IMG/VR virus record: IMGVR_UViG_2974555854_000001
Span: 16,799 to 80,798 of that record
Strand: one strand, 5' to 3'
DNA from: a virus
Taxonomy: Duplodnaviria; Caudoviricetes
Length of the DNA: 64,000 nucleotides
In this document: in pieces, positions 1-64,000 of the stretch
Numbering within the stretch: the first letter of the stretch is position 1
Layout of the letters: each line of letters opens with the position of its first letter
Translations under genes and position numbers: made by a program
The notes under the pieces: model-generated
What the model was told of the DNA's origin: nothing
Databases searched by the model: none
Seen by the model: the letters and a program-made list of their open reading frames with translations, nothing else

Positions 1-1
1 T

Positions 2-268
2 GCTGAATTCGAAGGTGTTGTTGACAAAGTAATCTTCAACGTACAAGGCCCTGATGACCTTACTATCGCTGCTAAAGAACGTTGCCGCGTAGGTGTTGGT
101 AAAGATTATGAAATCGTTCTTATGAAAGATAAACTTGGATCAACTGTTGCTGTCGGTGATGCTATCGAAGTAAAAGCTGGTAAATTCCAAAAGAAAACAA
201 CTGATACTGCTGTAGGTAAAGTAGTAGCTATTTTCCCAAATGGCGAAACTGTACTTCGCATTAACTAA
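2..268 (+). CDS. 5'-truncated head decoration/capsid-stabilising protein
   Basis: Manual translation from base 2 is open to TAA at 266-268 (AEFEGVVDKVIFNVQGPDD...GKVVAIFPNGETVLRIN). Small beta-rich protein directly before the major capsid gene. Confidence 0.6.
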   Translation, partial: AEFEGVVDKVIFNVQGPDDLTIAAKERCRVGVGKDYEIVLMKDKLGSTVAVGDAIEVKAGKFQKKTTDTAVGKVVAIFPNGETVLRIN

Positions 269-285
269 TAGGAGGTTAACAAGAT

Positions 286-1224
286 ATGCCATCATATACT
301 AAAGCTCAACGCGATAAATTTATTGAACAAGTTCGTAAATATGCAAATGCTACACGTTTAGATGAAGCTGGTAAAAAACTAGAGAAGCGTATTGCTGCAA
401 TGGCTAAAACACCTCAAGGTATGAATGAGTTAGCACAACTTATCACTGAAAACCTTGAAGAAGAAATGCAAGCATATGATTTACGTCCTCTATTATTCGA
501 AACTAAACCACGTAAACTTTTAGAAGTGGTTGAATACAAACGTAAAGGTAAATTCCGTGCTTACCGTACAACTCGCGGTGGTTACGTTCCTAAGTCTCAA
601 GTATTCCAGGATACAGTAAAAGCACAACCTGAAGAGTTCTCAGTACGTCCAGCTTGTCACTTACTACAATTAGAAACAGGCCGTATCTCTTCTGTTAACG
701 ATCTTATTACAGGTGCTCGTGAAGCTCTATTAACTGAATATGCTCGTTATTTCTACGCTACACTTGAAGCTGTTAATGCTAGTGATACAACTGGAACACT
801 TAAAGCTCAAGTAACAGGCGAAGTTGACAAAACAACTTTAGATAAAATGTTACACGCTGCTTCTGCAAAAGGTGGACAAGTATCTATCGTAGGTACTCAC
901 ACTTCATTAGCTCCAATCCTTGATTTCGAAGGTTTCACTGATACTCAAAAAGATGAAATCATGCGTACAGGTGATTTAGGTGTTTACCGTGGTGCTAACC
1001 TAGTTAAGTTAGAAGAATTCCTTGATGCTGATGATTTAGAAGTAATCAAACACGATACTATCTTTATCGTTACTCGTAAAGCTGGATATGTTGATGATTT
1101 CGGTGAAATTCGTTCTCGTGAAATTATCGATGCTGAACATGACGAATTCTCTATCTTAATGCGTAAAGAGTGGGGCTTCACTGTACTTTACCCTGAATAC
1201 GTTCGTATGATTAAGATTGTCTAA
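286..1224 (+). CDS. Major capsid protein (HK97-like fold)
   Basis: 312 aa, strong RBS (GGAGG), highly biased codons, followed by a hairpin terminator; position in the head module. Confidence 0.85.
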   Translation: MPSYTKAQRDKFIEQVRKYANATRLDEAGKKLEKRIAAMAKTPQGMNELAQLITENLEEEMQAYDLRPLLFETKPRKLLEVVEYKRKGKFRAYRTTRGGYVPKSQVFQDTVKAQPEEFSVRPACHLLQLETGRISSVNDLITGAREALLTEYARYFYATLEAVNASDTTGTLKAQVTGEVDKTTLDKMLHAASAKGGQVSIVGTHTSLAPILDFEGFTDTQKDEIMRTGDLGVYRGANLVKLEEFLDADDLEVIKHDTIFIVTRKAGYVDDFGEIRSREIIDAEHDEFSILMRKEWGFTVLYPEYVRMIKIV

Positions 1225-1233
1225 TAAAATATC

Positions 1234-1258
1234 GGAGGGGTTAAATCCCCTTCTTATC
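1234..1258 (+). terminator. Probable intrinsic terminator after the capsid gene
   Basis: GGAGGGG-ttaaat-CCCCTTC stem followed by a T-rich tail. Confidence 0.55.
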
Positions 1259-1277
1259 TTTAAAGGAGTGGAATGGA

Positions 1278-1667
1278 ATGGCTGAAAAAGAAATCGTTTT
1301 AATCAATAATGCTGGTCAACTTTTTACAATTAACTTTATGGGTGCTTTCCCTGTCAACAAGTGGGCTAATCCAGGTGGTAAATATTATTTATCTCAAAAA
1401 GAATACGACTTCGTTAAATCGAATTATAGTCATATTTTAGGTAAGCAACTTGTACATGAAGGTGAAGAAGCTGAAGCCTATAACCAAATTGATGAAGTTT
1501 CTCCTGAAGCATTTTTCACAATGCATCACACGAAACAAAAAGCAGCGATTAAAGAAATGTCTGATGAAAAATTGCAGCAACTTCTTGATTACGCTGACTT
1601 AAATGAAATCAATAAGAAAATTGTGAAAGAGATCGAAGACCAATACCTACAGAACGAAGGTGAATGA
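1278..1667 (+). CDS. Hypothetical head-module protein (acidic, helical C-terminus)
   Basis: 129 aa with RBS, immediately after the capsid gene. Confidence 0.6.
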   Translation: MAEKEIVLINNAGQLFTINFMGAFPVNKWANPGGKYYLSQKEYDFVKSNYSHILGKQLVHEGEEAEAYNQIDEVSPEAFFTMHHTKQKAAIKEMSDEKLQQLLDYADLNEINKKIVKEIEDQYLQNEGE

Positions 1668-2023
1668 CAATGATCGATTTCGAGACATTGATCCCTAAAC
1701 TTCGTACTAGGATTGATGATTTAGATACCGCTGATTTTGAATACAACGATGGAGAATTAACGGATCATCTGCAAAACTCATTAGATAAATATAATATGCA
1801 ATTGCCATTAGATAAACCTTCAGACGGTCAATTAATTATCGTTGAAGCTATGATTGCAATTGTGACTGCTTTAAAAATGTGGGCCGATGGAGAAAGTTAT
1901 TCTTATAAGAACGATGCTGTTCAAATGACACGCGGATTGATGTCTAAACATTACCTGGATACACTTAAACAACTTCGTATCGAAAGAAACGATATCTTGG
2001 AAGGGAATGGAGGGGTTTACTAA
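1664..2023 (+). CDS. Head-tail adaptor/connector (SPP1 gp15/HK97 gp6-like)
   Basis: 119-aa helical protein with typical KLRTRIDD...NDGEL N-terminus; position. Confidence 0.6.
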   Translation: MTMIDFETLIPKLRTRIDDLDTADFEYNDGELTDHLQNSLDKYNMQLPLDKPSDGQLIIVEAMIAIVTALKMWADGESYSYKNDAVQMTRGLMSKHYLDTLKQLRIERNDILEGNGGVY

Positions 2024-2193
2024 TGCGTAAGGATGAAAAAGAAATCACGAACGCTTATTTATGGAAATCCCACGTTTTAATTTTAGATTTAGTTGATTTA
2101 GTCAGTGACGATAAGTTGCGACAAAAGATTAAGACTAAAGTTTTAGATGTGGCCCATGAGACACAAGAATTTTTAAAAAATGATGAAAAGTGA
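2023..2193 (+). CDS. Small hypothetical protein (56 aa), not in the ORF track
   Basis: ATG overlaps the upstream TAA (TAATG); MRKDEKEITNALFMEIPRFNFRLVDLVSDDKLRQKIKTKVLDVAHETQEFLKNDEK. Confidence 0.7.
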   Translation: MRKDEKEITNAYLWKSHVLILDLVDLVSDDKLRQKIKTKVLDVAHETQEFLKNDEK

Positions 2194-2204
2194 GGTTTTA
2201 AACT

Positions 2205-2711
2205 ATGCCATTCACAGGTAAAGAAGAAATCTATAATGGTTATAACCGAAAATTATATTTCACAGACGGTACGCCAAACGCGAAACCAACTGATACAAGT
2301 CCTACTTACACTTGGACAGAATTAGGCTATGACGATTCTTTCTCTTTCAATGAGAACGAAAACGAAGCGCAAAAGTACAACAAGCGTGAGAAATCTCACA
2401 AGAAAAAAGGCCGTCAAGAATACACATTCGATATCTCTCAACTTTACAGCGGTGTTGAATACTCTATCTTCATGTTCAAAGGCAAAACAGGAACATTGAA
2501 ACAAGTAACTGAAAATGATGCTGGTGACATTGTAGAAGTTAACTACTTCCACAACGCTGACATTAACTCTCCACAATTTTCAGGTGGTGGCGATGACGGT
2601 GATGATTCTGTTTCTGCTTCAGGTTCTTACTCTAAGCGTTTATTATACGATGGACAAGCAACAGGTTCTACTTTACTGTTCGCTACTGATGGAAGTCACG
2701 AGACTCCCTAA
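2205..2711 (+). CDS. Major tail tube protein
   Basis: 168 aa with tail-tube pattern (WTELGYDDSFSF...YTFDISQLY...SVSASGS), high-expression codons, followed by hairpins. Confidence 0.75.
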   Translation: MPFTGKEEIYNGYNRKLYFTDGTPNAKPTDTSPTYTWTELGYDDSFSFNENENEAQKYNKREKSHKKKGRQEYTFDISQLYSGVEYSIFMFKGKTGTLKQVTENDAGDIVEVNYFHNADINSPQFSGGGDDGDDSVSASGSYSKRLLYDGQATGSTLLFATDGSHETP

Positions 2712-2769
2712 TAGCGCCCTTGATTTAGGGGGCTTATCGTATTAGATCGTCTTAGGTACGATATAGTTG

Positions 2770-2806
2770 AAAAGAGCACATCTATTAAGTTAGGTGTGCT
2801 TTTATT
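2770..2806 (+). terminator. Intrinsic terminator after the tail tube gene (third of three hairpins)
   Basis: AAAAGAGCACATCTA-loop-TAGGTGTGCTTTT. Confidence 0.7.
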
Positions 2807-2845
2807 TGTATCGCGTGAGTTTTCATCGGTCAAGGCCATTTGTAA

Positions 2846-2875
2846 GAGAAAAAACTTTTATTTAAAGATATTAAT
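2846..2875 (+). promoter_or_regulatory. Putative phage late promoter GAGA-N19-TATTAAT (copy 1)
   Basis: Same motif and spacing upstream of five structural cistrons. Confidence 0.65.
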
Positions 2876-2907
2876 GACAATGTAACTATAATCAAGGAGG
2901 TTAAAAC

Positions 2908-3435
2908 ATGACTTCATATTTATATGATGATGGTAATGGTCTTCGCACATCAGCTCGTGTCGAACCCACAACAGGGAAACCAATCACAGACGTTTCCAAT
3001 ATGGTTAAAACTAAAAGTGGTCTATGGATACCACAAACAGGTACAGAAGATGGCGCTGCTAATATTCAAGTAGCTGGATCAGACGTTATGTTACCTACAC
3101 AAATGCAAAGCAAACTTTCAACAGTTATTCAAACACATGTGAACACCGTTGTTGCTTTAAGTGCAAATAACACAAGTTCTTATCAAGATGTTAGTGCATG
3201 GTCAGATATCACTATGTCTTTCCTTAATTCAGCTACAGCTACTTGTCAAGTTGATATCATGTGGTCACATGACGGGGTTTCTGCTTTCTTTACTGAAAAT
3301 GCACTTGCTTCTGCTTCTCGTGTAAATGGTTTTTACCAATTTAAAACAAAAGCTAAATATGCAGCTGTTAAAGTTACTAATGGTGATGGTACAGCAGCTA
3401 AAACGATGAACTCATGGTTATTCTTATCACTATAA
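2908..3435 (+). CDS. Virion accessory/fibre-like protein
   Basis: 175 aa with a beta-rich C-terminal domain; first gene of the accessory structural block. Confidence 0.45.
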   Translation: MTSYLYDDGNGLRTSARVEPTTGKPITDVSNMVKTKSGLWIPQTGTEDGAANIQVAGSDVMLPTQMQSKLSTVIQTHVNTVVALSANNTSSYQDVSAWSDITMSFLNSATATCQVDIMWSHDGVSAFFTENALASASRVNGFYQFKTKAKYAAVKVTNGDGTAAKTMNSWLFLSL

Positions 3436-3449
3436 GGAGGTAAAAAAAT

Positions 3450-3848
3450 ATGCCATTCAATGCAAACAATACTACACAACCGCCATTTCAACCTGGATGT
3501 ATGACATTAACGAACGATGAAGTTATTAAAGTCCAGGATAAATGTGCGGAATTAGAAGCAACATTCGAACCAAATGATTTTCAACCTGTCATTAACGACA
3601 ATTGGATTATCGCTCGTTATAACGAGTCTAACAACTATACTGAAGCTGTTAACGGTGATACTTATAATGTTATCAAAGGTTATAATCGTGATGTTAACAC
3701 TCAAGGTATCGGACAAGATGCAGAAGGTAACGGAATTATTATTCCTGAACCTGAACAACCAACAGAAGAACCTACTGAAGAAGCTCCTGTTGAAGAACAA
3801 CCTGTAGAACAACCTACAGAAGAGAAAGAACCAACTGAAGAGGTGTAA
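3450..3848 (+). CDS. Acidic protein with Pro/Glu-rich C-terminal tail
   Basis: 132 aa, PEPEQPTEEPTEEAPVEEQPVEQPTEEK tail, RBS present. Confidence 0.6.
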   Translation: MPFNANNTTQPPFQPGCMTLTNDEVIKVQDKCAELEATFEPNDFQPVINDNWIIARYNESNNYTEAVNGDTYNVIKGYNRDVNTQGIGQDAEGNGIIIPEPEQPTEEPTEEAPVEEQPVEQPTEEKEPTEEV

Positions 3849-3877
3849 CAACCTCTTCTTTTATTAAGGAGGTCAAT

Positions 3878-6319
3878 ATGTTATATCCACAAAAGAACTT
3901 AATCAAACCACTAACTGATACAAGTATGTGGACTGTTGCTGGTGCTGCTAGTATCATTGATGCTTATTCATTTAAGTTAGTTGCTTTAGCTTCATATCAA
4001 GGTACACCAGCTATAGTCGATGTAGAGCCAAATACAACATATACTTTTTCTTTCGAATGGGAAAGTGATGCTTATTCAGTTACACCAAACATTATGTCTT
4101 ATACTGAAGCTCTCGTCTATGTTGCTCCTGTTTTTAATAATAGTGTCACAAATAAAAAATGGTCAATCACTTTCACAACAGCGGCCAATGTGAAAAAAAT
4201 AAAATTCTTGATGCAAAATTCAAGCAACACAGGGACTTTTATTTTTAAAAATTTCCAATTAGAATTAGGTTCTGTAGCTACAACATTTGAACCTTATAAG
4301 TTAGGGAATAAACCTGTAGCTCAAAAAGGTTTATTTTTTGATGGAAGTTCAGGTGACTACGTTTATTTTGGAGGGATAGCTAAAATTCCTTTTGGACTCA
4401 CTGACAATTACAGTGTACATGCTAGAATTAAAACAGGAGATATCAAAAATCAATATTATGGTATTTTCTCAACCTTCGAAGCGTCAAAAGGTTTCGAATT
4501 AAACATAGATGGTGGCGGTCTTTTCAGACTCGAAAACAATTTACCTTCAGGTGGTTCTATGAGGGCCAATCTATCAGGTTTAAGAGTTATGCCTAATACA
4601 ACCTACGATGTAATAGCGATTAGAAAAGGAAAAGATGTTATCTTTTATGTGAATGGTGTTTTAGCTAGTACGAGTTATCTTGATCCACAAACAACAGAAT
4701 TAACCGGAACAGGTTCTAATATGATTCGTATTGGTTCACGCGCTAACCAAATGCAATTCTTAGGAGAAATTCGTAGAGTTGACTTATTTAACAAGGTATT
4801 AACAGCTGAAGAAGCGTTGTTACTTTCAAAGGATATCGATGTTAAAAGTGGTTTAGTTGCGAAATACGACTTTAGAAAACCTATTCAAAAAGGTGTAGCT
4901 AAAGATTTAAGTGGAAATGGTATTGATGGTGTTATCGTGGGAACAAAACCTGGTATGCAAACCCCTTCATCCTTAGTGCCGAAAAAGAATTTATTTAATG
5001 TTAATGGTGGTGCGATTGTAAATAAATCAGGAACTACTACAGGTAGACATTATTCCACTTATGCAACTGATAATCCAAATAGAGCACTTTATTATTGGCA
5101 AACACCTGTAAAACCCGATAAAGCTCATTTTATTTCGTGGACGAAACAAGGGTATTCAGTAGCGTTATGGGAATTAGATGGAGCTGGAATAGTCAACTAT
5201 GATACAGGTTGGAAGAACAGCGCTTTCGGTTGGACTATGCGAAGTGATACAAAAAGTGTGATGTTTGTTGTGAGGAAGCTCCCTGATCCTTCAGCGACTT
5301 CAGCTAACGATATTAAAGATTTAGGTTTGCAAATCGAAGAAGGGACTTCTGTTACACCTTTCGAACCGTATAAAGATATTAATCCGAAACCTATGTTTCA
5401 ACCTAAGAAGAATTTAATATCACCAATTACTTCTTATGATTTGACTAAAGCAGGAAGTACGTATACTGTTCCTGCAGATTTTTATTTCTTATCAGGATTC
5501 AACGCTTCTGCTACTGATTATGTGACTGTTATAGGTGATTACTGGATTGAAACTACTGTCACAGCTAACAATAGGGATGTGGTTGTTTTAATTCCTGCTA
5601 AACCTAATACTATTTATCGTCCATCTTGTGATACGAACGGTGATGTGCATTTAATGTATTATGATTCAGCTAGAGCCAAGATAACACAAACTTATAATAC
5701 AATAAGTGCAAACGTAACAGGAACAACACCAGCGAATTGTGCATTCATCGGTTTTGTTTTAACAAATAGAGGTTTAGGCCCAGGTAAGTATTACTTTAAG
5801 AATTGGCAACTTGAGGAAGTGGGATCAACAAGCGCTCCTGCTACTCCTTTCGAAAAGTACAAGCCTGTTAACAAACCAGCTGTTAGATATCCTAAGAAGA
5901 ATTTGTTTGATCTTGATAATTTCATCAAAAATGCAACTAATTACAATGTCACTTTAGAACGTATCGATGACGGTCTAAAAGTTACAACTACAGGTTCTAA
6001 CACTTACGCTAGGGCATCAGTTAATATGCAACTTAAATCTAACACAAAGTATTCTGTTTCTGCTTTGTTTGGGTTGAATATTTCGAGCGATCTAGTGACA
6101 ATTAGATTTTTAGGTGGTGGTGTTGATGTTTATTTTAGGTCAATCGATGCACCTAACAAAACATTCACAACTGGAACTGTAACAGGTGAAACAGCTATCA
6201 TCTTTTATGTAACTTTTACTTCAGCAGCTATGGGCTATGTTAACTTTACAAAAGTTCAATTAGTTGAAGGTGATCCATCAACTTACGAACCATACAAACT
6301 AGTCAACAAACCACTTTAA
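3878..6319 (+). CDS. Multi-module carbohydrate-binding virion protein (4 CBM-like jelly-roll repeats plus one LamG/ConA-like domain)
   Basis: Four modules open with P(Q/K)KNL and close with (Q/K)(L/I)(E/V)E...(F/Y)E(P/K)YK..N.KP; a LamG-like segment (YSVHARIK...YVNG...IRIG...FLGEIRRV) follows module 1. Confidence 0.7.
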   Translation: MLYPQKNLIKPLTDTSMWTVAGAASIIDAYSFKLVALASYQGTPAIVDVEPNTTYTFSFEWESDAYSVTPNIMSYTEALVYVAPVFNNSVTNKKWSITFTTAANVKKIKFLMQNSSNTGTFIFKNFQLELGSVATTFEPYKLGNKPVAQKGLFFDGSSGDYVYFGGIAKIPFGLTDNYSVHARIKTGDIKNQYYGIFSTFEASKGFELNIDGGGLFRLENNLPSGGSMRANLSGLRVMPNTTYDVIAIRKGKDVIFYVNGVLASTSYLDPQTTELTGTGSNMIRIGSRANQMQFLGEIRRVDLFNKVLTAEEALLLSKDIDVKSGLVAKYDFRKPIQKGVAKDLSGNGIDGVIVGTKPGMQTPSSLVPKKNLFNVNGGAIVNKSGTTTGRHYSTYATDNPNRALYYWQTPVKPDKAHFISWTKQGYSVALWELDGAGIVNYDTGWKNSAFGWTMRSDTKSVMFVVRKLPDPSATSANDIKDLGLQIEEGTSVTPFEPYKDINPKPMFQPKKNLISPITSYDLTKAGSTYTVPADFYFLSGFNASATDYVTVIGDYWIETTVTANNRDVVVLIPAKPNTIYRPSCDTNGDVHLMYYDSARAKITQTYNTISANVTGTTPANCAFIGFVLTNRGLGPGKYYFKNWQLEEVGSTSAPATPFEKYKPVNKPAVRYPKKNLFDLDNFIKNATNYNVTLERIDDGLKVTTTGSNTYARASVNMQLKSNTKYSVSALFGLNISSDLVTIRFLGGGVDVYFRSIDAPNKTFTTGTVTGETAIIFYVTFTSAAMGYVNFTKVQLVEGDPSTYEPYKLVNKPL

Positions 6320-6349
6320 GAGAAAAAGGTTTACACTAATTACATTAAT
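6320..6349 (+). promoter_or_regulatory. Putative late promoter GAGA-N19-CATTAAT (copy 2)
   Basis: Motif and spacing match the other copies. Confidence 0.55.
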
Positions 6350-6372
6350 TAATATGTAAAATAAAGGAGGGG

Positions 6373-6570
6373 TTGAAAATGGATTTAATCGTTTATCTAA
6401 ATGACGGAACTAATTTTGAAGTTCGCATTGAAAATTATGATCCGATTGCTGTTGCCGAACAATTAAACGATGCAACTAAATCGATGATCGTATTTGGATA
6501 TTATGTTGTGCAACGTTATTCAGTAGTCAAGGTAATGCCAAAACCGACTACAGAAATTGCAGAACAATAA
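6373..6570 (+). CDS. Small hypothetical protein (65 aa)
   Basis: RBS GGAGGG with TTG start; own promoter motif and downstream terminator. Confidence 0.7.
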   Translation: MKMDLIVYLNDGTNFEVRIENYDPIAVAEQLNDATKSMIVFGYYVVQRYSVVKVMPKPTTEIAEQ

Positions 6571-6600
6571 GGAGGGGCCAATGCTCCTTCTTTTTTTGTG

Positions 6601-6630
6601 GAGAAAAAACATGCGAAAAATGATATTTAT
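6601..6630 (+). promoter_or_regulatory. Putative late promoter GAGA-N19-TATTTAT (copy 3)
   Basis: Motif and spacing match, one mismatch. Confidence 0.55.
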
Positions 6631-6662
6631 AACTGTAGACAGGTCATACAAGGAGGTACAAA

Positions 6663-9257
6663 ATGAGTGTAGTCAAAAGCTTTCAAATCAATCTTGACAT
6701 ATCAAAAGACATTAAAAACAATCACTTTTCATTCAATCAAAACGATACAAACACCGCTAAGATCATTGTGAATTTGACTAACAATAAAACACCTATTGTT
6801 TTAACAGGTGCAACAGTACGTTTCGCATTTTTAAAAGCTGACGGAAAAAGAGTTTATCAAAATGCAACGATAACTAATCCAACAGCAGGAGTAGTTGAAG
6901 CATTATTAAGTTCGCAAGTTCTAGCCGTACCGAAAAGAGTCAAAGCAGAAGTAGAAATTTATTTCGATGGTACACAACAAAATACCGTTACTAAGCCATT
7001 CGAATTTACAGTAGAACGATCCATCTTGAGTACAGAAGCTATTCAAAGTTCTGATGAATTCCCTATTATCAATACTTTACACCAAAAATTAGCTGATGTA
7101 ATGAATATCGATTTAACTCAATTAGCTGATGTTGGCGCTTCAATGAATAGTATTCGATCAGACGTTACAACCCTGGATCGTAAAACGGATTGGATTGATG
7201 TACGTGATTACGGTGTTAAAGGTGATGGAACAGGTGATGATGCTGTAGGTATTATTGCAGCACTAGCGATGACCGAAACATTAAAACGCAAAAGGGTTAT
7301 TGTACCTGATGGACTTTATAATATTGGTCAGACTATTGTTGTTCCACGAAGAATACACCTTGATTTAAGTAAAAGTACATTTTTACGGCCCATTAATGAT
7401 GTTAATGTGATCCAGTTAAAACCTGAAGCTCAATTAACAAGTGGCGTAATCGATACAAGACGTTTCACTGGAAGAACATTTACAGATTTCACAAAGGCTT
7501 GTATTTATCTTGATGGTAATGACGTATTCTCACTTTACAACGAATTGCATCAAATCAACGGAATTATGATGTTAGGTGAAGATCATTATTACACAGATCA
7601 GAAATGGACAGGGACAGGGATTAGATTCTATTCCGGTAAGGGCGCTAATGGAGAAGCTAAATTTATTTCATTTGTCAACAGTTCACAATTAGGTATCTTT
7701 AACTTCCAAAAAGGTATTCATTTAGATGTAGATGCTACTATCAAAACTGAAGATGAATGGGCTTGGGTAACAGGTTGTACGTTTGACCAAATAAATATGA
7801 TGAACTGTACACAATCAATTGTATTGAATGGTGATCGTACTGTTCCGCGTGATGTAGGTGGAAATATCTTCACAAACCTTCAAATCCAAATTGAACCTAA
7901 TTCAGATTATGCTATTTATTGCGAAGGTAGTTTTAATCGATTTGAAGGCTTATTTTGGGATTTACAGAAGAACCCTAACCCTAGTATTCGATTTGCTAAA
8001 AGCTCTCGTTTTAACGTAATTAAATGCGCTCACGGCTATGATTCACCACAACACTTTTTGGATGAAGGTTATGACAATACTATTGAAAGTTCAACTAACC
8101 ACACTCCACATAAACGTAACATGGCTTATCCTTTAACGACTCCTTTCAACCCTAGCATGTTAGGAAATCAGGATGATTATATGGTTCGCGGTGATTTACG
8201 TGGATATACTTTCTCTCAAACATCTAGTCATCCGATTAAATACGGCGGTAATATGAAAGAGCTTCTAACACTCGAAATGGAAGTTGGTTGTACATGGGAT
8301 GCAACAAACGCCACTTATGAAAATCCTATTGTATTTGAGATTGATCTTTCTTCTGATCCGATTTGGTACGCTCATTTCATTGGTGTGATTGGGGCCTGGA
8401 AAACAAATCCTAAAGGAGTTAGAATTGAAGCTTTTGATGCTATAGCTAATGAATGGATGTGGTGTCATGAAGTCGATAAGAATAGCAGCTATCCTTTTGT
8501 TGTTTGTGCGCCGTGGGTAGGAATAAGTAAATGTACAAAGATAAGAATTACAATGTGGGGTACAAACGATCCAACAGGAAAAGATGTTCAACTAAGCCGC
8601 GTGTTTGCAATTAGTGGAAAGAACGAAGGTAAAGCTTGGATGCCGAAAGCAGGAGGAAACTTTGATGGAAAAGTTTATACTGTTGGTGGACTTGTTTTAG
8701 ATAAACGTACAAGTGATCCTGCTGATGCTGTTGAAGGTCAAGTTTGGTATAGAACAGATTCAAGTAAAGCTCCTGTTCGTGTTATGACTTCAGAAGGCGT
8801 TAAATCGTTCACAATGCAGTCGATTCCAAATGAATACCTTAACATTGCTGGTGCTGTTAAAAACGGTACAACAGCTGTTATAGCCGAAAATACCGCTGAT
8901 TATTTTAGAGTCACATGTAAAAACAATTCAGACGGTTTAATCATCCCAATGACTAGTGCTGTTGTTGGAAAAACCTATACACTTGTTTTAGATGTGATGT
9001 TACTGAATACAGTAGATGATGTTATACAGGTTCGTTTATATAACAGAACAAAGGCCACTTATTACAATTTGAACTTAGCTGTAACGACAACGGCCCTTAA
9101 CGTCAAACAACGCATAACTAAAAACTTCACGTTCGCAACAGGAACGACTTTCGCCGCTGGTGATGCAATAGAATTATGGATCGTACAATCATGGAAGAAT
9201 AGCACTCACGATACCTTTGAGTACAAAGTGTTCAAAGATACGCTTGCTATTTATTAG
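6663..9257 (+). CDS. BppU-type baseplate upper domain fused to a pectate-lyase-like beta-helix (tailspike/depolymerase)
   Basis: N-terminus F.F.QNDTNTAKI...GVVE...V.AEVEIY typical of BppU/DUF2479; WIDVRDYGVKGDGTGDDAVGI is the Pectate_lyase_3 start motif. Confidence 0.75.
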   Translation: MSVVKSFQINLDISKDIKNNHFSFNQNDTNTAKIIVNLTNNKTPIVLTGATVRFAFLKADGKRVYQNATITNPTAGVVEALLSSQVLAVPKRVKAEVEIYFDGTQQNTVTKPFEFTVERSILSTEAIQSSDEFPIINTLHQKLADVMNIDLTQLADVGASMNSIRSDVTTLDRKTDWIDVRDYGVKGDGTGDDAVGIIAALAMTETLKRKRVIVPDGLYNIGQTIVVPRRIHLDLSKSTFLRPINDVNVIQLKPEAQLTSGVIDTRRFTGRTFTDFTKACIYLDGNDVFSLYNELHQINGIMMLGEDHYYTDQKWTGTGIRFYSGKGANGEAKFISFVNSSQLGIFNFQKGIHLDVDATIKTEDEWAWVTGCTFDQINMMNCTQSIVLNGDRTVPRDVGGNIFTNLQIQIEPNSDYAIYCEGSFNRFEGLFWDLQKNPNPSIRFAKSSRFNVIKCAHGYDSPQHFLDEGYDNTIESSTNHTPHKRNMAYPLTTPFNPSMLGNQDDYMVRGDLRGYTFSQTSSHPIKYGGNMKELLTLEMEVGCTWDATNATYENPIVFEIDLSSDPIWYAHFIGVIGAWKTNPKGVRIEAFDAIANEWMWCHEVDKNSSYPFVVCAPWVGISKCTKIRITMWGTNDPTGKDVQLSRVFAISGKNEGKAWMPKAGGNFDGKVYTVGGLVLDKRTSDPADAVEGQVWYRTDSSKAPVRVMTSEGVKSFTMQSIPNEYLNIAGAVKNGTTAVIAENTADYFRVTCKNNSDGLIIPMTSAVVGKTYTLVLDVMLLNTVDDVIQVRLYNRTKATYYNLNLAVTTTALNVKQRITKNFTFATGTTFAAGDAIELWIVQSWKNSTHDTFEYKVFKDTLAIY

Positions 9258-9268
9258 GAGGGAAAAGG

Positions 9269-9976
9269 ATGTTAACTTTAGTCCACGAAGATATTTGCGT
9301 TTATTTGGATTATATGATTTCGCAAAGTCTCAAGAAGACAGGTAAAAATTTGTCATTCATCAATGATTCAATTGAAGGGATAGCGAATTTAGGTAGGTTT
9401 GAAATCGAAGTGACTCAAGGTTCTTTTGCAAGATTTACGATCACTATTGAATCTCAAATTGTCACATTCAATGTTCCTATGACTGTTGGTGATAAAATAA
9501 GCCTTGACTTAGACAAGAACATTTTTAAAAAGAACGGATCACTGATCTTTACTGACAGCGTTCTTACACTTGAAGACAATTCTTATGTCAATGTGAATCT
9601 TGATTTTGTTGGTGATGGTATCGCTGCTGCAACTTATTTCTACAAATATTATGAGAAGAGAACTGATGATCTTATGTTCGTTGATAGCCTTTCTTATGAT
9701 AGAAGTGTAGAGTATGCTAGTCGTACAAATATCAAAAACCAAAAGAAACGTATTGGAAAGTCCAGGGATACATTTAGTTTCTCTATAAGTTTGATTTGGA
9801 ATGAAGATCAAGCTGAACTGATCGATGATGAATTCCGTTTACGTCTTATTGATGAAGAAGGTTATCCAATCGAAACAATGGCTGGATGTGTTATAACTTC
9901 CGAACGCAAAGGTTCTTCTTCAAATGGTGGAGATTTCACTTACGAAATTTCAGGAAGTTTTGAAAAAATTTATTAA
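9269..9976 (+). CDS. Two-domain tail protein whose C-terminal half resembles the tail tube protein
   Basis: C-half aligns by eye with 2205..2711 (DSLSY/DSFSF, RDTFSFSIS/RQEYTFDIS, ISGSFEK/ASGSYSK). Confidence 0.5.
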   Translation: MLTLVHEDICVYLDYMISQSLKKTGKNLSFINDSIEGIANLGRFEIEVTQGSFARFTITIESQIVTFNVPMTVGDKISLDLDKNIFKKNGSLIFTDSVLTLEDNSYVNVNLDFVGDGIAAATYFYKYYEKRTDDLMFVDSLSYDRSVEYASRTNIKNQKKRIGKSRDTFSFSISLIWNEDQAELIDDEFRLRLIDEEGYPIETMAGCVITSERKGSSSNGGDFTYEISGSFEKIY

Positions 9977-9983
9977 ATAAAAT

Positions 9984-10013
9984 GAGAAATGCATTCCAAA
10001 CCCTTGTATTAAT
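9984..10013 (+). promoter_or_regulatory. Putative late promoter GAGA-N19-TATTAAT (copy 4)
   Basis: Exact motif. Confidence 0.65.
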
Positions 10014-10050
10014 GGATTCAGAACGGAAAAGTTCAATATTTTTTTAATTA

Positions 10051-10524
10051 ATGGAGGGTTTTGGAATGGCAAAGGTTAATAAATTCGCAAGCAAGGTAAA
10101 GAAATTAAAACGTACAGGTAAGGTACACTTCAATACTGATGAAGGTGAAGTGTTGGAATTCGCTATCGAATCACGTAAAAGTGAAGATATCGATACAATT
10201 AACGGAATTTATGATGCTAAAAAACCAAAAGTACCAACTCGCAAATTACCATCTGCAAAAGGTTTCAAAGTTGTGGAGCAGCATGACGATCCGGAATACA
10301 AGAAAGAACTTGGTGTTATTCAACGCCGCAACCTAGCACATCTAGCTTTAATGTTTTTAGCTGAAGATGAAAGACCTGAAGGCGAAGTTGAAGAACAAGT
10401 TCAACAAATTTTAGACATTGAACTAGCTGGATTCATCGGTAAAATTGTTAACAAAGGTCTTGAGATTTCAGGTCTTGGTGGCGATGACGAAGAAGAAGAG
10501 TTAGTTGAAGTAAAAAACGACTAG
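10051..10524 (+). CDS. Tail assembly chaperone (gpG-like)
   Basis: 157 aa, acidic end; slippery heptamer A AAA AAC at 10512-10518 just before the stop. Confidence 0.75.
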   Translation: MEGFGMAKVNKFASKVKKLKRTGKVHFNTDEGEVLEFAIESRKSEDIDTINGIYDAKKPKVPTRKLPSAKGFKVVEQHDDPEYKKELGVIQRRNLAHLALMFLAEDERPEGEVEEQVQQILDIELAGFIGKIVNKGLEISGLGGDDEEEELVEVKND

Positions 10525-10715
10525 CAGTAGGAGGGAAATTGAAAGAGGGCGTTTATGACGATTACATTTACTTAGATATTTGTGAAAAGTACGGAATGAA
10601 CCCACTCACTGAATTCGATCCCCTACCTGATGACATAAAAATAATGATGAAAGCCAAATGGTTAATTGACCAGGAACACAATTCTGAAATGGCTAAGAAA
10701 CAAAGTGAGGGGTAG
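10518..10715 (+). CDS. -1 frameshift extension of the tail chaperone (gpGT-like)
   Basis: The -1 frame is open for 65 codons (RLAVGGKLKEGVYDDYIYLDICEKYGMNPLTEFDPLPDDIKIMMKAKWLIDQEHNSEMAKKQSEG) and is followed by a terminator hairpin. Confidence 0.75.
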   Translation, partial: RLAVGGKLKEGVYDDYIYLDICEKYGMNPLTEFDPLPDDIKIMMKAKWLIDQEHNSEMAKKQSEG

Positions 10716-10760
10716 GGCTTATGTCTTACCTCTCATTTTTTATTTATAGGAGGTGCTTTT

Positions 10761-11219
10761 ATGAGTCTAAGAAGAAAGAAATCCACCTTACAATTATTCC
10801 GCGATGACATTAGACAAAATATCGAACGTGAAGGATCAGCTGTTGTTTTTGAATGGACTGAAGTAACCGGCGCTGTTTGGAATGATGTTTATGAGGTTTG
10901 GGAGGGTGGAGAAGAAACGAAGCAATTCTATCACGAAAGAGGAATAGGTAAGATCATCGATTACAAAGAAGACATTATGGAATCAGAATTTGCACGTTAC
11001 AACGTAGGTGAGTGTATTGTTCGTTTCGTTTATGATTCTCCTATATTTGACGTTTTAAGTGGAAAGAGTGATGTAACATTCATCTATCAAGGACAACGCT
11101 TTAAAATCGATTCTCCGATGTATACAGGTGATATGATCGACAACGGATACTACGCTTTAACTATTCGTGGTGTCAAGGATTACGATGGAGCTGTTAGTCA
11201 TGATACGAATGAAGCTTGA
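10761..11219 (+). CDS. Head closure/head-tail joining protein
   Basis: 152-aa beta-barrel-like protein (FIYQGQRFKID...YYALTIRG). Confidence 0.55.
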   Translation: MSLRRKKSTLQLFRDDIRQNIEREGSAVVFEWTEVTGAVWNDVYEVWEGGEETKQFYHERGIGKIIDYKEDIMESEFARYNVGECIVRFVYDSPIFDVLSGKSDVTFIYQGQRFKIDSPMYTGDMIDNGYYALTIRGVKDYDGAVSHDTNEA

Positions 11220-11676
11220 TACAAAAGCAACTGAAAACCTTGTCCAAAAATTAAAGCTGCTGCAAAAAGAAATTCTTCAGGAAACAAACAGTGTTGTTAA
11301 TGACCTGGATCGTAACCTTGCTGAAACGTATGAACGTTCAGTAGACGAATTAGTTTATGACCAATACACTCCTGAAAAATATCAACGAACACTTCATTTA
11401 CGTGGTGCTCATGGTGCTTTACAAAGGGACATTCAATTAGTTGGTTATAAAAAGAATTACACATTTCGTATTGATGGTAGTAGTCGCGATCCGATTGATG
11501 GTGAAACATGGGATACAAAAGCTTATAACGTTGAACATGGCACAACTGAAATGAGTGTAGGTTTCAATCGTCCTTTCATTGCTCCTACTCAAACAAAATT
11601 AGAATTCGAAACTGAACGATTACGGAAATATTACATTGAACGTATTCGCGGTTTTGTTAGAAAGGCGGCGAAATAA
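11167..11676 (+). CDS. Tail completion/neck protein (HK97 gp10-like); probable start ATG at 11200
   Basis: YQRTLHLR, NVEHGT and RPFI motifs typical of the gp10 family. Confidence 0.65.
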   Translation: MVSRITMELLVMIRMKLDTKATENLVQKLKLLQKEILQETNSVVNDLDRNLAETYERSVDELVYDQYTPEKYQRTLHLRGAHGALQRDIQLVGYKKNYTFRIDGSSRDPIDGETWDTKAYNVEHGTTEMSVGFNRPFIAPTQTKLEFETERLRKYYIERIRGFVRKAAK

Positions 11677-12137
11677 TGGCAACGTTTGACCAGGAAAAAT
11701 ATATCGAAAGTGTTAAAGCGGTAATAATCGGTTATCTGAAAGGTCTGTTTCCGGATTATAAAATCGCAACTGCTTTTCCTGATGTTGAAGGTACTGACTT
11801 AGATTTAAGTAAACCTATGCTTTACGTTGAATTTGAACGTGAATCAAACATCGAAAGAAGAAGGGGAAAATGGGTAGGTGATGACAGCTATCAACGAAGA
11901 GTGACGGTTGTTTATTCTATCCAGGTTTTTACAAGTGGTGATGGTAAGGGTGTATTAGCTAGAGATCGTACTATTCAGACATTAAAAGTCGATGTACCTA
12001 GAAATGAAAGAGTTTTCGCTGGTCAGGGCTTACGTAAAGTTGATATGCGTTTCATGGGTTCTTATCGATTAAGAGAGCGAATTCATCTAGCTAGGATGGA
12101 AGTTTTTACACAAGTAACAATGACTACAATCATGTAA
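11676..12137 (+). CDS. Tail terminator protein
   Basis: 153 aa, position before the tape measure gene, gp17/gpU-like pattern. Confidence 0.55.
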   Translation: MATFDQEKYIESVKAVIIGYLKGLFPDYKIATAFPDVEGTDLDLSKPMLYVEFERESNIERRRGKWVGDDSYQRRVTVVYSIQVFTSGDGKGVLARDRTIQTLKVDVPRNERVFAGQGLRKVDMRFMGSYRLRERIHLARMEVFTQVTMTTIM

Positions 12138-12152
12138 AGGTTGGTGGATTAG

Positions 12153-15100
12153 GTGTCGGATCAAATTAAAATTAGTTTTGAAGTTGATGGTGAGGAACTA
12201 AAGCAGATAACACAAGCTATGAACATTTTGGACAAGTTTAACAAACAAGCAAAAACTGTTGTTGATGGTCTAAATGGTATGGGTACATCAATGAATGGTG
12301 TTGGTCAATCCGCTAAGAATCAAAAGAACTCCATCGAAAATTTAGATGCTGCAATGCAATCGTGGTCTAATAAAATTAAGGGCCAACAAAAAGAAATGCT
12401 GCAACATTCACAAACAGCTAAAAGAATGGCTAACACTTTAAATCAATTAGGTTCTGATGCTAAAGTAACTGCTGATTCTGCTGGACGTTTATCTGCAACT
12501 TTCAAAGATATGAATGGTAATACAGTTAAGATGTCCGGTACTGTTCAACAATTGAATAGTCAGATCGGACAAATGAAAACAACAATCACCGCTACTTCTT
12601 CTGCTGTAACTGATTCAAATAAACGTTTAGCTGCAATGAATAAAGAACAACAACAACTAGCTAAAGCTATGGCTGATGGACGTTCTAAATTCGATAATCA
12701 ATCGAAAGCTGTAAGTAAATTAGCTCAAGATTACGATAAGCTTCACACTGGAACTCGTGACTTATCTAGGGTTTTAGCTGATAACAAAGGTAAGTTCGAT
12801 GTCTATAATAACGCATTGCAAAAAGGTAGTCAAATCATGAAAGCTTCAATTGATGCTCATGGTAAGTTCTCTCAAACGTTGAAGAATGAACAGGGCCAAT
12901 TAACGACTATTTCAGGTTATTATGACAAGAACAATCAACGGATCACTGAATACAATCGTAGCATTGTGAAATCTGCTGATGCAATGGGCCGTGCAAGTAA
13001 ATCAGCTAATAAATATCAAGCTGAATTGATGGGCCTTAATAAACAAGCAAAAAGTTTCGGTGAGTCACTTGAACATTCAGCTACTAAGATGGTTGAGTGG
13101 GGCGCTGCTGGTGCTGTAGTATTTGGTATCCAGGATGCTTTCAGAGGTCTAGGCGCAACTATCCTAGAAGTAGATACCCAAATGACTTCATTACGCCGTG
13201 TGCTTGACGATGATGTTGATATGGGTAAATTGTTCGATGGTGCTGTTCGTAATGCTAGTATCTTAGGTATCAAATTAACTGACATTAATGAAGCTATGAT
13301 TGAGTTCGGAAGACAAGGTTTCGATGATAGTGAAATTGAAAAGTTAGTTAAAGCAACAGGTATGATGAAAAACGTTGCTGATATGGATATGGGTATGGCT
13401 TCTGAAAACATGACTGCTTTCCTCGCTACATTCAAACGTGGTGTAGATGACACAATGGAATATGTTGACAAATTGAATGAAGTTGATAACAAGTACGCTG
13501 TAAGTGTAGACCAGCTATCTAACTCTATTCGAAAAGCCGGCGGTACTGCAAATGCTTTCGGTGTTTCTATGGATATGGTAATCGGTTATACAACAGCTAT
13601 CGGTGAAGCGACTCGTGAAAGTGGTCAACAGATCGGTAATGCCCTAAAGACAATTTTTTCCAGGGTTACAACATTAGGCGGTGCTGAAAAAGTATTAAAC
13701 AATGTTGGTATCGCTGTTAAGAATCAGGCCGGTGAAGCTCGTAAAGCTGAAGATATTTTCGGTGATCTTCATAAGGTATGGGGCGATTTAACGAATGCTG
13801 AAAGACAAAACATCGCGTTAAAAGTTGCCGGTACTCACCAGGTCAATAGATTTCTTGTTATGATGCAAAACTACGATCAAGCTTTAAAAGCGGCTAAAAC
13901 TGCTGAAAACTCATGGGGATCAGCTCAACGTGAAAATGCTAAGTACATGGAATCATTACAAGCTAAATTAAACAACTTATGGTCTTCATTACAATTAGCT
14001 GCTGTAGCTGCTGGTGATGCAGGATTAACTAAAGCGTTTAAAGTCCTTATTGAAACGACTAATACTTTAGTACAAGGTGTGCTAGGTATGGGAAAAGCAA
14101 TGGGAGATTTTGCTTTATTATTACCGGTGATTGCCACTGGATTAGGCTTGTTCACATTTAACCTTATGAAAATGAAAACTAATGCTGATCTTGCTGTAAT
14201 TAGTTTAAACACTGTTGGTACTGCAACACAACAAATGGCCCTTAAAATGGGAGCTTCTACAACTGCTGCAACTATTCTAGGTGGTGCTGTTGGACGTATT
14301 ACCGGTGGTATTAAAGCAATGACATTAGCATTAGCAACAAACCCTTTCGCTATTCTATTAACTGCTGCTTCTGCAATTGCATATTTCGTTGGTCAATCTA
14401 AACAGATGGACGATCAACTTAAATCTATGCAAGGTGGATTTAAAGATGCTACTAAGGAATTCAAAGCATTCCAGGAAGCAATTGCCAATAAAACTGTAGA
14501 TGAATATTCTGTTAACAAATACAAGACTCAAGTAGATATGTTAAAGGATTCAACAGTTCTATTGAATGGTGTTATGAAAGATGGAGTTAAGGTATATGAG
14601 CAACAAAATAACAGTATGGTTGCAATGAAAGCCGGTACTGAAACAATGGGTATGAGTCAGGCCCAAATGAAGAAGCATTATGCTGAAACTACACTAGCTC
14701 GTAAAGCCCTTTCCGAAGAAGAAATGACATCACTTACAACGTTAGGTATTTCAATCAAGAAGAATACAACGTTAGCTGATGTTGTTAATCAAGTTAAGAA
14801 TCGTCAATTGGATGTTTCCGGTGCTGTAAAAGATGCTGGCGATGCAATGAAGAAAGCTGATAAAGAAGCTATCACTCCTGCTATTGATGCTTATGGTGAC
14901 TTAAATGATGAACTAGATAAAAACGCTACTCTAATGGAGAATGCTATTGGTTTCTCGAATAAGTATATCAAATCCATCAAAGAACAGATTGGTGTAGTTG
15001 AATTATTATCAGGTCAAGAAAATTTAAGTAAGGCCCAAAAAGACCTTCTTGAAATGTCTACTCGTAACTTAACTGAAGCGTTTGGAGATCAGAATGATAC

Positions 15101-18100
15101 AACTGCTGAAGTAATCCAAAAAGCTAAAGGTCAAGTTAAGAGTATGGATGAATTGATGGAACTTTCAGGCAAATTAGCTGATGGTACTGCTACTAACGAA
15201 GAGAAGAAACGTGCTCAATATCTTCTTACACAACAAGCAACATATGAGAACACTCGTGTAGCTCAACAAGAAGCTGAAAAGGTTAAGAAGGCTAAACAAC
15301 AAGAAGCTAAAGAACACAACTATACAGCTGGTCAAGCATTCCAGGCTAGTATTAAAACAAATAAAGCTTCTTCTAGCATTTCAACTACGACTGTTCAAAA
15401 GATGGGTATTGTCAGAGGTGAATTGAATACAACAGGAACTAAACACGCTGAACACGCTAAATCAGCTCAAGATTCATCTAAGAAAGTACAATTAGCCGGT
15501 AGTGAAATGTTCAAAGCTTCTAAACGAGATTTCAGTAAAACACGAGATCAAGTTGACCAAACAAAGAAAGAATACAATAAGTTAGAAGATGAAGCTAAAA
15601 ACATTCCTAAAGGTATCGCTAAAGGTATCATCAATGCTATTTCTGATCCTGAAAAAGCTATCGCGAAATTAGCAGAAAGTCTTGTTAAGAAATTTAAAAA
15701 GGCTTTAGGTATCAAATCACCTTCTCGTGTATTCATGGCTTTAGGTGGACACGTTATCGATGGTTTAGTTAATGGTTTAGATATCGGTAACTTAAAAGCT
15801 TTAGGTCAGAACGCATTTAAAGATTTCGCTGATGGAGCTTTCACAACTTTAGATGACATTAAAATGTTCTTAGGTGGCGGTGGTAACTTCAAGAATCCTG
15901 GTGGTGGTGGAGCTGGATGGAAGTCTATGATTTATGCTGCTGCTGCTCAAATGGGTATTTCGGTCACTCCTTCAGAAGTAAATGGTATTATTGCCCAAAT
16001 AAATAGGGAATCCGGAGGAAACCAAAACATCGTCCAATCTAGTGCTGTACGTGACATTAATACTAGAAATGGAAATCCGGCTAGAGGACTTTTGCAGTAT
16101 ATACCCCAAACATTTAATGCGTATAAAGTCCCAGGACATAACAATATATATTCCGGTTATGACCAACTTTTGGCCTTCTTTAATAACACAACTTGGAGAC
16201 GTGATTTGCCATATGGTAAGAGAGGTTGGGGGCCTAGAGGTGGTACACTGTTCGCAAACGGCGGTATTACAGGATCGATGTACCAACAGGCACAAAGTAA
16301 CGGTAATGTGCCGAATGGAGGATTTATCGATAAACCTCATTTCGTAGATGGTGGACGTGGTATTGCAGGAGAAGCAGGAGCAGAAGCTATCATTCCTTTG
16401 TCCAACAGCAGAAGAAGTCGTGCTTTAGACCTATATTCTCAAGTTGGAAACATCTTAGGAGTTCACGCTTATGCTAATGGTGGAGTAACCAAAAAGTTAA
16501 ATTACACTGTTCAATCAGGTAACACGCTTTCAGGTATCGCTACACTATTCAAAACTTCTGTTGATGCACTTAAAAAGATCAACACTAGCCTAGCTAAAAC
16601 TGCAAGCAGTAAAGCGTTAACAGCTGGTATGAAGGTTAATGTAACAGGTTTGATTAAAGATGATGATTCATTCAGATCAAACAGTTTACTTGATCCTAAC
16701 CGCAAAAAGCCTGGATATGTTCAAGCTGAAGACGGATCATGGGTTAAGAAAACTATGTATAACGATCCTTCTTATGCAGCATCACAAAAAGCTGGTAAAC
16801 CTGTAGCTGCTAAACCACCGGCAAAAACGTATGCTACTAAATACGGTCATGTAACAGCTGTCGAAGGTGATTATAGCGAAATGATGTCTACAATTGGATA
16901 CTTGCAAAACAATGGTATCTATAACGATTCTCAAGCATTATACGCTATGAAATCTCAAGTTCGTCCTCAAACAAGAGGAACACAAGACCGCCGTGCTTAC
17001 AATGATGCTCAAATCGATATCATTTCTAAAATGGATAACGTTAAGAAAGCTTCAGAATGGTTCAGAAGTGCTAACTTATTCTTATCCGGTGATGATTGGA
17101 AGAAAGCGTACAATCAAACTATGGAAATGGTTAAGGCTAATGCAGAAGCGAAAGCACAAGCTGAAAATGATTCTAAGTTAGCGAACCGACAAGCGACACT
17201 ATCTCGTGAACAGACTTTAGGATTAGCTACAGACTCACGTACTTCTTCTTATTTACGTGATAATATCCGTGCTTATTCTAAGACTGATGAACAGAAGTTA
17301 GCTTATAACACGGCTCAAATGGACGTATTCAAGGGTATGGAAAACGTCAAAACGTTCAGTCAATGGTTCGATCAAGCTAAATTGTTTGGTACTGCTGCTG
17401 AAATCAAACAAATCAAAGAAAACTTGACTGAAATCGTTAAAACAAATGCTATCGCCGGTGTAACTAATGCAACAAACGCATGGTTCGATACATTTGACAA
17501 ACGTACTCCTGCTGTAATCAAGAACCTGGAACGTACTGTTAACACAATCGATTCAATCAAAACAGCTCAAGAAGATGCAGTATTGAACAGTAAGATTGAT
17601 TCTTATATCGCTGATCGTCAAGCAGCTCTAGGTTTCGATAACCGTACTGATATTGAGAAAAAGCAGTCTAAAATGGATTCTATTAAGAGTCAAATTGATA
17701 CAGCTATTCAGCAAAACGCTGAACTCAAATTTAAGACGGATGGTTCAGATATCGATGCTAGACTGAAACAACTTCAAGCAGATAAGGAAAAGTTGAATCA
17801 AGGTATGAAGGAAACTAGTGACTATGGTAAATCTAAAGGTTTATCAGATAAGGACATTAACGATTCTCTTCAACGCTATAAAGATCAACTTGCAGCTATT
17901 CAGGAAGAAACAACTAAGCTGATCCAGCAGAAGAAAGATTCTGTTGATATGTTCAACTCGAACGAAGCGGCTATTGGTTCATTAACTGAAGAGTACAAGA
18001 AATTAGAACGTGAAATGGAAGAAACGCAACGTAAAGCTGATGTGCTTCAGAAGATCAAGGATAAAGTTAACTCTATTTTTGATTGGGATACAAGCAGCGT

Positions 18101-18884
18101 GTTAACTGAAAAGACTGACCAGTTCGGAAATACAGTTCGTGATATTGAAGGTAATGTTCAGAAAGTCCTAGACGTTCAGAAAGCTATCCAGGATATTACA
18201 GCTGATATTTACAGCAACATCGGTAAAACAGTCGATGAAATGGTTACAGAAATTATCTCTTCTCAATTACCGTCTATCGGTGATTTGATGGGTAGCGATA
18301 CTGATTATGCATCTATTTCTTCAGGTATCAACGGCGCGATTGATTCAGTTAAGCCAACATGGGATGCAACATTATCTTATATGGCTCAATCAACTTCTCA
18401 AATGTTCAGTTCTCAAAATTGGCAAGCTGTTTCTCAAGGATGGATTCAAAGCATGGGTTCTACTATTCAATCTCTTCAACCGCTGTTTGAACAGATGATG
18501 GTAACGATGCCTGAAACGATGGGTAAAATGTTTGAAAACCTACCTTCACTTGTATCTACTGCAATGCAGAACATTACAACAGGTATTTTCAACACTGTTA
18601 TTCAAATCCTTAATCAAATGGTTGCAACGGTTAATCAGATCGTTCCTGCTGCTCAACGTATTCCTGCTTTTGAGTCAATGCAATACGCGACTCCAACGTA
18701 CACGCAAAATAACGACAATAGCTCTACAGAAGAGAAGAAAGTATACTCTGCTGATACTAATGTAGTTAGAAACGTAACGTATGTTGTACAAGCCGGTGTA
18801 GTTGTCGGAACGCAAAGTGAAATGAAAGAATTCGCTATGATGATTAAAGAATTGATTGATGAAGAAGAAGGGCGTGGTAATTAA
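12153..18884 (+). CDS. Tape measure protein with TP901-type core, lytic transglycosylase (SLT) and LysM domains
   Basis: 2243 aa, helical. SLT motifs RESGG...GLLQY at about 16.0-16.2 kb; LysM YTVQSGNTLSGIA at about 16.5 kb. Confidence 0.92.
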   Translation: MSDQIKISFEVDGEELKQITQAMNILDKFNKQAKTVVDGLNGMGTSMNGVGQSAKNQKNSIENLDAAMQSWSNKIKGQQKEMLQHSQTAKRMANTLNQLGSDAKVTADSAGRLSATFKDMNGNTVKMSGTVQQLNSQIGQMKTTITATSSAVTDSNKRLAAMNKEQQQLAKAMADGRSKFDNQSKAVSKLAQDYDKLHTGTRDLSRVLADNKGKFDVYNNALQKGSQIMKASIDAHGKFSQTLKNEQGQLTTISGYYDKNNQRITEYNRSIVKSADAMGRASKSANKYQAELMGLNKQAKSFGESLEHSATKMVEWGAAGAVVFGIQDAFRGLGATILEVDTQMTSLRRVLDDDVDMGKLFDGAVRNASILGIKLTDINEAMIEFGRQGFDDSEIEKLVKATGMMKNVADMDMGMASENMTAFLATFKRGVDDTMEYVDKLNEVDNKYAVSVDQLSNSIRKAGGTANAFGVSMDMVIGYTTAIGEATRESGQQIGNALKTIFSRVTTLGGAEKVLNNVGIAVKNQAGEARKAEDIFGDLHKVWGDLTNAERQNIALKVAGTHQVNRFLVMMQNYDQALKAAKTAENSWGSAQRENAKYMESLQAKLNNLWSSLQLAAVAAGDAGLTKAFKVLIETTNTLVQGVLGMGKAMGDFALLLPVIATGLGLFTFNLMKMKTNADLAVISLNTVGTATQQMALKMGASTTAATILGGAVGRITGGIKAMTLALATNPFAILLTAASAIAYFVGQSKQMDDQLKSMQGGFKDATKEFKAFQEAIANKTVDEYSVNKYKTQVDMLKDSTVLLNGVMKDGVKVYEQQNNSMVAMKAGTETMGMSQAQMKKHYAETTLARKALSEEEMTSLTTLGISIKKNTTLADVVNQVKNRQLDVSGAVKDAGDAMKKADKEAITPAIDAYGDLNDELDKNATLMENAIGFSNKYIKSIKEQIGVVELLSGQENLSKAQKDLLEMSTRNLTEAFGDQNDTTAEVIQKAKGQVKSMDELMELSGKLADGTATNEEKKRAQYLLTQQATYENTRVAQQEAEKVKKAKQQEAKEHNYTAGQAFQASIKTNKASSSISTTTVQKMGIVRGELNTTGTKHAEHAKSAQDSSKKVQLAGSEMFKASKRDFSKTRDQVDQTKKEYNKLEDEAKNIPKGIAKGIINAISDPEKAIAKLAESLVKKFKKALGIKSPSRVFMALGGHVIDGLVNGLDIGNLKALGQNAFKDFADGAFTTLDDIKMFLGGGGNFKNPGGGGAGWKSMIYAAAAQMGISVTPSEVNGIIAQINRESGGNQNIVQSSAVRDINTRNGNPARGLLQYIPQTFNAYKVPGHNNIYSGYDQLLAFFNNTTWRRDLPYGKRGWGPRGGTLFANGGITGSMYQQAQSNGNVPNGGFIDKPHFVDGGRGIAGEAGAEAIIPLSNSRRSRALDLYSQVGNILGVHAYANGGVTKKLNYTVQSGNTLSGIATLFKTSVDALKKINTSLAKTASSKALTAGMKVNVTGLIKDDDSFRSNSLLDPNRKKPGYVQAEDGSWVKKTMYNDPSYAASQKAGKPVAAKPPAKTYATKYGHVTAVEGDYSEMMSTIGYLQNNGIYNDSQALYAMKSQVRPQTRGTQDRRAYNDAQIDIISKMDNVKKASEWFRSANLFLSGDDWKKAYNQTMEMVKANAEAKAQAENDSKLANRQATLSREQTLGLATDSRTSSYLRDNIRAYSKTDEQKLAYNTAQMDVFKGMENVKTFSQWFDQAKLFGTAAEIKQIKENLTEIVKTNAIAGVTNATNAWFDTFDKRTPAVIKNLERTVNTIDSIKTAQEDAVLNSKIDSYIADRQAALGFDNRTDIEKKQSKMDSIKSQIDTAIQQNAELKFKTDGSDIDARLKQLQADKEKLNQGMKETSDYGKSKGLSDKDINDSLQRYKDQLAAIQEETTKLIQQKKDSVDMFNSNEAAIGSLTEEYKKLEREMEETQRKADVLQKIKDKVNSIFDWDTSSVLTEKTDQFGNTVRDIEGNVQKVLDVQKAIQDITADIYSNIGKTVDEMVTEIISSQLPSIGDLMGSDTDYASISSGINGAIDSVKPTWDATLSYMAQSTSQMFSSQNWQAVSQGWIQSMGSTIQSLQPLFEQMMVTMPETMGKMFENLPSLVSTAMQNITTGIFNTVIQILNQMVATVNQIVPAAQRIPAFESMQYATPTYTQNNDNSSTEEKKVYSADTNVVRNVTYVVQAGVVVGTQSEMKEFAMMIKELIDEEEGRGN

Positions 18885-19249
18885 TGGATCACTTTAGATT
18901 AGGAGTCAAAGGAGAGGGCTATGCCTTCTTCTTTCCTGATTCTTTTAACAAAGACACAAAAATAATCGGTGGACAAATCAGAAGATCAATTAGCGGTAAA
19001 GCGAAAAGGGATATTACCACCACTAAGAAAGTATTTTCAATGGGTTTCACTTATCTTTCAGCTGATGAAGTTGCTGCTATTTACGAACAATTCCTAAAGA
19101 ATATTGAGGATGGAAAGGATTTAACCTTTATTGATGATGAAGGGAATGAATTTATTGTAATGTTCAGTGGTGACAATTTTGGAATTAGTGATCGTCAAGC
19201 TGATGAAGACATTTATTGGTCAGGGACTATTAACTTGGAAGAGGTGTAA
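18884..19249 (+). CDS. Distal tail protein (Dit-like)
   Basis: 121 aa directly after the tape measure gene, ending TINLEEV. Confidence 0.65.
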   Translation: MDHFRLGVKGEGYAFFFPDSFNKDTKIIGGQIRRSISGKAKRDITTTKKVFSMGFTYLSADEVAAIYEQFLKNIEDGKDLTFIDDEGNEFIVMFSGDNFGISDRQADEDIYWSGTINLEEV

Positions 19250-19252
19250 AGG

Positions 19253-22200
19253 ATGGAAGGAAGATTAAAACAAACAATCAGACATCCTAAAATGGAGGTC
19301 TTAGTTGATTTTAATGGTTTGGGCCTGGATAGAATTAATGAGTGGGAGAATATCACTGATTACGTCCTAGATATTTCAGGTAGTAAAGAGAAAGCAACTG
19401 AATCCGTGGGCGGTGTTACTAGTGATATTGTTACATTTGCAACAGATAATAAAGGTAATGTATTTTCAAATACTAATCCTAAAAGCCCTTTTTACCAAAA
19501 GGTAAAGTCAAACACGAAGTTCGTATTAAAAACAGGATTCAAAGGTGAAGAATTAAAAATTTATGCTGCTGGTATCATTACTAAGTTCGCTCCTTCATGG
19601 AACGACAAAAAGTATAATGTTAGCGCTGAAGATTTCTTTTATTTGCTTAAAAATACTGATGCTCCTAAAACAGCTTATCAAGATATTTCGTTAGAAGAAC
19701 TAGTGAACGTCCTTTTGGATACAGCTGAAATTCCTTCACAAATTAATCGGATCATACCGAAAACGGAATTCAATTTTCAGTATTTTAAATTTGAAGAACC
19801 TGATTGTTTTAGTGCGTTGAAGAAGCTCATGGAGATTTCTGTCGGTCAGGCATACTTTGAGGGGCTTAATTTTGTATTTGAAACAAAGTTAGCATTGGAT
19901 TATGAATTAGATTTAACCGTGAAACACACGATTGAAGAAGATGACATTTTTACCTTTGACGAAACTGTTGAAGATTCGGATATCATCAATGCTGTTTCGA
20001 TTATCTCTAATCCTAAAACGATTTACCCTAAAGAATTAGTATTCCAAACACCTGAAAATATTGTACAAGTAAATGAAGAACCTGTTACATTTGGTACTGG
20101 AACTTCTTTTTATATCGACAATACTCACTTACCAATCATCAACAATGCTGAAAATCCTATTTCAGTTAAGAACTTGACTCAAGGCCGCACAATCAATATT
20201 AATAGCGTTGATATTAACACAGGTAAAATCACAATCCATCCTGAAAGTTTAGCTTATGTTGCTCAAGGTGACTTGTTAGTTGTTTCTTATTCTTATCAGC
20301 AGCTAGTTTTACTTCCAGGTCAAACAAGAACTTACTCACTTAGTTTGTCAGGTGAAGTACACGCTTTAACAGACGTTGATGTAGCTGTTTGGGATGCAAC
20401 AGGACAATTACCTAGAGAATACTCAACAACGCCAAATAAAGCAAATACAGTGTCGTTAAACCAATTCACTTTCAATCAAACTTCAGGTTTGGTTACTGTT
20501 GTTTTGAAAAATAATTACGCTGAAGGTATCACAATTTCTACGCTGCAATTACGTGGTAATCCAATTAAAAGTGCTAATCCTTTAGAGATTTATGTTCGTG
20601 ATCTTCCTTCTATTGACGAATACAAGAAGCAAGAATTACAAATTACGAATAACTATTTCACAAACACTAAATTAGCTCAAAAGATTGCACAATTCATTGT
20701 TGATAATCGTTCTATCACTAGAAAGAAAATCGGTGTGGATATGGATGGTTACACTGAATTAGAACTTAATGACATCGCTAAAGTAATCGAAAATGAAAGT
20801 GGAACTAACCACACATTCTATGCTGATCGTATTGATTACTCATTTTCTTCTGATGGTGGATGGTCTGCAAAAGTAACATTCACTCAAACAGAAACGGAAC
20901 AATGGGTTTATGAATCATTCAAAGGTGAATCATGGGAGAAAACAAATCCTGGAAATCCTATTGATGACTTCATTTTCGAAATCAACGCTAACATGGTTAA
21001 GAATGGTGGAGCTGAACTTCATACTGGAATTGCTGATTATGTAGATGCTGGTGCTGTTGGTTCTGCTCATTACGTTCCGGATTATTGGAGATTCACACGT
21101 TCAACAGGTAATGCTTCAGCTAGAATTCGTACCGGTGGAGAATTAGCTTTACATGCGGATCAATCTTTTGAAATTACAACATCAAATAGCGGTTCAGGTT
21201 ATTACGAACAAACATTAACAGGTGTTGTTCCTAGTAAGACTCATTCAGTATCGTTTATAGCACGTTTAGATGGGTGTAGCGGCGTTTTTATTGTTGAGCA
21301 ATACGAAGGTTCAACACTACTAAAAACTCTTTCGTATGACCTTCCTGAAGGCTTAAAAGAGTATGAATTCCAATTCGCTTCTGAATCTACAGCTGACCAA
21401 TTTATCATTAAGTTCAAAAAGAACGCTGGTACAAAAGGTTCTGAATCAATGATCTTTGACAAAGTAAAAGTTGAAGAAGCAGAAAAGGCTAGTCTTTATT
21501 TAGAAGCTAATGAAACTCAAACTGTTCAAGCTGGACAAAAGTATGATAATTCAGTTATAATCGGTAATAACTACGGTGTATCGGTTTATGATGCTAATAA
21601 TAATCAACGTGTTCGTATGGGCCAATATGCACCAGGAAAGTACGGTATGCGTATTGACAATGGAGCACTTGAAATTGTTAACGGATTATTATATGAGCAA
21701 CTAGCTACTGATGTAGGTAAGAAATTAAACATCAGTGAAAATAACGCTATCACAAGTTTAGCTACTAGTATGTCAGGGATTGACGGTGAATTAGGTACAA
21801 TTTCAGGTACAATCGAAAGCCATGCAAGCCTTATCCAGCAGAACTCTATAGCTATTTCACAAAGGGTTTTAACAACAACTTACACTACTGACAAAAACGG
21901 GATCTTACAACGTTTAAGTGATGCTGAAACTGCTATCGACCAAACCGCTGAAAACATTACACTATTAGCAACTCAAGAATCTTTTAATGAACTAGGTGAG
22001 ATCATAGAAGCTAATACAGCTGCGATAAATGTGAATGCTCAAGCTATTACTCAACGAGTTACAACATCAACATTCAATCAGGCTATTACTGACACAAAAA
22101 AGTATGCTGATGATTCTGCTACTGCTAAAGCTGGTACTGCTGAAGCAAATGCTAAAGCTGCTTCTGAAAAGAACATTTGGATCGGAACATCAGCACCTAC

Positions 22201-25123
22201 AGATACAACTAGAAAATGGTTAGATACAAATACAACTATTCCTATCTTGAAGTATTATACAGGTGGTGCATGGAAGAAACTGATCCCAACAGCTGCTTCA
22301 GAAGTCGGTGCTGAAACGCCAACAGGAGCACAAACTAAAGCAACAGCAGCAGAAAAGAACGCTAAAGATTATATGGATGGAATGAACGCAACTATCCAGG
22401 AGCAATTTACAGCTCAATCTTCTAGTATTAGTGTGCTTGCAGGGAAGATCGATAGCAAAGTTGAATCGACAACTTACACTCAAGGTATCGCTGATGCTAA
22501 ATCTTATGCTGATGGTAAAGCTGCTACTGCTGAATCGAACGCTAAAGGTTACGCTGATGGTAAAGATGCTGTAATCGTTGAACGTGTCGAAACAAATGAA
22601 TCATTAATCAGTCAACAAGCGGATAAAATTCTTTCTATGGTTACTAAAACTGAATTCAACAGTTTAAAAATCGGTGGTCAGAACAAAGTAACCGGAACTG
22701 ATCTTAAAGATATTTCAGGGTGGACTAGATGGAATGTTGGTACGCTTACATTAGGTACAGCTGATTCAAGTATTCCTAAGAACTATCTGAAAGTTGAAAC
22801 GAAAGATGCTTCAGGTAATAACTTAACTGTTGCAAGTGGTCAAGCGATTGGCATTCAGCATAGTGGACGTACTTTTAAAGTTATTGCTGGTCAAAAGTAT
22901 ACAGCTTCTATGATAATCGCTACTAGTGAATTAGGTGGTATATTAGATTACCTTTACATGATTCATAAAGATGGACAAGGTAACATGAGATTGAATAACG
23001 TTGATACAAGTCAGTTTGTAACTATTCATCCTGCTTATAGCGGCGCTCCTTCTTCTTATGATTTCAAACTAGTCTACTTCACATTTACAGCAGATCGTAC
23101 AGATGATGTTTACTTGCTAATCGGTGGTACAACAAAGAGAGCTTTAGGTTCTACTGCTTATGCCTGGATTCGTTTTTATGACTTCAAGGTTGAAGATGGC
23201 GATAAAGCTACTGCTTGGACTCCTTCAACGGAAGATGTTAAACAAGATATCAGCACTTTGTCTACTGCAATCAAACAAACAGCTGAAGATATTGAACTTA
23301 ATGTAGTTAAAAACAATAAAGTGTTAACATCTATCAATGCTTCTTCTGAAGGTGTTAAGATTAAAGCTGATCGACTTGATATCACTGGATTAGTAACGTT
23401 TAACGTTCTTAATTCCGATATGCAAAGTAGAATCTCCAATGCGGATCAAGCTTATGCTGATACTGCTAGATGGAAGTTACCAAACACAACTTTAATCAAT
23501 GGTGGCTTAATTGCTGCTGATACAGTAACCGCTAGTCAGATTTTAGTTGGATCGTGGGAAAACTTATTCCAAAATGGTAACTTCGAAAAGAAAACCGCTG
23601 GATGGAAAGATGCTTCTGCTTGGTCAGTAGTTAATTCACCTAATACAGCTTATAACGGAAATTATCATGCTAAAGGTACGTGGGGTTCTTCTTCTTCAAT
23701 CAGTTACTATGATGACCGTGAAATAACGGTTCGTGGTGGAGAAACTTATTACTTTGAAGGTTATTTCCGTACTGATATAGCAACAACGACTCCTACTCGT
23801 ACAATGTTAATCCTGATGAACGATAAATTAGGGAACAGAACTTATATTATCAAAGAGGAAACGTTAACTACTTCCTGGAAGAAGTTTTCTTACACTTTTG
23901 ACATTCCTTCAGATATTGTTTCAATTCAGATCGGATTAAGTGTTAAAAGTGGTCAACCTTCAGGATACGCTACTTATGTAGATAACTTATTCTGCAAAAA
24001 GATGGTTGATGGATCGTTAATCGTTGATGGTTCTATTACAGCAAGTATGATTAAATCACTTAATGGCCTGAATGTTGGTGGAGGTCAATTCGTAGTCGAT
24101 GGAACAGGAAATGTTGTAATCGGTGCTGGCGCAACGTTAAAAGCTGCTAAATTCGAAGGTCTAAGAGGTAACACTATCTCTTTCGGTGATTATGGAGCTA
24201 AGATTGATACATCTATCGCTGGTGTTATCAAACGTACGCGTTTTGCGACAAACGACAGCACATATTTAGCCATTGATGATGATGGACGTTTCAACTTCGT
24301 TACAAACACAAACTTCGATTGTTATGTAGCTCCTGCAAGTGGCGGCCACTACGTACTTAAACTAGGTTCTGCTATGATTAAAGGTTTAGGTACAGGTGGG
24401 ACGATGCAAGTTCGAAACTATGATGATAGCTTGTATGGTGATTTAGCTGCTAAAGATTTGACTGCAACCGGAAACCTAGATGTTTGGGGTAGAGGAACAT
24501 TAAAAGGTACTGATCTAACTATCCAGGGAACAACAGGTGGTATGCTTAAATTGAAAGGTTCTCCATACGCATACACTGAATTCTATGCTAACGGAACACA
24601 AGTTGGATTCATTGGTTTAGAAGCAGCTTCAGGTCAAAATAACGTGATGCTTCAGAATAATAACGGTGGAGAAGTATTGATTAAAACTGCTGCTGTTCGT
24701 GTTAAATTTGACCGATCTGTTGGGCAAGTTGTTTTCAAAGATCAAAACGATAATGGTTACGTCAATGTTGTCGGTAAAGAATTTGTTCCTAACTCTTTAA
24801 GAGAACGTAAAAAAGATATTAAACCTTTCACATTGACATCTACAGGAAAGACAGCTTTAGAAGAACTTTGTGAGACAACAATATTTAATTACCGTTTCCT
24901 TGAAGAAACAGACGTTGATCCGCTAAGAATGGGTTTAATTTACGATTCAGCACCTTTTGAAGTTGTTGATATCACTGGACAAGGTATCAGTTTGTACGGT
25001 ATGGCTGCATTTAATTTCCAGGCTACAAAAGAATTAAACGCCAAACTTGAAGAAAAAATTAATGTTTTAGAAACAACTATTGATTCTTTAGCTGCTAGAA
25101 TCGCTGTTTTAGAAGGTAAATAA
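19253..25123 (+). CDS. Tail tip/central fibre (Tal-RBP) with CBM-like domains and C-terminal peptidase-S74-like chaperone
   Basis: 1956 aa. N-terminal hub domain, NL..NGNFE carbohydrate-binding modules, coiled-coil stretches, C-terminal S.RERKKDIK...GLIY...coiled coil. Confidence 0.8.
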   Translation: MEGRLKQTIRHPKMEVLVDFNGLGLDRINEWENITDYVLDISGSKEKATESVGGVTSDIVTFATDNKGNVFSNTNPKSPFYQKVKSNTKFVLKTGFKGEELKIYAAGIITKFAPSWNDKKYNVSAEDFFYLLKNTDAPKTAYQDISLEELVNVLLDTAEIPSQINRIIPKTEFNFQYFKFEEPDCFSALKKLMEISVGQAYFEGLNFVFETKLALDYELDLTVKHTIEEDDIFTFDETVEDSDIINAVSIISNPKTIYPKELVFQTPENIVQVNEEPVTFGTGTSFYIDNTHLPIINNAENPISVKNLTQGRTININSVDINTGKITIHPESLAYVAQGDLLVVSYSYQQLVLLPGQTRTYSLSLSGEVHALTDVDVAVWDATGQLPREYSTTPNKANTVSLNQFTFNQTSGLVTVVLKNNYAEGITISTLQLRGNPIKSANPLEIYVRDLPSIDEYKKQELQITNNYFTNTKLAQKIAQFIVDNRSITRKKIGVDMDGYTELELNDIAKVIENESGTNHTFYADRIDYSFSSDGGWSAKVTFTQTETEQWVYESFKGESWEKTNPGNPIDDFIFEINANMVKNGGAELHTGIADYVDAGAVGSAHYVPDYWRFTRSTGNASARIRTGGELALHADQSFEITTSNSGSGYYEQTLTGVVPSKTHSVSFIARLDGCSGVFIVEQYEGSTLLKTLSYDLPEGLKEYEFQFASESTADQFIIKFKKNAGTKGSESMIFDKVKVEEAEKASLYLEANETQTVQAGQKYDNSVIIGNNYGVSVYDANNNQRVRMGQYAPGKYGMRIDNGALEIVNGLLYEQLATDVGKKLNISENNAITSLATSMSGIDGELGTISGTIESHASLIQQNSIAISQRVLTTTYTTDKNGILQRLSDAETAIDQTAENITLLATQESFNELGEIIEANTAAINVNAQAITQRVTTSTFNQAITDTKKYADDSATAKAGTAEANAKAASEKNIWIGTSAPTDTTRKWLDTNTTIPILKYYTGGAWKKLIPTAASEVGAETPTGAQTKATAAEKNAKDYMDGMNATIQEQFTAQSSSISVLAGKIDSKVESTTYTQGIADAKSYADGKAATAESNAKGYADGKDAVIVERVETNESLISQQADKILSMVTKTEFNSLKIGGQNKVTGTDLKDISGWTRWNVGTLTLGTADSSIPKNYLKVETKDASGNNLTVASGQAIGIQHSGRTFKVIAGQKYTASMIIATSELGGILDYLYMIHKDGQGNMRLNNVDTSQFVTIHPAYSGAPSSYDFKLVYFTFTADRTDDVYLLIGGTTKRALGSTAYAWIRFYDFKVEDGDKATAWTPSTEDVKQDISTLSTAIKQTAEDIELNVVKNNKVLTSINASSEGVKIKADRLDITGLVTFNVLNSDMQSRISNADQAYADTARWKLPNTTLINGGLIAADTVTASQILVGSWENLFQNGNFEKKTAGWKDASAWSVVNSPNTAYNGNYHAKGTWGSSSSISYYDDREITVRGGETYYFEGYFRTDIATTTPTRTMLILMNDKLGNRTYIIKEETLTTSWKKFSYTFDIPSDIVSIQIGLSVKSGQPSGYATYVDNLFCKKMVDGSLIVDGSITASMIKSLNGLNVGGGQFVVDGTGNVVIGAGATLKAAKFEGLRGNTISFGDYGAKIDTSIAGVIKRTRFATNDSTYLAIDDDGRFNFVTNTNFDCYVAPASGGHYVLKLGSAMIKGLGTGGTMQVRNYDDSLYGDLAAKDLTATGNLDVWGRGTLKGTDLTIQGTTGGMLKLKGSPYAYTEFYANGTQVGFIGLEAASGQNNVMLQNNNGGEVLIKTAAVRVKFDRSVGQVVFKDQNDNGYVNVVGKEFVPNSLRERKKDIKPFTLTSTGKTALEELCETTIFNYRFLEETDVDPLRMGLIYDSAPFEVVDITGQGISLYGMAAFNFQATKELNAKLEEKINVLETTIDSLAARIAVLEGK

Positions 25124-25174
25124 GATCAAGGTAAAAATTGGGATGGTTTTTATAACCATTCCTTTCTTTTTTGT

Positions 25175-25204
25175 GAGATTTTGTATTTTAATATCTGTAT
25201 TAAT
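25175..25204 (+). promoter_or_regulatory. Putative late promoter GAGA-N19-TATTAAT (copy 5, lysis operon)
   Basis: Exact motif just after the terminator of the tail tip gene. Confidence 0.65.
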
Positions 25205-25227
25205 GGTACATGAGACAATTTTAGGAG

Positions 25228-25413
25228 GTGTTCGGAATGGACAAACAACAATTACAACCAACATTTGAAGATGTGGTTAAAGAATTAAAGGCTAGAATCG
25301 GTGATTTAGAAGTAGAAAAAGCTATTGCTGTTTCTGCAAACGCTAAAAAAGATGCTTATATCGCTGAATTAGAAGCTAAATTACCTCAAGAAGAACCAAA
25401 AGAAGAAAAATAA
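25228..25413 (+). CDS. Small coiled-coil protein
   Basis: 61 aa, RBS GGAGG with GTG start. Confidence 0.65.
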   Translation: MFGMDKQQLQPTFEDVVKELKARIGDLEVEKAIAVSANAKKDAYIAELEAKLPQEEPKEEK

Positions 25414-25426
25414 GGAGTGAAAACAG

Positions 25427-25876
25427 ATGGTTTCTGAAATCACTAAGACCGCTTCAGAATTAGCTGGTTCACAGTTTGTTTTCGGAATCCTTTTCATTCT
25501 TCTTTTGGTTGCTGTTTTGTGGAGTGTTCATAAAGCTTTTACTCAAGTGCAACAGAATAATATCGCTCAAGGAAATAAAATGGACGATATGCACTTACAA
25601 CGACAAGCTCAACTAATGGAAATATTACAAGAAAACAAGTCCGAAAGCAAAGAACGCGAAGAAAAGTTATATGCAGAACGAGAAAAACTAGTTCTAACTA
25701 TTGATCGTTATAATGACCAATTAGAAGCTATCAGCGATACACAAGCGAATACAAACGAAACACTCACAAAAATGCAGGACAACTTAGAGAATCTTCAGTC
25801 AAGTTTTACTGAAATGAATTACAGTGTAAGGGTATTGAATGATCGTGTAGATCGTATTGAACGAAAAAAGGATTAA
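25427..25876 (+). CDS. Holin-like protein (one TM helix plus coiled coil, BhlA-like)
   Basis: TM segment FVFGILFILLLVAVLWSV; lies before the endolysin. Confidence 0.6.
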   Translation: MVSEITKTASELAGSQFVFGILFILLLVAVLWSVHKAFTQVQQNNIAQGNKMDDMHLQRQAQLMEILQENKSESKEREEKLYAEREKLVLTIDRYNDQLEAISDTQANTNETLTKMQDNLENLQSSFTEMNYSVRVLNDRVDRIERKKD

Positions 25877-25879
25877 GGA

Positions 25880-27067
25880 GTGGTAAATATGGCTTATTCA
25901 TTAGATGATTTATTGAAGAAAGCGCAACCCAAATTAGAAGGTGTTCATCCATCGGTTCAGGCATGTGCTCTACAATTAATTACAAAAGCTTATGCTAAAG
26001 GTTATAAATTGATTATCACACAAGGACTTCGTACAATCGCTGAACAAAACAAGTTATATGCAAAGGGCCGCACAACAGCACAATTAAGAGCTGTAGGAAT
26101 CACTGGAATCGCTGGTAATCCTTCTGCTGCAATTGTTACTCGTGCAAAAGGCGGTACATCTTATCATAACTACGGTTTAGCTTTTGACATCGGTATTTTA
26201 CGAACAGATGAAAAAGATGTTGATTGGACTGATTCAAAATATCGTCCTATCGGTGCTTTAGGAAAGGAATTAGGTTTAGAATGGGGTGGAGATTTCAAAT
26301 CAATTAAAGATACTCCACACTATCAATTATCTTTCGGCCTTTCTATTGCTGATCTTCAAGCCGGTAAACGTCCAAAAGGTTCAACTGTTTCTGTTCATCC
26401 AGGAGTTCAAGTTGTTAAATTGGGTTCTGAAGGCGCATTAGTTAAAGATGTACAAATCAAACTTAATAAATTAGGTTTTGATTGTGGTGATCCGGATGGA
26501 ATCGCCGGTAAGAAAACTGTAGCTGCTATCGAAGACTTCCAGGCTAAATTTGGTCTTTCTAAAGATGGAATTGCTGGACGTGACACTTTAGCGAAACTAA
26601 ACGAATTAGCTGCTGAAAAAGCTGAAGAAGTTAAAGAAGAAGCTGAAAAGAAAGATTTACCTAAAGTTGAATCGTTCGGCGGTACTCCAATTCGTGTAAC
26701 TACTATCACTGATGCAGGAGTTTATGCACACGCTGACATTTCCGGAAAGTCTCGTACAATCAAAAAAGGTACAACTTTTAGAGTATATGGAAACACTTAT
26801 GCAGCATGGGCCGTTAATGATGGTTTTGTTCAAATGAAAGATGTTGAACCTCAACCAATGACAATTCATACCGGCGGCGTTAACATCGCTATGCAAACTG
26901 AATTGAAGCGTTTTATGTCAGGTCTTAACAAAGATACTGTATTAATCTTCAAATCAGAAGGTGGTAATCCTTACGCTGAAATTACTGCTAAAGGCTTAGT
27001 TTTAGTTGAGATTCTTCGTTACCTAAAAGCTAACAAATGGTATTACAAAGAAGCTCCAAAAGCTTAA
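25880..27067 (+). CDS. Endolysin: M15 L-Ala-D-Glu peptidase, peptidoglycan-binding domain and C-terminal binding domain
   Basis: GLRT.AEQ, SYHNYGLAFD and WGGDF...D.PHYQ motifs; PG_binding_1 motif DGIAGKKT...FQ...GL..DGIAG. Confidence 0.9.
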   Translation: MVNMAYSLDDLLKKAQPKLEGVHPSVQACALQLITKAYAKGYKLIITQGLRTIAEQNKLYAKGRTTAQLRAVGITGIAGNPSAAIVTRAKGGTSYHNYGLAFDIGILRTDEKDVDWTDSKYRPIGALGKELGLEWGGDFKSIKDTPHYQLSFGLSIADLQAGKRPKGSTVSVHPGVQVVKLGSEGALVKDVQIKLNKLGFDCGDPDGIAGKKTVAAIEDFQAKFGLSKDGIAGRDTLAKLNELAAEKAEEVKEEAEKKDLPKVESFGGTPIRVTTITDAGVYAHADISGKSRTIKKGTTFRVYGNTYAAWAVNDGFVQMKDVEPQPMTIHTGGVNIAMQTELKRFMSGLNKDTVLIFKSEGGNPYAEITAKGLVLVEILRYLKANKWYYKEAPKA

Positions 27068-27077
27068 TTTCTAGGAG

Positions 27078-27347
27078 GTGATACAGATGGACAAAGGTAC
27101 TTTAATTCGCACGGTGCTTTTAGTAGTGGCCCTGATTAACCAAACGTTAATTATGGTGGGTAAACCTGTTTTACCTGTTGATGAACACCAATTAACAAAC
27201 CTAATCGACAACGCTTACTTATGGGGATCGACTGCTTATTCAATCGTTATGATCCTGGTAGCGTGGTATAAGAATAATTTCGTTACTAAGAAAGGTAAGG
27301 CTCAAAAAGAAGTTCTGAAGAAGCACGGTCTTACTAAAGCAAAATAA
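27078..27347 (+). CDS. SPP1-family holin
   Basis: MDKGTLIRTVLLVVALINQTL...AWYKNNFVT signature. Confidence 0.88.
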   Translation: MIQMDKGTLIRTVLLVVALINQTLIMVGKPVLPVDEHQLTNLIDNAYLWGSTAYSIVMILVAWYKNNFVTKKGKAQKEVLKKHGLTKAK

Positions 27348-27376
27348 AAAAAGGAGGGCATAATAGCCTTCCTTTT
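27346..27376. terminator. Bidirectional terminator between the convergent arms
   Basis: AAAAAAAGGAGGGC-ATAATA-GCCTTCCTTTT. Confidence 0.75.
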
Positions 27377-27508
27377 ATTTGTATTTGTATGAAAGTAATT
27401 TCATCGCTGTTCTTTTGAATCTTAATTTCCACACTCTTTTCCAGTAAAAAGGACTCAATTTGTTTAGCTGCTTTAACAAGATGTTCATAACAAACCTCCT
27501 TGAGCTTA

Positions 27509-28054
27509 TTATATCCTAACAAACCGGTTATAATCCATCATCGGAAAGATATGATATTCAATCTTATTCGCTTCAATCATTTCTGCTAAAAATCCAGCTA
27601 TATCATTTCCGATAACATTGCAATATCCATCTTTCAGGAAGTTATCGAACATTTTATCTACAACTAGCTTTTTGCGTTTTGTTTCCATTTCTTCTTTCCT
27701 CATTAGAAAGTATTCAGCGGCATGTCCACTTAATTTAATTCCCTGATCCGTACGTTCAACTTCAGGAGCTTTAAATTGTTTATTTTGGAATTCTTCGATC
27801 CTTCCTTGCAATTCATATAACCTTTCTTGCAAATTATTGAAATTAGCGCCAAAAATATCAGCAATTTTGATGCAATCTACAACTGATACGTTCACGGCTT
27901 CGAAATAGCCTTCTGAAGACTTATGATAACCTTGAGAGTAATTGTATTCCGATATGGTGAAAAGACCATTAGACTGCAATCTGAAGCTAAGAAAATCACG
28001 CTTTGAACTCCTTTCGATGGAAGCTCCTGGAAAAGTTGTAATTCTTTTGTTCAT
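27509..28054 (-). CDS. Hypothetical protein
   Basis: 181 aa, RBS GGGGG. Confidence 0.65.
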   Translation of the reverse strand: MNKRITTFPGASIERSSKRDFLSFRLQSNGLFTISEYNYSQGYHKSSEGYFEAVNVSVVDCIKIADIFGANFNNLQERLYELQGRIEEFQNKQFKAPEVERTDQGIKLSGHAAEYFLMRKEEMETKRKKLVVDKMFDNFLKDGYCNVIGNDIAGFLAEMIEANKIEYHIFPMMDYNRFVRI

Positions 28055-28075
28055 TTGTAAATTCCCCCTATAAAA

Positions 28076-28246
28076 TTATAATGCTAAAGCTTGTCCTGCT
28101 GTAATTTTCTTCAAATGTCTAAGAACTACTTCTGTAACTTCTAAATACTCTTTATCACCAAAAATCTTGAATAATTCCATGTAGTCGTTGTAAACATCCA
28201 AAAGCCCATCAATGATTTCTTTTCTTGATAATTCTTTTTGTTCCAT
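28076..28246 (-). CDS. Small hypothetical protein (56 aa), not in the ORF track
   Basis: RBS GGAGG; MEQKELSRKEIIDGLLDVYNDYMELFKIFGDKEYLEVTEVVLRHLKKITAGQALAL; sigma-A promoter upstream. Confidence 0.7.
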   Translation of the reverse strand: MEQKELSRKEIIDGLLDVYNDYMELFKIFGDKEYLEVTEVVLRHLKKITAGQALAL

Positions 28247-28278
28247 TATAAATACCTCCTATTCAATTGGTTAACCTT

Positions 28279-28307
28279 ATTATAAATGGTAAATTCCTAT
28301 AAGTCAA
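28279..28307 (-). promoter_or_regulatory. Sigma-A promoter TTGACT-17-TATAAT containing the CTTATAGGAAT motif
   Basis: Read directly from the sequence. Confidence 0.75.
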
Positions 28308-28820
28308 TTATAATTTTGGTAAAAGCTTATTATCGATCAACCACTGAATGCCTATACCGACTGAATCACTTTCATCATCTGTTCTAAAAACTAGCGGTTT
28401 TCTACCCCAAATTCTTGATTTGTATTTCAATACTTCAGCTTCAACCTCTTCTTTCTTAGCTCTCCCATTTCCTGTAAATTCCCTTTTGAAAGATGAATTG
28501 TTTACTTCTTGGATGGGCATAACATGACTGAATACTTTTTCTACTAAACCGTGCGGCATAGCTGTCTTGTAACCACTTCCAGGTGAATAAACCCATTCTT
28601 CCTTAATTACATTGTGCGGATAGAAGTTAAATTTAAGTACATTCAGCACCGCTTCAATATGAGCTAATTTCTTTCCGAATTCCGCTACTTCATAATGACG
28701 ATTATAAACATGACCATAAGTAATTAATTTCGGTTTCTCTTTCAGATCAAACACGGCCCATCCTGTACAGTTAGGTGATGGATCAATGACGATCAGATAG
28801 CGCCAATCTCTTTCTTCCAT
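28308..28820 (-). CDS. ruvC: RuvC-like Holliday junction resolvase
   Basis: IVIDPSPNCTGWAV, acidic E in IKEE, and C-terminal DDESDSVGIG. Confidence 0.8.
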   Translation of the reverse strand: MEERDWRYLIVIDPSPNCTGWAVFDLKEKPKLITYGHVYNRHYEVAEFGKKLAHIEAVLNVLKFNFYPHNVIKEEWVYSPGSGYKTAMPHGLVEKVFSHVMPIQEVNNSSFKREFTGNGRAKKEEVEAEVLKYKSRIWGRKPLVFRTDDESDSVGIGIQWLIDNKLLPKL

Positions 28821-28879
28821 AAAAAAACACCCTTTCGTATTTTATATAAACATTAATACAAAAGAGTGTTTCCTTTTTA

Positions 28880-29308
28880 TTATTTCTTATTTTCTAAATG
28901 TATATAAATACATGGTTCTACTTTAACTTCATAACGCTCTCTGAACACTTTCAGATTATCACAAGTGATCGAAGTAGGTTTAGCTTTTTGATGACCTTGT
29001 GGCCACCTTTTAACGTCCTCTTCATCGATAAACTTCCAAATGAACCATTCGCTCAATGGATTTTCTATATCATTATCATCTGAATGATGGTCATACCAAA
29101 CGCTTTCTAGGAATATTTTTAACTCACGCTCATTTTTAAAAACATAAGCCATATCCATATCATCTTTATTGTAAGCAAAGAAAGGACTAATGTACTTGAA
29201 ATCGCCACCGAACCACGATTCAAAGTGTCTAACTAAATCTTTGTAATTTTCAATTAACCCACATTCTAATACTGTTTCACTCATGCTCTCGACAACTCCT
29301 TTATCCAT
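28880..29308 (-). CDS. Hypothetical protein
   Basis: 142-aa ORF in a tightly packed operon. Confidence 0.55.
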   Translation of the reverse strand: MDKGVVESMSETVLECGLIENYKDLVRHFESWFGGDFKYISPFFAYNKDDMDMAYVFKNERELKIFLESVWYDHHSDDNDIENPLSEWFIWKFIDEEDVKRWPQGHQKAKPTSITCDNLKVFRERYEVKVEPCIYIHLENKK

Positions 29309-29664
29309 CCTGCTCCTTTAAGGTTCTCTAACCAAACGTCATCTTTTGTATCCATAGCTAAATCAATGAACATTCGGCGTAAACCTTCAGCACCAAATTC
29401 ATCCAGGTTTGAATCTCTTCTTCCTTTACGTTGATCCCAAAAATCAATGCGATACAATGTAAACGAATTAACTGAATGTTTTAACGGTGGTTCGAATTCT
29501 CTCATAAAGCTATTCGTTTCTAAATCATATCTAGTATGGATTTCAAAGGAAATTCTATCGCTTGATACTGCTGTAATTGTACATCTGAACAACTTCTTCT
29601 CTTCAAGCTCCACATACCTAATTACATCACCAACAGCAAAGTCATTGAAATTTAATTCTCCCAC
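29281..29664 (-). CDS. Hypothetical protein
   Basis: 127 aa, RBS GGGGG. Confidence 0.6.
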   Translation of the reverse strand: MGELNFNDFAVGDVIRYVELEEKKLFRCTITAVSSDRISFEIHTRYDLETNSFMREFEPPLKHSVNSFTLYRIDFWDQRKGRRDSNLDEFGAEGLRRMFIDLAMDTKDDVWLENLKGAGWIKELSRA

Positions 29665-29684
29665 TTTAAAACCCCCTTTTAATT

Positions 29685-30602
29685 TTAAACAGCGATATCT
29701 TCAAATTTAATCGGATCACCTGATTCATAATCAAGCAATTTGAAGTCATCAATTGTAAAATCATAGAAGTTTTTGACTTCAGGATTTACCCACAATGTAG
29801 GTGTTTTGAATTGTGGACGTTTAATCATTTCCAACATCTGTTCTTCGTGACGATCATAAATGTGTGCATTATCAATGTTAAGAACTAATGTCCCTACTTC
29901 CATCCCAACTACTTGAGCTATCATACGTTGCAGAACATAATACTGGAAAGCGTTAAACGGATTACCTAAAGGCATATCATTCGAACGAATATTCACTGTT
30001 AGATGAAGTTTTTCGTCCCATGTTTGCCAATGAGTTTCATAAACACAAGGCGGTAAAGCCATTTCAGGAATATCTTCTACACACCAAAATGTTGTTTTAA
30101 TTTGGTTAGAGTAGCGGTTATGGATTAAAGATTGAATAACATAATCAACTTGATCTAATTCAAGGAAAAGACCTTTTTCGTTATGGAATCCTCTTTTGAA
30201 CCCTTTACCTAATTGACTATGATCGATGTCTTTAACATGCATAGGTCGCTTCTTGTTGCGTAATTGCCATCCATAAGCTTTCCCTATCGTTCCGTCTTCA
30301 CGTTCCCACTGATCCCAAACTGTCTTATCAGTACCATTTAATTTACGAAGATCAGAAACATCGTTTGACTTCAATAACCAAAACCAAAACATTTCACGAA
30401 TAGGCGTTTTGTAACCTAGTTTTCTTAATGTTGGGAATGGACATTCACCATTGAAAACCATACGTTCATTCAAAACTGATCTAGCATATGCTGGTGATCC
30501 GTCAGAATCCCATCTAGCGCGAATTGGCTTACCTTCATTGCTCTTACCATTCTTAAAGATATTTTCTGTAATTCTAACGATCTGTTCATCATACGTTGAC
30601 AT
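29685..30602 (-). CDS. thyA: Thymidylate synthase
   Basis: MALPPC, RSND...G.PFN..QY and NAHIYDRH motifs. Confidence 0.95.
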   Translation of the reverse strand: MSTYDEQIVRITENIFKNGKSNEGKPIRARWDSDGSPAYARSVLNERMVFNGECPFPTLRKLGYKTPIREMFWFWLLKSNDVSDLRKLNGTDKTVWDQWEREDGTIGKAYGWQLRNKKRPMHVKDIDHSQLGKGFKRGFHNEKGLFLELDQVDYVIQSLIHNRYSNQIKTTFWCVEDIPEMALPPCVYETHWQTWDEKLHLTVNIRSNDMPLGNPFNAFQYYVLQRMIAQVVGMEVGTLVLNIDNAHIYDRHEEQMLEMIKRPQFKTPTLWVNPEVKNFYDFTIDDFKLLDYESGDPIKFEDIAV

Positions 30603-30758
30603 TCATTCACTCTCCTGGACTTCAAAATAATAGTTATTAGCGGCTACATAAAAGCCATTCATAAATGCTGTATATAAATCAAATGGATTTTGAACTGTTG
30701 TTACAGCTAGCAATCCATTGAGATAACCACGTTTAAAAGCAATCATATCGTACATCAT
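30603..30758 (-). CDS. Small hypothetical protein (51 aa), not in the ORF track
   Basis: Overlaps the sigma gene stop and abuts the thyA start; MMYDMIAFKRGYLNGLLAV... Confidence 0.55.
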   Translation of the reverse strand: MMYDMIAFKRGYLNGLLAVTTVQNPFDLYTAFMNGFYVAANNYYFEVQESE

Positions 30759-31456
30759 GCTATCACCAAATCAAAATGTGCTGCTGCTTTTGGTCTGATT
30801 CTTTTCTTGATGATACGACTAACATGTGCTTGACTGATGCCTAATCCTGCTGCAATTTCCTTCTGACCTTTATCCTGGATAAGTTGCTCAATTATGTACT
30901 TCTCGTTGTCAGGTAAAGTATCGAAGAATGCGTTAACTTCAACCATTGAATAGTCTTGTTTGAATCCGAAAAACGTTGATAAAAGATCATCTTCACTATC
31001 ATCAGCGAATACCGGCTTGTCCAAACTTTTAACAGTCATATTCAACGAATAATTAATTGCATCGTTAACTTCTTTTTCAGTTAACTTTGTGTCTTGCATA
31101 ATTTCTTTAACTTCTTTTTCGAAAGAACTTTCTCTATTGATTTTAGAAAAATGTTCTCTTACGTGACGTGGGTAGCGGATAGAAGTTGTTCTCTCCCTAG
31201 CCCAATGAAACCATTCGCCCATCATAACCTGAACAGCGTATGTTGAAAATTTAACGTCCGGTTTTTTGATCGGATCAAATCTAGCACAAGCGTTTAATAA
31301 ACCGATGCACACAACTTGCTCAATGTCTTCCTTTGAGTAGTTAGTGTGATTTTCGTCCTTAATCCAATATCCAGCTAATTTTTCATTCATTACGAAACCA
31401 ACTAGACCTTTGTTTTCTGCAAATAAAGCGTTTCTTTCCTCAATTGATCTTAACAT
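30755..31456 (-). CDS. RNA polymerase sigma factor (diverged SigF/SigG/SigB-like)
   Basis: Region 2 EDIEQ..CIGLLNACARFDP...FSTYAV; region 4 QKEIAAGLGISQAHVSRI; sigma-A promoter TTGAAA-17-TATAAT upstream. Confidence 0.88.
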   Translation of the reverse strand: MLRSIEERNALFAENKGLVGFVMNEKLAGYWIKDENHTNYSKEDIEQVVCIGLLNACARFDPIKKPDVKFSTYAVQVMMGEWFHWARERTTSIRYPRHVREHFSKINRESSFEKEVKEIMQDTKLTEKEVNDAINYSLNMTVKSLDKPVFADDSEDDLLSTFFGFKQDYSMVEVNAFFDTLPDNEKYIIEQLIQDKGQKEIAAGLGISQAHVSRIIKKRIRPKAAAHFDLVIA

Positions 31457-31571
31457 AATTTAAGTTCCCCCTTAAATTTTGGTTATAAAGTTAATACGTG
31501 TTGCATACCCTATGTGATGTAAGTTAATTATATACCGGTTTTTTTCAAATTTCAAGAATTATTTTCTAATT

Positions 31572-32300
31572 TTATGAATTTTTTTTGAGATAAACCGGAC
31601 AAATTGAACGCATGGTACAAAAAGCATTGCAGAAGAAAGGACTGTACTTCGCTTGGAAGGTGCTGTTCTTAATTTTGTTCCATGCACCTATAACTTTTAA
31701 CTTCGCTAACTCCATGAAAACATCATCTATAACAAATGCATGTTGTTGGTCATAAAGAGGAAAGTCGAATTCAAACTTATAAGGCATTTCACCATATTTG
31801 GCCTGGACTGCAAGCGCGTATACATATGGTTGAACTTTCTTTTTCAAAGCGGATTTTTCAAATGGCTTAGATTTTTTGTAATCGCGGATCACGATACCTC
31901 TTCCATCATGGTAAATAAAATCGACAAAACCGTGAATAGGTGGAATTCCGAACTGAATTGTATGTGTAAATTCCATTTCAACGTCCAGGACATTTAATTG
32001 ACTGATCTCATTAGCCTTTCTTTCTATTCCGTCTAGGGCCAAATGATATAAGTTCTGATGTTCTTCTTCAGGAACATAACAATAAGCGTAATTGTTAGTG
32101 AAATGATTCTTCGCTTGTTCTACTCCATATTCACGTTTAGCTATCTTTTCCATGATTTCATGAATAAGCGAACCTAAATCAGCATGCCAATCTACAGTAG
32201 CATCAAGATCATCCATCTTTTCTATATACTTAAATCCGAAATATAAAGGGCATTGCTCATGAAGTTCGATTCTGCTTGATGATAAATATTCCATTACCAC
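31572..32300 (-). CDS. PD-(D/E)XK Cas4/AddB-like exonuclease with probable Fe-S cluster
   Basis: QCP near the N-terminus, E...G.VD...DYKK, and C-terminal CxxxC-x5-C. Confidence 0.82.
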   Translation of the reverse strand: MVMEYLSSSRIELHEQCPLYFGFKYIEKMDDLDATVDWHADLGSLIHEIMEKIAKREYGVEQAKNHFTNNYAYCYVPEEEHQNLYHLALDGIERKANEISQLNVLDVEMEFTHTIQFGIPPIHGFVDFIYHDGRGIVIRDYKKSKPFEKSALKKKVQPYVYALAVQAKYGEMPYKFEFDFPLYDQQHAFVIDDVFMELAKLKVIGAWNKIKNSTFQAKYSPFFCNAFCTMRSICPVYLKKNS

Positions 32301-32557
32301 AACTCCTTGTAAACACTGACTTGATCCGGTGTGATAGCTTCTACTATTTTAAGGCCGCAAATGACGTTACTTTCAAGCATTTTGTCAGAGGTGAATGTAC
32401 ATGTTTTCAAATATTCTTTAATAGCTTGGCGTTGAATAGCTCCTAAAGCAACAGTATCCGGTTTATGACCATTGACAGCTATAAAAGTTTTTGTTTCTTC
32501 TTTGATTGTATCGATAATTGTTTTCATGTTAATCATACGCATATTAACTACCTCCAA
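32294..32557 (-). CDS. Hypothetical protein
   Basis: 87-aa ORF with RBS. Confidence 0.55.
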   Translation of the reverse strand: MEVVNMRMINMKTIIDTIKEETKTFIAVNGHKPDTVALGAIQRQAIKEYLKTCTFTSDKMLESNVICGLKIVEAITPDQVSVYKELW

Positions 32558-32597
32558 TAATATAAAGCCCTACCGAATGGACAGCAGGGCCAATAGT

Positions 32598-32894
32598 TTA
32601 CTTATTTTCTTTGTTTACCTGGACTTTATTATACCATTCAACGGCTTGTGTACGAGTCATTTTAGTCATATGCAAGAAAGCAGCTAATAAATCTGAATCA
32701 TCAACATCTTCACCGCGACAAAAGTTACAAGAAATTGTTTCATGATTTCTTTCTTCATCGACAATGTGTTCATAACCATCACCTTCAGCACAATCATCAG
32801 AACACCAATGATGACCGCATTCACAACTCACATGATAACCACAATCAGGAAAAGTATCTTCACAAGATTTACAAGCATAATAATCTACACCCAT
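32598..32894 (-). CDS. Cys-rich zinc-binding protein
   Basis: CxxC, CxC and CxxC motifs. Confidence 0.6.
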   Translation of the reverse strand: MGVDYYACKSCEDTFPDCGYHVSCECGHHWCSDDCAEGDGYEHIVDEERNHETISCNFCRGEDVDDSDLLAAFLHMTKMTRTQAVEWYNKVQVNKENK

Positions 32895-33244
32895 TACTCA
32901 ACACCATCACTTTCAGCTAGTCTTTTTAAGGCATCACCATTTTTAGCAACAGCTTTTTCAAATGACTTTCTGACATCTGATTTAACTTTATCACTTAATT
33001 CATTCCAACAACCTGTACATAATCCTTTTTCAAATGCTTCACTTTTAACATTTACCCACTTGAATTCTTGACAAGATGGACAAGGAATATAATGTTTCGT
33101 TTGACCGCCGCGAACTTTGCTTACGTTACGTTGCGTTTCAATTGTGCTACCATTTACCAGGGTAATCATAACCGTGTCCTTCTGTACTCTCTTTCTTCCA
33201 TTTCCTTTTCTTTTTCCCATATCTTCATCTGTTCCTCTCTGCAT
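32894..33244 (-). CDS. Zinc-ribbon protein
   Basis: CPSC...CTGC. Confidence 0.55.
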   Translation of the reverse strand: MQRGTDEDMGKRKGNGRKRVQKDTVMITLVNGSTIETQRNVSKVRGGQTKHYIPCPSCQEFKWVNVKSEAFEKGLCTGCWNELSDKVKSDVRKSFEKAVAKNGDALKRLAESDGVE

Positions 33245-33307
33245 TTATCACATAAACGATAAATATAAGCATTTATTTTCTTACCACAATATTCACAAGG
33301 TTGAATA

Positions 33308-33487
33308 TCACTTAACACTGTCCCACTTCCTAGTCTCTTCTCGACTCATTCTCAATAGATACGATAGGTAGCGAAGATATTCAGGATCATTCTCTACTTT
33401 ACCTTCAAGAATAACCATCATAGCTGTTACGATTTCTTGTTCAAAATTTAGAATATTTTCGTTTGCTTGTACGATATTTTCACTCAT
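33308..33487 (-). CDS. Small hypothetical protein (59 aa), not in the ORF track
   Basis: Start overlaps the primase stop; MSENIVQANENILNFEQEIVTAMM... Confidence 0.6.
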   Translation of the reverse strand: MSENIVQANENILNFEQEIVTAMMVILEGKVENDPEYLRYLSYLLRMSREETRKWDSVK

Positions 33488-34518
33488 TGTTGAACCCCCT
33501 TAAATTCTTGAGCCATTTTTAAACTAAGCATGAAACTGTCTTTCACTAAATCCGCAGGATCAAAACCTAAAATAGAAGGCATTGTTAACCAAACATTTTT
33601 ACCTCTTTGTTTCAATTCTTGGGCCAATTTAACAGCTGAAGCTTGACTTGCTTGTGTAGCATCATTATCAGCAAATATCACAATATTATCAACACCCATA
33701 CCACAAAGTAATTGTACTTGTTCAGGTGTTGTAGTATTGCTTAATGTAGCAACAAAATTTCCATAGTCGTATTGTACAGCTCTCCATACAGAAGGAGCAC
33801 CCTCAACGACTCCCACCCACCCACGAGACATAGCGTGAACCTTTGCTACACGATAATTATAAAGTGTTCTTTTTGCTAAATATCCTTGTTCTGTTGATCC
33901 GAATAGATATTTAGGGAACGTTTCATTATCAGCAGCGCGGCCCTGGAATGCTATGATCTTCATATTTTCATCTAAAATCGGTATAGTAAGACGATCTTTG
34001 AGCAAATTATTAAGGTTACAGTATCCCAATTGAAACATTTTCGCTATTTCAGGTGTATAACCTCTTCCTTGCCAATAAACGTGTAATTTCCCACTATTAA
34101 AAGCTTCTAAAGTTGTCTTATCAAAATATGTAGGAACAACAGTTTGTGGTTCTAATTCAATTTTTTCAGCTGCTTGTACACCATTTTCATTACCTGAAGC
34201 GAATACCATTACATCAATTGCTTTCCTAAAACTGTATCCCATATGTGCGGTTAAGAAATCAACCGTATCGATATTTCCAAATGTTCTATGTGTAAAGTCT
34301 GACCAGCGCCACTTACTTTCATTGGGATAAAAAGTAATTCCTAAAGCAGAAGGATTATCACCTCCACGAAAGAAAGCATTGATTCGCCAATCGATAACGA
34401 TGCCTTTATTAGTTTTTTTATGCGGTTTTAAATTCTCTATAGGAGCACCAATGAACGTCATTAAAGCTCCAATATCTAAACCACGATTCAATTCTTTCAT
34501 TTCAGTGGAAGTAATCAT
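33484..34518 (-). CDS. dnaG: DNA primase (DnaG-like, TOPRIM)
   Basis: RLTIPI...AFQGR...PKYL, VVEG and FADND motifs. Confidence 0.88.
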   Translation of the reverse strand: MITSTEMKELNRGLDIGALMTFIGAPIENLKPHKKTNKGIVIDWRINAFFRGGDNPSALGITFYPNESKWRWSDFTHRTFGNIDTVDFLTAHMGYSFRKAIDVMVFASGNENGVQAAEKIELEPQTVVPTYFDKTTLEAFNSGKLHVYWQGRGYTPEIAKMFQLGYCNLNNLLKDRLTIPILDENMKIIAFQGRAADNETFPKYLFGSTEQGYLAKRTLYNYRVAKVHAMSRGWVGVVEGAPSVWRAVQYDYGNFVATLSNTTTPEQVQLLCGMGVDNIVIFADNDATQASQASAVKLAQELKQRGKNVWLTMPSILGFDPADLVKDSFMLSLKMAQEFKGVQQ

Positions 34519-34520
34519 AA

Positions 34521-35891
34521 CTATAGCTCCTTTATTCTATGGAAATCGTTGAACCATAAGTCAACAGTTTTTCCTTCATCTTTACGATCAATTTTACGGC
34601 CCATTACAAGCTCAAGATAATGTGTTCCTTGATGTTGGTGTGAGTTTTCATAGCCTGGACGATTCTTTCTTAATACAAAGATAACGTCACCTAACTTAGT
34701 GAAGTGAGAAGTTTCAGCAAATCTAGCTTTACCTTTTTCATCTACCCACATCTGACCGCTTGTAATAACAGGAATATCACATTGCTTTGCAATTTTCTCT
34801 TTAAGTGTATCAATTTTAGCGGCTAATAACAAATCGGTACGGCCCTTTTCTACTTCATGAGACTGAATTTTAACATAGTCATAAGTGAAAAGCTCAATAC
34901 CTTCCTGCATTTGCAGCAGCTTAACTTTACTTTCAAGTTCTGAATTGGTCATTTCGTTCGCGTTAAAATGAAAAAACGGTGTCATTTCAATCACGTCATA
35001 TGCATCTATTAGCGCTTGTTTTTGCTTATCTGTTAAGAAAGGCTCACCATTCGGTTTAATGTCTTCTGATGCCATTATCTGTTCTTCGGTAAGGCCGGCT
35101 TCTTTCGCTAATAATCGCATTAAAACTTCTTCATCGAACATTTCTGTATCCGCATAAGCTGTTGGTATCCCTAAATTTCTAGCAACATACCAGGAGATAT
35201 CAAGCATAACAGATGACTTACCAATCTTTTCTTCAGCACCGATAACATACAATGCTTTTTTACGAAGATTTTTCATTAGTTTGTTCATCTTAGGATACTT
35301 ACCGCCGATATTGATGCCTTCAATTTCTTTATTCTTAATCTTCTCTTTGATCCGGTCTAACTTTGAACCGATTTTAGTTATCTTCTCGTGAGTTCTGATT
35401 GAATCAGCAAGAAAATAAGTAGCAGTTTTGATGTGAGTGTCCATTTCTTCAAGGTCTTCAAACTGCTTATTACCTTCATCGGTGTTAGTTATAGCAAATG
35501 TACGAATTTTAGCTGAAAGATCAATACATTTACGGCGATAAGATAAACTTTTTAATGTTTTCATTTGTTCTGTTACAGCTGGTGATTCAGGTAGTGTATC
35601 ATCTATAAGGCTTCTTACAGCTTGTACACCACCAATACCCATAAGACAGTCATACCCTTCCTTGTTTGTGTTCTCAAGGAGTGTCATAATACCTTCAGGA
35701 GTTACATCACCATCAGCAGCAAGGCGTTTGATAGCACCAAATGTAAATCTACAGTAAGGAAAGAAAAAGTCATCAGCTTTTAATTCCTGACCAATTATTG
35801 TAATCATAGCAGGTCTTGTCATCAAAACCTTCAAGATATATGTTTCTGTTGAATTTGAGCTTAACGCTGCTTTAGGATCACTAACTGTCAT
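34521..35891 (-). CDS. dnaB: Replicative DNA helicase (DnaB-like)
   Basis: Degenerate Walker A GAEEKIGKS, DTEM and YDYV motifs; DnaB N-terminal domain. Confidence 0.85.
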   Translation of the reverse strand: MTVSDPKAALSSNSTETYILKVLMTRPAMITIIGQELKADDFFFPYCRFTFGAIKRLAADGDVTPEGIMTLLENTNKEGYDCLMGIGGVQAVRSLIDDTLPESPAVTEQMKTLKSLSYRRKCIDLSAKIRTFAITNTDEGNKQFEDLEEMDTHIKTATYFLADSIRTHEKITKIGSKLDRIKEKIKNKEIEGINIGGKYPKMNKLMKNLRKKALYVIGAEEKIGKSSVMLDISWYVARNLGIPTAYADTEMFDEEVLMRLLAKEAGLTEEQIMASEDIKPNGEPFLTDKQKQALIDAYDVIEMTPFFHFNANEMTNSELESKVKLLQMQEGIELFTYDYVKIQSHEVEKGRTDLLLAAKIDTLKEKIAKQCDIPVITSGQMWVDEKGKARFAETSHFTKLGDVIFVLRKNRPGYENSHQHQGTHYLELVMGRKIDRKDEGKTVDLWFNDFHRIKEL

Positions 35892-35897
35892 TGCTAA

Positions 35898-36443
35898 TTA
35901 CCTCCAAATCTTAACCCACCGTACAATATGAATAGGTGCATAAAACAAATCGCACAAATTGTTATTTCTAATTTTTTTATCATAATCAATAAACTGGAAA
36001 GCTTTTCTATCGTGCCAAATGCGTTGACAAGCATGTTTGAAACCACGATCTTTACGCATACGTCTAAATCTTTTCCATAATGATGATTCAATGTAGATGA
36101 CCATTATGTTTTCTCTTCCTACTTTTTCAGAAAGGAATTCAACACCAGCTGGATCAATAACATAAATATCGTTTTCAACCATTTGGTCAAGTGTAGCGAA
36201 ATAATCATGACCATCAAAGCGTGTATAAGCAATTATTTCTTCATTATGAACCATTACGGTACTTTGAACAGGTGTTACGAATTCGTGAGTATCTTCGCCT
36301 TCGAAACGCGGTTCACGAGAAGTATAACTTTTTAATTCAGATAAACCATAACGTTCTAAATCTTTAGCGATTGTCGATTTCCCTGTCCCGCTTTTACCAA
36401 CAAGACAGACTATTCTATCTTGACCTTTTAGAAATGTAGTCAT
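35898..36443 (-). CDS. gmk: Guanylate kinase
   Basis: GKSGTGKST P-loop, SYTSREPR..E and Y.T motifs. Confidence 0.88.
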   Translation of the reverse strand: MTTFLKGQDRIVCLVGKSGTGKSTIAKDLERYGLSELKSYTSREPRFEGEDTHEFVTPVQSTVMVHNEEIIAYTRFDGHDYFATLDQMVENDIYVIDPAGVEFLSEKVGRENIMVIYIESSLWKRFRRMRKDRGFKHACQRIWHDRKAFQFIDYDKKIRNNNLCDLFYAPIHIVRWVKIWR

Positions 36444-36621
36444 TGATTTCCTCCTTAGTCATTTCAACATGCACTACTTCGCCACTTAAAGAAGACCAAT
36501 CTGTAAAATCATTTGGCATTCTACAATTATGTTTGTCATAAACGGTGATGTTATTTGTATCCTGCTCTTTCCATTTCTTGTTTAATTCCTGCATCGACAC
36601 ACCGCGTTTTACTCTAGGCAT
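36415..36621 (-). CDS. Hypothetical protein
   Basis: 68 aa in the packed operon. Confidence 0.5.
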   Translation of the reverse strand: MPRVKRGVSMQELNKKWKEQDTNNITVYDKHNCRMPNDFTDWSSLSGEVVHVEMTKEEINDYISKRSR

Positions 36622-36964
36622 ACTTCACTAACCCCTCATTCTTCCACCAATTATCACGCTTACCTTGTAATTGACAACTGATAATGATATATTTGTTACT
36701 AGCTGTTTTACGACAAATGAACTGCATTCTTTCGTTCATCGAACCGGCTACTTCATAACGTCTTTCTCTACTTCCTGGTAAGAAAGCGGCTAATTTTGTA
36801 TTCCTGAACTTTCTAATGATTTGAGTTCTAGTTGCATCGATATCTAAGCCTTCAACTTCAAGGTTCTGTCTTTCTACAAAACGAATAACAGCGTGATCCG
36901 ACATAAACACTTTAATATCTCCAATATAATTACGTCTAACTCGATTTTTATAATGGTTTGCCAC
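36614..36964 (-). CDS. Hypothetical protein with HA..R..ER motif (possible RelE/DUF4258-like RNase fold)
   Basis: SDHAVIRFVER. Confidence 0.4.
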   Translation of the reverse strand: MANHYKNRVRRNYIGDIKVFMSDHAVIRFVERQNLEVEGLDIDATRTQIIRKFRNTKLAAFLPGSRERRYEVAGSMNERMQFICRKTASNKYIIISCQLQGKRDNWWKNEGLVKYA

Positions 36965-36979
36965 GTTAATACCTCCTTA

Positions 36980-37420
36980 TCACCATTCTTCTGTATCAAG
37001 CCAATTTAATTTCTTTTTCTTATTTTTATTATAACCATTAGAACCAATATTTTCAACGTTTTCTTTTTGTTTAGGGCTATAAATATCTAAATCATTTGAA
37101 GATTCTTTTTCATGCGACTTGATTTCTTCAGCGATTGCACGGCCTTTCCAATATCCAATGCTTTCAGGTAGAACATCATAACCTAAACTACCAATCGATC
37201 TGAAACGTTTGCCGGTCATTTGAGCATATTTAATTGCATTTACGATGATTTCGTTTGTTGAAAGTTCTGTTTCGATGTTGTTTTCTTCCAGGTACTTAGC
37301 GACTGTTTTACGAAGTTGAGCCATCATAATACCCATGCGGCGCTTTTCTGAAGGTGTGAATGGTTGACCGTGTTCAAAAGTTTTAATAAATAAATCGGTT
37401 ACATCTTTATTTTTAATCAT
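36980..37420 (-). CDS. Hypothetical protein (possible replication accessory factor)
   Basis: 146 aa heading the helicase/primase operon. Confidence 0.5.
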   Translation of the reverse strand: MIKNKDVTDLFIKTFEHGQPFTPSEKRRMGIMMAQLRKTVAKYLEENNIETELSTNEIIVNAIKYAQMTGKRFRSIGSLGYDVLPESIGYWKGRAIAEEIKSHEKESSNDLDIYSPKQKENVENIGSNGYNKNKKKKLNWLDTEEW

Positions 37421-37589
37421 AATTAATCTCTCCTTGTCTTTTTCAGAAATACAAAATGTCTAAAATGTTGCCACGAACACGGAAACAAACCCCCATGTTG
37501 CCATAAAAAGTGCAACAGAATTCCGTTGTATATAGACATTTAGACAAAAATAAATAGGGATGCTATTAAACACCCCTATATTTAATTAC

Positions 37590-38372
37590 TTACCATAAAT
37601 CAGCGAACATTTGAGCTACATCACCGCGTTCTGACTTCTGCATTTCAACTAGCCCTACCAGCGAAGGCCACTTCTTGTTTTCAAATGCCTTAACTCCATT
37701 CAGAAGACCATTTTTTTCACCGCGATATTTATAATCGAACGCTTGTTTGTAATCTCCTGCAAATACGATCTGACTTTTAAATCCTACCCTAGAACCTAAC
37801 ATTTGAAACAAGTCATTACAAAGCATTTGAGCTTCTTCAACAATAACAAATGTCTTTTCCCATGTGATCCCCTGTTGATAAGCAGGAGTATCGAATTCAA
37901 TAGCAGACATTACATCGTAAGCTTCATCACCGCAAAGGTTAGTGATTGTCTTGATCCAGGGCGCTAATTTTTCCTCTTTTGTTCCTGGTAATAGACCTAA
38001 ATCCTTTCCGACTGTAGCAGGATTACGTAAAATTAAGATTTTTTCAATCGGATTGTGATAATCAAGCAGCTTTTTTAAAGCGAATTCGAAAGCCATTCTT
38101 GTTTTACCACCACCGGCAACACCGGTTAACAGTTTTACAGGGACTAAATCGTTATCAAGTAGATCGAAAGCCATTTTTTGTTCATCATTTCTAGGCTTGA
38201 TACTTTTAATCTCATATTTCAATGGGACTAATTCTGTACCATTAAAGCGGCTAATGTCACCATCGATGATAACGTATTGATTATTTCTAAAAGGGTATTC
38301 AGTACCACCTACTTCTAGGTACTCGTTTAATTCTTCGCTTGTATAATGTATAAACCCTTTGTAGATTTCCAT
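37590..38372 (-). CDS. phoH: PhoH-family ATPase
   Basis: PRNDEQ, GVAGGGKT, LG.LPG..EEK, EEAQ and GD..Q motifs. Confidence 0.92.
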   Translation of the reverse strand: MEIYKGFIHYTSEELNEYLEVGGTEYPFRNNQYVIIDGDISRFNGTELVPLKYEIKSIKPRNDEQKMAFDLLDNDLVPVKLLTGVAGGGKTRMAFEFALKKLLDYHNPIEKILILRNPATVGKDLGLLPGTKEEKLAPWIKTITNLCGDEAYDVMSAIEFDTPAYQQGITWEKTFVIVEEAQMLCNDLFQMLGSRVGFKSQIVFAGDYKQAFDYKYRGEKNGLLNGVKAFENKKWPSLVGLVEMQKSERGDVAQMFADLW

Positions 38373-38389
38373 GTAAAAACCTCTTTCTG

Positions 38390-38992
38390 TTAGTTGATTG
38401 GATTACCTTCTGTATCAATAACTGTAGCGTTTTCAGGAACGAATAATAATTCTCTAGTTGGGAATTTCATCATCGTGTTCATCAGGATTTCGTGGCCCTG
38501 TTCTTTATGATGCTTCAATACTTCGATTGTAGCTTTAATGTCATGGTACGCGTCATGGTGATTGTCAAGTTTGATACCTAGACGTTCACATGTTGGTTTT
38601 AATGATGAATTTTCATCAGGATAATGATACTGATTCAATGTTTTGGTACAAATAAATGCACCTAAATTTAATTTCAAACATGGGTCACCTTGATTTAAGA
38701 AAGCTAAATCGAATGAAGCGAATTGAGCTACAGTGATCGTATCTTTTAACAAATCACTAATCATATAAATTGCATCTTCTTCTTTAAGGCCATATAACAA
38801 ATCATCTTTAGTCACTTTAAGCAACTCTTGAATGAAAGGCGTTAACTGTTTACCTCTATGAAGCTTAACTTTGAAATTAACTTCTCCAACGATGTTGAAA
38901 TCATCGTCTGTACGGATCAGCGCGGCCTGGATGATTTGATCTGCTCCTGGAATTAAACCTGTTGTTTCTAAATCGATAAATGAATATGTCAT
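38390..38992 (-). CDS. DEDDh 3'-5' exonuclease (DNA Pol III epsilon-like)
   Basis: IDLETTG, FDL.FL and HHDAYHD motifs. Confidence 0.88.
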   Translation of the reverse strand: MTYSFIDLETTGLIPGADQIIQAALIRTDDDFNIVGEVNFKVKLHRGKQLTPFIQELLKVTKDDLLYGLKEEDAIYMISDLLKDTITVAQFASFDLAFLNQGDPCLKLNLGAFICTKTLNQYHYPDENSSLKPTCERLGIKLDNHHDAYHDIKATIEVLKHHKEQGHEILMNTMMKFPTRELLFVPENATVIDTEGNPIN

Positions 38993-39008
38993 TTTTTCTC
39001 CACCTTTT

Positions 39009-39503
39009 TTATTTAATCATTTCCCAATTGACCTTTAATACTTTCTTGTCCTCTTTGTACCATTCGGTGTTGCATTTAGTACAAAAAGCGTGATTAGTTT
39101 TTTCATCTGCTGACTGTAAATTATGTACACCTAATCTACGAACATGTTTTATGTCTTTACAAGTAGGGCAACGGTCAAAGTTTCTCCACTTAATGACTTC
39201 GTATTTGAATCGTCTTTTAGTAGAAACATTCCGACTTTTTATGAAATTAGACACTGTACTAGTTGGTAATGCTGTATCCTGGACGATTGAATAGATACTA
39301 TAACCATTTTGAAAGCGGTCAGTAATAACATCCTTAACTTCTTCAGTAAATAAGAAGCGTTTACCATTACCGATATAATTTTTATTCAAATCAAGATAGT
39401 TACGAAGCTCATGTTTCACGCTTTCGATATCTTCTAAATCTAAATCAACCATGATTTCCTTTAAACTATCACCATCTGCATACAATTGAGCTAATTTTAT
39501 CAT
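39009..39503 (-). CDS. HTH/zinc-ribbon DNA-binding protein
   Basis: Helical HTH-like segments plus CPTC...CTKC. Confidence 0.55.
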   Translation of the reverse strand: MIKLAQLYADGDSLKEIMVDLDLEDIESVKHELRNYLDLNKNYIGNGKRFLFTEEVKDVITDRFQNGYSIYSIVQDTALPTSTVSNFIKSRNVSTKRRFKYEVIKWRNFDRCPTCKDIKHVRRLGVHNLQSADEKTNHAFCTKCNTEWYKEDKKVLKVNWEMIK

Positions 39504-39532
39504 AATAGTTCCCCCTTAAAATCCAGGGGAGG

Positions 39533-40525
39533 TTATTCTTCCCCTGAACTATTCATTTCTTCCATCATCAGACGTAATCGATTTAAGACCATTCTAGCTT
39601 GTTCCTTTGTGAGTTCTGTCGGATTGGCTATTTTACTATTGGTTGCTTCTTGCATTACCTGTACAGCACGTTCAGACGAAAGTTGCAGCTGATTGTTAAC
39701 CATATCGATGATATCATCAATTAGTTTTGCTAATTCACCGTCTGTTTTGATGACGTTAGCTTGTCCAATCTTTTCTTTTGCGAAACCTTCATCCTTTTGT
39801 GACATTTCAATAATCATTTGTACGATTGTACGGTTATCGAAGTTATCAATCACATCAGGTAGCAAGCTGTTTCCTTTTGAATCCTTCAGACGATTCTTTT
39901 TCAATTGGGCCGTAAACACACCTTTTGATTTTTCTGAAAGGATGTAGTGAACATCTAGCTCGTGGATCAGGCGTTTATCACAATCAGCTTTGATCGGATT
40001 AACTGCATCGATCTTCATGAATGTACCTTTTAGGTAGTTATCAGAAGCATGAGCTGTTACAAATAAGTGAACATCCAGCTCTTTCAGATTTTCGATGATC
40101 TCATAAAATTCATCTTTAGGTGTTTCATATTCAGTAGGTTCAAGCTTTGTTTTACCCCACTGTTTCTTCCAATAGCTTTTAATCTTATTGTACAATACTG
40201 TACCTGATTCTAAAGCGATTGATTTGAATGGCAGCTGTTGACCTGAACGTTTGAACGCTAACAGCTGTTGAGTAAGAGCTAAAACTTCTTGTGGATTAGA
40301 TGTCTTATACACCTTAATTCCACTTACTTCTTTAGCTAATTGACTAAAACCACTACGTTCCATATCGATAGCCCACAAAGGCTTAGGAGCACCGTAAGCG
40401 ATAGAAGATGTTTTACCACTACCTGAAGGGCCTGTTAGTAAAACTTTAACCGGTTCAGCACCTTGAGCAGCTGCATCCTGGAAATTATTCATAAGGTTAA
40501 ATTGCTGCATGTTCATTTGATCCAT
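39533..40525 (-). CDS. AAA_24/Sak4-like single-strand annealing ATPase
   Basis: GPSGSGKT and AIDMERSG; next to the SSB-like gene. Confidence 0.75.
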   Translation of the reverse strand: MDQMNMQQFNLMNNFQDAAAQGAEPVKVLLTGPSGSGKTSSIAYGAPKPLWAIDMERSGFSQLAKEVSGIKVYKTSNPQEVLALTQQLLAFKRSGQQLPFKSIALESGTVLYNKIKSYWKKQWGKTKLEPTEYETPKDEFYEIIENLKELDVHLFVTAHASDNYLKGTFMKIDAVNPIKADCDKRLIHELDVHYILSEKSKGVFTAQLKKNRLKDSKGNSLLPDVIDNFDNRTIVQMIIEMSQKDEGFAKEKIGQANVIKTDGELAKLIDDIIDMVNNQLQLSSERAVQVMQEATNSKIANPTELTKEQARMVLNRLRLMMEEMNSSGEE

Positions 40526-40749
40526 TATTCAACACCAACTTCTTTTAATAATTTGTCATACACCTTTTTTATTTCCATATCGAAATCATCAATTGGGAAA
40601 TCACACGCTTCGATATTAAAGTGCTTTCTTACTGCATTTTCGAAATACTCACATTGTTTAGTTGTTGGAGAACCGATAACATTAGCATCCATCAACATCT
40701 GATTCATAGCAGTAATTACCAATAAAAGTTCTTTTTCGTTTAATTCCAT
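40525..40749 (-). CDS. Hypothetical protein
   Basis: 74 aa, RBS GGAGG. Confidence 0.6.
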   Translation of the reverse strand: MELNEKELLLVITAMNQMLMDANVIGSPTTKQCEYFENAVRKHFNIEACDFPIDDFDMEIKKVYDKLLKEVGVE

Positions 40750-40793
40750 CTTATTACCTCCGTTTTTTTAGAAGGGGATCAAACCCCTTTCAA

Positions 40794-41864
40794 TTAGTTA
40801 CCGAAAGGGAATTGACCGTTATATCCAGTGTCTTGACCAGGGAATTGTTGACCACCTTGACCAAATCCTTGACCGCCTTGTTGATTAAAACCTTGTTGTT
40901 GGTCAAAACCAGCTTGTCCACCGAACGTTTGTTGTTGGAAATCGTTAGCTTGCTGTTGGTTGAATTGTGTTTCATTACCGTTAGCAAAACCGCCGTTTTC
41001 ATTTGGTGGGTTAAATCCTGGTGGTGGCCCTTGTTGTTGGTTTTGCTGCTGATTTTGGAAACCGTTTTGTTGTTGGAATCCTTGTTGACCAGCGAAACCA
41101 TTTGAGAAACCGCCGCCTTCAGGAGCTTTTAACATCTTGAACTTTTTAACTTCAATGCGTTCAATTTTTTCACCTGAACCTTCAGCCATTCCAAATTCAT
41201 CATAAGTTACATCGTCTTTATTGATGTAATAATAACCGATATCAACGTTAGCACCATCAGGAGTGTTAGCGATTTGTTGAACGATTGCTGGATCAGTAGC
41301 TTCTAATGTAAGAACATTAACATCGATGAAGTCACCATTTGCTCGTGTTGCACGTTGTTTTTTATTTTTACGATCCGTAGCATAGAAAGCTAATTTGAAT
41401 TGAATACCGTCTTTCGACTGCTGCTTACCGAAAATTTCACCTGATAAACGGCCCGAAACTTTATCTTCCATTTCTTCACCTTTAACAGTGATTGGTTTCT
41501 CTAACTCAACGAATGATGTGAAGTTAGTGAATGTTTTCCCTGTTGTTGTAACGAACTGACTGATTTGAGCTAATCCAGCACGTACACGCGGTTTAGGTTC
41601 AGCGATTGGGAATTGATTGATACTAGCTTGTGCTTTGTCCAACATTGGAATGCGTAGGTTAACTGAACCGAAACCTGTTGCATTTAGCAGGAAGTCCCAA
41701 CCGTATTCTGTTTGATCTTGACGTAAAGCCGGTGTGCCGTAAACTAATTTGCCGACTACCATTCCTAAGTTGTTATAAGCGAAATTTGGGTTAAATTGTG
41801 GTACTTGATTCATAATTTTTTTACCTCCTGATTGGTTAACTACTTTCTGATATAAATATATCAT
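40794..41864 (-). CDS. Single-stranded DNA-binding-like protein with Q/G/F/N-rich tail; probable start ATG at 41813
   Basis: OB-like N-terminal region; low-complexity tail ending QFPFGN; position beside the Sak4-like gene. Confidence 0.65.
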   Translation of the reverse strand: MIYLYQKVVNQSGGKKIMNQVPQFNPNFAYNNLGMVVGKLVYGTPALRQDQTEYGWDFLLNATGFGSVNLRIPMLDKAQASINQFPIAEPKPRVRAGLAQISQFVTTTGKTFTNFTSFVELEKPITVKGEEMEDKVSGRLSGEIFGKQQSKDGIQFKLAFYATDRKNKKQRATRANGDFIDVNVLTLEATDPAIVQQIANTPDGANVDIGYYYINKDDVTYDEFGMAEGSGEKIERIEVKKFKMLKAPEGGGFSNGFAGQQGFQQQNGFQNQQQNQQQGPPPGFNPPNENGGFANGNETQFNQQQANDFQQQTFGGQAGFDQQQGFNQQGGQGFGQGGQQFPGQDTGYNGQFPFGN

Positions 41865-41923
41865 GGATAGTTTTGGTTCGTCAATAATTATTTTTCCATT
41901 TAGTTATAAAAAGTTATAGACGG

Positions 41924-42196
41924 TTATATACTAGTAAGTTCGATCTCGAAACAACGACTTAAAATGTTTGATAATTGTGATTGAGTCTTGTAAGCTTGCA
42001 TACCATTTTTAGTTACGTTAATAGTTAATACATCTGAAGCGTATGTTCCACTCCTACCACGGCCTGAATGTGACATAAACATCTGAAATTCTAAGATGTC
42101 ACCTACTTCAACGTGTTCGAAGAAGTAAGCTTTTGTTTTTGCCTTAATTTCAGTTACTTTGTACTGTTGACTGATTAAAGGTATAGAATCCATCAA
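41924..42196 (-). CDS. Hypothetical protein
   Basis: 90 aa with RBS. Confidence 0.55.
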   Translation of the reverse strand: MMDSIPLISQQYKVTEIKAKTKAYFFEHVEVGDILEFQMFMSHSGRGRSGTYASDVLTINVTKNGMQAYKTQSQLSNILSRCFEIELTSI

Positions 42197-42210
42197 ATCA
42201 CCTCATAATT

Positions 42211-43245
42211 TTATAGTTCATCAAAACCGTTACTTGATCCAGCTTTCTTGTAATCATCCGGTTTACGTTCGAAGAAGTCAGTTTTCTTAGAACCTTCTGT
42301 TTCGTAAAATTGAATCCAACGTAGCGGATTTGAACGATAACCTTCAAAAATGCGTTCTTTACCAAATCCTAATTCATTTACACGTTTGTTTGCCATGAAT
42401 TTAACGTAGTCCTGAACTTCAACAACGTTAAGCCCTTCAATTTTGTTGCCAATGATGTATGAAGCCCAATTAATTTCTAATTCAGCTGCTTTTGTAAAAG
42501 TATTAATAACAAACTGCTCCATCTTTTTCTTATCAATTTGCGGATTTTCTTCTAAAACTGCTTTAAACAAGTCGCAGAAGAAACCTACGTGAATTTGTTC
42601 ATCACGATTGATAAAGTTAATCATCTTAGCAGTAGCTAACATCTTTTTGTTTCTTGCTAAATTGTAGAAAAATGCAAATCCACTGTAGAAGAATAGCCCT
42701 TCCAGGATAACGTCATAAACCATTGACTCAAGGAAATTTTCTACTGTCTTGTCATCAGTGAACTTTTCATAACCTTTTGCTAGGAAATCATTTCGTTCAC
42801 GTAAAACTTCATCTGTACGCCAATAATCGAATGTTTTATCTTGTACAGCGCGGTTAACTAGTGATGATAAAACGTAAGTATAAGATTCATTATGAACAAC
42901 TTCCTGGAAAGCAAGTGTGATTAATGTTGCATTTAGTGATGAATCAGTCACATAATCAGCAATACGGCCCACATAATCCGATTGTACAGAATCTAAAAAT
43001 GCAAGCAAACCGATAATTTTAAGGAAAGCTTCTTGTTCGTGATCCGTCAAATGAGGAAATTGTTTAATATCGGTGCTCATATCGACTTCATCAGCGAACC
43101 ATGTGTTACTAATCATTTTCTTATATTTCGTACGTGCGAATTGATAACGGATATCTGACCAATTCAGAATGTTTGAGCTTTCACCGTTTACAATTCCTGT
43201 TGATTTATTAGGAGCACTTACATCGTACAATTTACGTTCTTTCAT
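42211..43245 (-). CDS. nrdB: Ribonucleotide reductase class I beta subunit
   Basis: LDSVQ, EVVHNESY, LEG..FYSGF and RDEQIH di-metal motifs. Confidence 0.95.
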   Translation of the reverse strand: MKERKLYDVSAPNKSTGIVNGESSNILNWSDIRYQFARTKYKKMISNTWFADEVDMSTDIKQFPHLTDHEQEAFLKIIGLLAFLDSVQSDYVGRIADYVTDSSLNATLITLAFQEVVHNESYTYVLSSLVNRAVQDKTFDYWRTDEVLRERNDFLAKGYEKFTDDKTVENFLESMVYDVILEGLFFYSGFAFFYNLARNKKMLATAKMINFINRDEQIHVGFFCDLFKAVLEENPQIDKKKMEQFVINTFTKAAELEINWASYIIGNKIEGLNVVEVQDYVKFMANKRVNELGFGKERIFEGYRSNPLRWIQFYETEGSKKTDFFERKPDDYKKAGSSNGFDEL

Positions 43246-43296
43246 TTAACTCTTCCTCTCTTTTTCAAAAATAAGAAGGGGAATTACCCCCTCCTG

Positions 43297-45639
43297 TTAA
43301 CTATGACAAGATTCACATTCATCAATTACTTCTTGTGATTGACTTCGTACATAATAAGTTGTCTTCAGTCTTTCTCTCCATGCTGTCATGTGTAAGTCAA
43401 GCAGCTCTTTAGCTTTGATTTCACTTGGAACATAAAGGTTGAATGAAACAGCTTGGTCAATATGTTTTTGACGTGCTGCATTCTGTAAGATGCTCCAATT
43501 TTGGTCAATTACATAAGCTGTTTTGTAATACCATTGGTTAGTAGGGTTAATTCCTGGTGCTGTTCTAACCACACGGTATTTACCTTTCTCTTCTTGATAC
43601 ACTTTACGGAACACTGGATCAATACTAGCTGTCGTTCCTGCAATGATAGCTGTTGAAGAGTTAGGAGCTACCGCCATTAGGTAAGCATTTCGAATACCGT
43701 ATGTTGATACATCAAGTGCTAAATGATCCCAACGAGTAGGATATTCTTCACTGATATCATCATTCAAAATGTAACCTTTACGAGCGAAGTAATCTCCTGT
43801 ATGCCATTCAGAACCTTCGAATAATGGGTATTCATCTTTTTCTTTTGCTAAATTCATACTAGCTTTGATTGTATAATAAGCAATATCTTCGTACAAACTA
43901 TCATTAAAGTCTACTGCTTCTTGACTTTCCCATCTGATCTTCTTCTGAACAAGCAGATCATGTAGACCGTATGTTCCTAAACCAATAGCACGGTAACGAT
44001 GGTTAGTATATTTTGCAACAGCTAAAGGCAAGTCGTTAAGATCGATAACGTTATCCAGCATACGAACCTGGATGTTAATTAATCGTTCTAACACGTCATC
44101 AGTAACAGCACGAGCTAAGTTAATGGAAGACAAGTTACATACTACCATATCACCTAACACTTTTTCTTGAGTCGAACGGCCTGTTTTCAGGTCTAATTTT
44201 TCATCAAGGTAATAAGTTTGTGATTGATTTTGTGTAATTTCTGTACATAAGTTAGAACAATAAATCATACCTTCGTGTTTCTGTGAATTCTCACGGTTAA
44301 CTTGGTCACGATAAAACATATATGGTGTACCTGTTTCCAATTGAGAACGCATGATACCTTTCATGATATCAATAGCAGGAACAACACGCTTATCAAGTTC
44401 GTTGTTATTCACACATTCATAATAGAATTCGCGGAATGAACCACTGATCTTACGATTACCTTCTGCATCAAACTCTTCAACTTCATCATAAAAATCTTCA
44501 ATTCGTTTCCCTGTTACTTTATAGACCTGGTGAGGATCGAATAAATACCAATCTCCACGAGCATCAACTTTCTCCATGAATAAATCAGGGATACAAACGC
44601 CGGTGAAAATGTCACGAGCACGTTTTCTTTCATCACCTGTATTTAATCGAAGATCAAGGAAAGAAAAAATGTCTTGATGCCATACGTCCAAATAGACCGC
44701 CATTGCACCTTGACGTTGCCCTAACTGATCCACACTGATAGCAGTTTCGTTGATAAGTTTAGTCCACGGTACTGTTCCGCCACAAACACCTTTGAATCCT
44801 TTGATATCTGAACCTAATGAACGAACATGGCCCATATAAACCCCGATACCGCCGCCGTTTTTACTTAATTGAGCAATATTATCAAGCGTTCCGTAGATAG
44901 CTTTAAGATCATCGCCCATTGTATCGATAAAGCAGCTTGATAACTGACCATAACTCTTACCAGCGTTAGCTAATGTTGGTGTAGCAACGGTCATATACAG
45001 GCTAGATAAGGCCCAATATGCTTCTTGCACCAACGCGACACGTTTTTCAGGCTTTTCCATAACCATTAATGTCATTGCAATAATCATAAAACGTTCTTGT
45101 GGTAATTCAAACTTATTTTTCGCATGGTCAGTAGCTAAATATTTATCTTCTAAAGCTAATAATCCTGCATAAGTGAAAAGCTTGTCCATATCAGGATTAA
45201 TCATATCACTGAAGCGGTTAATCTCTTCTTCTGTATATTCAGCTAGAAGACCTTTGTTATAAATACCTTCTTGAGCTAACTTTTTAATCAAGGTATATAA
45301 CGAACCGTACTTCTCTTTAGGATCGTAACAACGATTTTTAGCAGCTTTCTTATAAAGATCACGTAAAAAGAATTCAGCTGATAAATATGTCCAGTCAGGT
45401 TCTTCTACTGAAGTGTTCTCACTACTAACCATAAGCAGCAAGTTAGTGATTTGATCTGCTGTATATTCTTCTTTAAACTGAATGCTACCAATAACACTTG
45501 CTTTGAAACGTCTTAACGAAGCATCAGGAATATCAATACCTTCAGCAGCACTATCGATATATCTTTCTAAGCGGTACGGATCAAACGGTAAGCTACGAGC
45601 GCCGTTATCTTTAATGATTTGTGTCATAATGACCTCCAT
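43297..45639 (-). CDS. nrdA: Ribonucleotide reductase class I alpha subunit with ATP cone
   Basis: ATPTLANAG...SSCF, SNLCTE, CNLSSINL, APNSST, TTYY and C-terminal CESCHS; no intron or intein. Confidence 0.95.
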   Translation of the reverse strand: MEVIMTQIIKDNGARSLPFDPYRLERYIDSAAEGIDIPDASLRRFKASVIGSIQFKEEYTADQITNLLLMVSSENTSVEEPDWTYLSAEFFLRDLYKKAAKNRCYDPKEKYGSLYTLIKKLAQEGIYNKGLLAEYTEEEINRFSDMINPDMDKLFTYAGLLALEDKYLATDHAKNKFELPQERFMIIAMTLMVMEKPEKRVALVQEAYWALSSLYMTVATPTLANAGKSYGQLSSCFIDTMGDDLKAIYGTLDNIAQLSKNGGGIGVYMGHVRSLGSDIKGFKGVCGGTVPWTKLINETAISVDQLGQRQGAMAVYLDVWHQDIFSFLDLRLNTGDERKRARDIFTGVCIPDLFMEKVDARGDWYLFDPHQVYKVTGKRIEDFYDEVEEFDAEGNRKISGSFREFYYECVNNNELDKRVVPAIDIMKGIMRSQLETGTPYMFYRDQVNRENSQKHEGMIYCSNLCTEITQNQSQTYYLDEKLDLKTGRSTQEKVLGDMVVCNLSSINLARAVTDDVLERLINIQVRMLDNVIDLNDLPLAVAKYTNHRYRAIGLGTYGLHDLLVQKKIRWESQEAVDFNDSLYEDIAYYTIKASMNLAKEKDEYPLFEGSEWHTGDYFARKGYILNDDISEEYPTRWDHLALDVSTYGIRNAYLMAVAPNSSTAIIAGTTASIDPVFRKVYQEEKGKYRVVRTAPGINPTNQWYYKTAYVIDQNWSILQNAARQKHIDQAVSFNLYVPSEIKAKELLDLHMTAWRERLKTTYYVRSQSQEVIDECESCHS

Positions 45640-46022
45640 TATTTCGTTTTTAAATAAGAAGACGGTTTGATTTCAATGTGTTCATATACCTCTTCTTCAG
45701 TTAACTTTCCTGCATCAATCAATGTTTGAACTTTGTTCAGATCAACGTCATCGTTACGGCACAAGTCGAGAAGTCCACGATCTTTAAGGAAAAACTTCAG
45801 CGATTCTTTCTGCTTCTTCGTTTCCATATCAATAACCTGGACTCCACCGTAATTAGTTTTGGCATACTCACCGATTGACTGTACTTCGGTCAGGGCCGAC
45901 TTCTTGTGCTTTTCTTTTAACTTCTTAGCTGCTGATTCAAGTGATGAATAAAAGCGCCATGCTTCAGTATTATTACTGAATTGCATTTGGTTAATCAATT
46001 GAAGAATTTCTCTTCCATCCAT
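45639..46022 (-). CDS. Hypothetical protein
   Basis: 127 aa, RBS GGAGG. Confidence 0.6.
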   Translation of the reverse strand: MDGREILQLINQMQFSNNTEAWRFYSSLESAAKKLKEKHKKSALTEVQSIGEYAKTNYGGVQVIDMETKKQKESLKFFLKDRGLLDLCRNDDVDLNKVQTLIDAGKLTEEEVYEHIEIKPSSYLKTK

Positions 46023-46068
46023 ATAAAAACCTCCATATAAAAGAGCTTATATGAAGATTTTACATGAT

Positions 46069-46257
46069 TTACTTAGATTTTACCAGCTTTTCTTCTTGCA
46101 TTTTAGCGATTATTTCACTCAAATTCTTAGAACCTGAACATTGACCTGAACGGTATCCATAATAATATGTAATTACCGCGATAATTTCTCGTAAGGTTTC
46201 TTCATTTTCCCCTTCTAATAAACCACGTAATTCATCAGAAGTGCTGTTCTTTTTCAA
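46069..46257 (-). CDS. Small hypothetical protein
   Basis: 62 aa, RBS GGGGGG with TTG start. Confidence 0.6.
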   Translation of the reverse strand: MKKNSTSDELRGLLEGENEETLREIIAVITYYYGYRSGQCSGSKNLSEIIAKMQEEKLVKSK

Positions 46258-46480
46258 TAAGGTTTCCCCCCTTTGTTCGTTACTAAAAGTTACTTTATCA
46301 TTATAATACAGAATTGAAATAAAACAAGCCCCTTTATCACATTTGTATTAATTTTGAAATATTTCTCGATTTTTTGTAATGGTACGTGCAATATTTAGAT
46401 TATCGCCCATATATTAGGATTATGAAAAGGAGTTATTAACTACTTAACAACTTCTTCTCACCTACTTAATAAGAAATGGA

Positions 46481-46756
46481 GTGATTAGCTTGTCTAGCAA
46501 GTACATCCGAAAACCTGTAGTGTTCAATCGTGAATCAGCTTGGCATATGAACATCCTGGAACGTATTGAAGGTGAATCGAACAACTTTTCCGGTTATGTA
46601 ATGTCTATCCTTAAAGAACACTTTGACAGAAAGTTGCCACTTGAGCCAATTATTAAATCTGATCCAGTAAAAACAGAAAAAGAGCAACCGAAATCAGCTG
46701 CTCCTTCCTTCCAAAAACCTGTTAATAACACACCGCCAAAATTATTTGGAAAATGA
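46481..46756 (+). CDS. Putative ribbon-helix-helix-like DNA-binding protein with disordered tail
   Basis: RKPVVFN (strand) followed by NFSGYVMSILKEH (helix). Confidence 0.5.
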   Translation: MISLSSKYIRKPVVFNRESAWHMNILERIEGESNNFSGYVMSILKEHFDRKLPLEPIIKSDPVKTEKEQPKSAAPSFQKPVNNTPPKLFGK

Positions 46757-46854
46757 ATCGTGGTACTTGCAATTTTTGAATATGAGTAGCATAAACTGTT
46801 TGTGTAACTGAACTTGTGAATGGAGCAAACAGTTTAAATACCACTTCATAGTCA

Positions 46855-46920
46855 TTAAAACGGCCATAACCCCACTAATAAGCCTGTTAACCCAATGCTA
46901 ATTAAGATTGCTTCTACCAT
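46855..46920 (-). CDS. 21-aa hydrophobic micropeptide MVEAILISIGLTGLLVGLWPF, not in the ORF track
   Basis: RBS GGGAGTG and a consensus sigma-G promoter upstream. Confidence 0.6.
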   Translation of the reverse strand: MVEAILISIGLTGLLVGLWPF

Positions 46921-46952
46921 CTTTAAATCACTCCCTTAATTGTTGTTGAACT

Positions 46953-46982
46953 TAGTATGTACGCCTTGTTCAAATCCTATTC
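46953..46982 (-). promoter_or_regulatory. Sigma-G (forespore) consensus promoter GAATA-N18-CATACTA
   Basis: Matches the Bacillus sigma-G consensus GHATR-18-CATAHTA at every position. Confidence 0.65.
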
Positions 46983-47001
46983 ATGAAAAGGAGAATGACA
47001 A

Positions 47002-47106
47002 ATGTTTTCATTTTTGAGTGTCGCTGGTATGTGGATTGTGTGGCATACTGTTGGAATTCCTGCTTACATCAAATACATTAAAAAATTGGAGGAAAACAAA
47101 AAATGA
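47002..47106 (+). CDS. 34-aa single-TM peptide, not in the ORF track
   Basis: RBS AAGGAG; MFSFLSVAGMWIVWHTVGIPAYIKYIKKLEENKK; ATGA overlap with the next gene. Confidence 0.65.
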   Translation: MFSFLSVAGMWIVWHTVGIPAYIKYIKKLEENKK

Positions 47107-47573
47107 AAAAATATGAAGTGATCCCATTCAATCAGTTTATGACAGGTGAATATATGGAGCTTGAAGCTATTGTGAAAAACCAATATACAGAAAAAACAAT
47201 CAAGAAATTGCAAAAATTATCTGTATTCTTATGGTCAGTGAGTGCATCGTTTACAGCTAAAGCGGCTAGTGCTGCATCAACGGCGGCAACAGCTGGTAAT
47301 GCAAGTCAATCGTTCGGATTATGGTCACATACCACTGGATTATTTGGAGTATTTCAGGAAATGGCAATGGTTTTAGGAGCGCTTGCAATATTTGGTGGAC
47401 TAATCACAATGATCTTCAAAAAACGTGCTGGTCAGAAAATAATTTTAACAGCGGCAATTGCTATCGGTGGTTGTTTCCTTGTACCATCAGCGATTATGTT
47501 AGTAGCAATTATCGGTAATATGTTGAACGATACCTTATCACAAGCATTTTCAAGTATGACAATGGGGAGGTAG
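47103..47573 (+). CDS. Membrane protein with TrbC/VirB2 pilin-like topology
   Basis: Ala-rich AKAASAA processing-like stretch, then two hydrophobic helices split by a basic loop (FKKRAGQK). Confidence 0.55.
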   Translation: MKKYEVIPFNQFMTGEYMELEAIVKNQYTEKTIKKLQKLSVFLWSVSASFTAKAASAASTAATAGNASQSFGLWSHTTGLFGVFQEMAMVLGALAIFGGLITMIFKKRAGQKIILTAAIAIGGCFLVPSAIMLVAIIGNMLNDTLSQAFSSMTMGR

Positions 47574-47577
47574 TTAA

Positions 47578-47718
47578 ATGATTAAGTTTGTTATTGGAGC
47601 GTTCATTGGATTTTCTGTAGGTTTTGGTATGGCCCTATCGTACCTTGTTGAAGCTTCTGATTCATCTATGCTTATTAAAACAATTTCAATTGTGAAGGGA
47701 GTTCTTGAAACGTTATGA
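47578..47718 (+). CDS. 46-aa single-TM peptide, not in the ORF track
   Basis: RBS GGGAGG; MIKFVIGAFIGFSVGFGMALSYLVEASDSS...; ATGA overlap with the ATPase gene. Confidence 0.65.
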   Translation: MIKFVIGAFIGFSVGFGMALSYLVEASDSSMLIKTISIVKGVLETL

Positions 47719-50204
47719 AAATTACCTTAAATTCCAGGGAAAGTAAGCCATTAGATAATCCACAAATGGTTATGAAGGAGAAATTAACGTTGGGATCGCC
47801 TAAAAATGATCCCCTGCTTCTTCCTGTTGCTGTTGAACCTAAGTTACCAATAGTAAGACCTTCAACAGATGTAAACGTCAATGTGCGCCAATTTGAAAAG
47901 CCTGAAGCTAAACAGAAGAAAAAGATAACTTTACCATCCATTAATTTTCAACTAGCCGAACCGATGAACACAACTTTCTCTGTAAAGCCTGTTCCTACAA
48001 CGGATAATGAAAAGATAAACGTATTCATAGAAGCATTTGCAAATACTTACAAAGAATTTTTTAATCAAATCCGGAATTTTTCGTACGATGATAACGGTTT
48101 GTCTATACCTCAACAGGATAAAATCTTTATGGAAACAGTCATAGACAATAAAAAAGTACAGCAATTTATTACAACCAATGAGCACCAGGAAGAATATGTT
48201 GAACAGCAAATAGGTTTTACATGGTATAAGGCACAAGTTTTGAAGCAACATAAGGAAGTTATTGACTTTGATGTGAATAAATCGATCATTTATGAGTTCA
48301 ATTTGAAATTCACACCGGCCCTAACGTTAAAGCCACACGAAAAACTGTCTGATAAGATGCTCCGTGACTTCCTTGAGCTTAGTAAATTGTTCAAAGATGA
48401 CGAAAAAGCTCTGATCCAGTTCGGATTTCAACCATCAGAAAATGATTGGTATAAGGAAGGTAATGTTCAACTAAAGGACTTACCAACTAAAATCAAGAAG
48501 AGTGAGTACAGCACTAATAAAATGGGCTATTCAGCGTTTGATTGTTGCTTGAGACTCATTGTTCAAAGTGATGATAAAATACGCTTAGAAACAATCTCAC
48601 GCGGTTTAGTCAGTACGTTGAAACGTTTAGAGTACGACAATGAATTAATCGCCAAACAAGTCAAACCAAAAAGAATCAAATCATTCTACAAACGTAAAGT
48701 ATTGGGCCGCAAAATAGATGTTCCTTTATCATTCAGAAAGCGATTCATTTTAACTAACAAGGAAATAGCACACTTTATCGTACTTCCGAACAGATCATTG
48801 CAAAAGGATTATCACCTAGAAGTGGATGAAAAAGGTGTGACAACTGTTCATAAAAGCTTCTTATCCGGTAAAGGCTTGTGGTTAGGTGATGTAACGGTCA
48901 AAGGCAATAACAAACAATTCCGTATTCCAACTGAAGAACTGGATCAGCTTTGTGGAACATACGCATTTGTTGGTGAACCGCGTTCAGGTAAGGATATGAG
49001 TTGTTCACGTTTCATTATAGAATTAGCTAAAAAGGGCCACGGTGCAATTGTTCCTGATGCTATTGATGAAGCAGGGCGCGGTATGGCAGATATTATTAAA
49101 CAAAATGTACCGGCTAGTAGAATTGTTGACATTGATCTTGCAGACTTCAATAATCCTGTTTATTTCGGCCTAGATGACATTGTAGATGCAATAGGTATAA
49201 CAGGCATTGATGTTGTCGCAAACGATCTTGTAGGGATATTAGAGCTTGATAAGAATTATACTTCAAAGCAATTAGCACGATTAGTAGCTAAAGCGTGTAA
49301 ATGTAACCTATATGAAATGTTTAATTTCCTGAAGTCAGATAAATACGCACGTAAAATCCAGGAACGTGTATTAACTGAAGGTAATGAGCTTCTACATTTG
49401 CAATTAGAAATGGAATATTTTCAGACTACAATTCAAGCTAATGTAAGAGGGGCCGTTATTAATCGTCTTGATGAATTATTATCTATGTCTATCATGAAAA
49501 ACTTATTTGCAGCAAGGTCAAATCCTAAATTCAACCTTCAGAAGTTTATCGAACAGAATAAAATCGTTCTGATCCGCATGAAAAAAGATGGTGGATTAGG
49601 TGAACAAGGCGTTAAGATCATGATGAACCTAGTGCTGTTGAAAGTTAGTTGGTTAAAGAAAATCAAACAAACTGATAACGTGACGTTCCTTGTATTCAAT
49701 GAATTCCACCAATACGCTACTGAAACATTCAATGAAACGTTAAGCTCTTTAATCCTGGAAAGTCCGAAATATCGCTTGGGTATCAATCTAATATTCCACA
49801 CACCAAACAAGATTGACCGCAAATTGTATGAATGTATTCAGTCAGGTGCAAAAGGATTGTTCCTATTCAAAAACGGAAATCTAGGCATATTCAGGGATTT
49901 GTTCGAACGTATTAAGCCGCTAGATGTTGAAGCTTGTTTGAAAATTAAACGTCACGAGTCGATGTATTTGAGCAACGTTGAAGATGCTGAACCATTTTTC
50001 ATTAAGATGCATCCAACAGATAAATTTGACACGAGTTATAGGTCAGTCAAGGAAACAGAAAAATACGGAACAAAAGCTTCAATCGTTAATTCTGATATCT
50101 TCCAGGTTGAGAAGTGGATGTATGAACCTGAACCCGAACCTGAAGAAAAAGAAGAAAAAACTGAAGAAAAACCGAAAAAATCCAAAAAATCTAAGAAAAG
50201 TTGA
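47715..50204 (+). CDS. VirD4/TraG-like (HerA/FtsK superfamily) ATPase
   Basis: Walker A GEPRSGKD (about 48972), Walker B variant FLVFNEFH (about 49698), and ES.KYRLGINLIFH resembling the coupling-protein E.RKYG...L..Q motif. Confidence 0.72.
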   Translation: MKITLNSRESKPLDNPQMVMKEKLTLGSPKNDPLLLPVAVEPKLPIVRPSTDVNVNVRQFEKPEAKQKKKITLPSINFQLAEPMNTTFSVKPVPTTDNEKINVFIEAFANTYKEFFNQIRNFSYDDNGLSIPQQDKIFMETVIDNKKVQQFITTNEHQEEYVEQQIGFTWYKAQVLKQHKEVIDFDVNKSIIYEFNLKFTPALTLKPHEKLSDKMLRDFLELSKLFKDDEKALIQFGFQPSENDWYKEGNVQLKDLPTKIKKSEYSTNKMGYSAFDCCLRLIVQSDDKIRLETISRGLVSTLKRLEYDNELIAKQVKPKRIKSFYKRKVLGRKIDVPLSFRKRFILTNKEIAHFIVLPNRSLQKDYHLEVDEKGVTTVHKSFLSGKGLWLGDVTVKGNNKQFRIPTEELDQLCGTYAFVGEPRSGKDMSCSRFIIELAKKGHGAIVPDAIDEAGRGMADIIKQNVPASRIVDIDLADFNNPVYFGLDDIVDAIGITGIDVVANDLVGILELDKNYTSKQLARLVAKACKCNLYEMFNFLKSDKYARKIQERVLTEGNELLHLQLEMEYFQTTIQANVRGAVINRLDELLSMSIMKNLFAARSNPKFNLQKFIEQNKIVLIRMKKDGGLGEQGVKIMMNLVLLKVSWLKKIKQTDNVTFLVFNEFHQYATETFNETLSSLILESPKYRLGINLIFHTPNKIDRKLYECIQSGAKGLFLFKNGNLGIFRDLFERIKPLDVEACLKIKRHESMYLSNVEDAEPFFIKMHPTDKFDTSYRSVKETEKYGTKASIVNSDIFQVEKWMYEPEPEPEEKEEKTEEKPKKSKKSKKS

Positions 50205-50270
50205 CTTTAGTTTAACTTGAATTACCCTACTGTTTTAGTTGGTGTTGAACTTAAAAGGAGGTAGTTGAAC

Positions 50271-50417
50271 ATGAAAAAGCTACATTGGTGTGCGGTTTGT
50301 CACAAATTTGAAGAGGACAAAGAAAACAAAAAAGTCTACCCTTTCAATCCTGAAATCGAATATGTGATTACGCCTAGAATTTGCAATAAGTGTAAAAGAA
50401 AGAAGGTGAAGAAGTGA
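50271..50417 (+). CDS. 48-aa zinc-finger protein, not in the ORF track
   Basis: RBS AAGGAGG; CAVC...CNKC. Confidence 0.65.
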   Translation: MKKLHWCAVCHKFEEDKENKKVYPFNPEIEYVITPRICNKCKRKKVKK

Positions 50418-50485
50418 TTCATTTAATCGCTTTATCCTGGATCATTTATATAGCGAAAGAGCAATTAAAAAAGCCTTCCAAATAG
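50414..50485 (+). CDS. Possible 23-aa hydrophobic peptide
   Basis: GTGA overlap with the previous stop; (V/M)IHLIALSWIIYIAKEQLKKPSK; runs into a terminator. Confidence 0.35.
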   Translation: MIHLIALSWIIYIAKEQLKKPSK

Positions 50486-50498
50486 GAGGGCTTTGTTT

Positions 50499-50819
50499 TT
50501 ATTTTTTTCTATACTTTCCGTAATATTTAAGCCAACTGTTACAAGCGCTTTTAGTGTGAATATAATCAATGCGTTCATAACCACTTTCCGCTTCTTCGAT
50601 ATCCATATCCATTTTTTCTATCGTCCAATCAACTTCTTTAATTAAAAAATTAATATCAACATCGTTTAATTCTAAATTTTCGTCAGATAAAACGTTGTCT
50701 ATTTGTTGAACCGCTTCATAAGGTAACTTTTTGTAAGCTTTAACTACATCCACTTTACGTCCCATATCAAATTTCCTCCATATATCCTTCGACTTTATCA
50801 TGCAATTTACGGTTAGCAT
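50499..50819 (-). CDS. Hypothetical protein; probable start ATG at 50765
   Basis: RBS GGAGG before MGRKVDVV. Confidence 0.55.
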   Translation of the reverse strand: MLTVNCMIKSKDIWRKFDMGRKVDVVKAYKKLPYEAVQQIDNVLSDENLELNDVDINFLIKEVDWTIEKMDMDIEEAESGYERIDYIHTKSACNSWLKYYGKYRKK

Positions 50820-51666
50820 CTACATAGTTTTTATATGTCACTGAAGTATCGCTATGGCCCAATAGTTCAGAAACATAACTGATTTCTAATCCTTTTTCTA
50901 GTAAATTTGTAGCTTGAGAAGCACGGAAAATGTGAGAAGAAAACTTTTCAACACCTGTTCGGCTACCGATCTTATCAAGGATTTGATTTACTCTACGTGT
51001 AGAAATTTGCTTCTTCGTACGTTCTGATTCAATAACGTATTCAGAATCCCATTTACGGCTATCTTTCATTTCCATAAGTTTATCATACGTTTTGCCTGTA
51101 ATCATTGGAAAGCGTTCTTTGTCACCTTTACCAATTACACGAATTACGATACGTCCGAAATCATTATCAATGTCAGACCATTTTAAATTTACCAGCTCAT
51201 TCACACGTAATGCTGCATCAAACAGAACGCGGATAATACACTCTTCCATTAAGTTATCACAAGCAAATGTAAGGTTCTTGATTTCAGACGTTTTAAGAGT
51301 CTTTACAGGCTTTTTAAGCTTTTTAGGTAAATAACTACTCAATTCCTTTTTATCAATGAATGGAGCTTTTTTCATACGTCCAGTACGGTTTAAGAATGAA
51401 AGGAATTCATTTGTGCTAACAGCTTTGCGTTCAATTGTAGCTGCTGATGTGTATTTGTTTTTAAGATGATCGATAAAATTAAGAAAGTCTTCCTTTTCGA
51501 AGTTGTTGATGTTCATATCCACATCATTTTGTTCCATATAAGTAACGAACTGATTAACGTCAGATACGTAATTGATAACTGTATTAGCTGATTTGTTGCG
51601 GCTTAACTCCTTTTCAAAAAGATCGATGTAGTGATTTAACGTTTTAACATTGTTGTATTTTGCCAT
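50767..51666 (-). CDS. Tyrosine recombinase (XerC/XerD-like)
   Basis: SAM-like N-terminal domain; catalytic residues in ALRVNEL, GKGDKER, HIFR, LGH and TYKNY all present. Confidence 0.9.
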   Translation of the reverse strand: MAKYNNVKTLNHYIDLFEKELSRNKSANTVINYVSDVNQFVTYMEQNDVDMNINNFEKEDFLNFIDHLKNKYTSAATIERKAVSTNEFLSFLNRTGRMKKAPFIDKKELSSYLPKKLKKPVKTLKTSEIKNLTFACDNLMEECIIRVLFDAALRVNELVNLKWSDIDNDFGRIVIRVIGKGDKERFPMITGKTYDKLMEMKDSRKWDSEYVIESERTKKQISTRRVNQILDKIGSRTGVEKFSSHIFRASQATNLLEKGLEISYVSELLGHSDTSVTYKNYVDANRKLHDKVEGYMEEI

Positions 51667-51697
51667 TTTAATTTCCCCTTTCGGTTATCTTACTCTT

Positions 51698-51740
51698 AGT
51701 ATATATGAGGAATACGAAGAAGTCAACTATTTCTTATAAG
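51698..51740 (-). promoter_or_regulatory. Sigma-A promoter TTGACT-17-TATACT for the recombinase, with CTTATAAGAAATA just upstream of -35
   Basis: Read directly from the sequence. Confidence 0.72.
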
Positions 51741-51788
51741 TATTTTTGGTTATAATAAAAAAAAGAAGGGTTTCCCCTTCTATAATCA

Positions 51789-52742
51789 TTACTCTTCTTC
51801 AGGGTAATAGGACATACAACCACAACCACCGATATCATCCATATCAATGTTCTTCATGTTCTTAGCTTCATATTCTTCACGAAGCTGCTTTAAAGTTAGC
51901 TGGTACTTTACTTTATTCTTCTGTTTACGAAGGATAGATGTATCTTTACCTAAAAATTGTCTCATTTCCTCTTCTTTTTCTTCATGATAGCGGTACAGTT
52001 CAGGGAATTCTTTTAACAGGTTAATGAAGTGGCCCTGACCTCCACGTACACAAAATCCACCACAATTATTATGAGCAAAACCCTTACCGTATAGGCGCGG
52101 CGATGCAATTCCTAAAGCATTTAGATCAGCTAACATTTCTTCTTTAACTACGAATGGTTCTTCACACATTGGGAATTCTACCTTATAAGGCAACCAATTC
52201 TTTTTAGGTGCTTCTTTACGATGATCTTCAGTCCAATCAATTCCTAAATAAAGAACAACTTCATCCGGATCATACTGATTGATAATCTTAGCAGCAGCAT
52301 CTTGTTTCAATTTGTGTGAACATTGAGCAATACGACTATTACCTATCCAACGTTCTTTCTTGAAAACCTCCCAGGGCGTACGTCCATCCATTGACCAATT
52401 CATTTGAGGAATACGTTTATTTACTAATTCTGATAATTCACGAAGGTATTGTTTTCTTTCTTCCATTAGCTCGTGAGATACATCAGGAATGTTTTTGGTT
52501 AAGTCTACAAGATCACTCACATGCACGTTAAATAGCTCTCCTGCTGTTTCAATCATAAACCGGTATAAATCCTTATCTTCGATTAAAGTATCCGTAAACA
52601 TCAAAATAACGTCTTCTACACCATGCTTTTCAATTACACGTTTAGCGGTGGCCCAACTACCTACTCCACCTGAATAAAAAATAATGTGTTTCATATGAAT
52701 AACCTCCTGGATTTTTGAATATACTACTATTAATACAGACAA
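51789..52742 (-). CDS. PAPS-reductase-family PP-loop protein; probable start ATG at 52694
   Basis: FYSGGVGS PP-loop; conserved Cys in IAQCSH, HNNCGGFC and GGCGC. Confidence 0.7.
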   Translation of the reverse strand: MSVLIVVYSKIQEVIHMKHIIFYSGGVGSWATAKRVIEKHGVEDVILMFTDTLIEDKDLYRFMIETAGELFNVHVSDLVDLTKNIPDVSHELMEERKQYLRELSELVNKRIPQMNWSMDGRTPWEVFKKERWIGNSRIAQCSHKLKQDAAAKIINQYDPDEVVLYLGIDWTEDHRKEAPKKNWLPYKVEFPMCEEPFVVKEEMLADLNALGIASPRLYGKGFAHNNCGGFCVRGGQGHFINLLKEFPELYRYHEEKEEEMRQFLGKDTSILRKQKNKVKYQLTLKQLREEYEAKNMKNIDMDDIGGCGCMSYYPEEE

Positions 52743-52794
52743 GTTGTTGAAGATTATATGTAAAAAGCACCGGAATAACCGATGCTCATTTATA

Positions 52795-54657
52795 TTAAAG
52801 ATACAGTTTTAATGTACCTTGCAGCTTTTCAATCTTATCGTGAAGCATTTTAACTTCTTCCTGGTGAACACGATCATTTGCACTAACTTTATCTAAGAAG
52901 TCATCGAAGTTCTTATTCATTTCTTTGTGTTTTCTAGCTAGAATATCATTAGCTTCTTCGAATGCATCAAGTGTTTTCTGCTTGTTATCATTGCATTCAT
53001 AAGCTTCTTCCAGCTCTTTTTTGTATGAAAGAACAGCTACTTCTAACTCATTAGCACGTTTTAATTCTTCTTCATACAAACGTTTATATTCAACAGCTTC
53101 ATTGTAAGCACGTTGACCTTCTTCTTCAAGATGATCGTAACGTTCAGATAGTTGGTGTTTTTCCTTCAACACACGCTCATATGATTCATTACGTTGCTGG
53201 TAATCAGCTTCAAGACTATCGTTTTTTCGATGAAGACATACAACTTCTTCTTTTAATCGAACGTTTTCTTCAGATAAATCACGACAAGCAGCAGAAACAT
53301 CAGCGTTGACACGTTTAGAATCAGTGAGATTTTGAGCTAATTTATCACGCTCAATACGAACAGCTTCAAGTTGTTCTTGTACATATTTAACGTTGCTATC
53401 TTTATGTTTGATTGCGGTTTCAAGCTGATTGATAACTGATTCTTTTTCAAACACCTTGTTTTCCCACGTTTCGTTTAAAGTAGCAACAGCTTCTTCGTAA
53501 GAAATGTGTTTCTGATCCGCTTGTTTCTGAAGACGTTTAATCTCCTGGTCACGAGAAGATACTTGCTGTTTGTAACTTTCAACTGTTTGCTCAAGATCAG
53601 TGATAACCTTGTCCATTTTACTTACTTGTGAAGCTGAAGTAGCCGGTTTAATAGCAGTAGCCATCATTTTCTTTTTATCCCCCTGTTTTTTAACACCTTT
53701 AGCACCATTTGAAATCTTAGCCGCCATTGCAGCATCAGTTAAACCATTTTCTTTCTTCCAACCATAATAAACAGCGTTATTAAGTTTGAAATGACGTTGA
53801 ATTTTACCGTTTGAATTACCTTCATTACGCATTTTGTGATAAATTTCAACAGTTAATCCATTCAAAGGTTTTTTTGCGTTAAACATAACAACAACACTCT
53901 CCTGTTTGATTTTTTTAGGCTTGGACTTTCTAACTTGTGGTGCTCTCTCTTTCACTACGTTGTCGAATTGGCCCTGACCTTTTAGATATTTTTCTAACAG
54001 CGGCTTAACTTGATTTTTGATAATTCGAGAAACCTGAACTTGTGAAATCCCTAATGCTTTTCCTATTTCAGATTGTGTTCTATTATCCATCACAAGTTTA
54101 ACCACTATTGCAGCACGTTCATCCAACGTTTCCAGGAACTCATTTACGAAAGTGTGTGAGTAATCGTCATGTTCGCCAATCATATCCGATATTGTTAGCG
54201 GATCACCGTCATTTTCGTAAACGGTTTGTTCTATGGATGAAGGAGTTCGTACCTTCATAAAATATAATAACTCGTCTACTTCCGATAAGTCAAGTTCTAA
54301 TTTCTCTGCAATTTCTTCACGACTCATACCGTCACATTCATTGTATCGAAATTTGCTATGCAATTCCTTTAAACGTCTAGGAGTTTTTATTGTTCCATCA
54401 TCACGGATAAAACGTTGTATCTCACCTATCATCATAGGAACAGCATATGTTGACCATTTAACACCATAACTATCATCAAAACGATCAAACGCCTTCATGT
54501 AACCCATAGCTGCAAGTTGGAACAGATCATTAGGATCATAACCACGATTGTTAAAGCGCTGAACAACAGACCATATAAGGCGTAGATTACGATGCACATG
54601 TTCTTCTTTATTTTCCAAAACACCTTCAATCATATTTTCCTGCTTAGACAAAATCAT
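52795..54657 (-). CDS. sigF: SigF-like sigma factor fused to an HTH-like segment and a long coiled coil
   Basis: LIWSVVQRF.NRGY.P.DLFQ, STYAVPM.IGEIQRFIRDDGT, TVYENDGDP and TQSE...LGISQVQVSR match Bacillus SigF; about 370 extra residues follow. Confidence 0.88.
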   Translation of the reverse strand: MILSKQENMIEGVLENKEEHVHRNLRLIWSVVQRFNNRGYDPNDLFQLAAMGYMKAFDRFDDSYGVKWSTYAVPMMIGEIQRFIRDDGTIKTPRRLKELHSKFRYNECDGMSREEIAEKLELDLSEVDELLYFMKVRTPSSIEQTVYENDGDPLTISDMIGEHDDYSHTFVNEFLETLDERAAIVVKLVMDNRTQSEIGKALGISQVQVSRIIKNQVKPLLEKYLKGQGQFDNVVKERAPQVRKSKPKKIKQESVVVMFNAKKPLNGLTVEIYHKMRNEGNSNGKIQRHFKLNNAVYYGWKKENGLTDAAMAAKISNGAKGVKKQGDKKKMMATAIKPATSASQVSKMDKVITDLEQTVESYKQQVSSRDQEIKRLQKQADQKHISYEEAVATLNETWENKVFEKESVINQLETAIKHKDSNVKYVQEQLEAVRIERDKLAQNLTDSKRVNADVSAACRDLSEENVRLKEEVVCLHRKNDSLEADYQQRNESYERVLKEKHQLSERYDHLEEEGQRAYNEAVEYKRLYEEELKRANELEVAVLSYKKELEEAYECNDNKQKTLDAFEEANDILARKHKEMNKNFDDFLDKVSANDRVHQEEVKMLHDKIEKLQGTLKLYL

Positions 54658-54679
54658 TCCCCCTTTTCATCGGTACGGC

Positions 54680-55069
54680 CTATTCACTATCCATTTCATT
54701 AACTAACGGTTTAGCTACGAATTTAACCACACCATCAGAAAAATCCGCTTTTACTTCCAGGGACATAATGTGTTTCGTATCATATGAATCAAGCTTGTAC
54801 AAAGAAACTGTACGGTTAAATGCATGGTCAGGATTATCAGCTGTTTTAAGTATGTAACCCTTACGTTGAAATTCTTCAGCTGATCCGCAACGACTAACTA
54901 ACATTAATTGCTGGTAAACATTTTCGATAACATCATTGTACTTCTGCATGATAAGCTCAAACGTTTTTGTGTAGTTAACCTTATCTGATGTAGCAGCATC
55001 AGCGTTAGCAGCTTTAACACGCTTGTAATTGACTGTTTCACCAAACGTATACTGTTTATTCTCTTCCAT
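54680..55069 (-). CDS. Hypothetical protein
   Basis: 129 aa with RBS. Confidence 0.6.
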   Translation of the reverse strand: MEENKQYTFGETVNYKRVKAANADAATSDKVNYTKTFELIMQKYNDVIENVYQQLMLVSRCGSAEEFQRKGYILKTADNPDHAFNRTVSLYKLDSYDTKHIMSLEVKADFSDGVVKFVAKPLVNEMDSE

Positions 55070-55072
55070 AAC

Positions 55073-55312
55073 CTATAACCCCCTAATAATTTTAAATGCA
55101 TTTAAGATATATTCCTGGTGTAATTGTTGTTCTAAGGTGTACCATCCTCTAACCTTTTGGCAAGTTGTACCTTTATTTAACCAAACATTTCCTAATTCGT
55201 CAACAATAATTTTATGGCCCAATGAATCAGCGTACATTTCACAGCTCTCTTTTACACGCTTTAAATCCTGATCTAACCCTGCTGTCAATTTACTTCCAAA
55301 CATGATTTCCAC
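55073..55312 (-). CDS. Hypothetical protein; probable start ATG at 55303
   Basis: 79 aa, RBS GAGGTG. Confidence 0.55.
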   Translation of the reverse strand: MEIMFGSKLTAGLDQDLKRVKESCEMYADSLGHKIIVDELGNVWLNKGTTCQKVRGWYTLEQQLHQEYILNAFKIIRGL

Positions 55313-55357
55313 CTCTTTTTAAAATTTGTTGTATCAATCCTGAATAACAAGGGTACA

Positions 55358-55600
55358 GTTAAATAATAATTAAATAATATATATAATTAAATATAATTTA
55401 TAATTAAATATAATTAACATTTCTATTTATATTATAATTAAAATATAATTAACAGTTCAAGTAAATATAGTTCTTTATTAACAATTAAATATAATTAATA
55501 ATTATTTATAACTAATAATTAAAACACTAATAACAATTAGCCTTAACCAACAAGAATCTTTATTTAATAATTAACAATAACTAATAACAAATATAAAAAC
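55358..55600. repeat. Extremely AT-rich region with TATAATTAA repeats (candidate replication origin/unwinding element)
   Basis: TATAATTAA at 55382, 55399, 55433, 55444 and 55490; almost no G; lies at a transcription divergence point. Confidence 0.55.
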
Positions 55601-55601
55601 A

Positions 55602-56444
55602 TTGTCGATCAAAAATTGTGCGAAAGAAATTGTTGCAGCTTCTTCCAAGATCAGTTATAATACAAGCATAACGATATGGGAGGTTGAGAAAGTGAACGAA
55701 TTGAAAATTGTTTACACTCAAAAAGTTTTAGGTAATGTATTCAGTATTTATGGTGATGTGGACAATCCTTTATTTTTAGCGAAAGATGTTGCTGAATGGA
55801 TTGAACACAGCGCTACACATATGATGTTAAAAACTGTTGATGATGACGAAAAGCTGACCGAAACATTGTTTCTATCAGGTCAAAAACGTGAAGCTTGGTT
55901 TCTAACTGAAGATGGTTTATATGAAGTTTTAATGCAATCACGAAAACCAATTGCAAAACAATTCAAACGCAAAGTAAAAGAGATTTTGAAATCAGTTAGA
56001 CGTACCGGTGCTTATATGACCGAAAACACATTAGAGCAAGCGATTAACAATCCTGATTTCACAATTGGACTTCTAACCAAATTGAAAGAAGAACAAGAAC
56101 GTGCAAAGCTCCTGGAATATGAAAAGCACCTGAAAGAAATGTTGATCCAGGAACAAACACCTAAAGTTGAATCATATGACCGCTACATAGATAGCGAAGG
56201 GACTTACTGCATCCGTGACGTTGGAAAAATTTTAGGTTATGGTCAGAAAGAATTCTTCGCGTTACTTCGTGAGAATGAAATTTTATACAAACATCGGAAT
56301 GTTCCAAAACAGCAATTTGTAGATAGTGGGTATTTCGAACTAAAGACAGGTTCAGGTGTCCACTCTGAAAAGACATACATTCAATCTCGTATCACTACTA
56401 AAGGATTGGATTGGTTATCGAAGAAATTCAATAAGACAGCATAA
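55602..56444 (+). CDS. Bro-N/antirepressor (KilAC/ANT) protein; probable start GTG at 55692
   Basis: PLFLAKDVA...LTEDGLYEVLMQSRKPIAKQFK Bro-N domain; C-terminal FF.LLRE...P.QQF.DSGYF...ITTKG ANT domain. Confidence 0.88.
   Translation: MSIKNCAKEIVAASSKISYNTSITIWEVEKVNELKIVYTQKVLGNVFSIYGDVDNPLFLAKDVAEWIEHSATHMMLKTVDDDEKLTETLFLSGQKREAWFLTEDGLYEVLMQSRKPIAKQFKRKVKEILKSVRRTGAYMTENTLEQAINNPDFTIGLLTKLKEEQERAKLLEYEKHLKEMLIQEQTPKVESYDRYIDSEGTYCIRDVGKILGYGQKEFFALLRENEILYKHRNVPKQQFVDSGYFELKTGSGVHSEKTYIQSRITTKGLDWLSKKFNKTA
55633..55661 (+). promoter_or_regulatory. Sigma-A-like promoter TTGCAG-17-TATAAT
   Basis: Lies upstream of the Bro gene RBS. Confidence 0.6.
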
Positions 56445-56529
56445 CAATTAATCAACTTCCTGAAATTGGTCATTTACTAGGTTAATCCCCTGGTGATATG
56501 ATTGGTTTCGAAAGGGAGTTGATTTTTTT

Positions 56530-57132
56530 ATGAAGAAAATTGTTACAGCATCAGCACTAGCAGCAGCTTTATTAATTCCAACTACGAGTATGGCGGCTAC
56601 TAGTTATACAGTTCAACCGAATGATACAATGTGGAAGATCGCGGCGAAGAATAAAGTAGGGGTACAAGAATTAATCAACGCTAACTCTTCGCTGAAGAAT
56701 CCAAATTTAATCTATGTGGGCCAAAAATTAACGATCCCCACACAAGATAATTCATATGAACAACAAGTGATCCAGCTTGTTAATAAAGAAAGAGCTAAAG
56801 CCGGTCTTAAACCATTAAAGGAAAATTGGGAATTGTCACGAGTAGCTGAATTCAAATCAGCAGATATGCGCGACAAGAAATATTTCGATCACAATAGTCC
56901 TACTTACGGATCACCTTTTACAATGATTAAGAATTTCGGTATCTCATATAAAACAGCAGGGGAAAATATTGCCGCTGGTCAGAAAACACCTGAAGAAGTG
57001 ATGAAGTCGTGGATGAATTCACCAGGACACCGCGCTAATATCCTTAATGCCGGTTATACTCAAATTGGTGTAGGTTATGTTGCCGGTGGTAGTTATTCAA
57101 CTTATTGGACACAACAATTTATTTCACAATAA
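56530..57132 (+). CDS. Secreted LysM-CAP(SCP) protein, SafA-N/YkwD-like
   Basis: Signal peptide, LysM YTVQPNDTMWKIA...NPNLIYVGQKLTIP, CAP motifs YFDHNSPTYGSPF, GENIA and WMNSPGHRANIL. Confidence 0.92.
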   Translation: MKKIVTASALAAALLIPTTSMAATSYTVQPNDTMWKIAAKNKVGVQELINANSSLKNPNLIYVGQKLTIPTQDNSYEQQVIQLVNKERAKAGLKPLKENWELSRVAEFKSADMRDKKYFDHNSPTYGSPFTMIKNFGISYKTAGENIAAGQKTPEEVMKSWMNSPGHRANILNAGYTQIGVGYVAGGSYSTYWTQQFISQ

Positions 57133-57135
57133 GCC

Positions 57136-57233
57136 TTGACTTTTCATCGGATGGGCCATATACTATTAACTACGGATAATTATTTCGTTACTTGTCTCTC
57201 GACTACAAGCCTGGAAAACTTGTGGTCTTTTTT
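57136..57233 (+). ncRNA. Putative small RNA (~60 nt) bounded by its own sigma-A promoter and terminator
   Basis: TTGACT-17-TATACT (57136-57164), then about 60 nt with no ATG and no RBS-led ORF, ending in the GACTACAAG/CTTGTGGTC stem plus T6. Confidence 0.55.
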
Positions 57234-57282
57234 ATGTATATAGGGGTATATTCCGTTTTGGCTGATCCAACAAAAACCAACA

Positions 57283-57412
57283 TCGATTTATTTCACACTC
57301 TCAACATTTGAGGTTGCAGCAGATGGGGGCCGTTTCCGATCAGTGACTTCACTTAAAAATCAAAGTCGATTTAATTCACAGTGTCAGTTTTCGAACCCTG
57401 GAAGTGGGGGCC
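57283..57412. repeat. Imperfect tandem duplication (period about 82 bp)
   Basis: TCGATTTAwTTCACAsTsTCA at 57283 and 57366, each followed by TGGGGGCC. Confidence 0.6.
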
Positions 57413-57785
57413 ATAACATTTTACAGCTTTTTTCAAAAATCCAGGATCGAAATAAATCAAAGTCTCAAAAATTCACTTTTCAAAACTTTTTATCAAAAAC
57501 AGGTTTCACTTCCTGAAAAAGTGTCAATGATATAAGTGTAACAACAATTAACTCACTCTCTCAATGATTCTGTTAGGCTCGAAGTAGAAATGTGACTGAA
57601 ATTTAATCCCCCTTAAATTGATGGTACGCTTTTTACAGGTGATATGCTAAAGAAAACACCTTTATTGATATGATTTATAATCAGATGTTTTTTTACTCCT
57701 CCCAGTTTTTTTCATCTGATAATATAATTCATGTTAGTATAGGTGTTTTCTTTTTTTATAAACAAAAACAAGGAGTGGATCAGGA

Positions 57786-58235
57786 ATGGAGTTTAACAAT
57801 GTGGCGATGGAGATTATGTGTAAACGATGCAAAACAACAACTGATGCAACAAATTTTCCTTCACATAAAATTGCTGTTAAGTGTGATTGTGGTGGATGGT
57901 TGATAACTCCAACAGGTGCTTTTGATGGACGTTTGGTTTATAAGAAGAAAGCAATTGCTGTTGCTAGTAACAGTTTTGTTTCAATTATAATTGCTGATTC
58001 TGTTGAAGATGCTACAAATTATTTCGAAAACCTTCACGATGAAGGAGTTTTGCAAACGAATGTAATCAAACCAACAACTTACCAGGACATAACTTTCAAT
58101 GAACTTTACGAATATCCTGATGGAAGAAAAGAAAACGTGGTTGTTGATCTTTGTGACATCATCTTTAGTTGTCAACAAAACGTTTTAGAAGCTGTATGCA
58201 TGACGATGGAAGAGTATCAGCAGAAGTTCTTCTGA
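57786..58235 (+). CDS. Zinc-ribbon-containing hypothetical protein
   Basis: CKRC...CDC; RBS GGAG. Confidence 0.6.
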   Translation: MEFNNVAMEIMCKRCKTTTDATNFPSHKIAVKCDCGGWLITPTGAFDGRLVYKKKAIAVASNSFVSIIIADSVEDATNYFENLHDEGVLQTNVIKPTTYQDITFNELYEYPDGRKENVVVDLCDIIFSCQQNVLEAVCMTMEEYQQKFF

Positions 58236-58313
58236 ACAAAAAGCTGATGTGCTCATTATTCCTATCAGGTCAGTTTAACTTTTTCTGATCCAGCAGCAGC
58301 TACCACCCTTACA

Positions 58314-58426
58314 GCTCAAAGGCTACCTTCCGTTATGTAGCTCGAAGGCCACTTTCCGTTATAGCGCCCACGTCACCAGGGCCACACCGCGCCGCGCCTA
58401 TTAGGTCAAAGGCCATGTTCCGTTAT
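58314..58426 (+). repeat. Three 23-bp direct repeats in a GC-rich non-coding island
   Basis: GCTCAAAGGCTACCTTCCGTTAT (58314), GCTCGAAGGCCACTTTCCGTTAT (58340), GGTCAAAGGCCATGTTCCGTTAT (58404). Confidence 0.75.
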
Positions 58427-58713
58427 AGGGCCGTTTTGCTCGTGCGCGTAACCTATTATGGGCTACCACCTGGAAACGTTTTATAGTGTGGGCCGCTACT
58501 GCTTATATATGTGTGTGGTGTGCTCACTCCATCCATTCACACATACAAGATAAGATTAACCATCACATAACTTTTAGGCTTTTCAGTTTCCTTTGTATCG
58601 CGTTTTTATTTAGTTTGAATATAAAACTATTCCAAACAATAAAAACCTCTTACAAATCAATCTGAACAGTTTAAAAGCTAATATCCTTTTTATATGCCAT
58701 TAATCCATAAAAC

Positions 58714-58896
58714 AAAAAGAGCACCAACATATATCACAGGCTTTTTAAAATCGTTTCTAACGTGTGTTAGATCGGTTTCAATACCTATGGTATACATCGG
58801 TGCTCTAAACGGTTACAAAGGCATTTAAACGCCTTGTAAGAGACAAATAAAAAAGCACCAACACACAAACCATTTTATAGGCTTATATGTTGGTGC
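58714..58896 (-). terminator. Two tandem long-stem terminators ending the leftward early operon
   Basis: Stems GCACCAACATATA/TGTGTGTTGGTGC-T6 (58849-58896) and GAGCACCGATGTATA/TATATGTTGGTGCTC-T5 (58714-58805). Confidence 0.7.
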
Positions 58897-59025
58897 TCGT
58901 TTATTTATTGGCACTCTTCGAATTCACTCACGTTTTTACATTTGTTACACTTTACTTGAATTTTACCTTTAAACATTCCCAATAGTAAAAGACGTTTACA
59001 TACCTTACATCTGAATTGCTTCATG

Positions 59026-59649
59026 TTATTGACCGCCTTTCAAAGCTGATGCCATAACATAAGAGCCTTTACCGTTTTCAACTAACTTCTCAACCTTCAA
59101 CAGATTGTTTTCTGCTGCATCATAAACCGCGTTGACGTAATCATTTACTTTTAACTTATCATCATACATTACAAAATCTTTGTTAAAAAATAAAACTTGA
59201 TCGTTTACACAATTGTTATAGCATTCTGCAAAATAACCGTCTTTCTTAACTTCTGTTATTTTGAAAGAAGAGAAAGTGTATTCATCATTGTATGGAACAT
59301 CGCTTGTATTCGCTGTTTTTGGCTGTTTACCGGCCTTTACTTCAGTTACACCGATAAATATATCCTCACCTTTTAGGGCGCGGTATTCAGCTTTAACAGT
59401 ATCACCAATATGAATATCTTCTTCGTTCAGAACGTCAGAAGCTTCAAACGCTAGAAAATCCTTATCAGTACCCTTTGTAATGTTTTTAGCAACATAAAGG
59501 CCGTTATCGTTTTCCTGAACTTTGAAGCTCTCATAAACTAATGGGCTTTTTACCTCTTCTTCTTTCGTGAAATGGTTAAAACCTAGAGAAGCAGCAACAC
59601 CAACAAGAAAACCTACCGGTAATAAAAATTTACGTTTGATTTGTTTCAT
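59026..59649 (-). CDS. Membrane-anchored protein with two tandem OB-like extracytoplasmic repeats
   Basis: N-terminal basic residues plus TM helix; ESFKV...IGDTVKAEY repeated as SSFKI...VNDYVNAVY. Confidence 0.6.
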   Translation of the reverse strand: MKQIKRKFLLPVGFLVGVAASLGFNHFTKEEEVKSPLVYESFKVQENDNGLYVAKNITKGTDKDFLAFEASDVLNEEDIHIGDTVKAEYRALKGEDIFIGVTEVKAGKQPKTANTSDVPYNDEYTFSSFKITEVKKDGYFAECYNNCVNDQVLFFNKDFVMYDDKLKVNDYVNAVYDAAENNLLKVEKLVENGKGSYVMASALKGGQ

Positions 59650-59738
59650 AATAAAATCACTCCTAATTAGTTTTAAAACGCCTAATTTAAGCGCTTTATA
59701 ACGCCTATAGACTTTATATCTATAAGCGCTAAAAACGT

Positions 59739-60185
59739 TTAAATATCAGTTCTTATACAATCATGTAAAGCGATGATAGTATCCATATCGTTAATGGCAA
59801 AATATACACCTTCTTCACAAGCTTCGCTCCAATTGTCATGAGTTTCACATAACCAAAACGTTTTCTCTCCATCTTGTTCAGTAAATCCAAAAACATAATC
59901 ATAATGATGGTTGAGTATTTCAACAACTTGAAAACCTGTGTACTGTGCGGATTCTATAGCAGTTACTTTTGTTTCTCCATTCATAAAACGTTTGATAGCT
60001 AAAAATAATTCATCGTGGTTAATATCGACACTTACATCTTGAAAAAGGTTTAACGTAACATCCTTTTCTAGGAAAAAGTTTTCAATATTTGAATCTAAAT
60101 CTAATTCATTGAATAATTGAATAGTCTTTTCAAGTTGCATAATCGCGTTGAATTCTTTTTCAGATAATTTTGATGTGTTCCACAT
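59739..60185 (-). CDS. Early hypothetical protein (acidic)
   Basis: 148 aa, RBS GGAGTGATTTT. Confidence 0.7.
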   Translation of the reverse strand: MWNTSKLSEKEFNAIMQLEKTIQLFNELDLDSNIENFFLEKDVTLNLFQDVSVDINHDELFLAIKRFMNGETKVTAIESAQYTGFQVVEILNHHYDYVFGFTEQDGEKTFWLCETHDNWSEACEEGVYFAINDMDTIIALHDCIRTDI

Positions 60186-60271
60186 AATAAAATCACTCCA
60201 TTTAATAAATTTTAGATAAATTAAATTATCTATAAGAGCTATGAAACAAAGTTCATAACTCCTAACATAAA

Positions 60272-60595
60272 TTAATTTAATCCCATGTTCGCGCCAATCG
60301 CTTCTATTTCCTTGATACCTGTAAACGTTTTGCGGAAATACTTAGCATCTTCTAATGTTTTGTATTCACACATTTCGCTTAACGTTTCAACTTGGTTTGT
60401 GTTGTGGTTGAACCATCTTAGTGTATAACGCTTTTCATCATCTTCGTTCATGCGTTCAGATGTTACAAAGATATTCATTTTGTTTGGCTGCAATTCGATA
60501 ACAGTATTAAAGAATTCCATAGCTCCCTTATCGAACCAATGACCGTTAACACTTTCGTTTAATGCTTTCATTTCGTTAATAGATAGTTTTTTCAC
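60272..60595 (-). CDS. Early hypothetical protein (HWFD...FF...FVTSE...RYT family)
   Basis: 107 aa with the same RBS motif. Confidence 0.7.
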   Translation of the reverse strand: MKKLSINEMKALNESVNGHWFDKGAMEFFNTVIELQPNKMNIFVTSERMNEDDEKRYTLRWFNHNTNQVETLSEMCEYKTLEDAKYFRKTFTGIKEIEAIGANMGLN

Positions 60596-60722
60596 AATAA
60601 ATCACTCCATTTTTTTATTTTCCAAACCTGGTAATGAATACCTAATTTGAAATTTTTTCAAAGGTTATTAAAACCTTTACAGAAGCTACAAACCGTAATT
60701 TGTAACCTCTAAAAAGTTTTAA

Positions 60723-61040
60723 TTAAGAAATGTAGAAATATCTGTAGTCTTCATTTTCGTCTTCAAAGACTAGAACAACCGCTTCAGTGTTTGCAAGGCA
60801 GATGTGAGATAACTGCATTTCGTTATACTTGATGTCTTCCATAACGTTAAGCATTGGATATTGTGAACTAGAACTATAAGCAGTTTCAAGACCAATGTTA
60901 TAAATGCCTTTGTCTTCAAACCATTCTTTGATGTAATGTTCAATTCCGAAAATTTCAAGGTTGCTCATTGATCTGAATTCACCTTTTAAACAAGAAATTG
61001 CATATTCATCAGTTACTTCTAAAAATCTTTTGTAATCCAT
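60723..61040 (-). CDS. Early hypothetical protein (acidic)
   Basis: 105 aa, RBS GGGAGTG. Confidence 0.7.
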   Translation of the reverse strand: MDYKRFLEVTDEYAISCLKGEFRSMSNLEIFGIEHYIKEWFEDKGIYNIGLETAYSSSSQYPMLNVMEDIKYNEMQLSHICLANTEAVVLVFEDENEDYRYFYIS

Positions 61041-61191
61041 TTAACAACACTCCCAATTTTTAATTTTTTAGGTTTTGGCCTAATTCAAAACATCAATTGT
61101 TTGATATCTTGAGTTAAGCCAAAAAGACTTAACCGGAGTGAGTGATTTTGTTATTCAGTTTTCAAGGATCGTGTTTCTTACTTATAACCTT

Positions 61192-61219
61192 ATTATATCA
61201 GTTATTTCTTATAAGTCAA
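61192..61219 (-). promoter_or_regulatory. Sigma-A promoter TTGACT-16-TATAAT overlapping CTTATAAGAAATA
   Basis: Read directly from the sequence. Confidence 0.7.
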
Positions 61220-61425
61220 TAACTTTTTTAAAAACTTTTTAATCAGTTTCGATTAAGTTGTTTTCGTTTGTTATTAGCTTATATATGTATATTACATCAC
61301 TATTTCCTATAAGTAAAGCATTTCAAGCAATATTTTTAAAGATAGTGCTTTAGTCCCTGGAATTGTCATAATTTGTCAGTTTCCAGGACACGAAACAAAC
61401 AAAAAAAGCCGCTATTATAAGCGAC

Positions 61426-61836
61426 TCATTTATAAAATATTGATTTGTTTGTTAAGATGACTTTTTCAGCAGTTTCTAATTTTTGCGTGTGATCGTTTTT
61501 ATTTACAAAATACTTTGTTGTATATGGATTTACATATCCTTCGTTAAAATCATTTGTATTCGTTTCAACAGTTAAAGAAGCATCTTTTAAAATACCTCTT
61601 ACGACAGCATAAACAGCTTTTTGTTTTTTGGTCATAATACTTTTATGAGCTGATTCACTAATTTTAAAAGCAGCGTTTTCAATTACAACCGTTTCGGCAT
61701 ATCCAATAACTTTACCTTTATTCGGATTGGATTTATCAAGCGACTTAATAGAAAAGCCGCCTTTATGCAAATTGTAATAAGCTTCAATTCGTTCACCTAC
61801 GTTAATATTCATGTTTTCGCGTAAAGTGATATTCAT
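61426..61836 (-). CDS. Early hypothetical protein (Y.NLHK...VYA.VRG...NPY phage family)
   Basis: 136 aa. Confidence 0.65.
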   Translation of the reverse strand: MNITLRENMNINVGERIEAYYNLHKGGFSIKSLDKSNPNKGKVIGYAETVVIENAAFKISESAHKSIMTKKQKAVYAVVRGILKDASLTVETNTNDFNEGYVNPYTTKYFVNKNDHTQKLETAEKVILTNKSIFYK

Positions 61837-62349
61837 TCATTTAACCTCCTTTTGCTGTTCAATAAATCTTTCAAGGAAATAGATATTAACATCGATCTTA
61901 AAAGCTTCTATATCCTTGTTATAGAATTTTAGAACGCCTTCAAAGGTTTCAGTATTGTCGAGAAGATACAAACCGTTAAAACCGTCTATGGTTACGCTTA
62001 TACCTGTATCAATTGAACAGATATCATTTAATGCACCATAAACACAATCATTTAACAAATCTTTATAATTGTAACCCTTTTTAACAAATTGAGGTATTTC
62101 CGTTTCTTCCACTTCTCTTTTTGCTTCTTTAGTTGCAAAGAAAGTTAAAGCGATTCTTTTTAATTCTTCGCGGATATATTTCGGAATTTTAACACGTTTG
62201 ATTTCAAAAGTGTCAACATCTTCTAATTTTTCAATAACTGCGTATTCTTCGCTAGGCCATTGCCATTCTAAACGTTTATTTGATACGAAAAGTTCTCCAC
62301 CTGAAATTTCAATAATCCATACTTTATTTTCAAATAAAACTTTTTCCAT
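61837..62349 (-). CDS. Early hypothetical protein
   Basis: 170 aa, RBS GGGAG, promoter upstream. Confidence 0.7.
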   Translation of the reverse strand: MEKVLFENKVWIIEISGGELFVSNKRLEWQWPSEEYAVIEKLEDVDTFEIKRVKIPKYIREELKRIALTFFATKEAKREVEETEIPQFVKKGYNYKDLLNDCVYGALNDICSIDTGISVTIDGFNGLYLLDNTETFEGVLKFYNKDIEAFKIDVNIYFLERFIEQQKEVK

Positions 62350-62384
62350 TTTACAAAACTCCCTTTTATTTAAGATTTAACCCT

Positions 62385-62413
62385 ATTATAAACCCTTATT
62401 TCCTATAAGTCAA
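62385..62413 (-). promoter_or_regulatory. Sigma-A promoter TTGACT-17-TATAAT overlapping CTTATAGGAAATA
   Basis: Read directly from the sequence. Confidence 0.75.
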
Positions 62414-62560
62414 TAGATAAGGCTATATATAGAAGACCTTTTTACTCTTATTCGGAAAAGGCCAAATAAAAAGAGAATATCAAAAGATATCCCCTTTATT
62501 CCTTAACTATGTCTATATAGGCTAGATATATAAGGCTTGCTATAATAACCGCCCATATAA

Positions 62561-62788
62561 TCATGATACTTCATAACCCTTTTTATTAGCTTCTCTTATT
62601 CGCTTATTGTATTCATACGTACTCATGTATTCAGTAGTGTACTTAGTAGCCTTATTACTAATACGGTGTATCATATTAAGATCATTAGTAATAGTATGTA
62701 GTTTCTTTCTATTACGTATTGTAATGTATATAGCTTGTATACCCTTCATTGTATTACGGTTAATCATATTAATGTATTCATACTTCAT
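62561..62788 (-). CDS. Small basic early protein
   Basis: 75 aa, RBS GGGG, promoter upstream. Confidence 0.55.
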   Translation of the reverse strand: MKYEYINMINRNTMKGIQAIYITIRNRKKLHTITNDLNMIHRISNKATKYTTEYMSTYEYNKRIREANKKGYEVS

Positions 62789-62830
62789 TATTGCATATCC
62801 CCTTTATATATAGTATGTGTATCTATATGT

Positions 62831-62859
62831 ATTATAACTATTACCTATAAGTACGTCAA
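62831..62859 (-). promoter_or_regulatory. Sigma-A promoter TTGACG-17-TATAAT containing CTTATAGGTAATA
   Basis: Read directly from the sequence. Confidence 0.72.
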
Positions 62860-63220
62860 TACCCTATATGTATATACCATAGTGTATATGTATACATAAT
62901 AGTAATAGTATATATAACATATAGTAATACATATGTATCATGTATATATAACAATATATATATAACATGCATTGATACATTGATACATATGTGTATGTGT
63001 GTGTGCTCTATGCATGTGTGCATGTGTGTTGCATGTGTTCATTGATTGTTCATTCATCTAATGTAACATGCATGTGTATATGTAACGTGTATATGTAACA
63101 TCAATATCACTATATAGTAACATCAATATCAGTATATATAAATGATATATGATAACGTATATATAAGCAGCTCCAACATGCATAGGTGATATATAAAGCT
63201 ATTGTTCGTTATATGTGTGT
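62860..63220. repeat. Low-complexity alternating purine/pyrimidine (TA/TG/CA) tract with short direct repeats
   Basis: ATATGTGTATGTGTGTGTG, ATGCATGTGTGCATGTG, (CATTGATA)x2 and (GTAACATCAATATCA)x2. Confidence 0.7.
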
Positions 63221-64000
63221 GAAATTGTTTTAGTCATTTTGTTTCCAGGAACATAAACACATACATTTGTCAATACTTTTTAGTTAATTTATATGATTGG
63301 ATTTACTTATCAAAGGCCATTAGTATAATTTATTACCAGGAACACAAACGATGTGATATGTCAAGGAAAATATATATAAAATCAAATATAATATGGAGCT
63401 AATATTTGTTATATGTCATCAAAAATATATTGTTCAATTGATAAAGGATTCTACATACAATTAGCACATGGAGCACATCAGCACAACAAGGTAAACTACG
63501 TATAAGAGTCTTCAGGTCGCGCGATCTGTTACCCTAACCGCTACTATAGCCTAAAAAAATGCTTAAAAAAATATGCGTAAATGTTGGGCCATATACGGTC
63601 TTATATATGGGCTTCTTATAAGATAACTTATAGGAAATTACTGCAACGGCGGGTACTTTACATTGTTTTTCGTAAAATTTGATAAAAACGTTCCGTACTC
63701 CCCGCTAATTACTATCGGCCAATTTTCCCCTTCGAGTAACTAATTTTTCTCGAATAAATCCCCGAATATTTACGAGTAGTAGCTAAATATGACCAGGAAT
63801 AGCAGAAGGGGGGTACTTTTACAAATAAGAAATAATCGACTTTTTCTTGATTTATCGGGCTTTTTTTATATTTTTTTGTGACATATAGCGAATAATAGCT
63901 TCTTATAAATGTTCGGTAAAATAGGTTAAGTAATAGAACGAGTAAAATGTGTGTATGATAATAGAAATAACTTACCAGGAAAGGATGATCCGGAATGATG

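Follow-up and report, generated by a model that had tools for sequence, protein, structure and literature searches.

The plus-strand cassette described here, part of a window of 64,000 nucleotides (the whole stretch of DNA analysed), is very probably the Slashvirus copy of an SPP1-type VirB2/VirB4-like module, corresponding to genes 31-32 of SPP1. This module is a reduced relative of the T4SS inner-membrane core, and cassettes of this kind are already known from SPP1 and SPO1, without an assigned role there. On balance, the cassette as a whole is best explained as an SPP1-type module with T4SS inner-membrane-core ancestry and a VirB4-like assembly role.

The cassette belongs to the complete 80.8-kb genome of a Slashvirus-like siphophage of Bacillus (Priestia) megaterium. 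Phages Staley and Slash have the same cassette among their annotated genes, with an overall identity of 86-89% between the three. All six plus-strand open reading frames (ORFs) reported in a preliminary description are present, and they do form an island: the ribonucleotide reductase gene to the left and the integrase and sigma factor genes to the right lie on the minus strand. Five PHROG matches (E 4e-28 to 3.5e-264) provide a family for each of these ORFs save the last, a Zn-finger ORF; no cassette protein matched Pfam, NCBIfam or PADLOC models at threshold. Upstream, the divergent regulatory region (46258-46489) has 95% identity across the window, Staley and Slash. A pattern scan finds weak sigma-A-like promoter matches on its plus strand, such as TTGTAA-N16-TAGATT, which ends 88 nt 5' of the first gene; the region may act as the promoter region. 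A terminator-like hairpin followed by a T-run (50470-50494, plus strand), at a place where Staley has an annotated terminator, is the probable end of the plus-strand unit.

The largest product, encoded at 47715-50204 (plus strand; PHROG 5156, E 3.5e-264), is an 829-aa divergent VirB4-like ATPase. Its disordered residues 1-76 are followed by a VirB4-type N-domain (about 77-376) and a P-loop domain (about 377-772) bearing Walker A GEPRSGKD (420-427) and Walker B FNE (661-663). AF2 models reached a pLDDT of 81, and that of the N-domain 91.7. When compared with 48,161 chains, the N-domain model matched TrwK/VirB4 with Z 15.3 (rmsd 3.6, 246 of 300 residues aligned), the second-best match having only Z 8.3. 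In Foldseek, TrwK accounted for 10/10 top matches of the N-domain, and full-length TrwK for the best matches of the whole model (E 1.5e-14). The C-domain is closest to VirB4 of T. pseudethanolicus (4ag6, Z 28.7) and also matches TrwB (Z 25.4) and FtsK (Z 18.8), the scores of VirB4, DndH-C, HerA and TrwB differing by no more than about 3 units. The sequence profile places the ATPase in the HerA/TrwB/DptH group, with VirB4 not preferred (4ag5 only at E 0.26). It matched none of the Pfam models T4SS-DNA_transf, TrwB_AAD_bind, FtsK_SpoIIIE and VirB4; the very distant relatives P0023 and P0024 have TrwB_AAD_bind matches. Hydropathy indicates no membrane helices, including at the N-terminus.

The preliminary description saw in this protein a VirD4/TraG-like P-loop ATPase that pumps DNA. 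Its membership of the FtsK-HerA superfamily stands, but the VirD4-like assignment does not, as the N-domain matches only VirB4 (TrwK); likewise, the Foldseek comparison proposed at the time gave TrwK/VirB4, not VirD4/FtsK, as its best structural matches. With both domains VirB4-like and no N-terminal membrane helices, we reject its reading as a coupling protein or DNA pump of the VirD4/TraG/FtsK type. The established role of VirB4 proteins is to power the assembly of the machine and its pilus; they are not known to move DNA themselves. The cassette ATPase has the Walker motif pair GKD/NE, in contrast to GK[ST]/DE in the majority of its family. Across the family, 38 sequences pair GKD with NE and 106 pair GK[ST] with DE, mixed forms being absent, and the catalytic Glu is kept in our protein. 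Because the Walker A/B pair changes in this compensated way, we predict that the ATPase is likely an active enzyme.

Three membrane proteins are encoded upstream of the ATPase. The first is a 34-aa peptide with one membrane helix by hydropathy (47002-47106, plus strand; PHROG 21171, E 4e-29), preceded by the ribosome-binding site AAGGAG and with homologues in loci L008 and L007. Its stop codon overlaps the start of the 156-aa gene in an ATGA at 47103-47106. A second peptide, of 46 aa (47578-47718, plus strand; PHROG 16518, E 4e-28), combines an N-terminal membrane helix with a C-terminal amphipathic tail according to hydropathy and is conserved in five lineages. Both ORFs had been called real from the window alone, and their sequence conservation bears this out: they have PHROG families, are annotated in Staley and Slash and are kept in distant cassettes, so we do not regard them as chance ORFs. 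The 46-aa gene is translationally coupled to the ATPase gene by the other reported ATGA overlap (47715-47718), in the position of VirB3 in T4SS, and for these two reasons the peptide is likely the membrane anchor of the ATPase, to which it would bind.

Between the two peptides, the 156-aa protein (47103-47573, plus strand; PHROG 13699, E 1e-73) has the VirB2/TrbC pilin topology ascribed to it earlier. Alignments and hydropathy reveal a long leader ending at a conserved AFA/AxA site (an AxA-type cleavage site), then two strongly hydrophobic helices, at residues 87-105 and 119-137, with a basic FKKRAG loop between them. The protein itself has no TrbC match in a Pfam profile search. Sub-threshold matches to TrbC (PF04956) were obtained for SPP1 gp31.1 (E 0.1) and for the protein at the same position in locus L011 (E 0.0028), and Atlas leads for the 156-aa protein comprise TrbC, T4SS_pilin and DUF4134 (scores 0.82-0.85).

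The cassette opens with a gp31-like small protein of 88 aa (46490-46756, plus strand; PHROG 21197, E 7e-59). A longer reading from GTG 46481 (46481-46756, 91 aa) is available; we favour the start at TTG 46490 because of its ribosome-binding site and because PHROG 21197 covers residues 4-91. An FN...FSG motif is kept in six lineages. The protein weakly matches DUF3408 (E 0.076), its Atlas leads are RHH-clan families (scores at most 0.84), and the protein at the same position in a Desulfotomaculum cassette matches CopG_antitoxin (E 0.007). A ribbon-helix-helix DNA-binding protein is therefore plausible, probably serving as operon regulator or DNA adaptor. At the other end, the 48-aa CxxC...CxxC Zn-ribbon-like ORF (50271-50417, plus strand) exists as described and lies within the transcription unit; of its possible starts, 50265 and 50271, the ATG at 50271 (48 aa) has the better ribosome-binding site, a good one. 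It has no PHROG, is absent at the corresponding position in Staley and found no homologue by tblastn in 50,697 phage records. For this last reason we consider it an orphan outside the conserved module, and not the module member it had been taken for.

The closest known system is formed by SPP1 genes 31, 31.1, 31.2 and 32, together with their homologues in Geobacillus phage GBK2. The ATPase is homologous to SPP1 gene 32 (tblastn E 2e-42, 25% identity over residues 259-785) and the first protein to gp31 (BLASTP E 3e-7); SPO1 gp27.4 is another ATPase homologue. The order is shared as well: the gene for a small DNA-binding-type protein comes first, those for the membrane proteins follow, and that for the ATPase (about 830 aa) is last. 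SPP1 gp31.1 resembles the 156-aa protein in topology (leader, two helices, short loop), sequence similarity between the two being undetectable. The second membrane protein differs in size, with 105 aa in SPP1 (gp31.2) and 46 aa here, and the clade of our cassette has two extras, the 34-aa peptide and a 21-codon gene in antisense orientation.

With VirB4 of T4SS (R388 TrwK, PDB 7o42/7o43/8rtd; T. pseudethanolicus 4ag5/4ag6) the ATPase shares a VirB4-type N-domain and a FtsK-HerA-type C-domain, a length of about 800 aa, the lack of its own membrane helices, and a gene placed directly 3' of small membrane proteins at the VirB2 and VirB3 positions. However, sequence identity is only about 10%, Walker A Ser/Thr is changed to Asp and Walker B Asp to Asn, and the cassette resides in a tailed phage and not in a conjugative element. 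VirD4/TraG/TrwB and FtsK/SpoIIIE have the FtsK-HerA superfamily in common with it, but its N-domain is VirB4-type rather than a membrane stem, and it has no relaxase partner. Unlike T4SS, the phage lacks VirB6, VirB8, VirB1, VirD4 and a relaxase: a search of all 80.8 kb of the genome with the Pfam profiles of VirD4, VirB6/TrbL, Replic_Relax and actin-like partition proteins gave no match, and hydropathy found no ORF with at least four predicted membrane helices. The earlier picture of a self-contained T4SS-derived cassette (small membrane peptides and a protein of VirB2/TrbC topology alongside a FtsK-HerA ATPase) without relaxase, VirB6 or a full T4SS thus holds; its VirD4-type DNA pump does not. 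Archaeal Ced/Ted DNA import likewise uses a reduced T4SS-like set, a VirB2-like pilin and a VirB4/HerA-like ATPase without relaxase or coupling protein, but these systems are cellular, and their polytopic VirB6-like membrane protein has no counterpart in the phage cassette.

We tentatively propose the following mechanism, which we hold at somewhat less than even chances. The soluble ATPase would oligomerise on the cytoplasmic side of the membrane, kept there by the co-translated 46-aa peptide. Driven by ATP, it would extract the processed VirB2-like subunit from the bilayer, or build from it an oligomeric conduit or a short fibre, in the way conjugation machines use VirB4 on VirB2. The gp31-like protein would most likely repress or tune the operon and may also mark phage DNA. 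The absence of a VirB6-like polytopic protein speaks against this explanation, as known VirB4 machines require one for VirB2 handling.

Three queries (the 829-aa ATPase and two distant relatives) matched 99, 145 and 128 phage records, from phages of Bacillus, Geobacillus, Lysinibacillus, Brevibacillus, Alicyclobacillus, Clostridium and Terrisporobacter. The exceptions are records of the deep-sea thermophilic phage D6E, whose host is not given, and one 'Microcystis phage MaeS' record; the same queries found no member in Staphylococcus, Streptococcus, Lactococcus, Listeria or Enterococcus phages. Bar the MaeS record, these three queries located the family only in phages of endospore-forming Firmicutes. 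The module directly follows an actin-like partition gene in SPO1 (gp27.9), D6E (ORF22) and locus L007, and a TubZ-like partition gene in loci L004 and L012. A Desulfotomaculum prophage retains the order RHH, small membrane peptide, VirB2-like protein, second membrane protein, ATPase. Next to one distant family member lie genes for TraG/VirD4, Replic_Relax and a protein matching TrbC at E 0.0028, a link to conjugation.

A conserved sixth gene, overlooked in the preliminary description, lies antisense within the cassette: a hydrophobic 21-codon micro-gene (46855-46920, minus strand; MVEAILISIGLTGLLVGLWPF). Its 21-aa reading and ribosome-binding site are kept in the window, Staley, Slash, L008, Basilisk, L012 and L007, the peptide being conserved although the DNA aligns poorly; in Basilisk it is annotated as gp98, with 24 aa from a start further upstream. 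Between it and the convergent RHH-like gene is an inverted repeat (46792-46836; 11-nt arms, 23-nt loop) whose arms covary in Staley/Slash and in L008. Folding of the minus-strand RNA gives a z of -3.25 for the window and of -3.77 for L008, with no U-tract; the repeat could form a hairpin at the 3' end of the minus-strand RNA or, alternatively, serve as a palindromic operator. On the other side, a sigma-G consensus match (GAATA-N18-CATACTA; 46953-46982, minus strand) ends 32 nt 5' of the micro-gene start codon and is retained in Staley and Slash despite a spacer change.

These observations make a link between the module and sporulation possible, through the circumstantial evidence of carrier hosts, forespore-type motif and partition-gene neighbours. 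The machine would then be built in an infected cell already entering sporulation and, with a forespore-made 21-aa peptide, phage DNA or protein would cross or dock at the septum, raising spore entrapment (virospores). We consider such translocation unlikely. In its favour, a consensus for sigma-G or sigma-F also precedes the micro-gene by 29-36 nt in L008, L007 and L012, so that four of five lineages carry the motif, against a chance of about 0.003 per 100-nt upstream region per lineage; SPO1 does form virospores, and its gene 27.9 was suggested as an entrapment factor (PMC12991052). However, Basilisk lacks the motif, the micro-gene was not seen in the SPP1-type and SPO1-type loci scanned, and a pattern scan of six loci found no sigma-E/K or forespore motif 5' of the plus-strand genes. 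The two SigF/G-like sigma factors encoded by the phage could also read the motif without host sporulation, although it is not enriched genome-wide (2 matches, 2.6 expected). The host restriction could reflect gene exchange inside one phage pool. Finally, we know of no VirB4 protein that pumps DNA, which counts against translocation.

Rather improbable is superinfection exclusion or another membrane-level defence, in which a complex in the infected or lysogenic cell's membrane would block or expel the injected DNA of competitor phages. PHROG 13699 is categorised as 'moron, auxiliary metabolic gene and host takeover', the SPP1 module is expressed early and dispensable for laboratory growth (PMC6316719), and the module adjoins the repressor and integrase region in temperate relatives and a PvuRts1I-like restriction enzyme gene in Niallia. 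Against exclusion, there is no PADLOC family match, many strictly lytic phages (e.g. SPP1, SPO1 and CP-51) keep the module, an 800-aa two-domain ATPase with a processed pilin-like protein exceeds the needs of known exclusion proteins, and the partition-gene linkage is left unexplained. Least probable is membrane anchoring, in which the gp31-like protein would attach to phage DNA and the ATPase, with its membrane partners, would tether the replicating or partitioning genome, together with actin-like or tubulin-like filaments where present: partition genes recur next to the module in the five independent loci named above, with the gp31-like gene of L007 directly 3' of the actin-like gene at the place of a ParR-type adaptor and a Replic_Relax gene just downstream of the module in SPO1, but Slashvirus keeps the module without an actin-like gene (Pfam search) or a TubZ gene among annotated cassette neighbours, tethering needs no processed, secreted pilin-like subunit, and the surroundings of the cassette yielded no centromere-like repeat array.

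The translocon idea is not new for this module: Godinho et al. 2018 already proposed the homologous SPP1 gp31.1, gp31.2 and gp32 as a possible trans-membrane translocon (PMC6316719). To the SPP1-type module with a proposed VirB4-like assembly role, we add here the GKD/NE covariation of its ATPase, an antisense 21-codon gene with a forespore-type motif, and the host range and partition-gene neighbours of the ATPase family.

The five plus-strand genes at 46490-50204 are a further member of a known, uncharacterised module of SPP1 type and not a new one. The window spans bases 16799-80798 of a complete virus record of 80,798 bp with direct terminal repeats, whose nearest relatives are the Bacillus (Priestia) megaterium siphophages Staley, Slash and Stahl (genus Slashvirus; 86-89% nucleotide identity over the cassette). 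The same five plus-strand genes are annotated in these relatives at the equivalent place, flanked by ribonucleotide reductase genes on one side and the integrase on the other. The 88/91-aa product of the first gene is homologous to SPP1 gp31 (BLASTP, 3e-7), and the 829-aa ATPase finds 99 phage records by tblastn, including SPP1 gene 32 (2e-42), SPO1 gp27.4, GBK2, CP-51, SP-10 and the Basilisk group. The gp31-gp32 module of SPP1 keeps the same order, with membrane proteins placed between the gp31-like protein and the ATPase; a Desulfotomaculum prophage has an identical five-gene order and membrane proteins of SPP1 type. The C-terminus of SPP1 gp32 resembles TrwB, VirB4 and FtsK by HHpred, and SPP1 genes 31.2 and 32 are non-essential (PMC6316719). 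The SPP1 genome paper was all that literature searches for a functional study of the module brought up. When a profile was compared with 1.84 billion representative proteins, 1,268 clusters passed an E limit of 0.001 and 132 a limit of 1e-30. A related-locus search of bacterial genome contigs returned three loci only, too few for a host survey.

All open reading frames listed in the preliminary description are present, and both ATGA overlaps, between the 34-aa peptide and the VirB2-like gene and between the 46-aa peptide and the ATPase, are real. Five of the six cassette ORFs have PHROG matches (E 4e-28 to 3.5e-264), which establishes the 34-aa and 46-aa peptides as genuine gene products. None of the six proteins matched a Pfam, NCBIfam or PADLOC model at threshold. 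For the first gene, TTG 46490 is the more likely start and yields 88 aa. The 48-aa CxxC...CxxC ORF downstream of the ATPase (50271-50417), initially counted as part of the cassette, does exist and has a good ribosome-binding site for ATG 50271, but it has zero homologues among 50,697 phage records and is therefore a local passenger outside the module. In the Niallia prophage L004, an unrelated 62-aa Zn-ribbon ORF (8850-9038) lies just upstream of the VirB2-like gene.

The transcription unit ends at a terminator-like hairpin at 50470-50494. At its other side, the divergent intergenic region 46258-46489 is 95% identical between the window, Staley and Slash, a degree of conservation above that of the flanking genes. 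Within it, the palindromic ATTATAAT could serve promoters on both strands as their -10 element. A generic sigma-70 scan showed no excess (21 sites vs 18.8 in shuffled sequence), a search for iteron- or centromere-like repeats around the cassette gave just short two-copy matches, and no RNA runs carrying the sequence are listed among public sequencing runs, the DNA runs that carry it all doing so at small shares. The nucleotide match to Stahl ends at query position 2549, making the 3' half mosaic. The annotation of Slash (L002, 7415-9906) divides the ATPase into ORFs of 551 aa and 240 aa that lie 113 nt apart; residues 1-803 are covered almost continuously by tblastn, and the split (Slash_94/Slash_95) looks like a frameshift, a sequencing error or a recent break. 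Interruption by an HNH endonuclease was ruled out, as the HNH gene sits after the ATPase.

Predicted structure places the ATPase with VirB4. For a whole-protein AlphaFold2 model built from 21 homologues (pLDDT 81), the top Foldseek match was the full-length TrwK/VirB4 of plasmid R388 (E 1.5e-14, about 860 alignment columns). The best match of the C-terminal domain (residues 377-772) in VIA-align was T. pseudethanolicus VirB4 (4ag6; Z 28.7, rmsd 3.1 over 332 residues), closely followed by DndH-C (Z 27.7), HerA (25.8) and TrwB (25.4). Because this domain alone cannot decide the subfamily, residues 77-376 were modelled separately (pLDDT 91.7). Compared with 48,161 representative chains, the N-terminal domain matched TrwK/VirB4 with Z 15.3 (rmsd 3.6, 246 residues), the next chain reaching Z 8.3; TrwK also supplied all ten of the top ten Foldseek matches (E 7e-6). 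Judged from these models, the ATPase is VirB4-like in both domains.

At the level of sequence the protein is less typical. Pfam and NCBIfam models gave nothing at E up to 1, FtsK_SpoIIIE included, and a profile of 68 ATPase sequences matched HerA (1e-5), DptH (6e-5) and TrwB (2e-4), with VirB4 4ag5 at just E 0.26. The profile locates the ATPase no more closely than in the HerA/VirD4/VirB4 section of the FtsK-HerA superfamily; given the missing curated-model match and the E value for 4ag5, it is VirB4-like by fold and a non-member by sequence. Searches of PDB sequences with phmmer and with a close-family profile returned adenylate cyclase and Ig domain matches, which we discarded as chance.

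The ATPase is neither a VirD4/TraG coupling protein, the subfamily proposed initially, nor an FtsK/SpoIIIE pump. A DNA pump of FtsK/SpoIIIE type is contradicted by the FtsK chains themselves, which align to the C-terminal domain with Z 18.4-18.8 over about 210-220 residues, well under the 28.7 and 332 residues of VirB4, as well as by the lack of an FtsK_SpoIIIE match and of N-terminal membrane helices. Against a coupling protein of VirD4/TraG type, both domains are VirB4-like, the Pfam models T4SS-DNA_transf and TrwB_AAD_bind do not match, and N-terminal transmembrane helices are again lacking: a hydropathy scan of the 829-aa protein detected no N-terminal membrane helix, residues 1-76 are disordered, and the sole segment reaching a threshold lowered to 1.4 is internal (493-511).

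Residues G420, G425, K426 and E663 are invariant in 68 ATPase family members. The Walker A motif of the window protein (420-427) ends in GKD and not GK[ST], and its Walker B (661-663) has NE and not DE; throughout the clade around the window phage, a GxPRxGKD Walker A is paired with a Walker B NE. Among 144 family members, 38 combine GKD with NE and 106 combine GK[ST] with DE, with no mixed case. This pairing looks like a compensated swap of the two Mg-binding positions and argues that the enzyme is active.

The 156-aa protein was correctly described as having VirB2/TrbC topology. It has a leader of about 55-65 residues up to a conserved AFA/AxA site, followed by strongly hydrophobic helices at 87-105 and 119-137 with a short basic loop, FKKRAG, in between. 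This is the layout of a VirB2/TrbC pilin, presumably cleaved by signal peptidase. The window protein gave no match to PF04956 (TrbC); sub-threshold matches over nearly the full model were obtained for SPP1 gp31.1 (E 0.1) and, at locus L011, for the positional counterpart beside a distant relative of the ATPase (E 0.0028). Atlas neighbours annotated with TrbC, T4SS_pilin or DUF4134 scored 0.82-0.85 and serve as leads only, and a homologue search from the Desulfotomaculum gp31.1-like protein retrieved three proteins, none with a Pfam label. The WD40 matches of the family profile against solved structures were rejected as spurious. On the 127-kb contig L007 (12777-14925), two genes come after the ATPase homologue, the first for a 453-aa protein that belongs to no known family and the second for a prepilin peptidase (Peptidase_A24). 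In this locus, the VirB2-like protein has an AFA site and lacks a type IV prepilin motif.

The 46-aa peptide occupies the position equivalent to VirB3 and is translationally coupled to the ATPase, for which it may act as membrane anchor. As for the 88/91-aa protein, the ribbon-helix-helix (RHH) signals are weak (DUF3408, E 0.076; CopG_antitoxin, E 0.007, for the Desulfotomaculum protein in the gp31-like position). Its Atlas leads all belong to the RHH clan with scores of 0.84 or less, and the gp31-like family profile retrieved no RHH structure, nor anything useful, among solved structures. An FN...FSG motif in this protein is common to five further lineages.

Taken together, the cassette supports a membrane-associated, ATP-driven complex made of a VirB4-like motor and a VirB2-like subunit. 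The preliminary description therefore had the kind of machine right and the ATPase subfamily wrong, and its idea was already known. Its statement that relaxase and VirB6 are missing from the window holds for the whole 80.8-kb genome: Pfam finds neither VirD4 (PF02534) nor a Replic_Relax relaxase (PF13814) there, TrbL/VirB6 and actin-like genes have no match in the whole Slashvirus genome, and no protein of the 80.8-kb genome has at least four predicted membrane helices. Compared with the inner-membrane parts of a type IV secretion system (VirB3, VirB6, VirB8), the cassette has only proteins in the VirB2 and VirB3 positions. By analogy with these systems, the motor could extract the pilin-like protein or assemble it into a conduit or fibre; as the VirB6-like partner is absent, the exact mechanism is uncertain.

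One distant ATPase relative adjoins a TraG/VirD4 gene and a Replic_Relax gene, and in SPO1 the Replic_Relax-family gene gp27.3 directly follows gp27.4; with such neighbours, the family extends back into plasmid and conjugative-element contexts. The module also lies just downstream of an actin-like (ALP_N) gene in SPO1 (L015, 209-5719), D6E (L016, 362-4506) and contig L007 (7484-12763), and just downstream of a TubZ-like gene in the Niallia prophage (L004, 7673-12382) and at locus L012 (3744-8253). Partition gene and module together look like a plasmid maintenance/transfer block residing inside phages.

Queries with the window ATPase and two distant relatives returned 99, 145 and 128 phage records, all from phages of endospore-forming Firmicutes, across Bacilli and Clostridia, with the exception of D6E records (no host given) and one 'Microcystis phage MaeS'. 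The MaeS record (P0005) measures 79,995 bp and its ATPase is 71% identical to that of the window; since a genome of this length is Slashvirus-like as well, the label may be mistaken in giving a cyanobacterial host.

Antisense inside the cassette, we found a hydrophobic micro-gene of 21 codons (46855-46920, minus strand) whose peptide is conserved in seven loci. The 21-aa reading and its ribosome-binding site are kept in the Slash group, Basilisk and loci L007, L008 and L012; in Basilisk it is annotated as gp98, with 24 aa from an upstream start. A sigma-G consensus match precedes it on the same strand (46953-46982). In four of five lineages a sigma-G/sigma-F consensus ends 29-36 nt before the micro-gene start, with a chance expectation of about 0.003 per lineage; the Basilisk micro-gene has no such motif. 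The whole phage genome has two sigma-G matches, this one included, vs 2.6 expected, so the motif is no general phage promoter type, and no sigma-E, sigma-K, sigma-G or sigma-F motif was seen upstream of the plus-strand genes in the six loci scanned. An inverted repeat (46792-46836) separates the micro-gene from the gp31-like gene convergent with it, and both of its arms co-vary in Staley/Slash and in L008. Folded as minus-strand RNA, it gives a z of about -3.3 to -3.8, and there is no U-tract; the repeat may form a 3' structure in RNA or act as a palindromic operator.

As to function, the module might also keep competing phages out or tether phage DNA to the membrane. A two-compartment device for phage entry into spores seems to us improbable, and the case for it is circumstantial. 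In such a device, the VirB2/VirB4-like machine would be made in the infected sporulating cell and the 21-aa peptide in the forespore, from a sigma-G/F promoter; with both in place, phage DNA or some phage factor would be able to dock at the sporulation septum or to cross it. Such a device would account for the detection of the ATPase family in phages of endospore formers only and for the frequency of actin- or tubulin-like partition genes next to it. SPO1 forms virospores, and a role in entrapment has been proposed for its gene 27.9 (PMC12991052), which is directly upstream of the module. Against the spore device, the promoter motif has alternative readers in the phage's own SigF/G-like sigma factors, encoded at 30755-31456 and 52795-54657 (the second fused to a long coiled coil), which could read forespore-type motifs independently of host sporulation.

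The window alone contributes one more copy of the module and a few details, those that are new being the compensated Walker pair, the antisense micro-gene with its motif, the host pattern and the partition-gene neighbours. The module ranks among the most widespread uncharacterised conserved gene sets of Bacillus phages, and its occurrence in the model phages SPP1 and SPO1 makes it immediately testable genetically. It shows that tailed phages kept a cut-down conjugation core, a pilin-like subunit with a VirB4-like motor, without the remainder. How lytic phages get into spores is an ecologically important question: should the link to spore-formers and the forespore-type promoter hold, the module would be the first candidate machinery for spore entry by lytic phages.

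Follow-up and report, generated by a model that had tools for sequence, protein, structure and literature searches.

The gene content of positions 46481-57233 of this DNA raises the question of whether sporulation-like features that lie within about 11 kb of one another act together to carry a phage in spores. The source genome is that of siphophage Stills (genus Slashvirus, host Bacillus megaterium; 80,798 bp), of which this DNA, referred to as the window, covers 64 kb. Positions 46481-57233 make up the non-structural, accessory arm on the right of a Slashvirus genome and have been annotated before. Two sigma factors, an integrase-like gene, an Ant-like protein and a secreted CAP protein of LysM/YkwD-like type are named in the Stills genome announcement. 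Together with earlier work on SPP1 and on the sporulation sigma factors of phages, it already covers most of the content. Absent from the announcements are the SigF/G-type promoters, the 21-aa peptide, the architecture of the sigma tail and the short RNA.

Organisation of the accessory arm

Every feature that the first-pass annotation had listed was found at or close to where it had been placed, including a second sigma factor at 30.8 kb, which belongs to the SigB/F/G family (Table 1). The analysis showed what the genes are, how their products fold and are distributed, and which promoter motifs occur and how well these are conserved. Comparison of the sequences indicates that the arm is a mosaic of four or more modules that evolved separately and, most likely, do different jobs. 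A few of the modules copy host sporulation parts; evidence for a single spore-riding programme is absent.

Table 1. Features of the accessory arm of Stills and the second sigma gene (positions in the window)
Feature	Position	Strand	Basis
Second SigB/F/G-family sigma, 233 aa, adjoins thymidylate synthase	30755..31456	-	TIGR02980, 113 bits
91-aa protein, first cassette gene	46481..46756	+	phrog_21197, E 7e-59
21-aa hydrophobic micropeptide, MVEAILISIGLTGLLVGLWPF and stop	46920..46855	-	translation; RBS GGGAGTG
SigG-consensus promoter GAATA-N18-CATACTA	46982..46953	-	exact regex match
34-aa transmembrane micropeptide	47002..47106	+	translation; annotated in Staley and Slash
156-aa membrane protein	47103..47573	+	phrog_13699 'membrane protein'
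46-aa transmembrane peptide	47578..47718	+	ORF list; conserved in relatives
829-aa P-loop ATPase, FtsK/HerA/VirB4/TrwB fold, SPP1 gp32 homologue	47715..50204	+	
48-aa CxxC...CxxC small ORF	50271..50417	+	sequence reading
Terminator-like hairpin after 48-aa ORF	50470-50494		terminator scan
88-aa protein, start adjacent to recombinase stop	50499..50765	-	sequence
Xer-type tyrosine recombinase, 299 aa, intact	50767..51666	-	PF00589 and PF02899
Sigma-A-like promoter of recombinase	51726..51698		
PAPS-reductase-like protein	51789..52742	-	phrog_424, E 7e-51
620-aa sigma with C-terminal extension	52795..54657	-	TIGR02885, 189 bits
129-aa protein, same operon, upstream of sigma	54680..55069	-	phrog_21879; Slashvirus only
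79-aa protein, first gene of leftward operon	55073..55312	-	ORF list
Divergent control region, ~90% A+T	55350..55600	.	many AATTAAATATAATTA-like words
Control-region sigma-A-like promoter, leftward	55460..55431	-	promoter scan
Control-region sigma-A-like promoters, rightward	55478 and 55543	+	promoter scan
Antirepressor-type protein, Bro-N and KilAC/ANT	55692..56444	+	PF02498, PF03374, phrog_130
LysM-CAP promoter, sigma-A type, extended -10	56473-56502		
Secreted LysM and CAP (YkwD-family) protein	56530..57132	+	PF01476, PF00188
Candidate ~60-nt RNA	57136-57233	+	TTGACT-17-TATACT promoter, conserved leader, hairpin 57201-57227, U-run

Staley, Slash and Stahl, also of Slashvirus, share 85% nucleotide identity with Stills across 62-76% of the region, in the same gene order. 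The PAPS-reductase-like insertion between sigma and recombinase is missing from these three phages and, among the compared loci, occurs elsewhere in MaeS only; the N-domain of the antirepressor is Bro-N in Stills and Rha in the Staley/Slash/Stahl group. The sigma fusion, orf129 and the LysM-CAP gene are found only in four or five Slashviruses, while the recombinase also occurs in the Basilisk-likes and MaeS. Co-occurrence of the genes across relatives thus breaks down outside the genus.

Phage sigma factors and their promoters

The 620-aa protein, correctly recognised at first pass as a SigF fusion, consists of SigF-derived regions 2-4 (aa 1-225), a basic linker, a three-helix HTH-like domain (aa ~263-305) and a coiled coil of ~280 aa, the layout of the tail being read from AF2 secondary structure. 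Among named cellular proteins all of its best matches are to SigF (~50% identity), from which it hardly differs in regions 2.4 and 4.2. The fusion tail is restricted to Slashvirus. The 79-aa protein of the same operon is conserved in Slashvirus, with 42% identity in MaeS. The second sigma is 32% identical to the 620-aa protein, and the genome holds three sigma-family genes. The closest relative with an experimental record, gp169 of phage Eldridge, acts as a mimic of sigF/sigG and lowered the yield of spores by 99%, as measured in B. subtilis rather than in its natural host (Schwartz et al. 2022, PMC9429907). Over the sigma domains it shares 44% identity with the Stills protein; it also has a long C-terminal extension (506 aa) and comes from a phage of the same host species. 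The two tails are, however, unrelated in sequence, and Eldridge is a myophage (Herelleviridae) whereas Stills is a siphophage.

The sigma-G promoter and micropeptide reported at first pass were both confirmed, the 21-aa ORF lying behind an exact consensus match. Four Slashviruses agree fully in the -35 and -10 elements and differ in the spacer; within the genus the peptide gene shows synonymous changes only, and the peptide is conserved in the Basilisk-likes and MaeS. MaeS has an independent GTATA-N18-CATATTA at the same distance from the peptide ATG, and the Basilisk-likes, which have no SigF-like sigma, carry a TATAAT promoter at this position. Because the SigG-type promoter tracks the SigF-like sigma (Slashvirus, MaeS) and is replaced by TATAAT in the Basilisk-likes, the comparison suggests that the phage sigma may read a small phage regulon. 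A SigF-type promoter, also conserved with a variable spacer, precedes an RsfA/GerR-like gene at 8.9 kb of the genome, at its opposite end and outside the region, where a SleB-like gene is located as well (genome 10.9-11.6 kb). No further exact SigF/G-type promoter was found in the 81 kb, and exact SigG-type matches genome-wide show no excess over chance (3 observed, 3.7 expected); what speaks for a regulon is therefore where the sites lie and that they are conserved, in two or three lineages. Host forespore SigF/SigG and either of the two phage SigF-family sigmas are equally good candidates for reading the two promoters. Some of the genes do come from the host's sporulation toolkit and two phage genes have conserved SigF/G-type promoters, so the link to sporulation biology that had been claimed is real.

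A SPO1-like temporal cascade, in which the sigmas serve the phage only, the likeness to SigF reflects ancestry, not function, and the remaining 'sporulation' homologues are wall enzymes or binders put to new use in lysis or entry, would account for the three sigma genes and for the tracking of the SigF-like sigma by the SigG-type promoter; SleB-type hydrolases may, according to published work, serve as lysins. It would also accommodate the distinct late-promoter motif, GAGA-N19-TATTAAT, which is enriched ahead of structural genes (11 observed, 3.3 expected). This separate motif means that late transcription does not run through SigF/G-type sites, and the two exact sites found in the genome are not enough to make up a middle or late class. 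Moreover, host forespore promoters could hardly escape a sigma with recognition helices almost identical to those of host SigF, as shown for Eldridge gp169. We consider such a closed cascade unlikely.

Recombinase, antirepressor and rightward unit

The catalytic R, K, HxxR, H and Y of the recombinase align with those of an archaeal XerA-type (XerC-like) structure (PDB 4a8e), in agreement with the earlier Xer-type assignment; its best models are XerA, XerC and XerD, with scores under their cut-offs. The 88-aa gene is apparently translationally coupled to it, judging from their adjacency. A short gene is annotated at this position in Slash, but no sequence similarity to the Stills ORF was found. 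The enzyme would resolve multimers or integrate the genome. Antirepressor domains were likewise confirmed in a rightward gene, whose start is likely the GTG at 55692 behind GGGAGG rather than the TTG at 55602.

An intact tyrosine recombinase and an antirepressor-type protein could mark a lysogeny or maintenance module of a temperate phage or plasmid-prophage. Temperance is suggested in the genome announcement, Basilisk encodes an actin-like partition protein close to its recombinase, and a distant relative with the ATPase cassette is called a provirus by IMG/VR. Against this, ParA, ParB, an actin-like partition protein and an HTH_3-type repressor were not detectable in the Stills genome, no inverted repeat of attachment or dif type showed up beside the recombinase gene, and two pattern-based scans of limited sensitivity found no related prophage in representative bacterial genomes. 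A temperate life style thus appears distinctly improbable.

The LysM-CAP protein had been described as SafA/YkwD-like. The YkwD half of this description stands (TIGR02909, 205 bits, cut-off 171); the LysM domain falls below the cut-off of the SafA-type model (67.6 bits against 67.85). Bacterial LysM-YkwD and SafA-N-domain proteins of endospore formers (TIGR02909, TIGR02899) have the same two domains and a signal peptide, and the LysM and YkwD architecture is common in Bacillota. Unlike its bacterial counterparts, the phage gene has a sigma-A extended -10 upstream, in a region that is 96% conserved, and no evident sporulation promoter. The RNA that follows was upheld as a candidate: its promoter is conserved, its fold z-score is -2.2 and its stem shows compensatory changes in Staley and Slash; no match was found in Rfam. 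The antirepressor-type protein, this secreted, host-like LysM-YkwD wall protein and the candidate short RNA make up the rightward unit.

The ATPase cassette and spore carriage

Pfam and NCBIfam searches gave no match for the 829-aa ATPase. In a Foldseek comparison of its AF2 model (pLDDT 75) the best matches were TrwK/VirB4 (E 4e-14), HerA and TrwB, consistent with the DNA-translocase-like cassette proposed at first pass. Residues 259-785 align with SPP1 gene 32 (25% identity, E 2e-42), and the two proteins alike resemble TrwB, VirB4 and FtsK/HerA in fold. SPP1 gp32 is non-essential for lytic growth, and a putative membrane translocon of gp31.1, gp31.2 and gp32, with transmembrane partners, has already been proposed (Godinho et al. 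2018, PMC6316719). The ATPases are of similar length (836 aa in SPP1, 829 in Stills) and in both phages small membrane-protein genes precede them, although sequence similarity between these partners was not detectable. In Stills the stop of the 34-aa micropeptide overlaps the start codon of the 156-aa gene, whose product is 41-53% identical in the Basilisk-likes, MaeS, L014 and L015. The cassette of Stills differs from that of SPP1 in housing the antisense 21-aa peptide gene with its SigG-type promoter. The 91-aa protein, possibly of the ribbon-helix-helix class, is kept beside the cassette in Slashvirus, MaeS and the Basilisk-likes; its annotated start in relatives lies ~10 nt further in. No Pfam match was obtained for the 48-aa CxxC ORF.

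The cassette is common to Slashvirus, the Basilisk-likes, MaeS, two more distant viral contigs and lytic SPP1-like phages. It would be an old, membrane-associated ATPase system of the hexameric type, moving DNA or protein at the membrane. Since its homologue is dispensable for lytic growth of SPP1, the cassette is not a sporulation device as such. We note that every phage found with a gp32-like ATPase infects spore-forming Bacillales, an observation that counts against our preferred explanation.

Entrapment of lytic Bacillus phages in spores is a known phenomenon, and in phi29 depends on Spo0A boxes and Spo0J/parS sites (PMC2731898). Like phi29, Stills is a lytic phage of Bacillus and may have a biological tie to sporulation of its host. 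Neither of the defining phi29 elements is enriched in Stills: Spo0A boxes number 4 against 9.6 expected, and all parS-like sites have at least two mismatches, none of them lying within the region. Conversely, phi29 is without a sigma, recombinase or ATPase cassette of the Stills kind.

From co-location, the first-pass annotation had tentatively joined the 11 kb into one programme of episomal persistence, monomerisation by the recombinase, delivery to the forespore and tuning of forespore transcription and coat assembly. Spelled out, the episome would sit in a sporulating cell, the ATPase cassette would do the pumping or segregation, and coat or cortex assembly would be tuned so that the phage travels in the spore as a virospore. 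The 'cluster of sporulation-linked functions' of that annotation holds, by homology or motif, for three of eight items (sigma, LysM-YkwD protein, SigG-type promoter); nothing of the kind links the ATPase, the recombinase, the antirepressor or the RNA to sporulation. Such a programme is very improbable: the SigF-derived sigma, the YkwD/SafA-like protein, the SigF- and SigG-type promoters (one inside the cassette), the RsfA/GerR-like and SleB-like genes, the host range of gp32-like ATPases and the precedent of entrapment would all suit it, but the modules differ in distribution and co-occur in one genus only, SPP1 has the cassette, partition and repressor genes were not found in the genome, the phi29 elements are not enriched, most predicted promoters (including those of the sigma operon, recombinase, LysM-CAP gene and small RNA) are of sigma-A type, the nearest tested homologue of the sigma suppresses sporulation, and asporogenic hosts were used to isolate and grow these phages.

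Proposed role in the infected cell

We hold with moderate confidence that the region as a whole is an accessory arm of at least four modules whose sigma reads a small phage regulon. What is new is a SigG-type promoter ahead of a conserved peptide in both Slashvirus and MaeS, each with a SigF-like sigma. From these observations we infer activities, timing and host effects as follows. The sigma, which ends the leftward operon and keeps the SigF -10 and -35 recognition helices, would be expressed from sigma-A promoters during infection of vegetative cells and load host core RNA polymerase. It would then direct transcription from the SigF/G-type promoters of a very small phage regulon, namely the 21-aa membrane peptide and the left-end RsfA/GerR-like gene. 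Unavoidably, it would read the host forespore regulon too and, by analogy with Eldridge gp169, may derail sporulation rather than promote carriage in the spore.

The genome and its relatives

The virus record is 80,798 bp long with direct terminal repeats, and the window covers its bases 16799-80798. Stills has been published, in a genome announcement, as a Bacillus megaterium siphophage; asporogenic hosts were used to isolate the Slashvirus phages. The 10.7 kb region studied here (46481-57233) aligns with Staley, Slash and Stahl at 85-86% identity across 62-76% of its length, and the gene order is the same in these Slashvirus relatives. Within a single genus at 75-85% identity, synteny of this kind does not count as independent evidence. 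The record named 'Microcystis phage MaeS' (MT362618.1) has in common with Slash- and Basilisk-like Bacillus phages the ATPase cassette (61% amino acid identity), the recombinase (53%), a SleB-type gene, the 21-aa peptide and a SigF-like sigma factor; its assigned cyanobacterial host appears doubtful. A distant relative, IMGVR_UViG_2936413993_000002 (ATPase 39% identical), is listed in IMG/VR as a provirus and encodes a different integrase of 341 aa. Some carriers of the ATPase cassette are thus probably temperate.

Positions of the features discussed (window coordinates unless another record is named)
Feature	Position	Strand	Remark
Best GAGA-N19-TATTAAT copies	2846, 6320, 6601, 9984, 25175	+	structural-gene half
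Second SigB/F/G-family sigma	30755-31456	-	233 aa
GGTACNTGCAAT copies	46381, 46762		rejected as phage promoter
ATPase cassette	46481-50204
SigG-type promoter of 21-aa peptide	46982..46953	-	GAATA-N18-CATACTA
ATPase	47715-50204		829 aa
Recombinase	50767-51666	-
PAPS-reductase-like gene	51789-52742		phrog_424
Sigma fusion	52795-54657	-	620 aa; Slashvirus, 598-620 aa
AT-rich segment	55350-55600		250 bp
Antirepressor	55692-56444	+
LysM-CAP protein	56530-57132	+
Candidate RNA	57136-57233	+
32-nt repeats	57272-57467		three copies
Eldridge gp169, SigF-like with long tail	L006 (Eldridge locus) 1435-2955		506 aa
Moonbeam gp165, SigF-like with long tail	L020 (Moonbeam locus) 1411-2955		514 aa
MaeS sigma, SigF-like with long tail	L025 (MaeS locus) 1336-2778		480 aa
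Third sigma-70/ECF-like gene	L019 (Stills genome stretch) 1628-2347; genome 7627-8346
RsfA/GerR-like gene	L019 2943-3563; genome 8942-9562
Putative HNH insert	L010 (Stahl) ~18720-19300		~580 bp

The ATPase cassette

Neither the 829-aa ATPase nor its 15 homologues match a Pfam or NCBIfam family at E <= 0.01-0.1. PDB sequence searches with the single protein and with the 15-member profile also gave no match, and a fold search alone succeeded. With the AlphaFold model (pLDDT 75) as query, Foldseek placed full-length TrwK/VirB4 first (E 4e-14, about 860 aligned columns, TM about 0.3), followed by HerA, TrwB, the VirB4 C-domain and DndH-C. An FtsK/SpoIIIE translocase is defined by the FtsK_SpoIIIE ATPase domain (PF01580), an N-terminal membrane anchor and a gamma domain; the ATPase does not match PF01580 and no TM segment is evident within it. 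On the predicted model, its likeness to FtsK/SpoIIIE is superfamily-level fold similarity only. For VirB4/TrwK we looked for the two-domain VirB4 fold, a VirB3-like small membrane partner and a sequence-model match; small TM proteins are encoded directly upstream of the ATPase, and the sequence-model match is absent.

The protein does belong to the SPP1 gp32-like family (phrog_5156, E 3.5e-264). Comparison with SPP1 gene 32 by tblastn gives E 2e-42 with 25% identity over some 530 residues, and small membrane-protein genes precede the ATPase gene in both phages. According to the SPP1 re-annotation (PMC6316719), gp32 is non-essential and has HHpred similarity to TrwB, VirB4 and FtsK; its authors propose that gp32 and two membrane proteins, gp31.1 and gp31.2, make up a translocon. 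Similarity of the 156-aa membrane protein of Stills to gp31.1 or gp31.2 was not detectable. "DNA-translocase-like cassette", the label used in the first-pass annotation, is fair given the SPP1 gp32 homology and the VirB4/TrwB-type fold; the cassette is of a known kind, and SPP1, which carries the homologous ATPase, is strictly lytic. Walker A is intact. We note that FNEF(H)QY is the most conserved motif of the family alignment, with an invariant Asn-Glu at the usual place of the Walker B Asp-Glu. The hosts listed for the 99 phage records with an ATPase homologue are all spore-forming Bacillales, the doubtful MaeS record excepted.

The SigF-derived sigma factor

Residues 1-225 of the 620-aa sigma score best against SigF models, below cut-off. 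The protein was judged as SigF by the curated TIGR02885 cut-off, SigF-type regions 2.4 and 4.2 and a length of about 250 aa; it reaches 189 bits against the cut-off of 321 for this NCBIfam equivalog and is far longer. Its named top cellular matches are all SigF, at about 50% identity, the host species included. Regions 2.3-2.4 and the recognition helix of region 4.2 hardly differ from those of SigF, whereas the SigF N-terminus is lacking and region 3 has diverged and carries a deletion. Judged from its sequence, the protein is SigF-derived and not an equivalog.

Past residue 225 there is a basic linker, a three-helix domain and then about 280 residues of continuous helix. The AF2 model is of low confidence (pLDDT 57) and served for secondary structure only; the three-helix domain is its best-predicted part. 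The tail is confined to Slashvirus proteins. For the sigma part the nearest phage relatives are Moonbeam gp165 and Eldridge gp169. Their tails are long like that of Stills but unrelated to it, as is the long tail of the MaeS sigma. Long C-terminal tails recur on phage SigF-like sigmas and are mutually unrelated. Expressed in B. subtilis, Eldridge gp169 reproduced the sigF/sigG transcriptional response and lowered spore yield by 99%; its tail is unmentioned in that paper (PMC9429907). A third, very divergent sigma adjoins a dUTPase and an RsfA/GerR-like regulator elsewhere in the genome, a trio also reported for Basilisk (gp20-22).

Promoters

The first-pass annotation had listed a sigma-G promoter with a micropeptide, and both are present in the sequence. 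The promoter matches exactly, and 32 bases downstream lies a 21-codon ORF for a hydrophobic peptide, preceded by GGGAGTG. Among the four Slashviruses the ORF shows synonymous changes only, and both promoter elements are invariant with a variable spacer. Across the genome there are 3 exact SigG-type matches, no more than the 3.7 expected from shuffling, so it is position and conservation that make the case; with looser SigF and SigG consensus patterns there is no enrichment either.

The peptide is kept in Basilisk-like phages and MaeS. In MaeS, which encodes a SigF-like sigma, GTATA-N18-CATATTA stands at the same distance from the same gene, within intergenic sequence that cannot be aligned to Stills. 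In Basilisk-like phages the position holds a TATAAT-type promoter, and sigma region 2 was not detectable in their whole records. At about 2e-5 chance matches of SigG type per position, estimated from the Stills genome counts, two independent sites in the right 60-nt window are unlikely to arise by chance. This suggests that the peptide gene is really driven by the phage SigF-like sigma or by host SigF/G.

An exact SigF-type match occurs just once in the genome, at genome 8878 and 38 nt in front of the RsfA/GerR-like gene, and all four Slashviruses keep it with only the spacer changed. This promoter is not comparable across lineages, because no homologue of the RsfA/GerR-like protein was detected in the phage collection outside Slashvirus. 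The structural genes are preceded by a motif different from the SigF/G type: GAGA-N19-TATTAAT occurs 11 times against 3.3 expected with one mismatch allowed, and probably marks late promoters recognised by a phage sigma. The best promoter-like sites before the sigma operon, recombinase, LysM-CAP gene and candidate RNA are of sigma-A type. GGTACNTGCAAT was rejected as a phage promoter, having two exact copies only and two-mismatch counts at chance; both copies are read as ordinary sigma-A-like promoters. A genome-wide brute-force hunt for over-represented spaced dyads returned GAA-rich coding noise only.

The recombinase, antirepressor, LysM-CAP protein and candidate RNA

A Xer recombinase should reach the equivalog cut-offs, combine a SAM-like N-domain with an R-K-H-R-H-Y catalytic domain and have a dif-type site. 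Both domains are present in the Stills protein, whose catalytic residues all have aligned counterparts in a solved structure of XerA type. XerA, XerC and XerD are the best family models, but at 168, 144 and 129 bits none reaches its cut-off (220, 335 and 330), and a search next to the gene gave no dif-like inverted repeat. The neighbouring PAPS-reductase-like gene, an insertion flanked by the sigma terminator and the recombinase promoter, is missing in Staley, Slash and Stahl, and a 67% identical gene stands at a different place in MaeS; among the compared loci only Stills and MaeS have it. It looks like a mobile accessory gene.

The antirepressor carries Bro-N (PF02498, 63 bits) and KilAC/ANT (PF03374, 99 bits), both over Pfam cut-offs; its start is likely the GTG at 55692, with GGGAGG in front. 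Between the divergent sigma and antirepressor operons, 250 bp of about 90% A+T are crowded with AATTAAATATAATTA-like words in direct and inverted copies; the stretch might serve as an operator array, as an origin or as a DNA-unwinding element. The LysM-CAP protein, described earlier as secreted and SafA/YkwD-like, carries a signal peptide and exceeds the YkwD cut-off (NCBIfam TIGR02909, 205.2 bits against 171), but its SafA-type LysM (TIGR02899) falls 0.25 bit short (67.6 against 67.85). This architecture is common in Bacillota proteins.

Directly 3′ of the LysM-CAP stop, a conserved TTGACT-17-TATACT promoter is followed by a conserved leader, a hairpin with compensatory substitutions in its stem, and a U-run. 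An Rfam scan of 45-60 kb gave no credible family and left the candidate unmatched. Together, the promoter, leader, hairpin and U-run define a possible RNA of about 60 nt. Beyond it, three 32-nt repeats (AAAAAYCAA..TCGATTTAWTTCAC...) are spaced at 81-83 bp in a 650-bp non-coding gap partly conserved in Staley, Slash and Stahl, with a G5-containing segment after each of copies 1 and 2; they are candidates for iterons or small RNA genes. In Stahl an extra segment directly after the hairpin is read as a putative HNH-endonuclease-like gene, and in Slash an annotated HNH endonuclease gene is inserted beside the ATPase gene. Both intergenic sites are apparent insertion hot spots.

Co-occurrence and spore entrapment

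The co-occurrence check proposed with the first-pass annotation went against a linked set, as the modules differ in distribution outside Slashvirus. The small proteins and ATPase are common to Slashvirus, MaeS, Basilisk-like phages and two more distant viral contigs, and the ATPase extends to SPP1-like and many other Bacillus phages. The recombinase is common to Slashvirus, MaeS and Basilisk-likes. The sigma fusion, orf129 and the LysM-CAP gene occur in Slashvirus only; CAP is absent from five of five related whole records, and outside the genus the phage collection has full-length LysM-CAP homologues only in two unrelated phages of Butyrivibrio.

The one well-understood spore-entrapment system is that of phi29, with Spo0A boxes and Spo0J/parS sites (PMC2731898). 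We took as its hallmarks Spo0A boxes at early promoters and the origin, and several parS-like Spo0J sites. TGTCGAA occurs 4 times in Stills against 9.6 expected, and the sole copy in the region (53961) lies inside the sigma coding sequence rather than at a promoter; every parS match has at least 2 mismatches, and none is in the region. A lysogeny module would comprise an integrase and a repressor, with a partition system for plasmid prophages. The recombinase is present; ParB_N, CbiA/ParA and ALP_N were not detectable in Stills, and an HTH_3 repressor scan matched sigma region 4 only. Two pattern-based scans of representative bacterial genomes found no prophage that was a true relative; such scans need near-exact peptide words and are weak negative evidence.

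The unequal distribution of modules, the missing phi29 hallmarks, the undetected partition and HTH_3 repressor genes, the sigma-A promoters and the use of asporogenic hosts for isolation argue against an integrated hitchhiking programme; the link to sporulation is real for a subset of the genes. The listed genes are largely right, but to call them a cluster of sporulation functions is wrong. Sporulation look-alikes also lie elsewhere: a SleB-like LysM protein and the RsfA/GerR-like regulator are encoded at genome 9-11.6 kb, adjoining the third, divergent sigma.

Discussion

The evidence does not establish a programme; what emerges is a mosaic, most of whose parts have been described before. 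Nearly all are known from genome announcements, the SPP1 re-annotation and papers on phage sporulation sigmas and sporulation genes. What is new and testable is that phage SigF-like sigmas go together with SigG-type promoters in front of a conserved micropeptide gene. Most likely the region is an accessory arm of mosaic origin, in which the sigma derived from SigF would disturb or block sporulation and would read a very small regulon of the phage.

We consider it rather unlikely that Slash-like phages possess their own small forespore-type regulon, with which the phage could sense a sporulating cell or act in it. The SigF-derived sigma, tethered or oligomerised via its unique coiled-coil tail, would then read conserved SigF/G-type promoters of a few phage genes, among them those of the 21-aa membrane peptide (antisense in the VirB4-like ATPase cassette) and the RsfA/GerR-like regulator. 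The outcome would be either carriage into the spore or abortion of sporulation. If so, the switch from TATAAT to a SigG-type promoter at one peptide gene, which tracks the presence of a phage SigF-like sigma in three lineages, would be the regulon's evolutionary footprint.

Slash-like phages hold an unusually broad set of sporulation look-alikes in a single 81-kb genome: two SigF-family sigmas, RsfA/GerR-like, SleB-like and YkwD/SafA-like proteins, and SigF- and SigG-type promoters. Growing on a tractable host, they would make a good test system for the ecological question of whether phages of spore-formers only block dormancy, or exploit it too.

Follow-up and report, generated by a model that had tools for sequence, protein, structure and literature searches.

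The window analysed here, a stretch of 64,000 nucleotides, belongs to a Bacillus megaterium phage of the Slash-like (Slashvirus) lineage and carries a gene in which a sigma factor, a helix-turn-helix (HTH) segment and a long coiled coil are encoded in one frame. This sigma-fusion gene occupies 52795..54657 on the minus strand, with its stop codon at 52795-52797. Counted from the ATG at 54657, the uninterrupted open reading frame (ORF) is 620 aa long and its translation contains zero in-frame stops, in agreement with the first-pass annotation. The start has been corrected: the true start codon is probably the TTG at 54651, giving 618 aa, because the ribosome-binding site (RBS) AAAAGGGGG lies 7 nt before this TTG and only 1-2 nt before the ATG. 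This choice agrees with a 618-aa database entry and with relatives annotated from the equivalent TTG.

Two small genes lie upstream on the same strand, one of 79 aa (55073..55312, minus) and one of 129 aa (54680..55069, minus), and this pair (54680..55312) matches phrog_20781 and phrog_21879, both PHROGs of unassigned function. Together with the sigma-fusion gene they form a three-gene transcription unit, the order of which is kept in the phages Stahl, Slash and Staley and in a JGI contig. Upstream of the unit we found a sigma-A-type promoter-like site, TTGAAC-18-TATAAT (55431..55460, minus), recognised by consensus match only, and the operon is probably transcribed early from this sigma-A-type promoter. 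A conserved AATTAAATATAATT triplet is present at 55385-55496. In the phage of the window, a PAPS-reductase-like gene sits between the sigma-fusion gene and the integrase. Among public sequencing runs, no RNA runs with this sequence are listed, and DNA runs carry only a small share of it.

The N-terminal part of the protein is a SigF/SigG-like sigma domain with regions 2 and 4 and a probable region 3 (aa 11-222; 53992..54627, minus), identified with NCBIfam, Pfam and the structure of Geobacillus stearothermophilus sigma-F (PDB 1l0o_C). Residues 11-220 matched the NCBIfam SigF/SigG family NF004052 with E 1.4e-59 and spore_sigF TIGR02885 with E 9.4e-56, and the E value against 1l0o_C was 1.9e-54. 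Pfam Sigma70_r2 was found at aa 21-87 (48.8 bits, cut-off 24) and Sigma70_r4 at aa 175-214 (30.4 bits, cut-off 24.1), while Sigma70_r3 reached 22.7 bits, slightly under its cut-off of 25.3; region 3 aligns to that of G. stearothermophilus sigma-F with an 8-9-residue deletion. Since the regions predicted to serve core binding and -10 recognition (region 2) and -35 recognition (region 4) are present, the protein can be assigned to the sigma-70 family. The near-identical SigF motifs described earlier for the N-terminal part were confirmed, as WSVVQRF and VYENDGDP are identical to G. stearothermophilus sigma-F, and GEIQRFIRDDGT and GISQVQVSR are one residue off each. The recognition segments STYAVPM-IGEIQRF-RDDG (region 2.4) and GISQVQ-SR (region 4.2) are likewise near-identical to this sigma-F, and judged from these two regions the predicted promoter specificity is SigF-like.

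All the curated cut-offs of the relevant NCBIfam models were missed, namely those for SigF (TIGR02885, 189.2 vs 321.45), SigG (TIGR02850, 145.3 vs 457), the SigF/G family (NF004052, 201.7 vs 311) and SigB/F/G. By these profile scores the domain is SigF-like, yet not a host-type SigF or SigG. The ECF (group-4) class was excluded for the sigma-fusion, its best matches being group-3 SigF/G/B models across regions 2-4. Between pairs of homologues, dN/dS of the sigma domain was 0.14-0.22. The genome of the window encodes a second, paralogous sigma factor (30755..31456; 233 aa, 32% identity) that ends straight after region 4 and has an equally shortened region 3.

Behind the sigma domain follows a basic linker (aa 223-262; 53872..53991, minus) with a highly conserved amino acid sequence and low dS, where aa 227-267 had pLDDT <50 in a full-length AF2 model that is itself of low confidence (pLDDT 57). 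A three-helix HTH comes next (aa about 263-310; 53728..53871, minus), delineated by AF2 modelling, profile matches and dN/dS, with helices at aa 270-278, 283-289 and 294-303 of the full-length model. Modelling aa 258-312 alone (55-aa construct, 25 sequences) gave pLDDT 83.7 and helices at 13-21, 26-32 and 37-46. The HTH has a dN/dS of 0.09-0.28, WKKENGLTD is invariant among Slash-like sequences, and its L, T, Y, I, W and K positions are nearly invariant throughout the module family described below. In a Pfam scan of aa 225-345 there were only sub-threshold matches, to DUF2481 (best, E 0.032) and DUF7218, and hhalign found no similarity between this HTH and region 4 of the same protein. A Foldseek search of the PDB with the HTH model returned nothing at E <= 0.001 (E above 3), and the best Z in a wide VIA-align search was 4.6, for a mycobacteriophage repressor HTH, within the noise range; most top rows were HTH DNA-binding domains, as non-significant matches. 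Its structure neighbours in the ESM Atlas were HTH_Tnp_1, HTH_23, HTH_7 and Terminase_5, all weak (TM 0.36-0.47), and the ESM Atlas feature search gave no usable match.

A second linker (aa 311-341; 53635..53727, minus) is poorly conserved apart from QG(D/E)..MMATAIKP, with pLDDT <50 over aa 309-341 of the full-length model and a dN/dS of 0.6-1.0. Inside it lies a second candidate Shine-Dalgarno (SD)-like element, CAGGGGGA with ATGATG (53662-53685, minus); the stretch ATG ATG GCT ACT GCT ATT AAA is nucleotide-invariant in six sequences but not conserved in P0034, a distant syntenic homologue (545 aa, 37% identity). The remainder of the protein (aa 342-620; 52798..53634, minus) is a coiled coil, with modelled helices at aa 342-417, 423-553 and 559-619 and helix breaks near 418-422 and 554-558. 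Its 275 residues from 346 to 620 contain 0 Pro and 2 Gly, and the hydrophobic periodicity of 3.5 had a power of 3.16 against 0.20 +/- 0.20 in shuffles, a value equalled in 0 of 2000 shuffles. Indels between homologues measure 7, 14 or 21 aa, all multiples of seven, and dN/dS is 0.3-0.6 in most pairs. These features bear out the heptad-rich coiled coil of about 280 aa that had been proposed from the sequence at first sight.

The fusion is not peculiar to this genome. Six other independent sequences keep it, namely Stahl, Slash, Staley, two metagenomic Slash-like phages and a contig fragment. The frame is unbroken across the junction of sigma domain and extension in Stahl, Slash and Staley (65-69% identity over residues 3-620) and in the JGI 80.8-kb contig (P0007), and in the contig fragment it stays open through the sigma-4 tail up to the contig end. 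P0034 also reads through the junction in a single frame and keeps a coiled-coil-like region, but the sequence of this region is unalignable. In addition, dN/dS is <1 along the whole extension. We conclude from these comparisons that sigma domain, HTH and coiled coil are a genuine single polypeptide with purifying selection on every part. The homologue check for a frameshift, which the first-pass annotation had called for, thus covered seven independent sequences, each with a single frame, and gave no support to an artefact.

A profile of aa 225-420 matched (hmmsearch) stand-alone proteins composed of a Cys4 segment, an HTH and a coiled coil, as well as tandem-HTH proteins, the latter with strong matches to Pfam HTH_23. 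The strongest E values were 5e-19 for P0014 and 1e-16 for P0015, with a range of 5e-19 to 1.5e-10 for P0014, P0015 and P0018. These proteins also match Pfam HTH_23 (P0014 1.6e-23, P0015 2.4e-13; the range for the three is given as 1.6e-23 to 3.9e-14), so that the HTH of the fusion may be tied to HTH_23 indirectly, with P0014, P0015 and P0018 as intermediates. The earlier description of an HTH-like stretch is therefore upheld by three modelled helices and by sequence relatives that match HTH_23. Stand-alone HTH + coiled-coil proteins (P0017, P0019, P0021-P0023, P0027, P0028 and P0031-P0033) were matched with E 8e-11 to 7e-4, through a stretch limited to the HTH and the beginning of the coiled coil, and homology refers to that stretch and not to the whole module. 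They share a GLT..Y...K..G....I......FY.WKK.NGL module followed by heptad-rich tails, whose coiled-coil character was judged by eye, not computed. The Slashvirus fusion lacks their N-terminal Cys-rich (CxxC...CxxC) segment and has the sigma domain and basic linker in its place. The HTH + coiled-coil module thus appears to belong to a small, uncharacterised and newly recognised family of stand-alone phage proteins.

Only two of the seven stand-alone relatives examined directly adjoin a sigma gene. One lies in NODE_20 of Sporosarcina highlanderae, a phage-like contig of 41.8 kb, the other in a Logan contig, and in both the partner gene overlaps the sigma stop codon. The sigma genes of this split form encode 221 or 234 aa and end in ...GGAGGGAGTAATGTGA, which contains the SD (GGAGGGAG) and GTG start of the partner; the Sporosarcina sigma factor is 26% identical to the sigma domain of the window. 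The two partners count as one lineage, because they are 54% identical to each other. A search for loci of the stand-alone family found nothing in IMG/VR, and in GTDB genomes only the Sporosarcina contig and one weak Planococcaceae match. Given these split sigma and partner genes, the Slashvirus protein has the look of a Rosetta stone in which a sigma factor and a partner are fused. The first-pass annotation had taken separately encoded halves in related phages, together with a missed stop, as grounds for abandoning a fusion. Separate halves do exist, in one distant lineage (two sequences), and a missed stop was not found. Since every Slash-like genome is single-frame and the dN/dS of the extension is <1, the separate halves speak for an evolutionary gene fusion and not for a missed stop.

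We tentatively favour, as the best explanation, that a SigF/SigG-type sigma factor has captured an HTH + coiled-coil protein and works as a sigma factor with an extra DNA contact and with pairing. The sigma domain would bind the host core RNA polymerase and read SigF/G-like -10 and -35 elements, as proposed from the near-identity of its recognition helices with those of sigma-F. A flexible basic linker of about 45 residues would tether the second HTH, which would touch DNA sequence-specifically at an additional site close to the promoter, comparable to a built-in activator or an alpha-CTD. The coiled coil of about 280 residues could pair two fusion molecules, or one fusion molecule with a sigma-less product of an internal start. 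A possible target is the phage rsfA-like gene, which has a sigma-F-type promoter upstream (TGCATA-N15-GGGATATATT); both boxes are invariant in the genome of the window and three relatives, and the spacer varies. In a scan of the 80.8-kb phage genome for SigF/SigG consensus promoters there was no enrichment over shuffles (3 vs 3.2 expected, and 1 vs 0.6).

A second reading, possible though doubtful as it stands, is that the gene yields two products, the full-length fusion and a free HTH/coiled-coil protein started inside the frame. At the junction lies the element AAACAGGAGAGTGTTGTT with an in-frame ATG, Met258 (53884..53907, minus), a candidate internal RBS and start whose predicted product would contain the HTH and coiled coil in about 363 aa. 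The element is nucleotide-invariant in six Slash-like sequences, with the ATG 8-11 nt past the AGGAGA hexamer. In P0034 the SD-like core AAACAGGAG is kept, with an ATG 11 nt past its AGGAGT, even though the adjacent residues differ. Moreover, CAGGAG is an unexpected encoding of Gln-Glu, because GAG makes up 15-22% of Glu codons in these genes and CAG 17-41% of Gln codons. The split systems carry the SD and start of the partner at the equivalent gene boundary. However, the spacing in four sequences is 11-12 nt, above the optimum. The five full-length Slash-like genes also conserve another CAGGAG, at codon 371, to the same degree, and only one of them has an ATG behind it, so that conservation of AGGAG does not by itself mark a start site. 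The motif might instead be a relic of the fusion, or the Gln-Glu pair might be constrained. If a sigma-less product is possibly made from AAACAGGAG and the ATG, the two-protein system of the split phages would be recreated, and mixing through the coiled coil would set the number of sigma domains per complex. Such a second product is compatible with the favoured capture of a partner by the sigma factor and may form part of it.

A broader reading, likewise doubtful, is that the Slashvirus gene could be a Rosetta stone for sigma-associated HTH + coiled-coil co-factors, with both chains made and joined by the coiled coil into a dimeric sigma-activator complex acting on composite promoters. Such co-factors would represent an undescribed class among the phages that infect spore-forming Bacillales. 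The Slash-like phages would have merged the pair into one gene, with the free co-factor supplied from the conserved internal start.

It is less probable that the extension is a localisation tether. The sigma factor or holoenzyme would then be fastened, by the coiled coil alone or together with the HTH, to a structure such as the nucleoid, phage DNA, the forespore pole or the division septum, and its activity would be confined in space. RacA, also composed of an HTH and a coiled coil, anchors DNA at the pole, and T4 gp55 is tethered to the sliding clamp. The coiled coil would measure about 40 nm if fully extended, and its retention in P0034 without sequence alignment suggests a physical spacer or a docking role; the phage also carries other sporulation-linked genes, the rsfA-like gene and a LysM-CAP gene. 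However, the protein has neither a membrane segment nor a recognisable docking motif, and the resemblance to RacA and gp55 is a general parallel only.

We consider improbable two proposals of the first-pass annotation, that the extension shields the sigma factor from SpoIIAB or that the protein is a dominant-negative decoy; such a decoy would soak up core RNA polymerase or SpoIIAB and so block host sporulation. The sigma-3 region, which we take to be the part seen contacting SpoIIAB in 1L0O, lacks 8-9 residues relative to G. stearothermophilus sigma-F, as evasion might require, but the extension-less paralogue is shortened in the same way, so that the shortening is not linked to the extension. 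Phage SigF-like sigma factors do lower spore yield on expression (PMC9429907), but the intact DNA-recognition regions under strong purifying selection argue for an active sigma factor and not a decoy. Finally, a sequencing frameshift or missed stop that joined two genes was rejected as very improbable: the halves are separate overlapping genes in one other lineage (two related sequences), but in-frame stops are absent, a 35-residue linker is conserved as protein, and the frame at the junction is single in seven independent sequences from different isolates, studies and metagenomes.

Phage sporulation-type sigma factors are known to rewire Bacillus dormancy and have so far been treated as simple copies of SigF/SigG. 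The Slashvirus fusion, together with the extended sigma factors of Herelleviridae, indicates that many of them carry large appended modules that have gone unexamined. The fusion and the split form in one other lineage lead to a testable prediction, namely that the uncharacterised HTH + coiled-coil phage proteins cooperate with sigma factors, perhaps as dimerisers or as activators on a tether. This would, if true, be a new way to modulate sigma specificity and would provide components for controlling transcription synthetically in Bacillus; should the extension prove dispensable, the finding shrinks to an annotation refinement.

Full-length orthologues with the same architecture are found in Stahl (AKA61526.1, 616 aa), Slash (AGY48388.1, 598 aa) and Staley (AGY48783.1, 616 aa), all of PHROG 21612 and annotated merely as 'RNA polymerase sigma factor'. 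Their neighbourhood is also the same, with two small ORFs upstream, an integrase downstream, and an antirepressor and the LysM-CAP gene divergent, whereas the phage of the window has the extra PAPS-reductase-like gene and other coiled-coil indels. The genome announcement of Slash lists 'four putative sigma/transcription factors' and leaves the fusion unmentioned (PMC3861416), and we found no paper that deals with transcription in Slashvirus or with coiled-coil extensions of phage sigma factors. The closest counterpart in two polypeptides is the Sporosarcina pair, a 221-aa sigma factor with WP_301245741.1 (P0017, 355 aa, 'hypothetical protein'). This partner shares the HTH family and the C-terminal coiled coil but has a Cys-rich N-terminal segment and two HTH copies, and its sigma factor is not specifically SigF-like, unlike the sigma domain of the window. 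In ECF41, ECF42 and similar sigma factors a fused regulatory C-terminal domain modulates sigma activity (review PMC4598750); the likeness is in principle only, as those are cellular group-4 proteins without region 3 and with SnoaL-like or TPR extensions. Host SigF/SigG of Bacillales (1L0O) are group-3 sigma factors with regions 2, 3 and 4, as the sigma domain of the window probably is too; compared with them, the protein of the window has about 15-25 N-terminal residues fewer, a shorter region 3 and about 400 C-terminal residues more.

Among phages, the statement that sporulation-type sigma factors are normally 230-260 aa long proved incomplete, since Herelleviridae have versions of 330-514 aa and annotated coding sequences (CDSs) include Moonbeam gp165 (514 aa), P59 (443 aa), Emery gp94 (405 aa), SPG24 gp080 (330 aa) and Eldridge gp169 (506 aa, the RefSeq CDS YP_009274876.1, which may differ from the length cloned in PMC9429907). 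ELDg169 of Bacillus phage Eldridge is 45% identical to the protein of the window over the sigma domain. Its expression in B. subtilis led to a transcriptome resembling that of SigF/SigG and lowered the spore yield by 99%, and its C-terminal extension is undiscussed in that work (PMC9429907). ELDg169, Moonbeam gp165 and gp164, P59_168 and SPG24 gp080 all have a long C-terminal extension, with a charged linker and then a short HTH-like segment that gives weak Sigma70_r4_2 and HTH matches. However, hhalign found no similarity between the Slashvirus HTH and the HTH of the Herelleviridae extensions (probability 0.2%), and in ELDg169, Moonbeam gp165 and P59 the C-terminal region of the extension is not a coiled coil, unlike in the Slashvirus fusion. 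As far as these comparisons go, what is particular to the Slash-like lineage is its own HTH family joined to a long coiled coil, rather than length.

The fusion gene (window 52795..54657, minus strand), which joins a SigF-like sigma factor to a linker, an HTH and a coiled coil, is open for 620 codons without interruption. Its ribosome-binding site AAAAGGGGG lies 7 nt ahead of a TTG at 54651 and merely 1-2 nt ahead of the ATG at 54657. Since the equivalent TTG is the annotated start in the relatives and a 618-aa form is present in the protein database, the actual product is probably 618 aa (620-aa numbering is used throughout). The virus record spans 80,798 bp with direct terminal repeats and, across the 8-kb region 50000-58000, shares ~82-85% DNA identity with the Bacillus megaterium siphophages Slash, Staley and Stahl of the genus Slashvirus.

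The first-pass annotation had proposed a search of homologues for a possible frameshift, and the fusion proved to be real, in one frame in independent sequences. Stahl, Slash and Staley each yielded a full-length orthologue by tblastn (616, 598 and 616 aa, respectively). Residues 225-620, queried against 5.8 billion proteins, also retrieved a 614-aa protein from an 80.8-kb JGI contig and a 365-aa fragment; because the open frame of the latter runs through the end of sigma region 4 up to the contig end, it is also a fusion, cut by the contig edge. An exhaustive HMMER search added P0034, a distant homologue of 545 aa on a 23.8-kb metagenomic contig, which is syntenic in carrying an integrase and an opposite-strand 830-aa protein matching the window's 829-aa ORF. 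P0034 shares 37% identity with the fusion across residues 9-386 and the same order of sigma, linker, HTH and coiled coil, the coiled coil being no longer alignable. Pairwise dN/dS was 0.14-0.22 for the sigma domain, 0.09-0.28 for the HTH, 0.2-0.56 and 0.6-1.0 for the first and second linkers, and 0.3-0.6 in most pairs for the coiled coil.

Residues 11-220 matched the NCBIfam models SigF/SigG family (E 1.4e-59), spore_sigF (E 9.4e-56) and SigB/F/G (E 7e-54), with none of these scores reaching the curated cut-offs; in Pfam, regions 2 and 4 scored above threshold and region 3 slightly below. The best solved-structure match was Geobacillus stearothermophilus sigma-F (entry 1L0O, E 1.9e-54), in which the segments reading the -10 and -35 elements are near-identical, and relative to which region 3 of the fusion has an 8-9-residue deletion. 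This alignment bore out the four SigF motifs quoted in the first-pass annotation. A paralogous sigma of 233 aa (window 30755-31456, minus strand; 32% identity to the fusion's sigma domain) has a region 3 that is likewise short and stops directly behind region 4; the extension has therefore been added to a phage sigma that is ordinary in other respects. Regions 2.4 and 4.2 of this paralogue have diverged, and its promoter specificity probably differs from that of the fusion.

For the extension, the full-length AlphaFold2 model, built with five sequences, was of low confidence (pLDDT 57), yet its secondary structure was clear: residues 227-267 and 309-341 are low-confidence segments, three short helices fall within 270-303, and three very long ones occupy 342-417, 423-553 and 559-619. 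Proline is absent from residues 346-620 and glycine occurs twice, and the 3.5-residue hydrophobic periodicity of this stretch exceeded that of all 2000 shuffles. Indels between homologues in the coiled coil measure 7, 14 and 21 residues, as expected if the heptad register must be kept. Residues 258-312 alone, modelled with 25 sequences, gave a confident three-helix bundle (pLDDT 83.7). Searches with this small HTH returned no significant match in Pfam (DUF2481 alone, E 0.032), Foldseek (E > 3) or the VIA structural search (Z 4.6); the top structural rows, at these non-significant scores, were mostly HTH DNA-binding domains of resolvases, transposase-like proteins, LuxR-type regulators and phage repressors. 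The firm connection is an indirect one: a profile built from residues 225-420 matched the related proteins P0014 (E 5e-19), P0015 (E 1.4e-16) and P0018, which repeat the same ~45-residue module in tandem, and since these match Pfam HTH_23 (1.6e-23, 2.4e-13 and 3.9e-14, respectively), the original label of HTH-like is supported. The metagenomic proteins P0014, P0015, P0020, P0024 and P0035 consist almost wholly of 3-8 tandem copies of this module (consensus GLT..Y...K..G....I......L..WK..NGL), an unusual poly-HTH architecture.

The same profile also found stand-alone proteins of 186-379 aa (P0017, P0019, P0021-P0023, P0027, P0028 and P0031-P0033), the similarity that identified them covering the HTH and the beginning of the coiled coil rather than the whole module. 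In these proteins a Cys-rich N-terminal segment is followed by the HTH module, in one or two copies, and by a tail that reads like a coiled coil at the C-terminus. None has a name other than 'hypothetical' in databases, and their genes are located in phage early or regulatory regions. In two cases, P0017 (a 41.8-kb phage-like contig of Sporosarcina highlanderae) and P0019 (a Logan contig), the gene immediately upstream encodes a sigma of 221 or 234 aa, and its last codons, ...GGAGGGAGTAATGTGA, hold the partner's Shine-Dalgarno sequence and GTG start. Between the split-pair sigma and the sigma domain of the fusion, identity is 26%. Because the sigma gene adjoins and overlaps the partner gene in these pairs, the Slashvirus protein looks like a Rosetta-stone fusion of sigma and partner, and the partner like a translationally coupled second protein in at least one other phage lineage. 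P0017 and P0019 share 54% identity, so the adjacency effectively represents one lineage. A third relative has a sigma-like gene 2.1 kb upstream of it, on the same strand, and the neighbourhoods of four further relatives contain no sigma gene; linkage of the stand-alone family to sigma genes is not constant.

We tentatively favor a reading in which the fusion is an active SigF/G-type sigma with a covalently attached partner, whose tethered HTH would add a further DNA contact near the promoter and whose coiled coil would dimerise the sigma complex. A second, sigma-less HTH and coiled-coil product of ~363 aa from an internal start is possible though doubtful; it is compatible with this reading and may belong to it. 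At the sigma-to-HTH boundary, 18 nt (AAACAGGAGAGTGTTGTT) are invariant in six sequences, and an in-frame ATG follows 8 or 11 nt past the AGGAGA hexamer. P0034 also carries AAACAGGAG and an ATG 11 nt past its AGGAGT, although the intervening residues differ, and CAGGAG is an unfavoured encoding of Gln-Glu because GAG makes up just 15-22% of Glu codons in the fusion genes. This junction mirrors the Shine-Dalgarno sequence and start of the split-gene junction; it may be either a relic left by the fusion or an internal start that still functions. A second such motif, CAGGGGGA with ATGATG (Met331/332), is invariant within the Slash-like group and absent from P0034. However, another CAGGAG at codon 371 (window 53545-53550, codons 370-372, Gln-Glu of RDQEIKR) is kept in 5/5 full-length Slash-like genes and is followed by an ATG, 8 nt on, in the JGI homologue only, which cautions against over-reading such motifs. 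A role of the extension as a localisation tether is unlikely, and one as a decoy or as a shield from SpoIIAB quite improbable. A sequencing artefact is excluded for practical purposes, as Stahl, Slash, Staley, the JGI protein, the fragment and P0034 are all fused in frame and dN/dS is below 1 along the extension.

Regarding the setting and candidate targets of the proposed active sigma, the fusion gene is third in its unit, after two small genes (phrog_20781 and phrog_21879). A sigma-A-like TTGAAC-18-TATAAT (a consensus match) precedes the unit in an AT-rich divergent region common to the sigma unit and the antirepressor gene. The same intergenic region holds three exact copies of AATTAAATATAATT (window 55385-55496; start-to-start 17 and 81 nt), a 14-mer occurring nowhere else in the window (0.25 expected) and identical in copy number and spacing in Stahl, Slash, Staley and the JGI contig, making the triplet a candidate operator array. 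The sigma gene is separated from the integrase by a PAPS-reductase-like gene (window 51789-52742, minus strand; 317 aa; phrog_424, E 6.6e-51; no Pfam match), which lies upstream of a terminator at 51764-51781. Stahl, Slash, Staley and the JGI contig lack this gene at the matching position, and the annotations of Slash and Staley place a terminator immediately 3' of the sigma gene. The phage genome shows no enrichment of SigF- or SigG-type consensus promoters. The sole sigma-F-type match, TGCATA-N15-GGGATATATT (genome 8878-8905, 7.9 kb before the window start; L015:279-306), is correctly placed ~35 nt upstream of a 206-aa RsfA/GerR-like gene whose product has its own coiled-coil tail. Both boxes are invariant in this genome and three relatives, among which five positions in or just before the spacer vary, a pattern that would fit the reading of at least one phage gene by a SigF-like holoenzyme of either host or phage origin. 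A small hydrophobic ORF is preceded by a perfect match to the SigG-type consensus, GAATA-N18-CATACTA (window 46953-46982, minus strand); genome-wide this pattern occurs 3 times against 3.2 expected in shuffles.

Among known systems, the phage Eldridge sigma ELDg169, when induced, reproduces the SigF/SigG regulon and lowers spore yield by 99% (Schwartz et al. 2022; PMC9429907). Its RefSeq CDS is 506 aa, and in related Herelleviridae sigmas of 330-514 aa region 4 is followed by a charged linker and a segment resembling an HTH; that paper does not mention these C-terminal extensions (PMC9429907). SigF-like sigma genes with such C-terminal additions occur in phages SPG24, Emery, Moonbeam, Eldridge and P59 (loci L004, L005, L006, L007 and L008), therefore long SigF-like phage sigmas are a wider, unexamined phenomenon. 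We found no paper describing the Slashvirus form, which GenBank and PHROG 21612 label simply as a sigma factor. Moonbeam gp165, ELDg169 and P59_168 have in common the conserved end ...VEYNFNFNVSG...FRINVGS, and Brevibacillus phage Emery gp94 (405 aa) carries yet another extension with no Pfam match. The Herelleviridae extensions have no detectable similarity to that of Slashvirus, and in the three long ones the C-terminal region is a different one that forms no coiled coil. The HTH_23-like module and ~280-aa coiled coil mark the Slashvirus form as a distinct variant.
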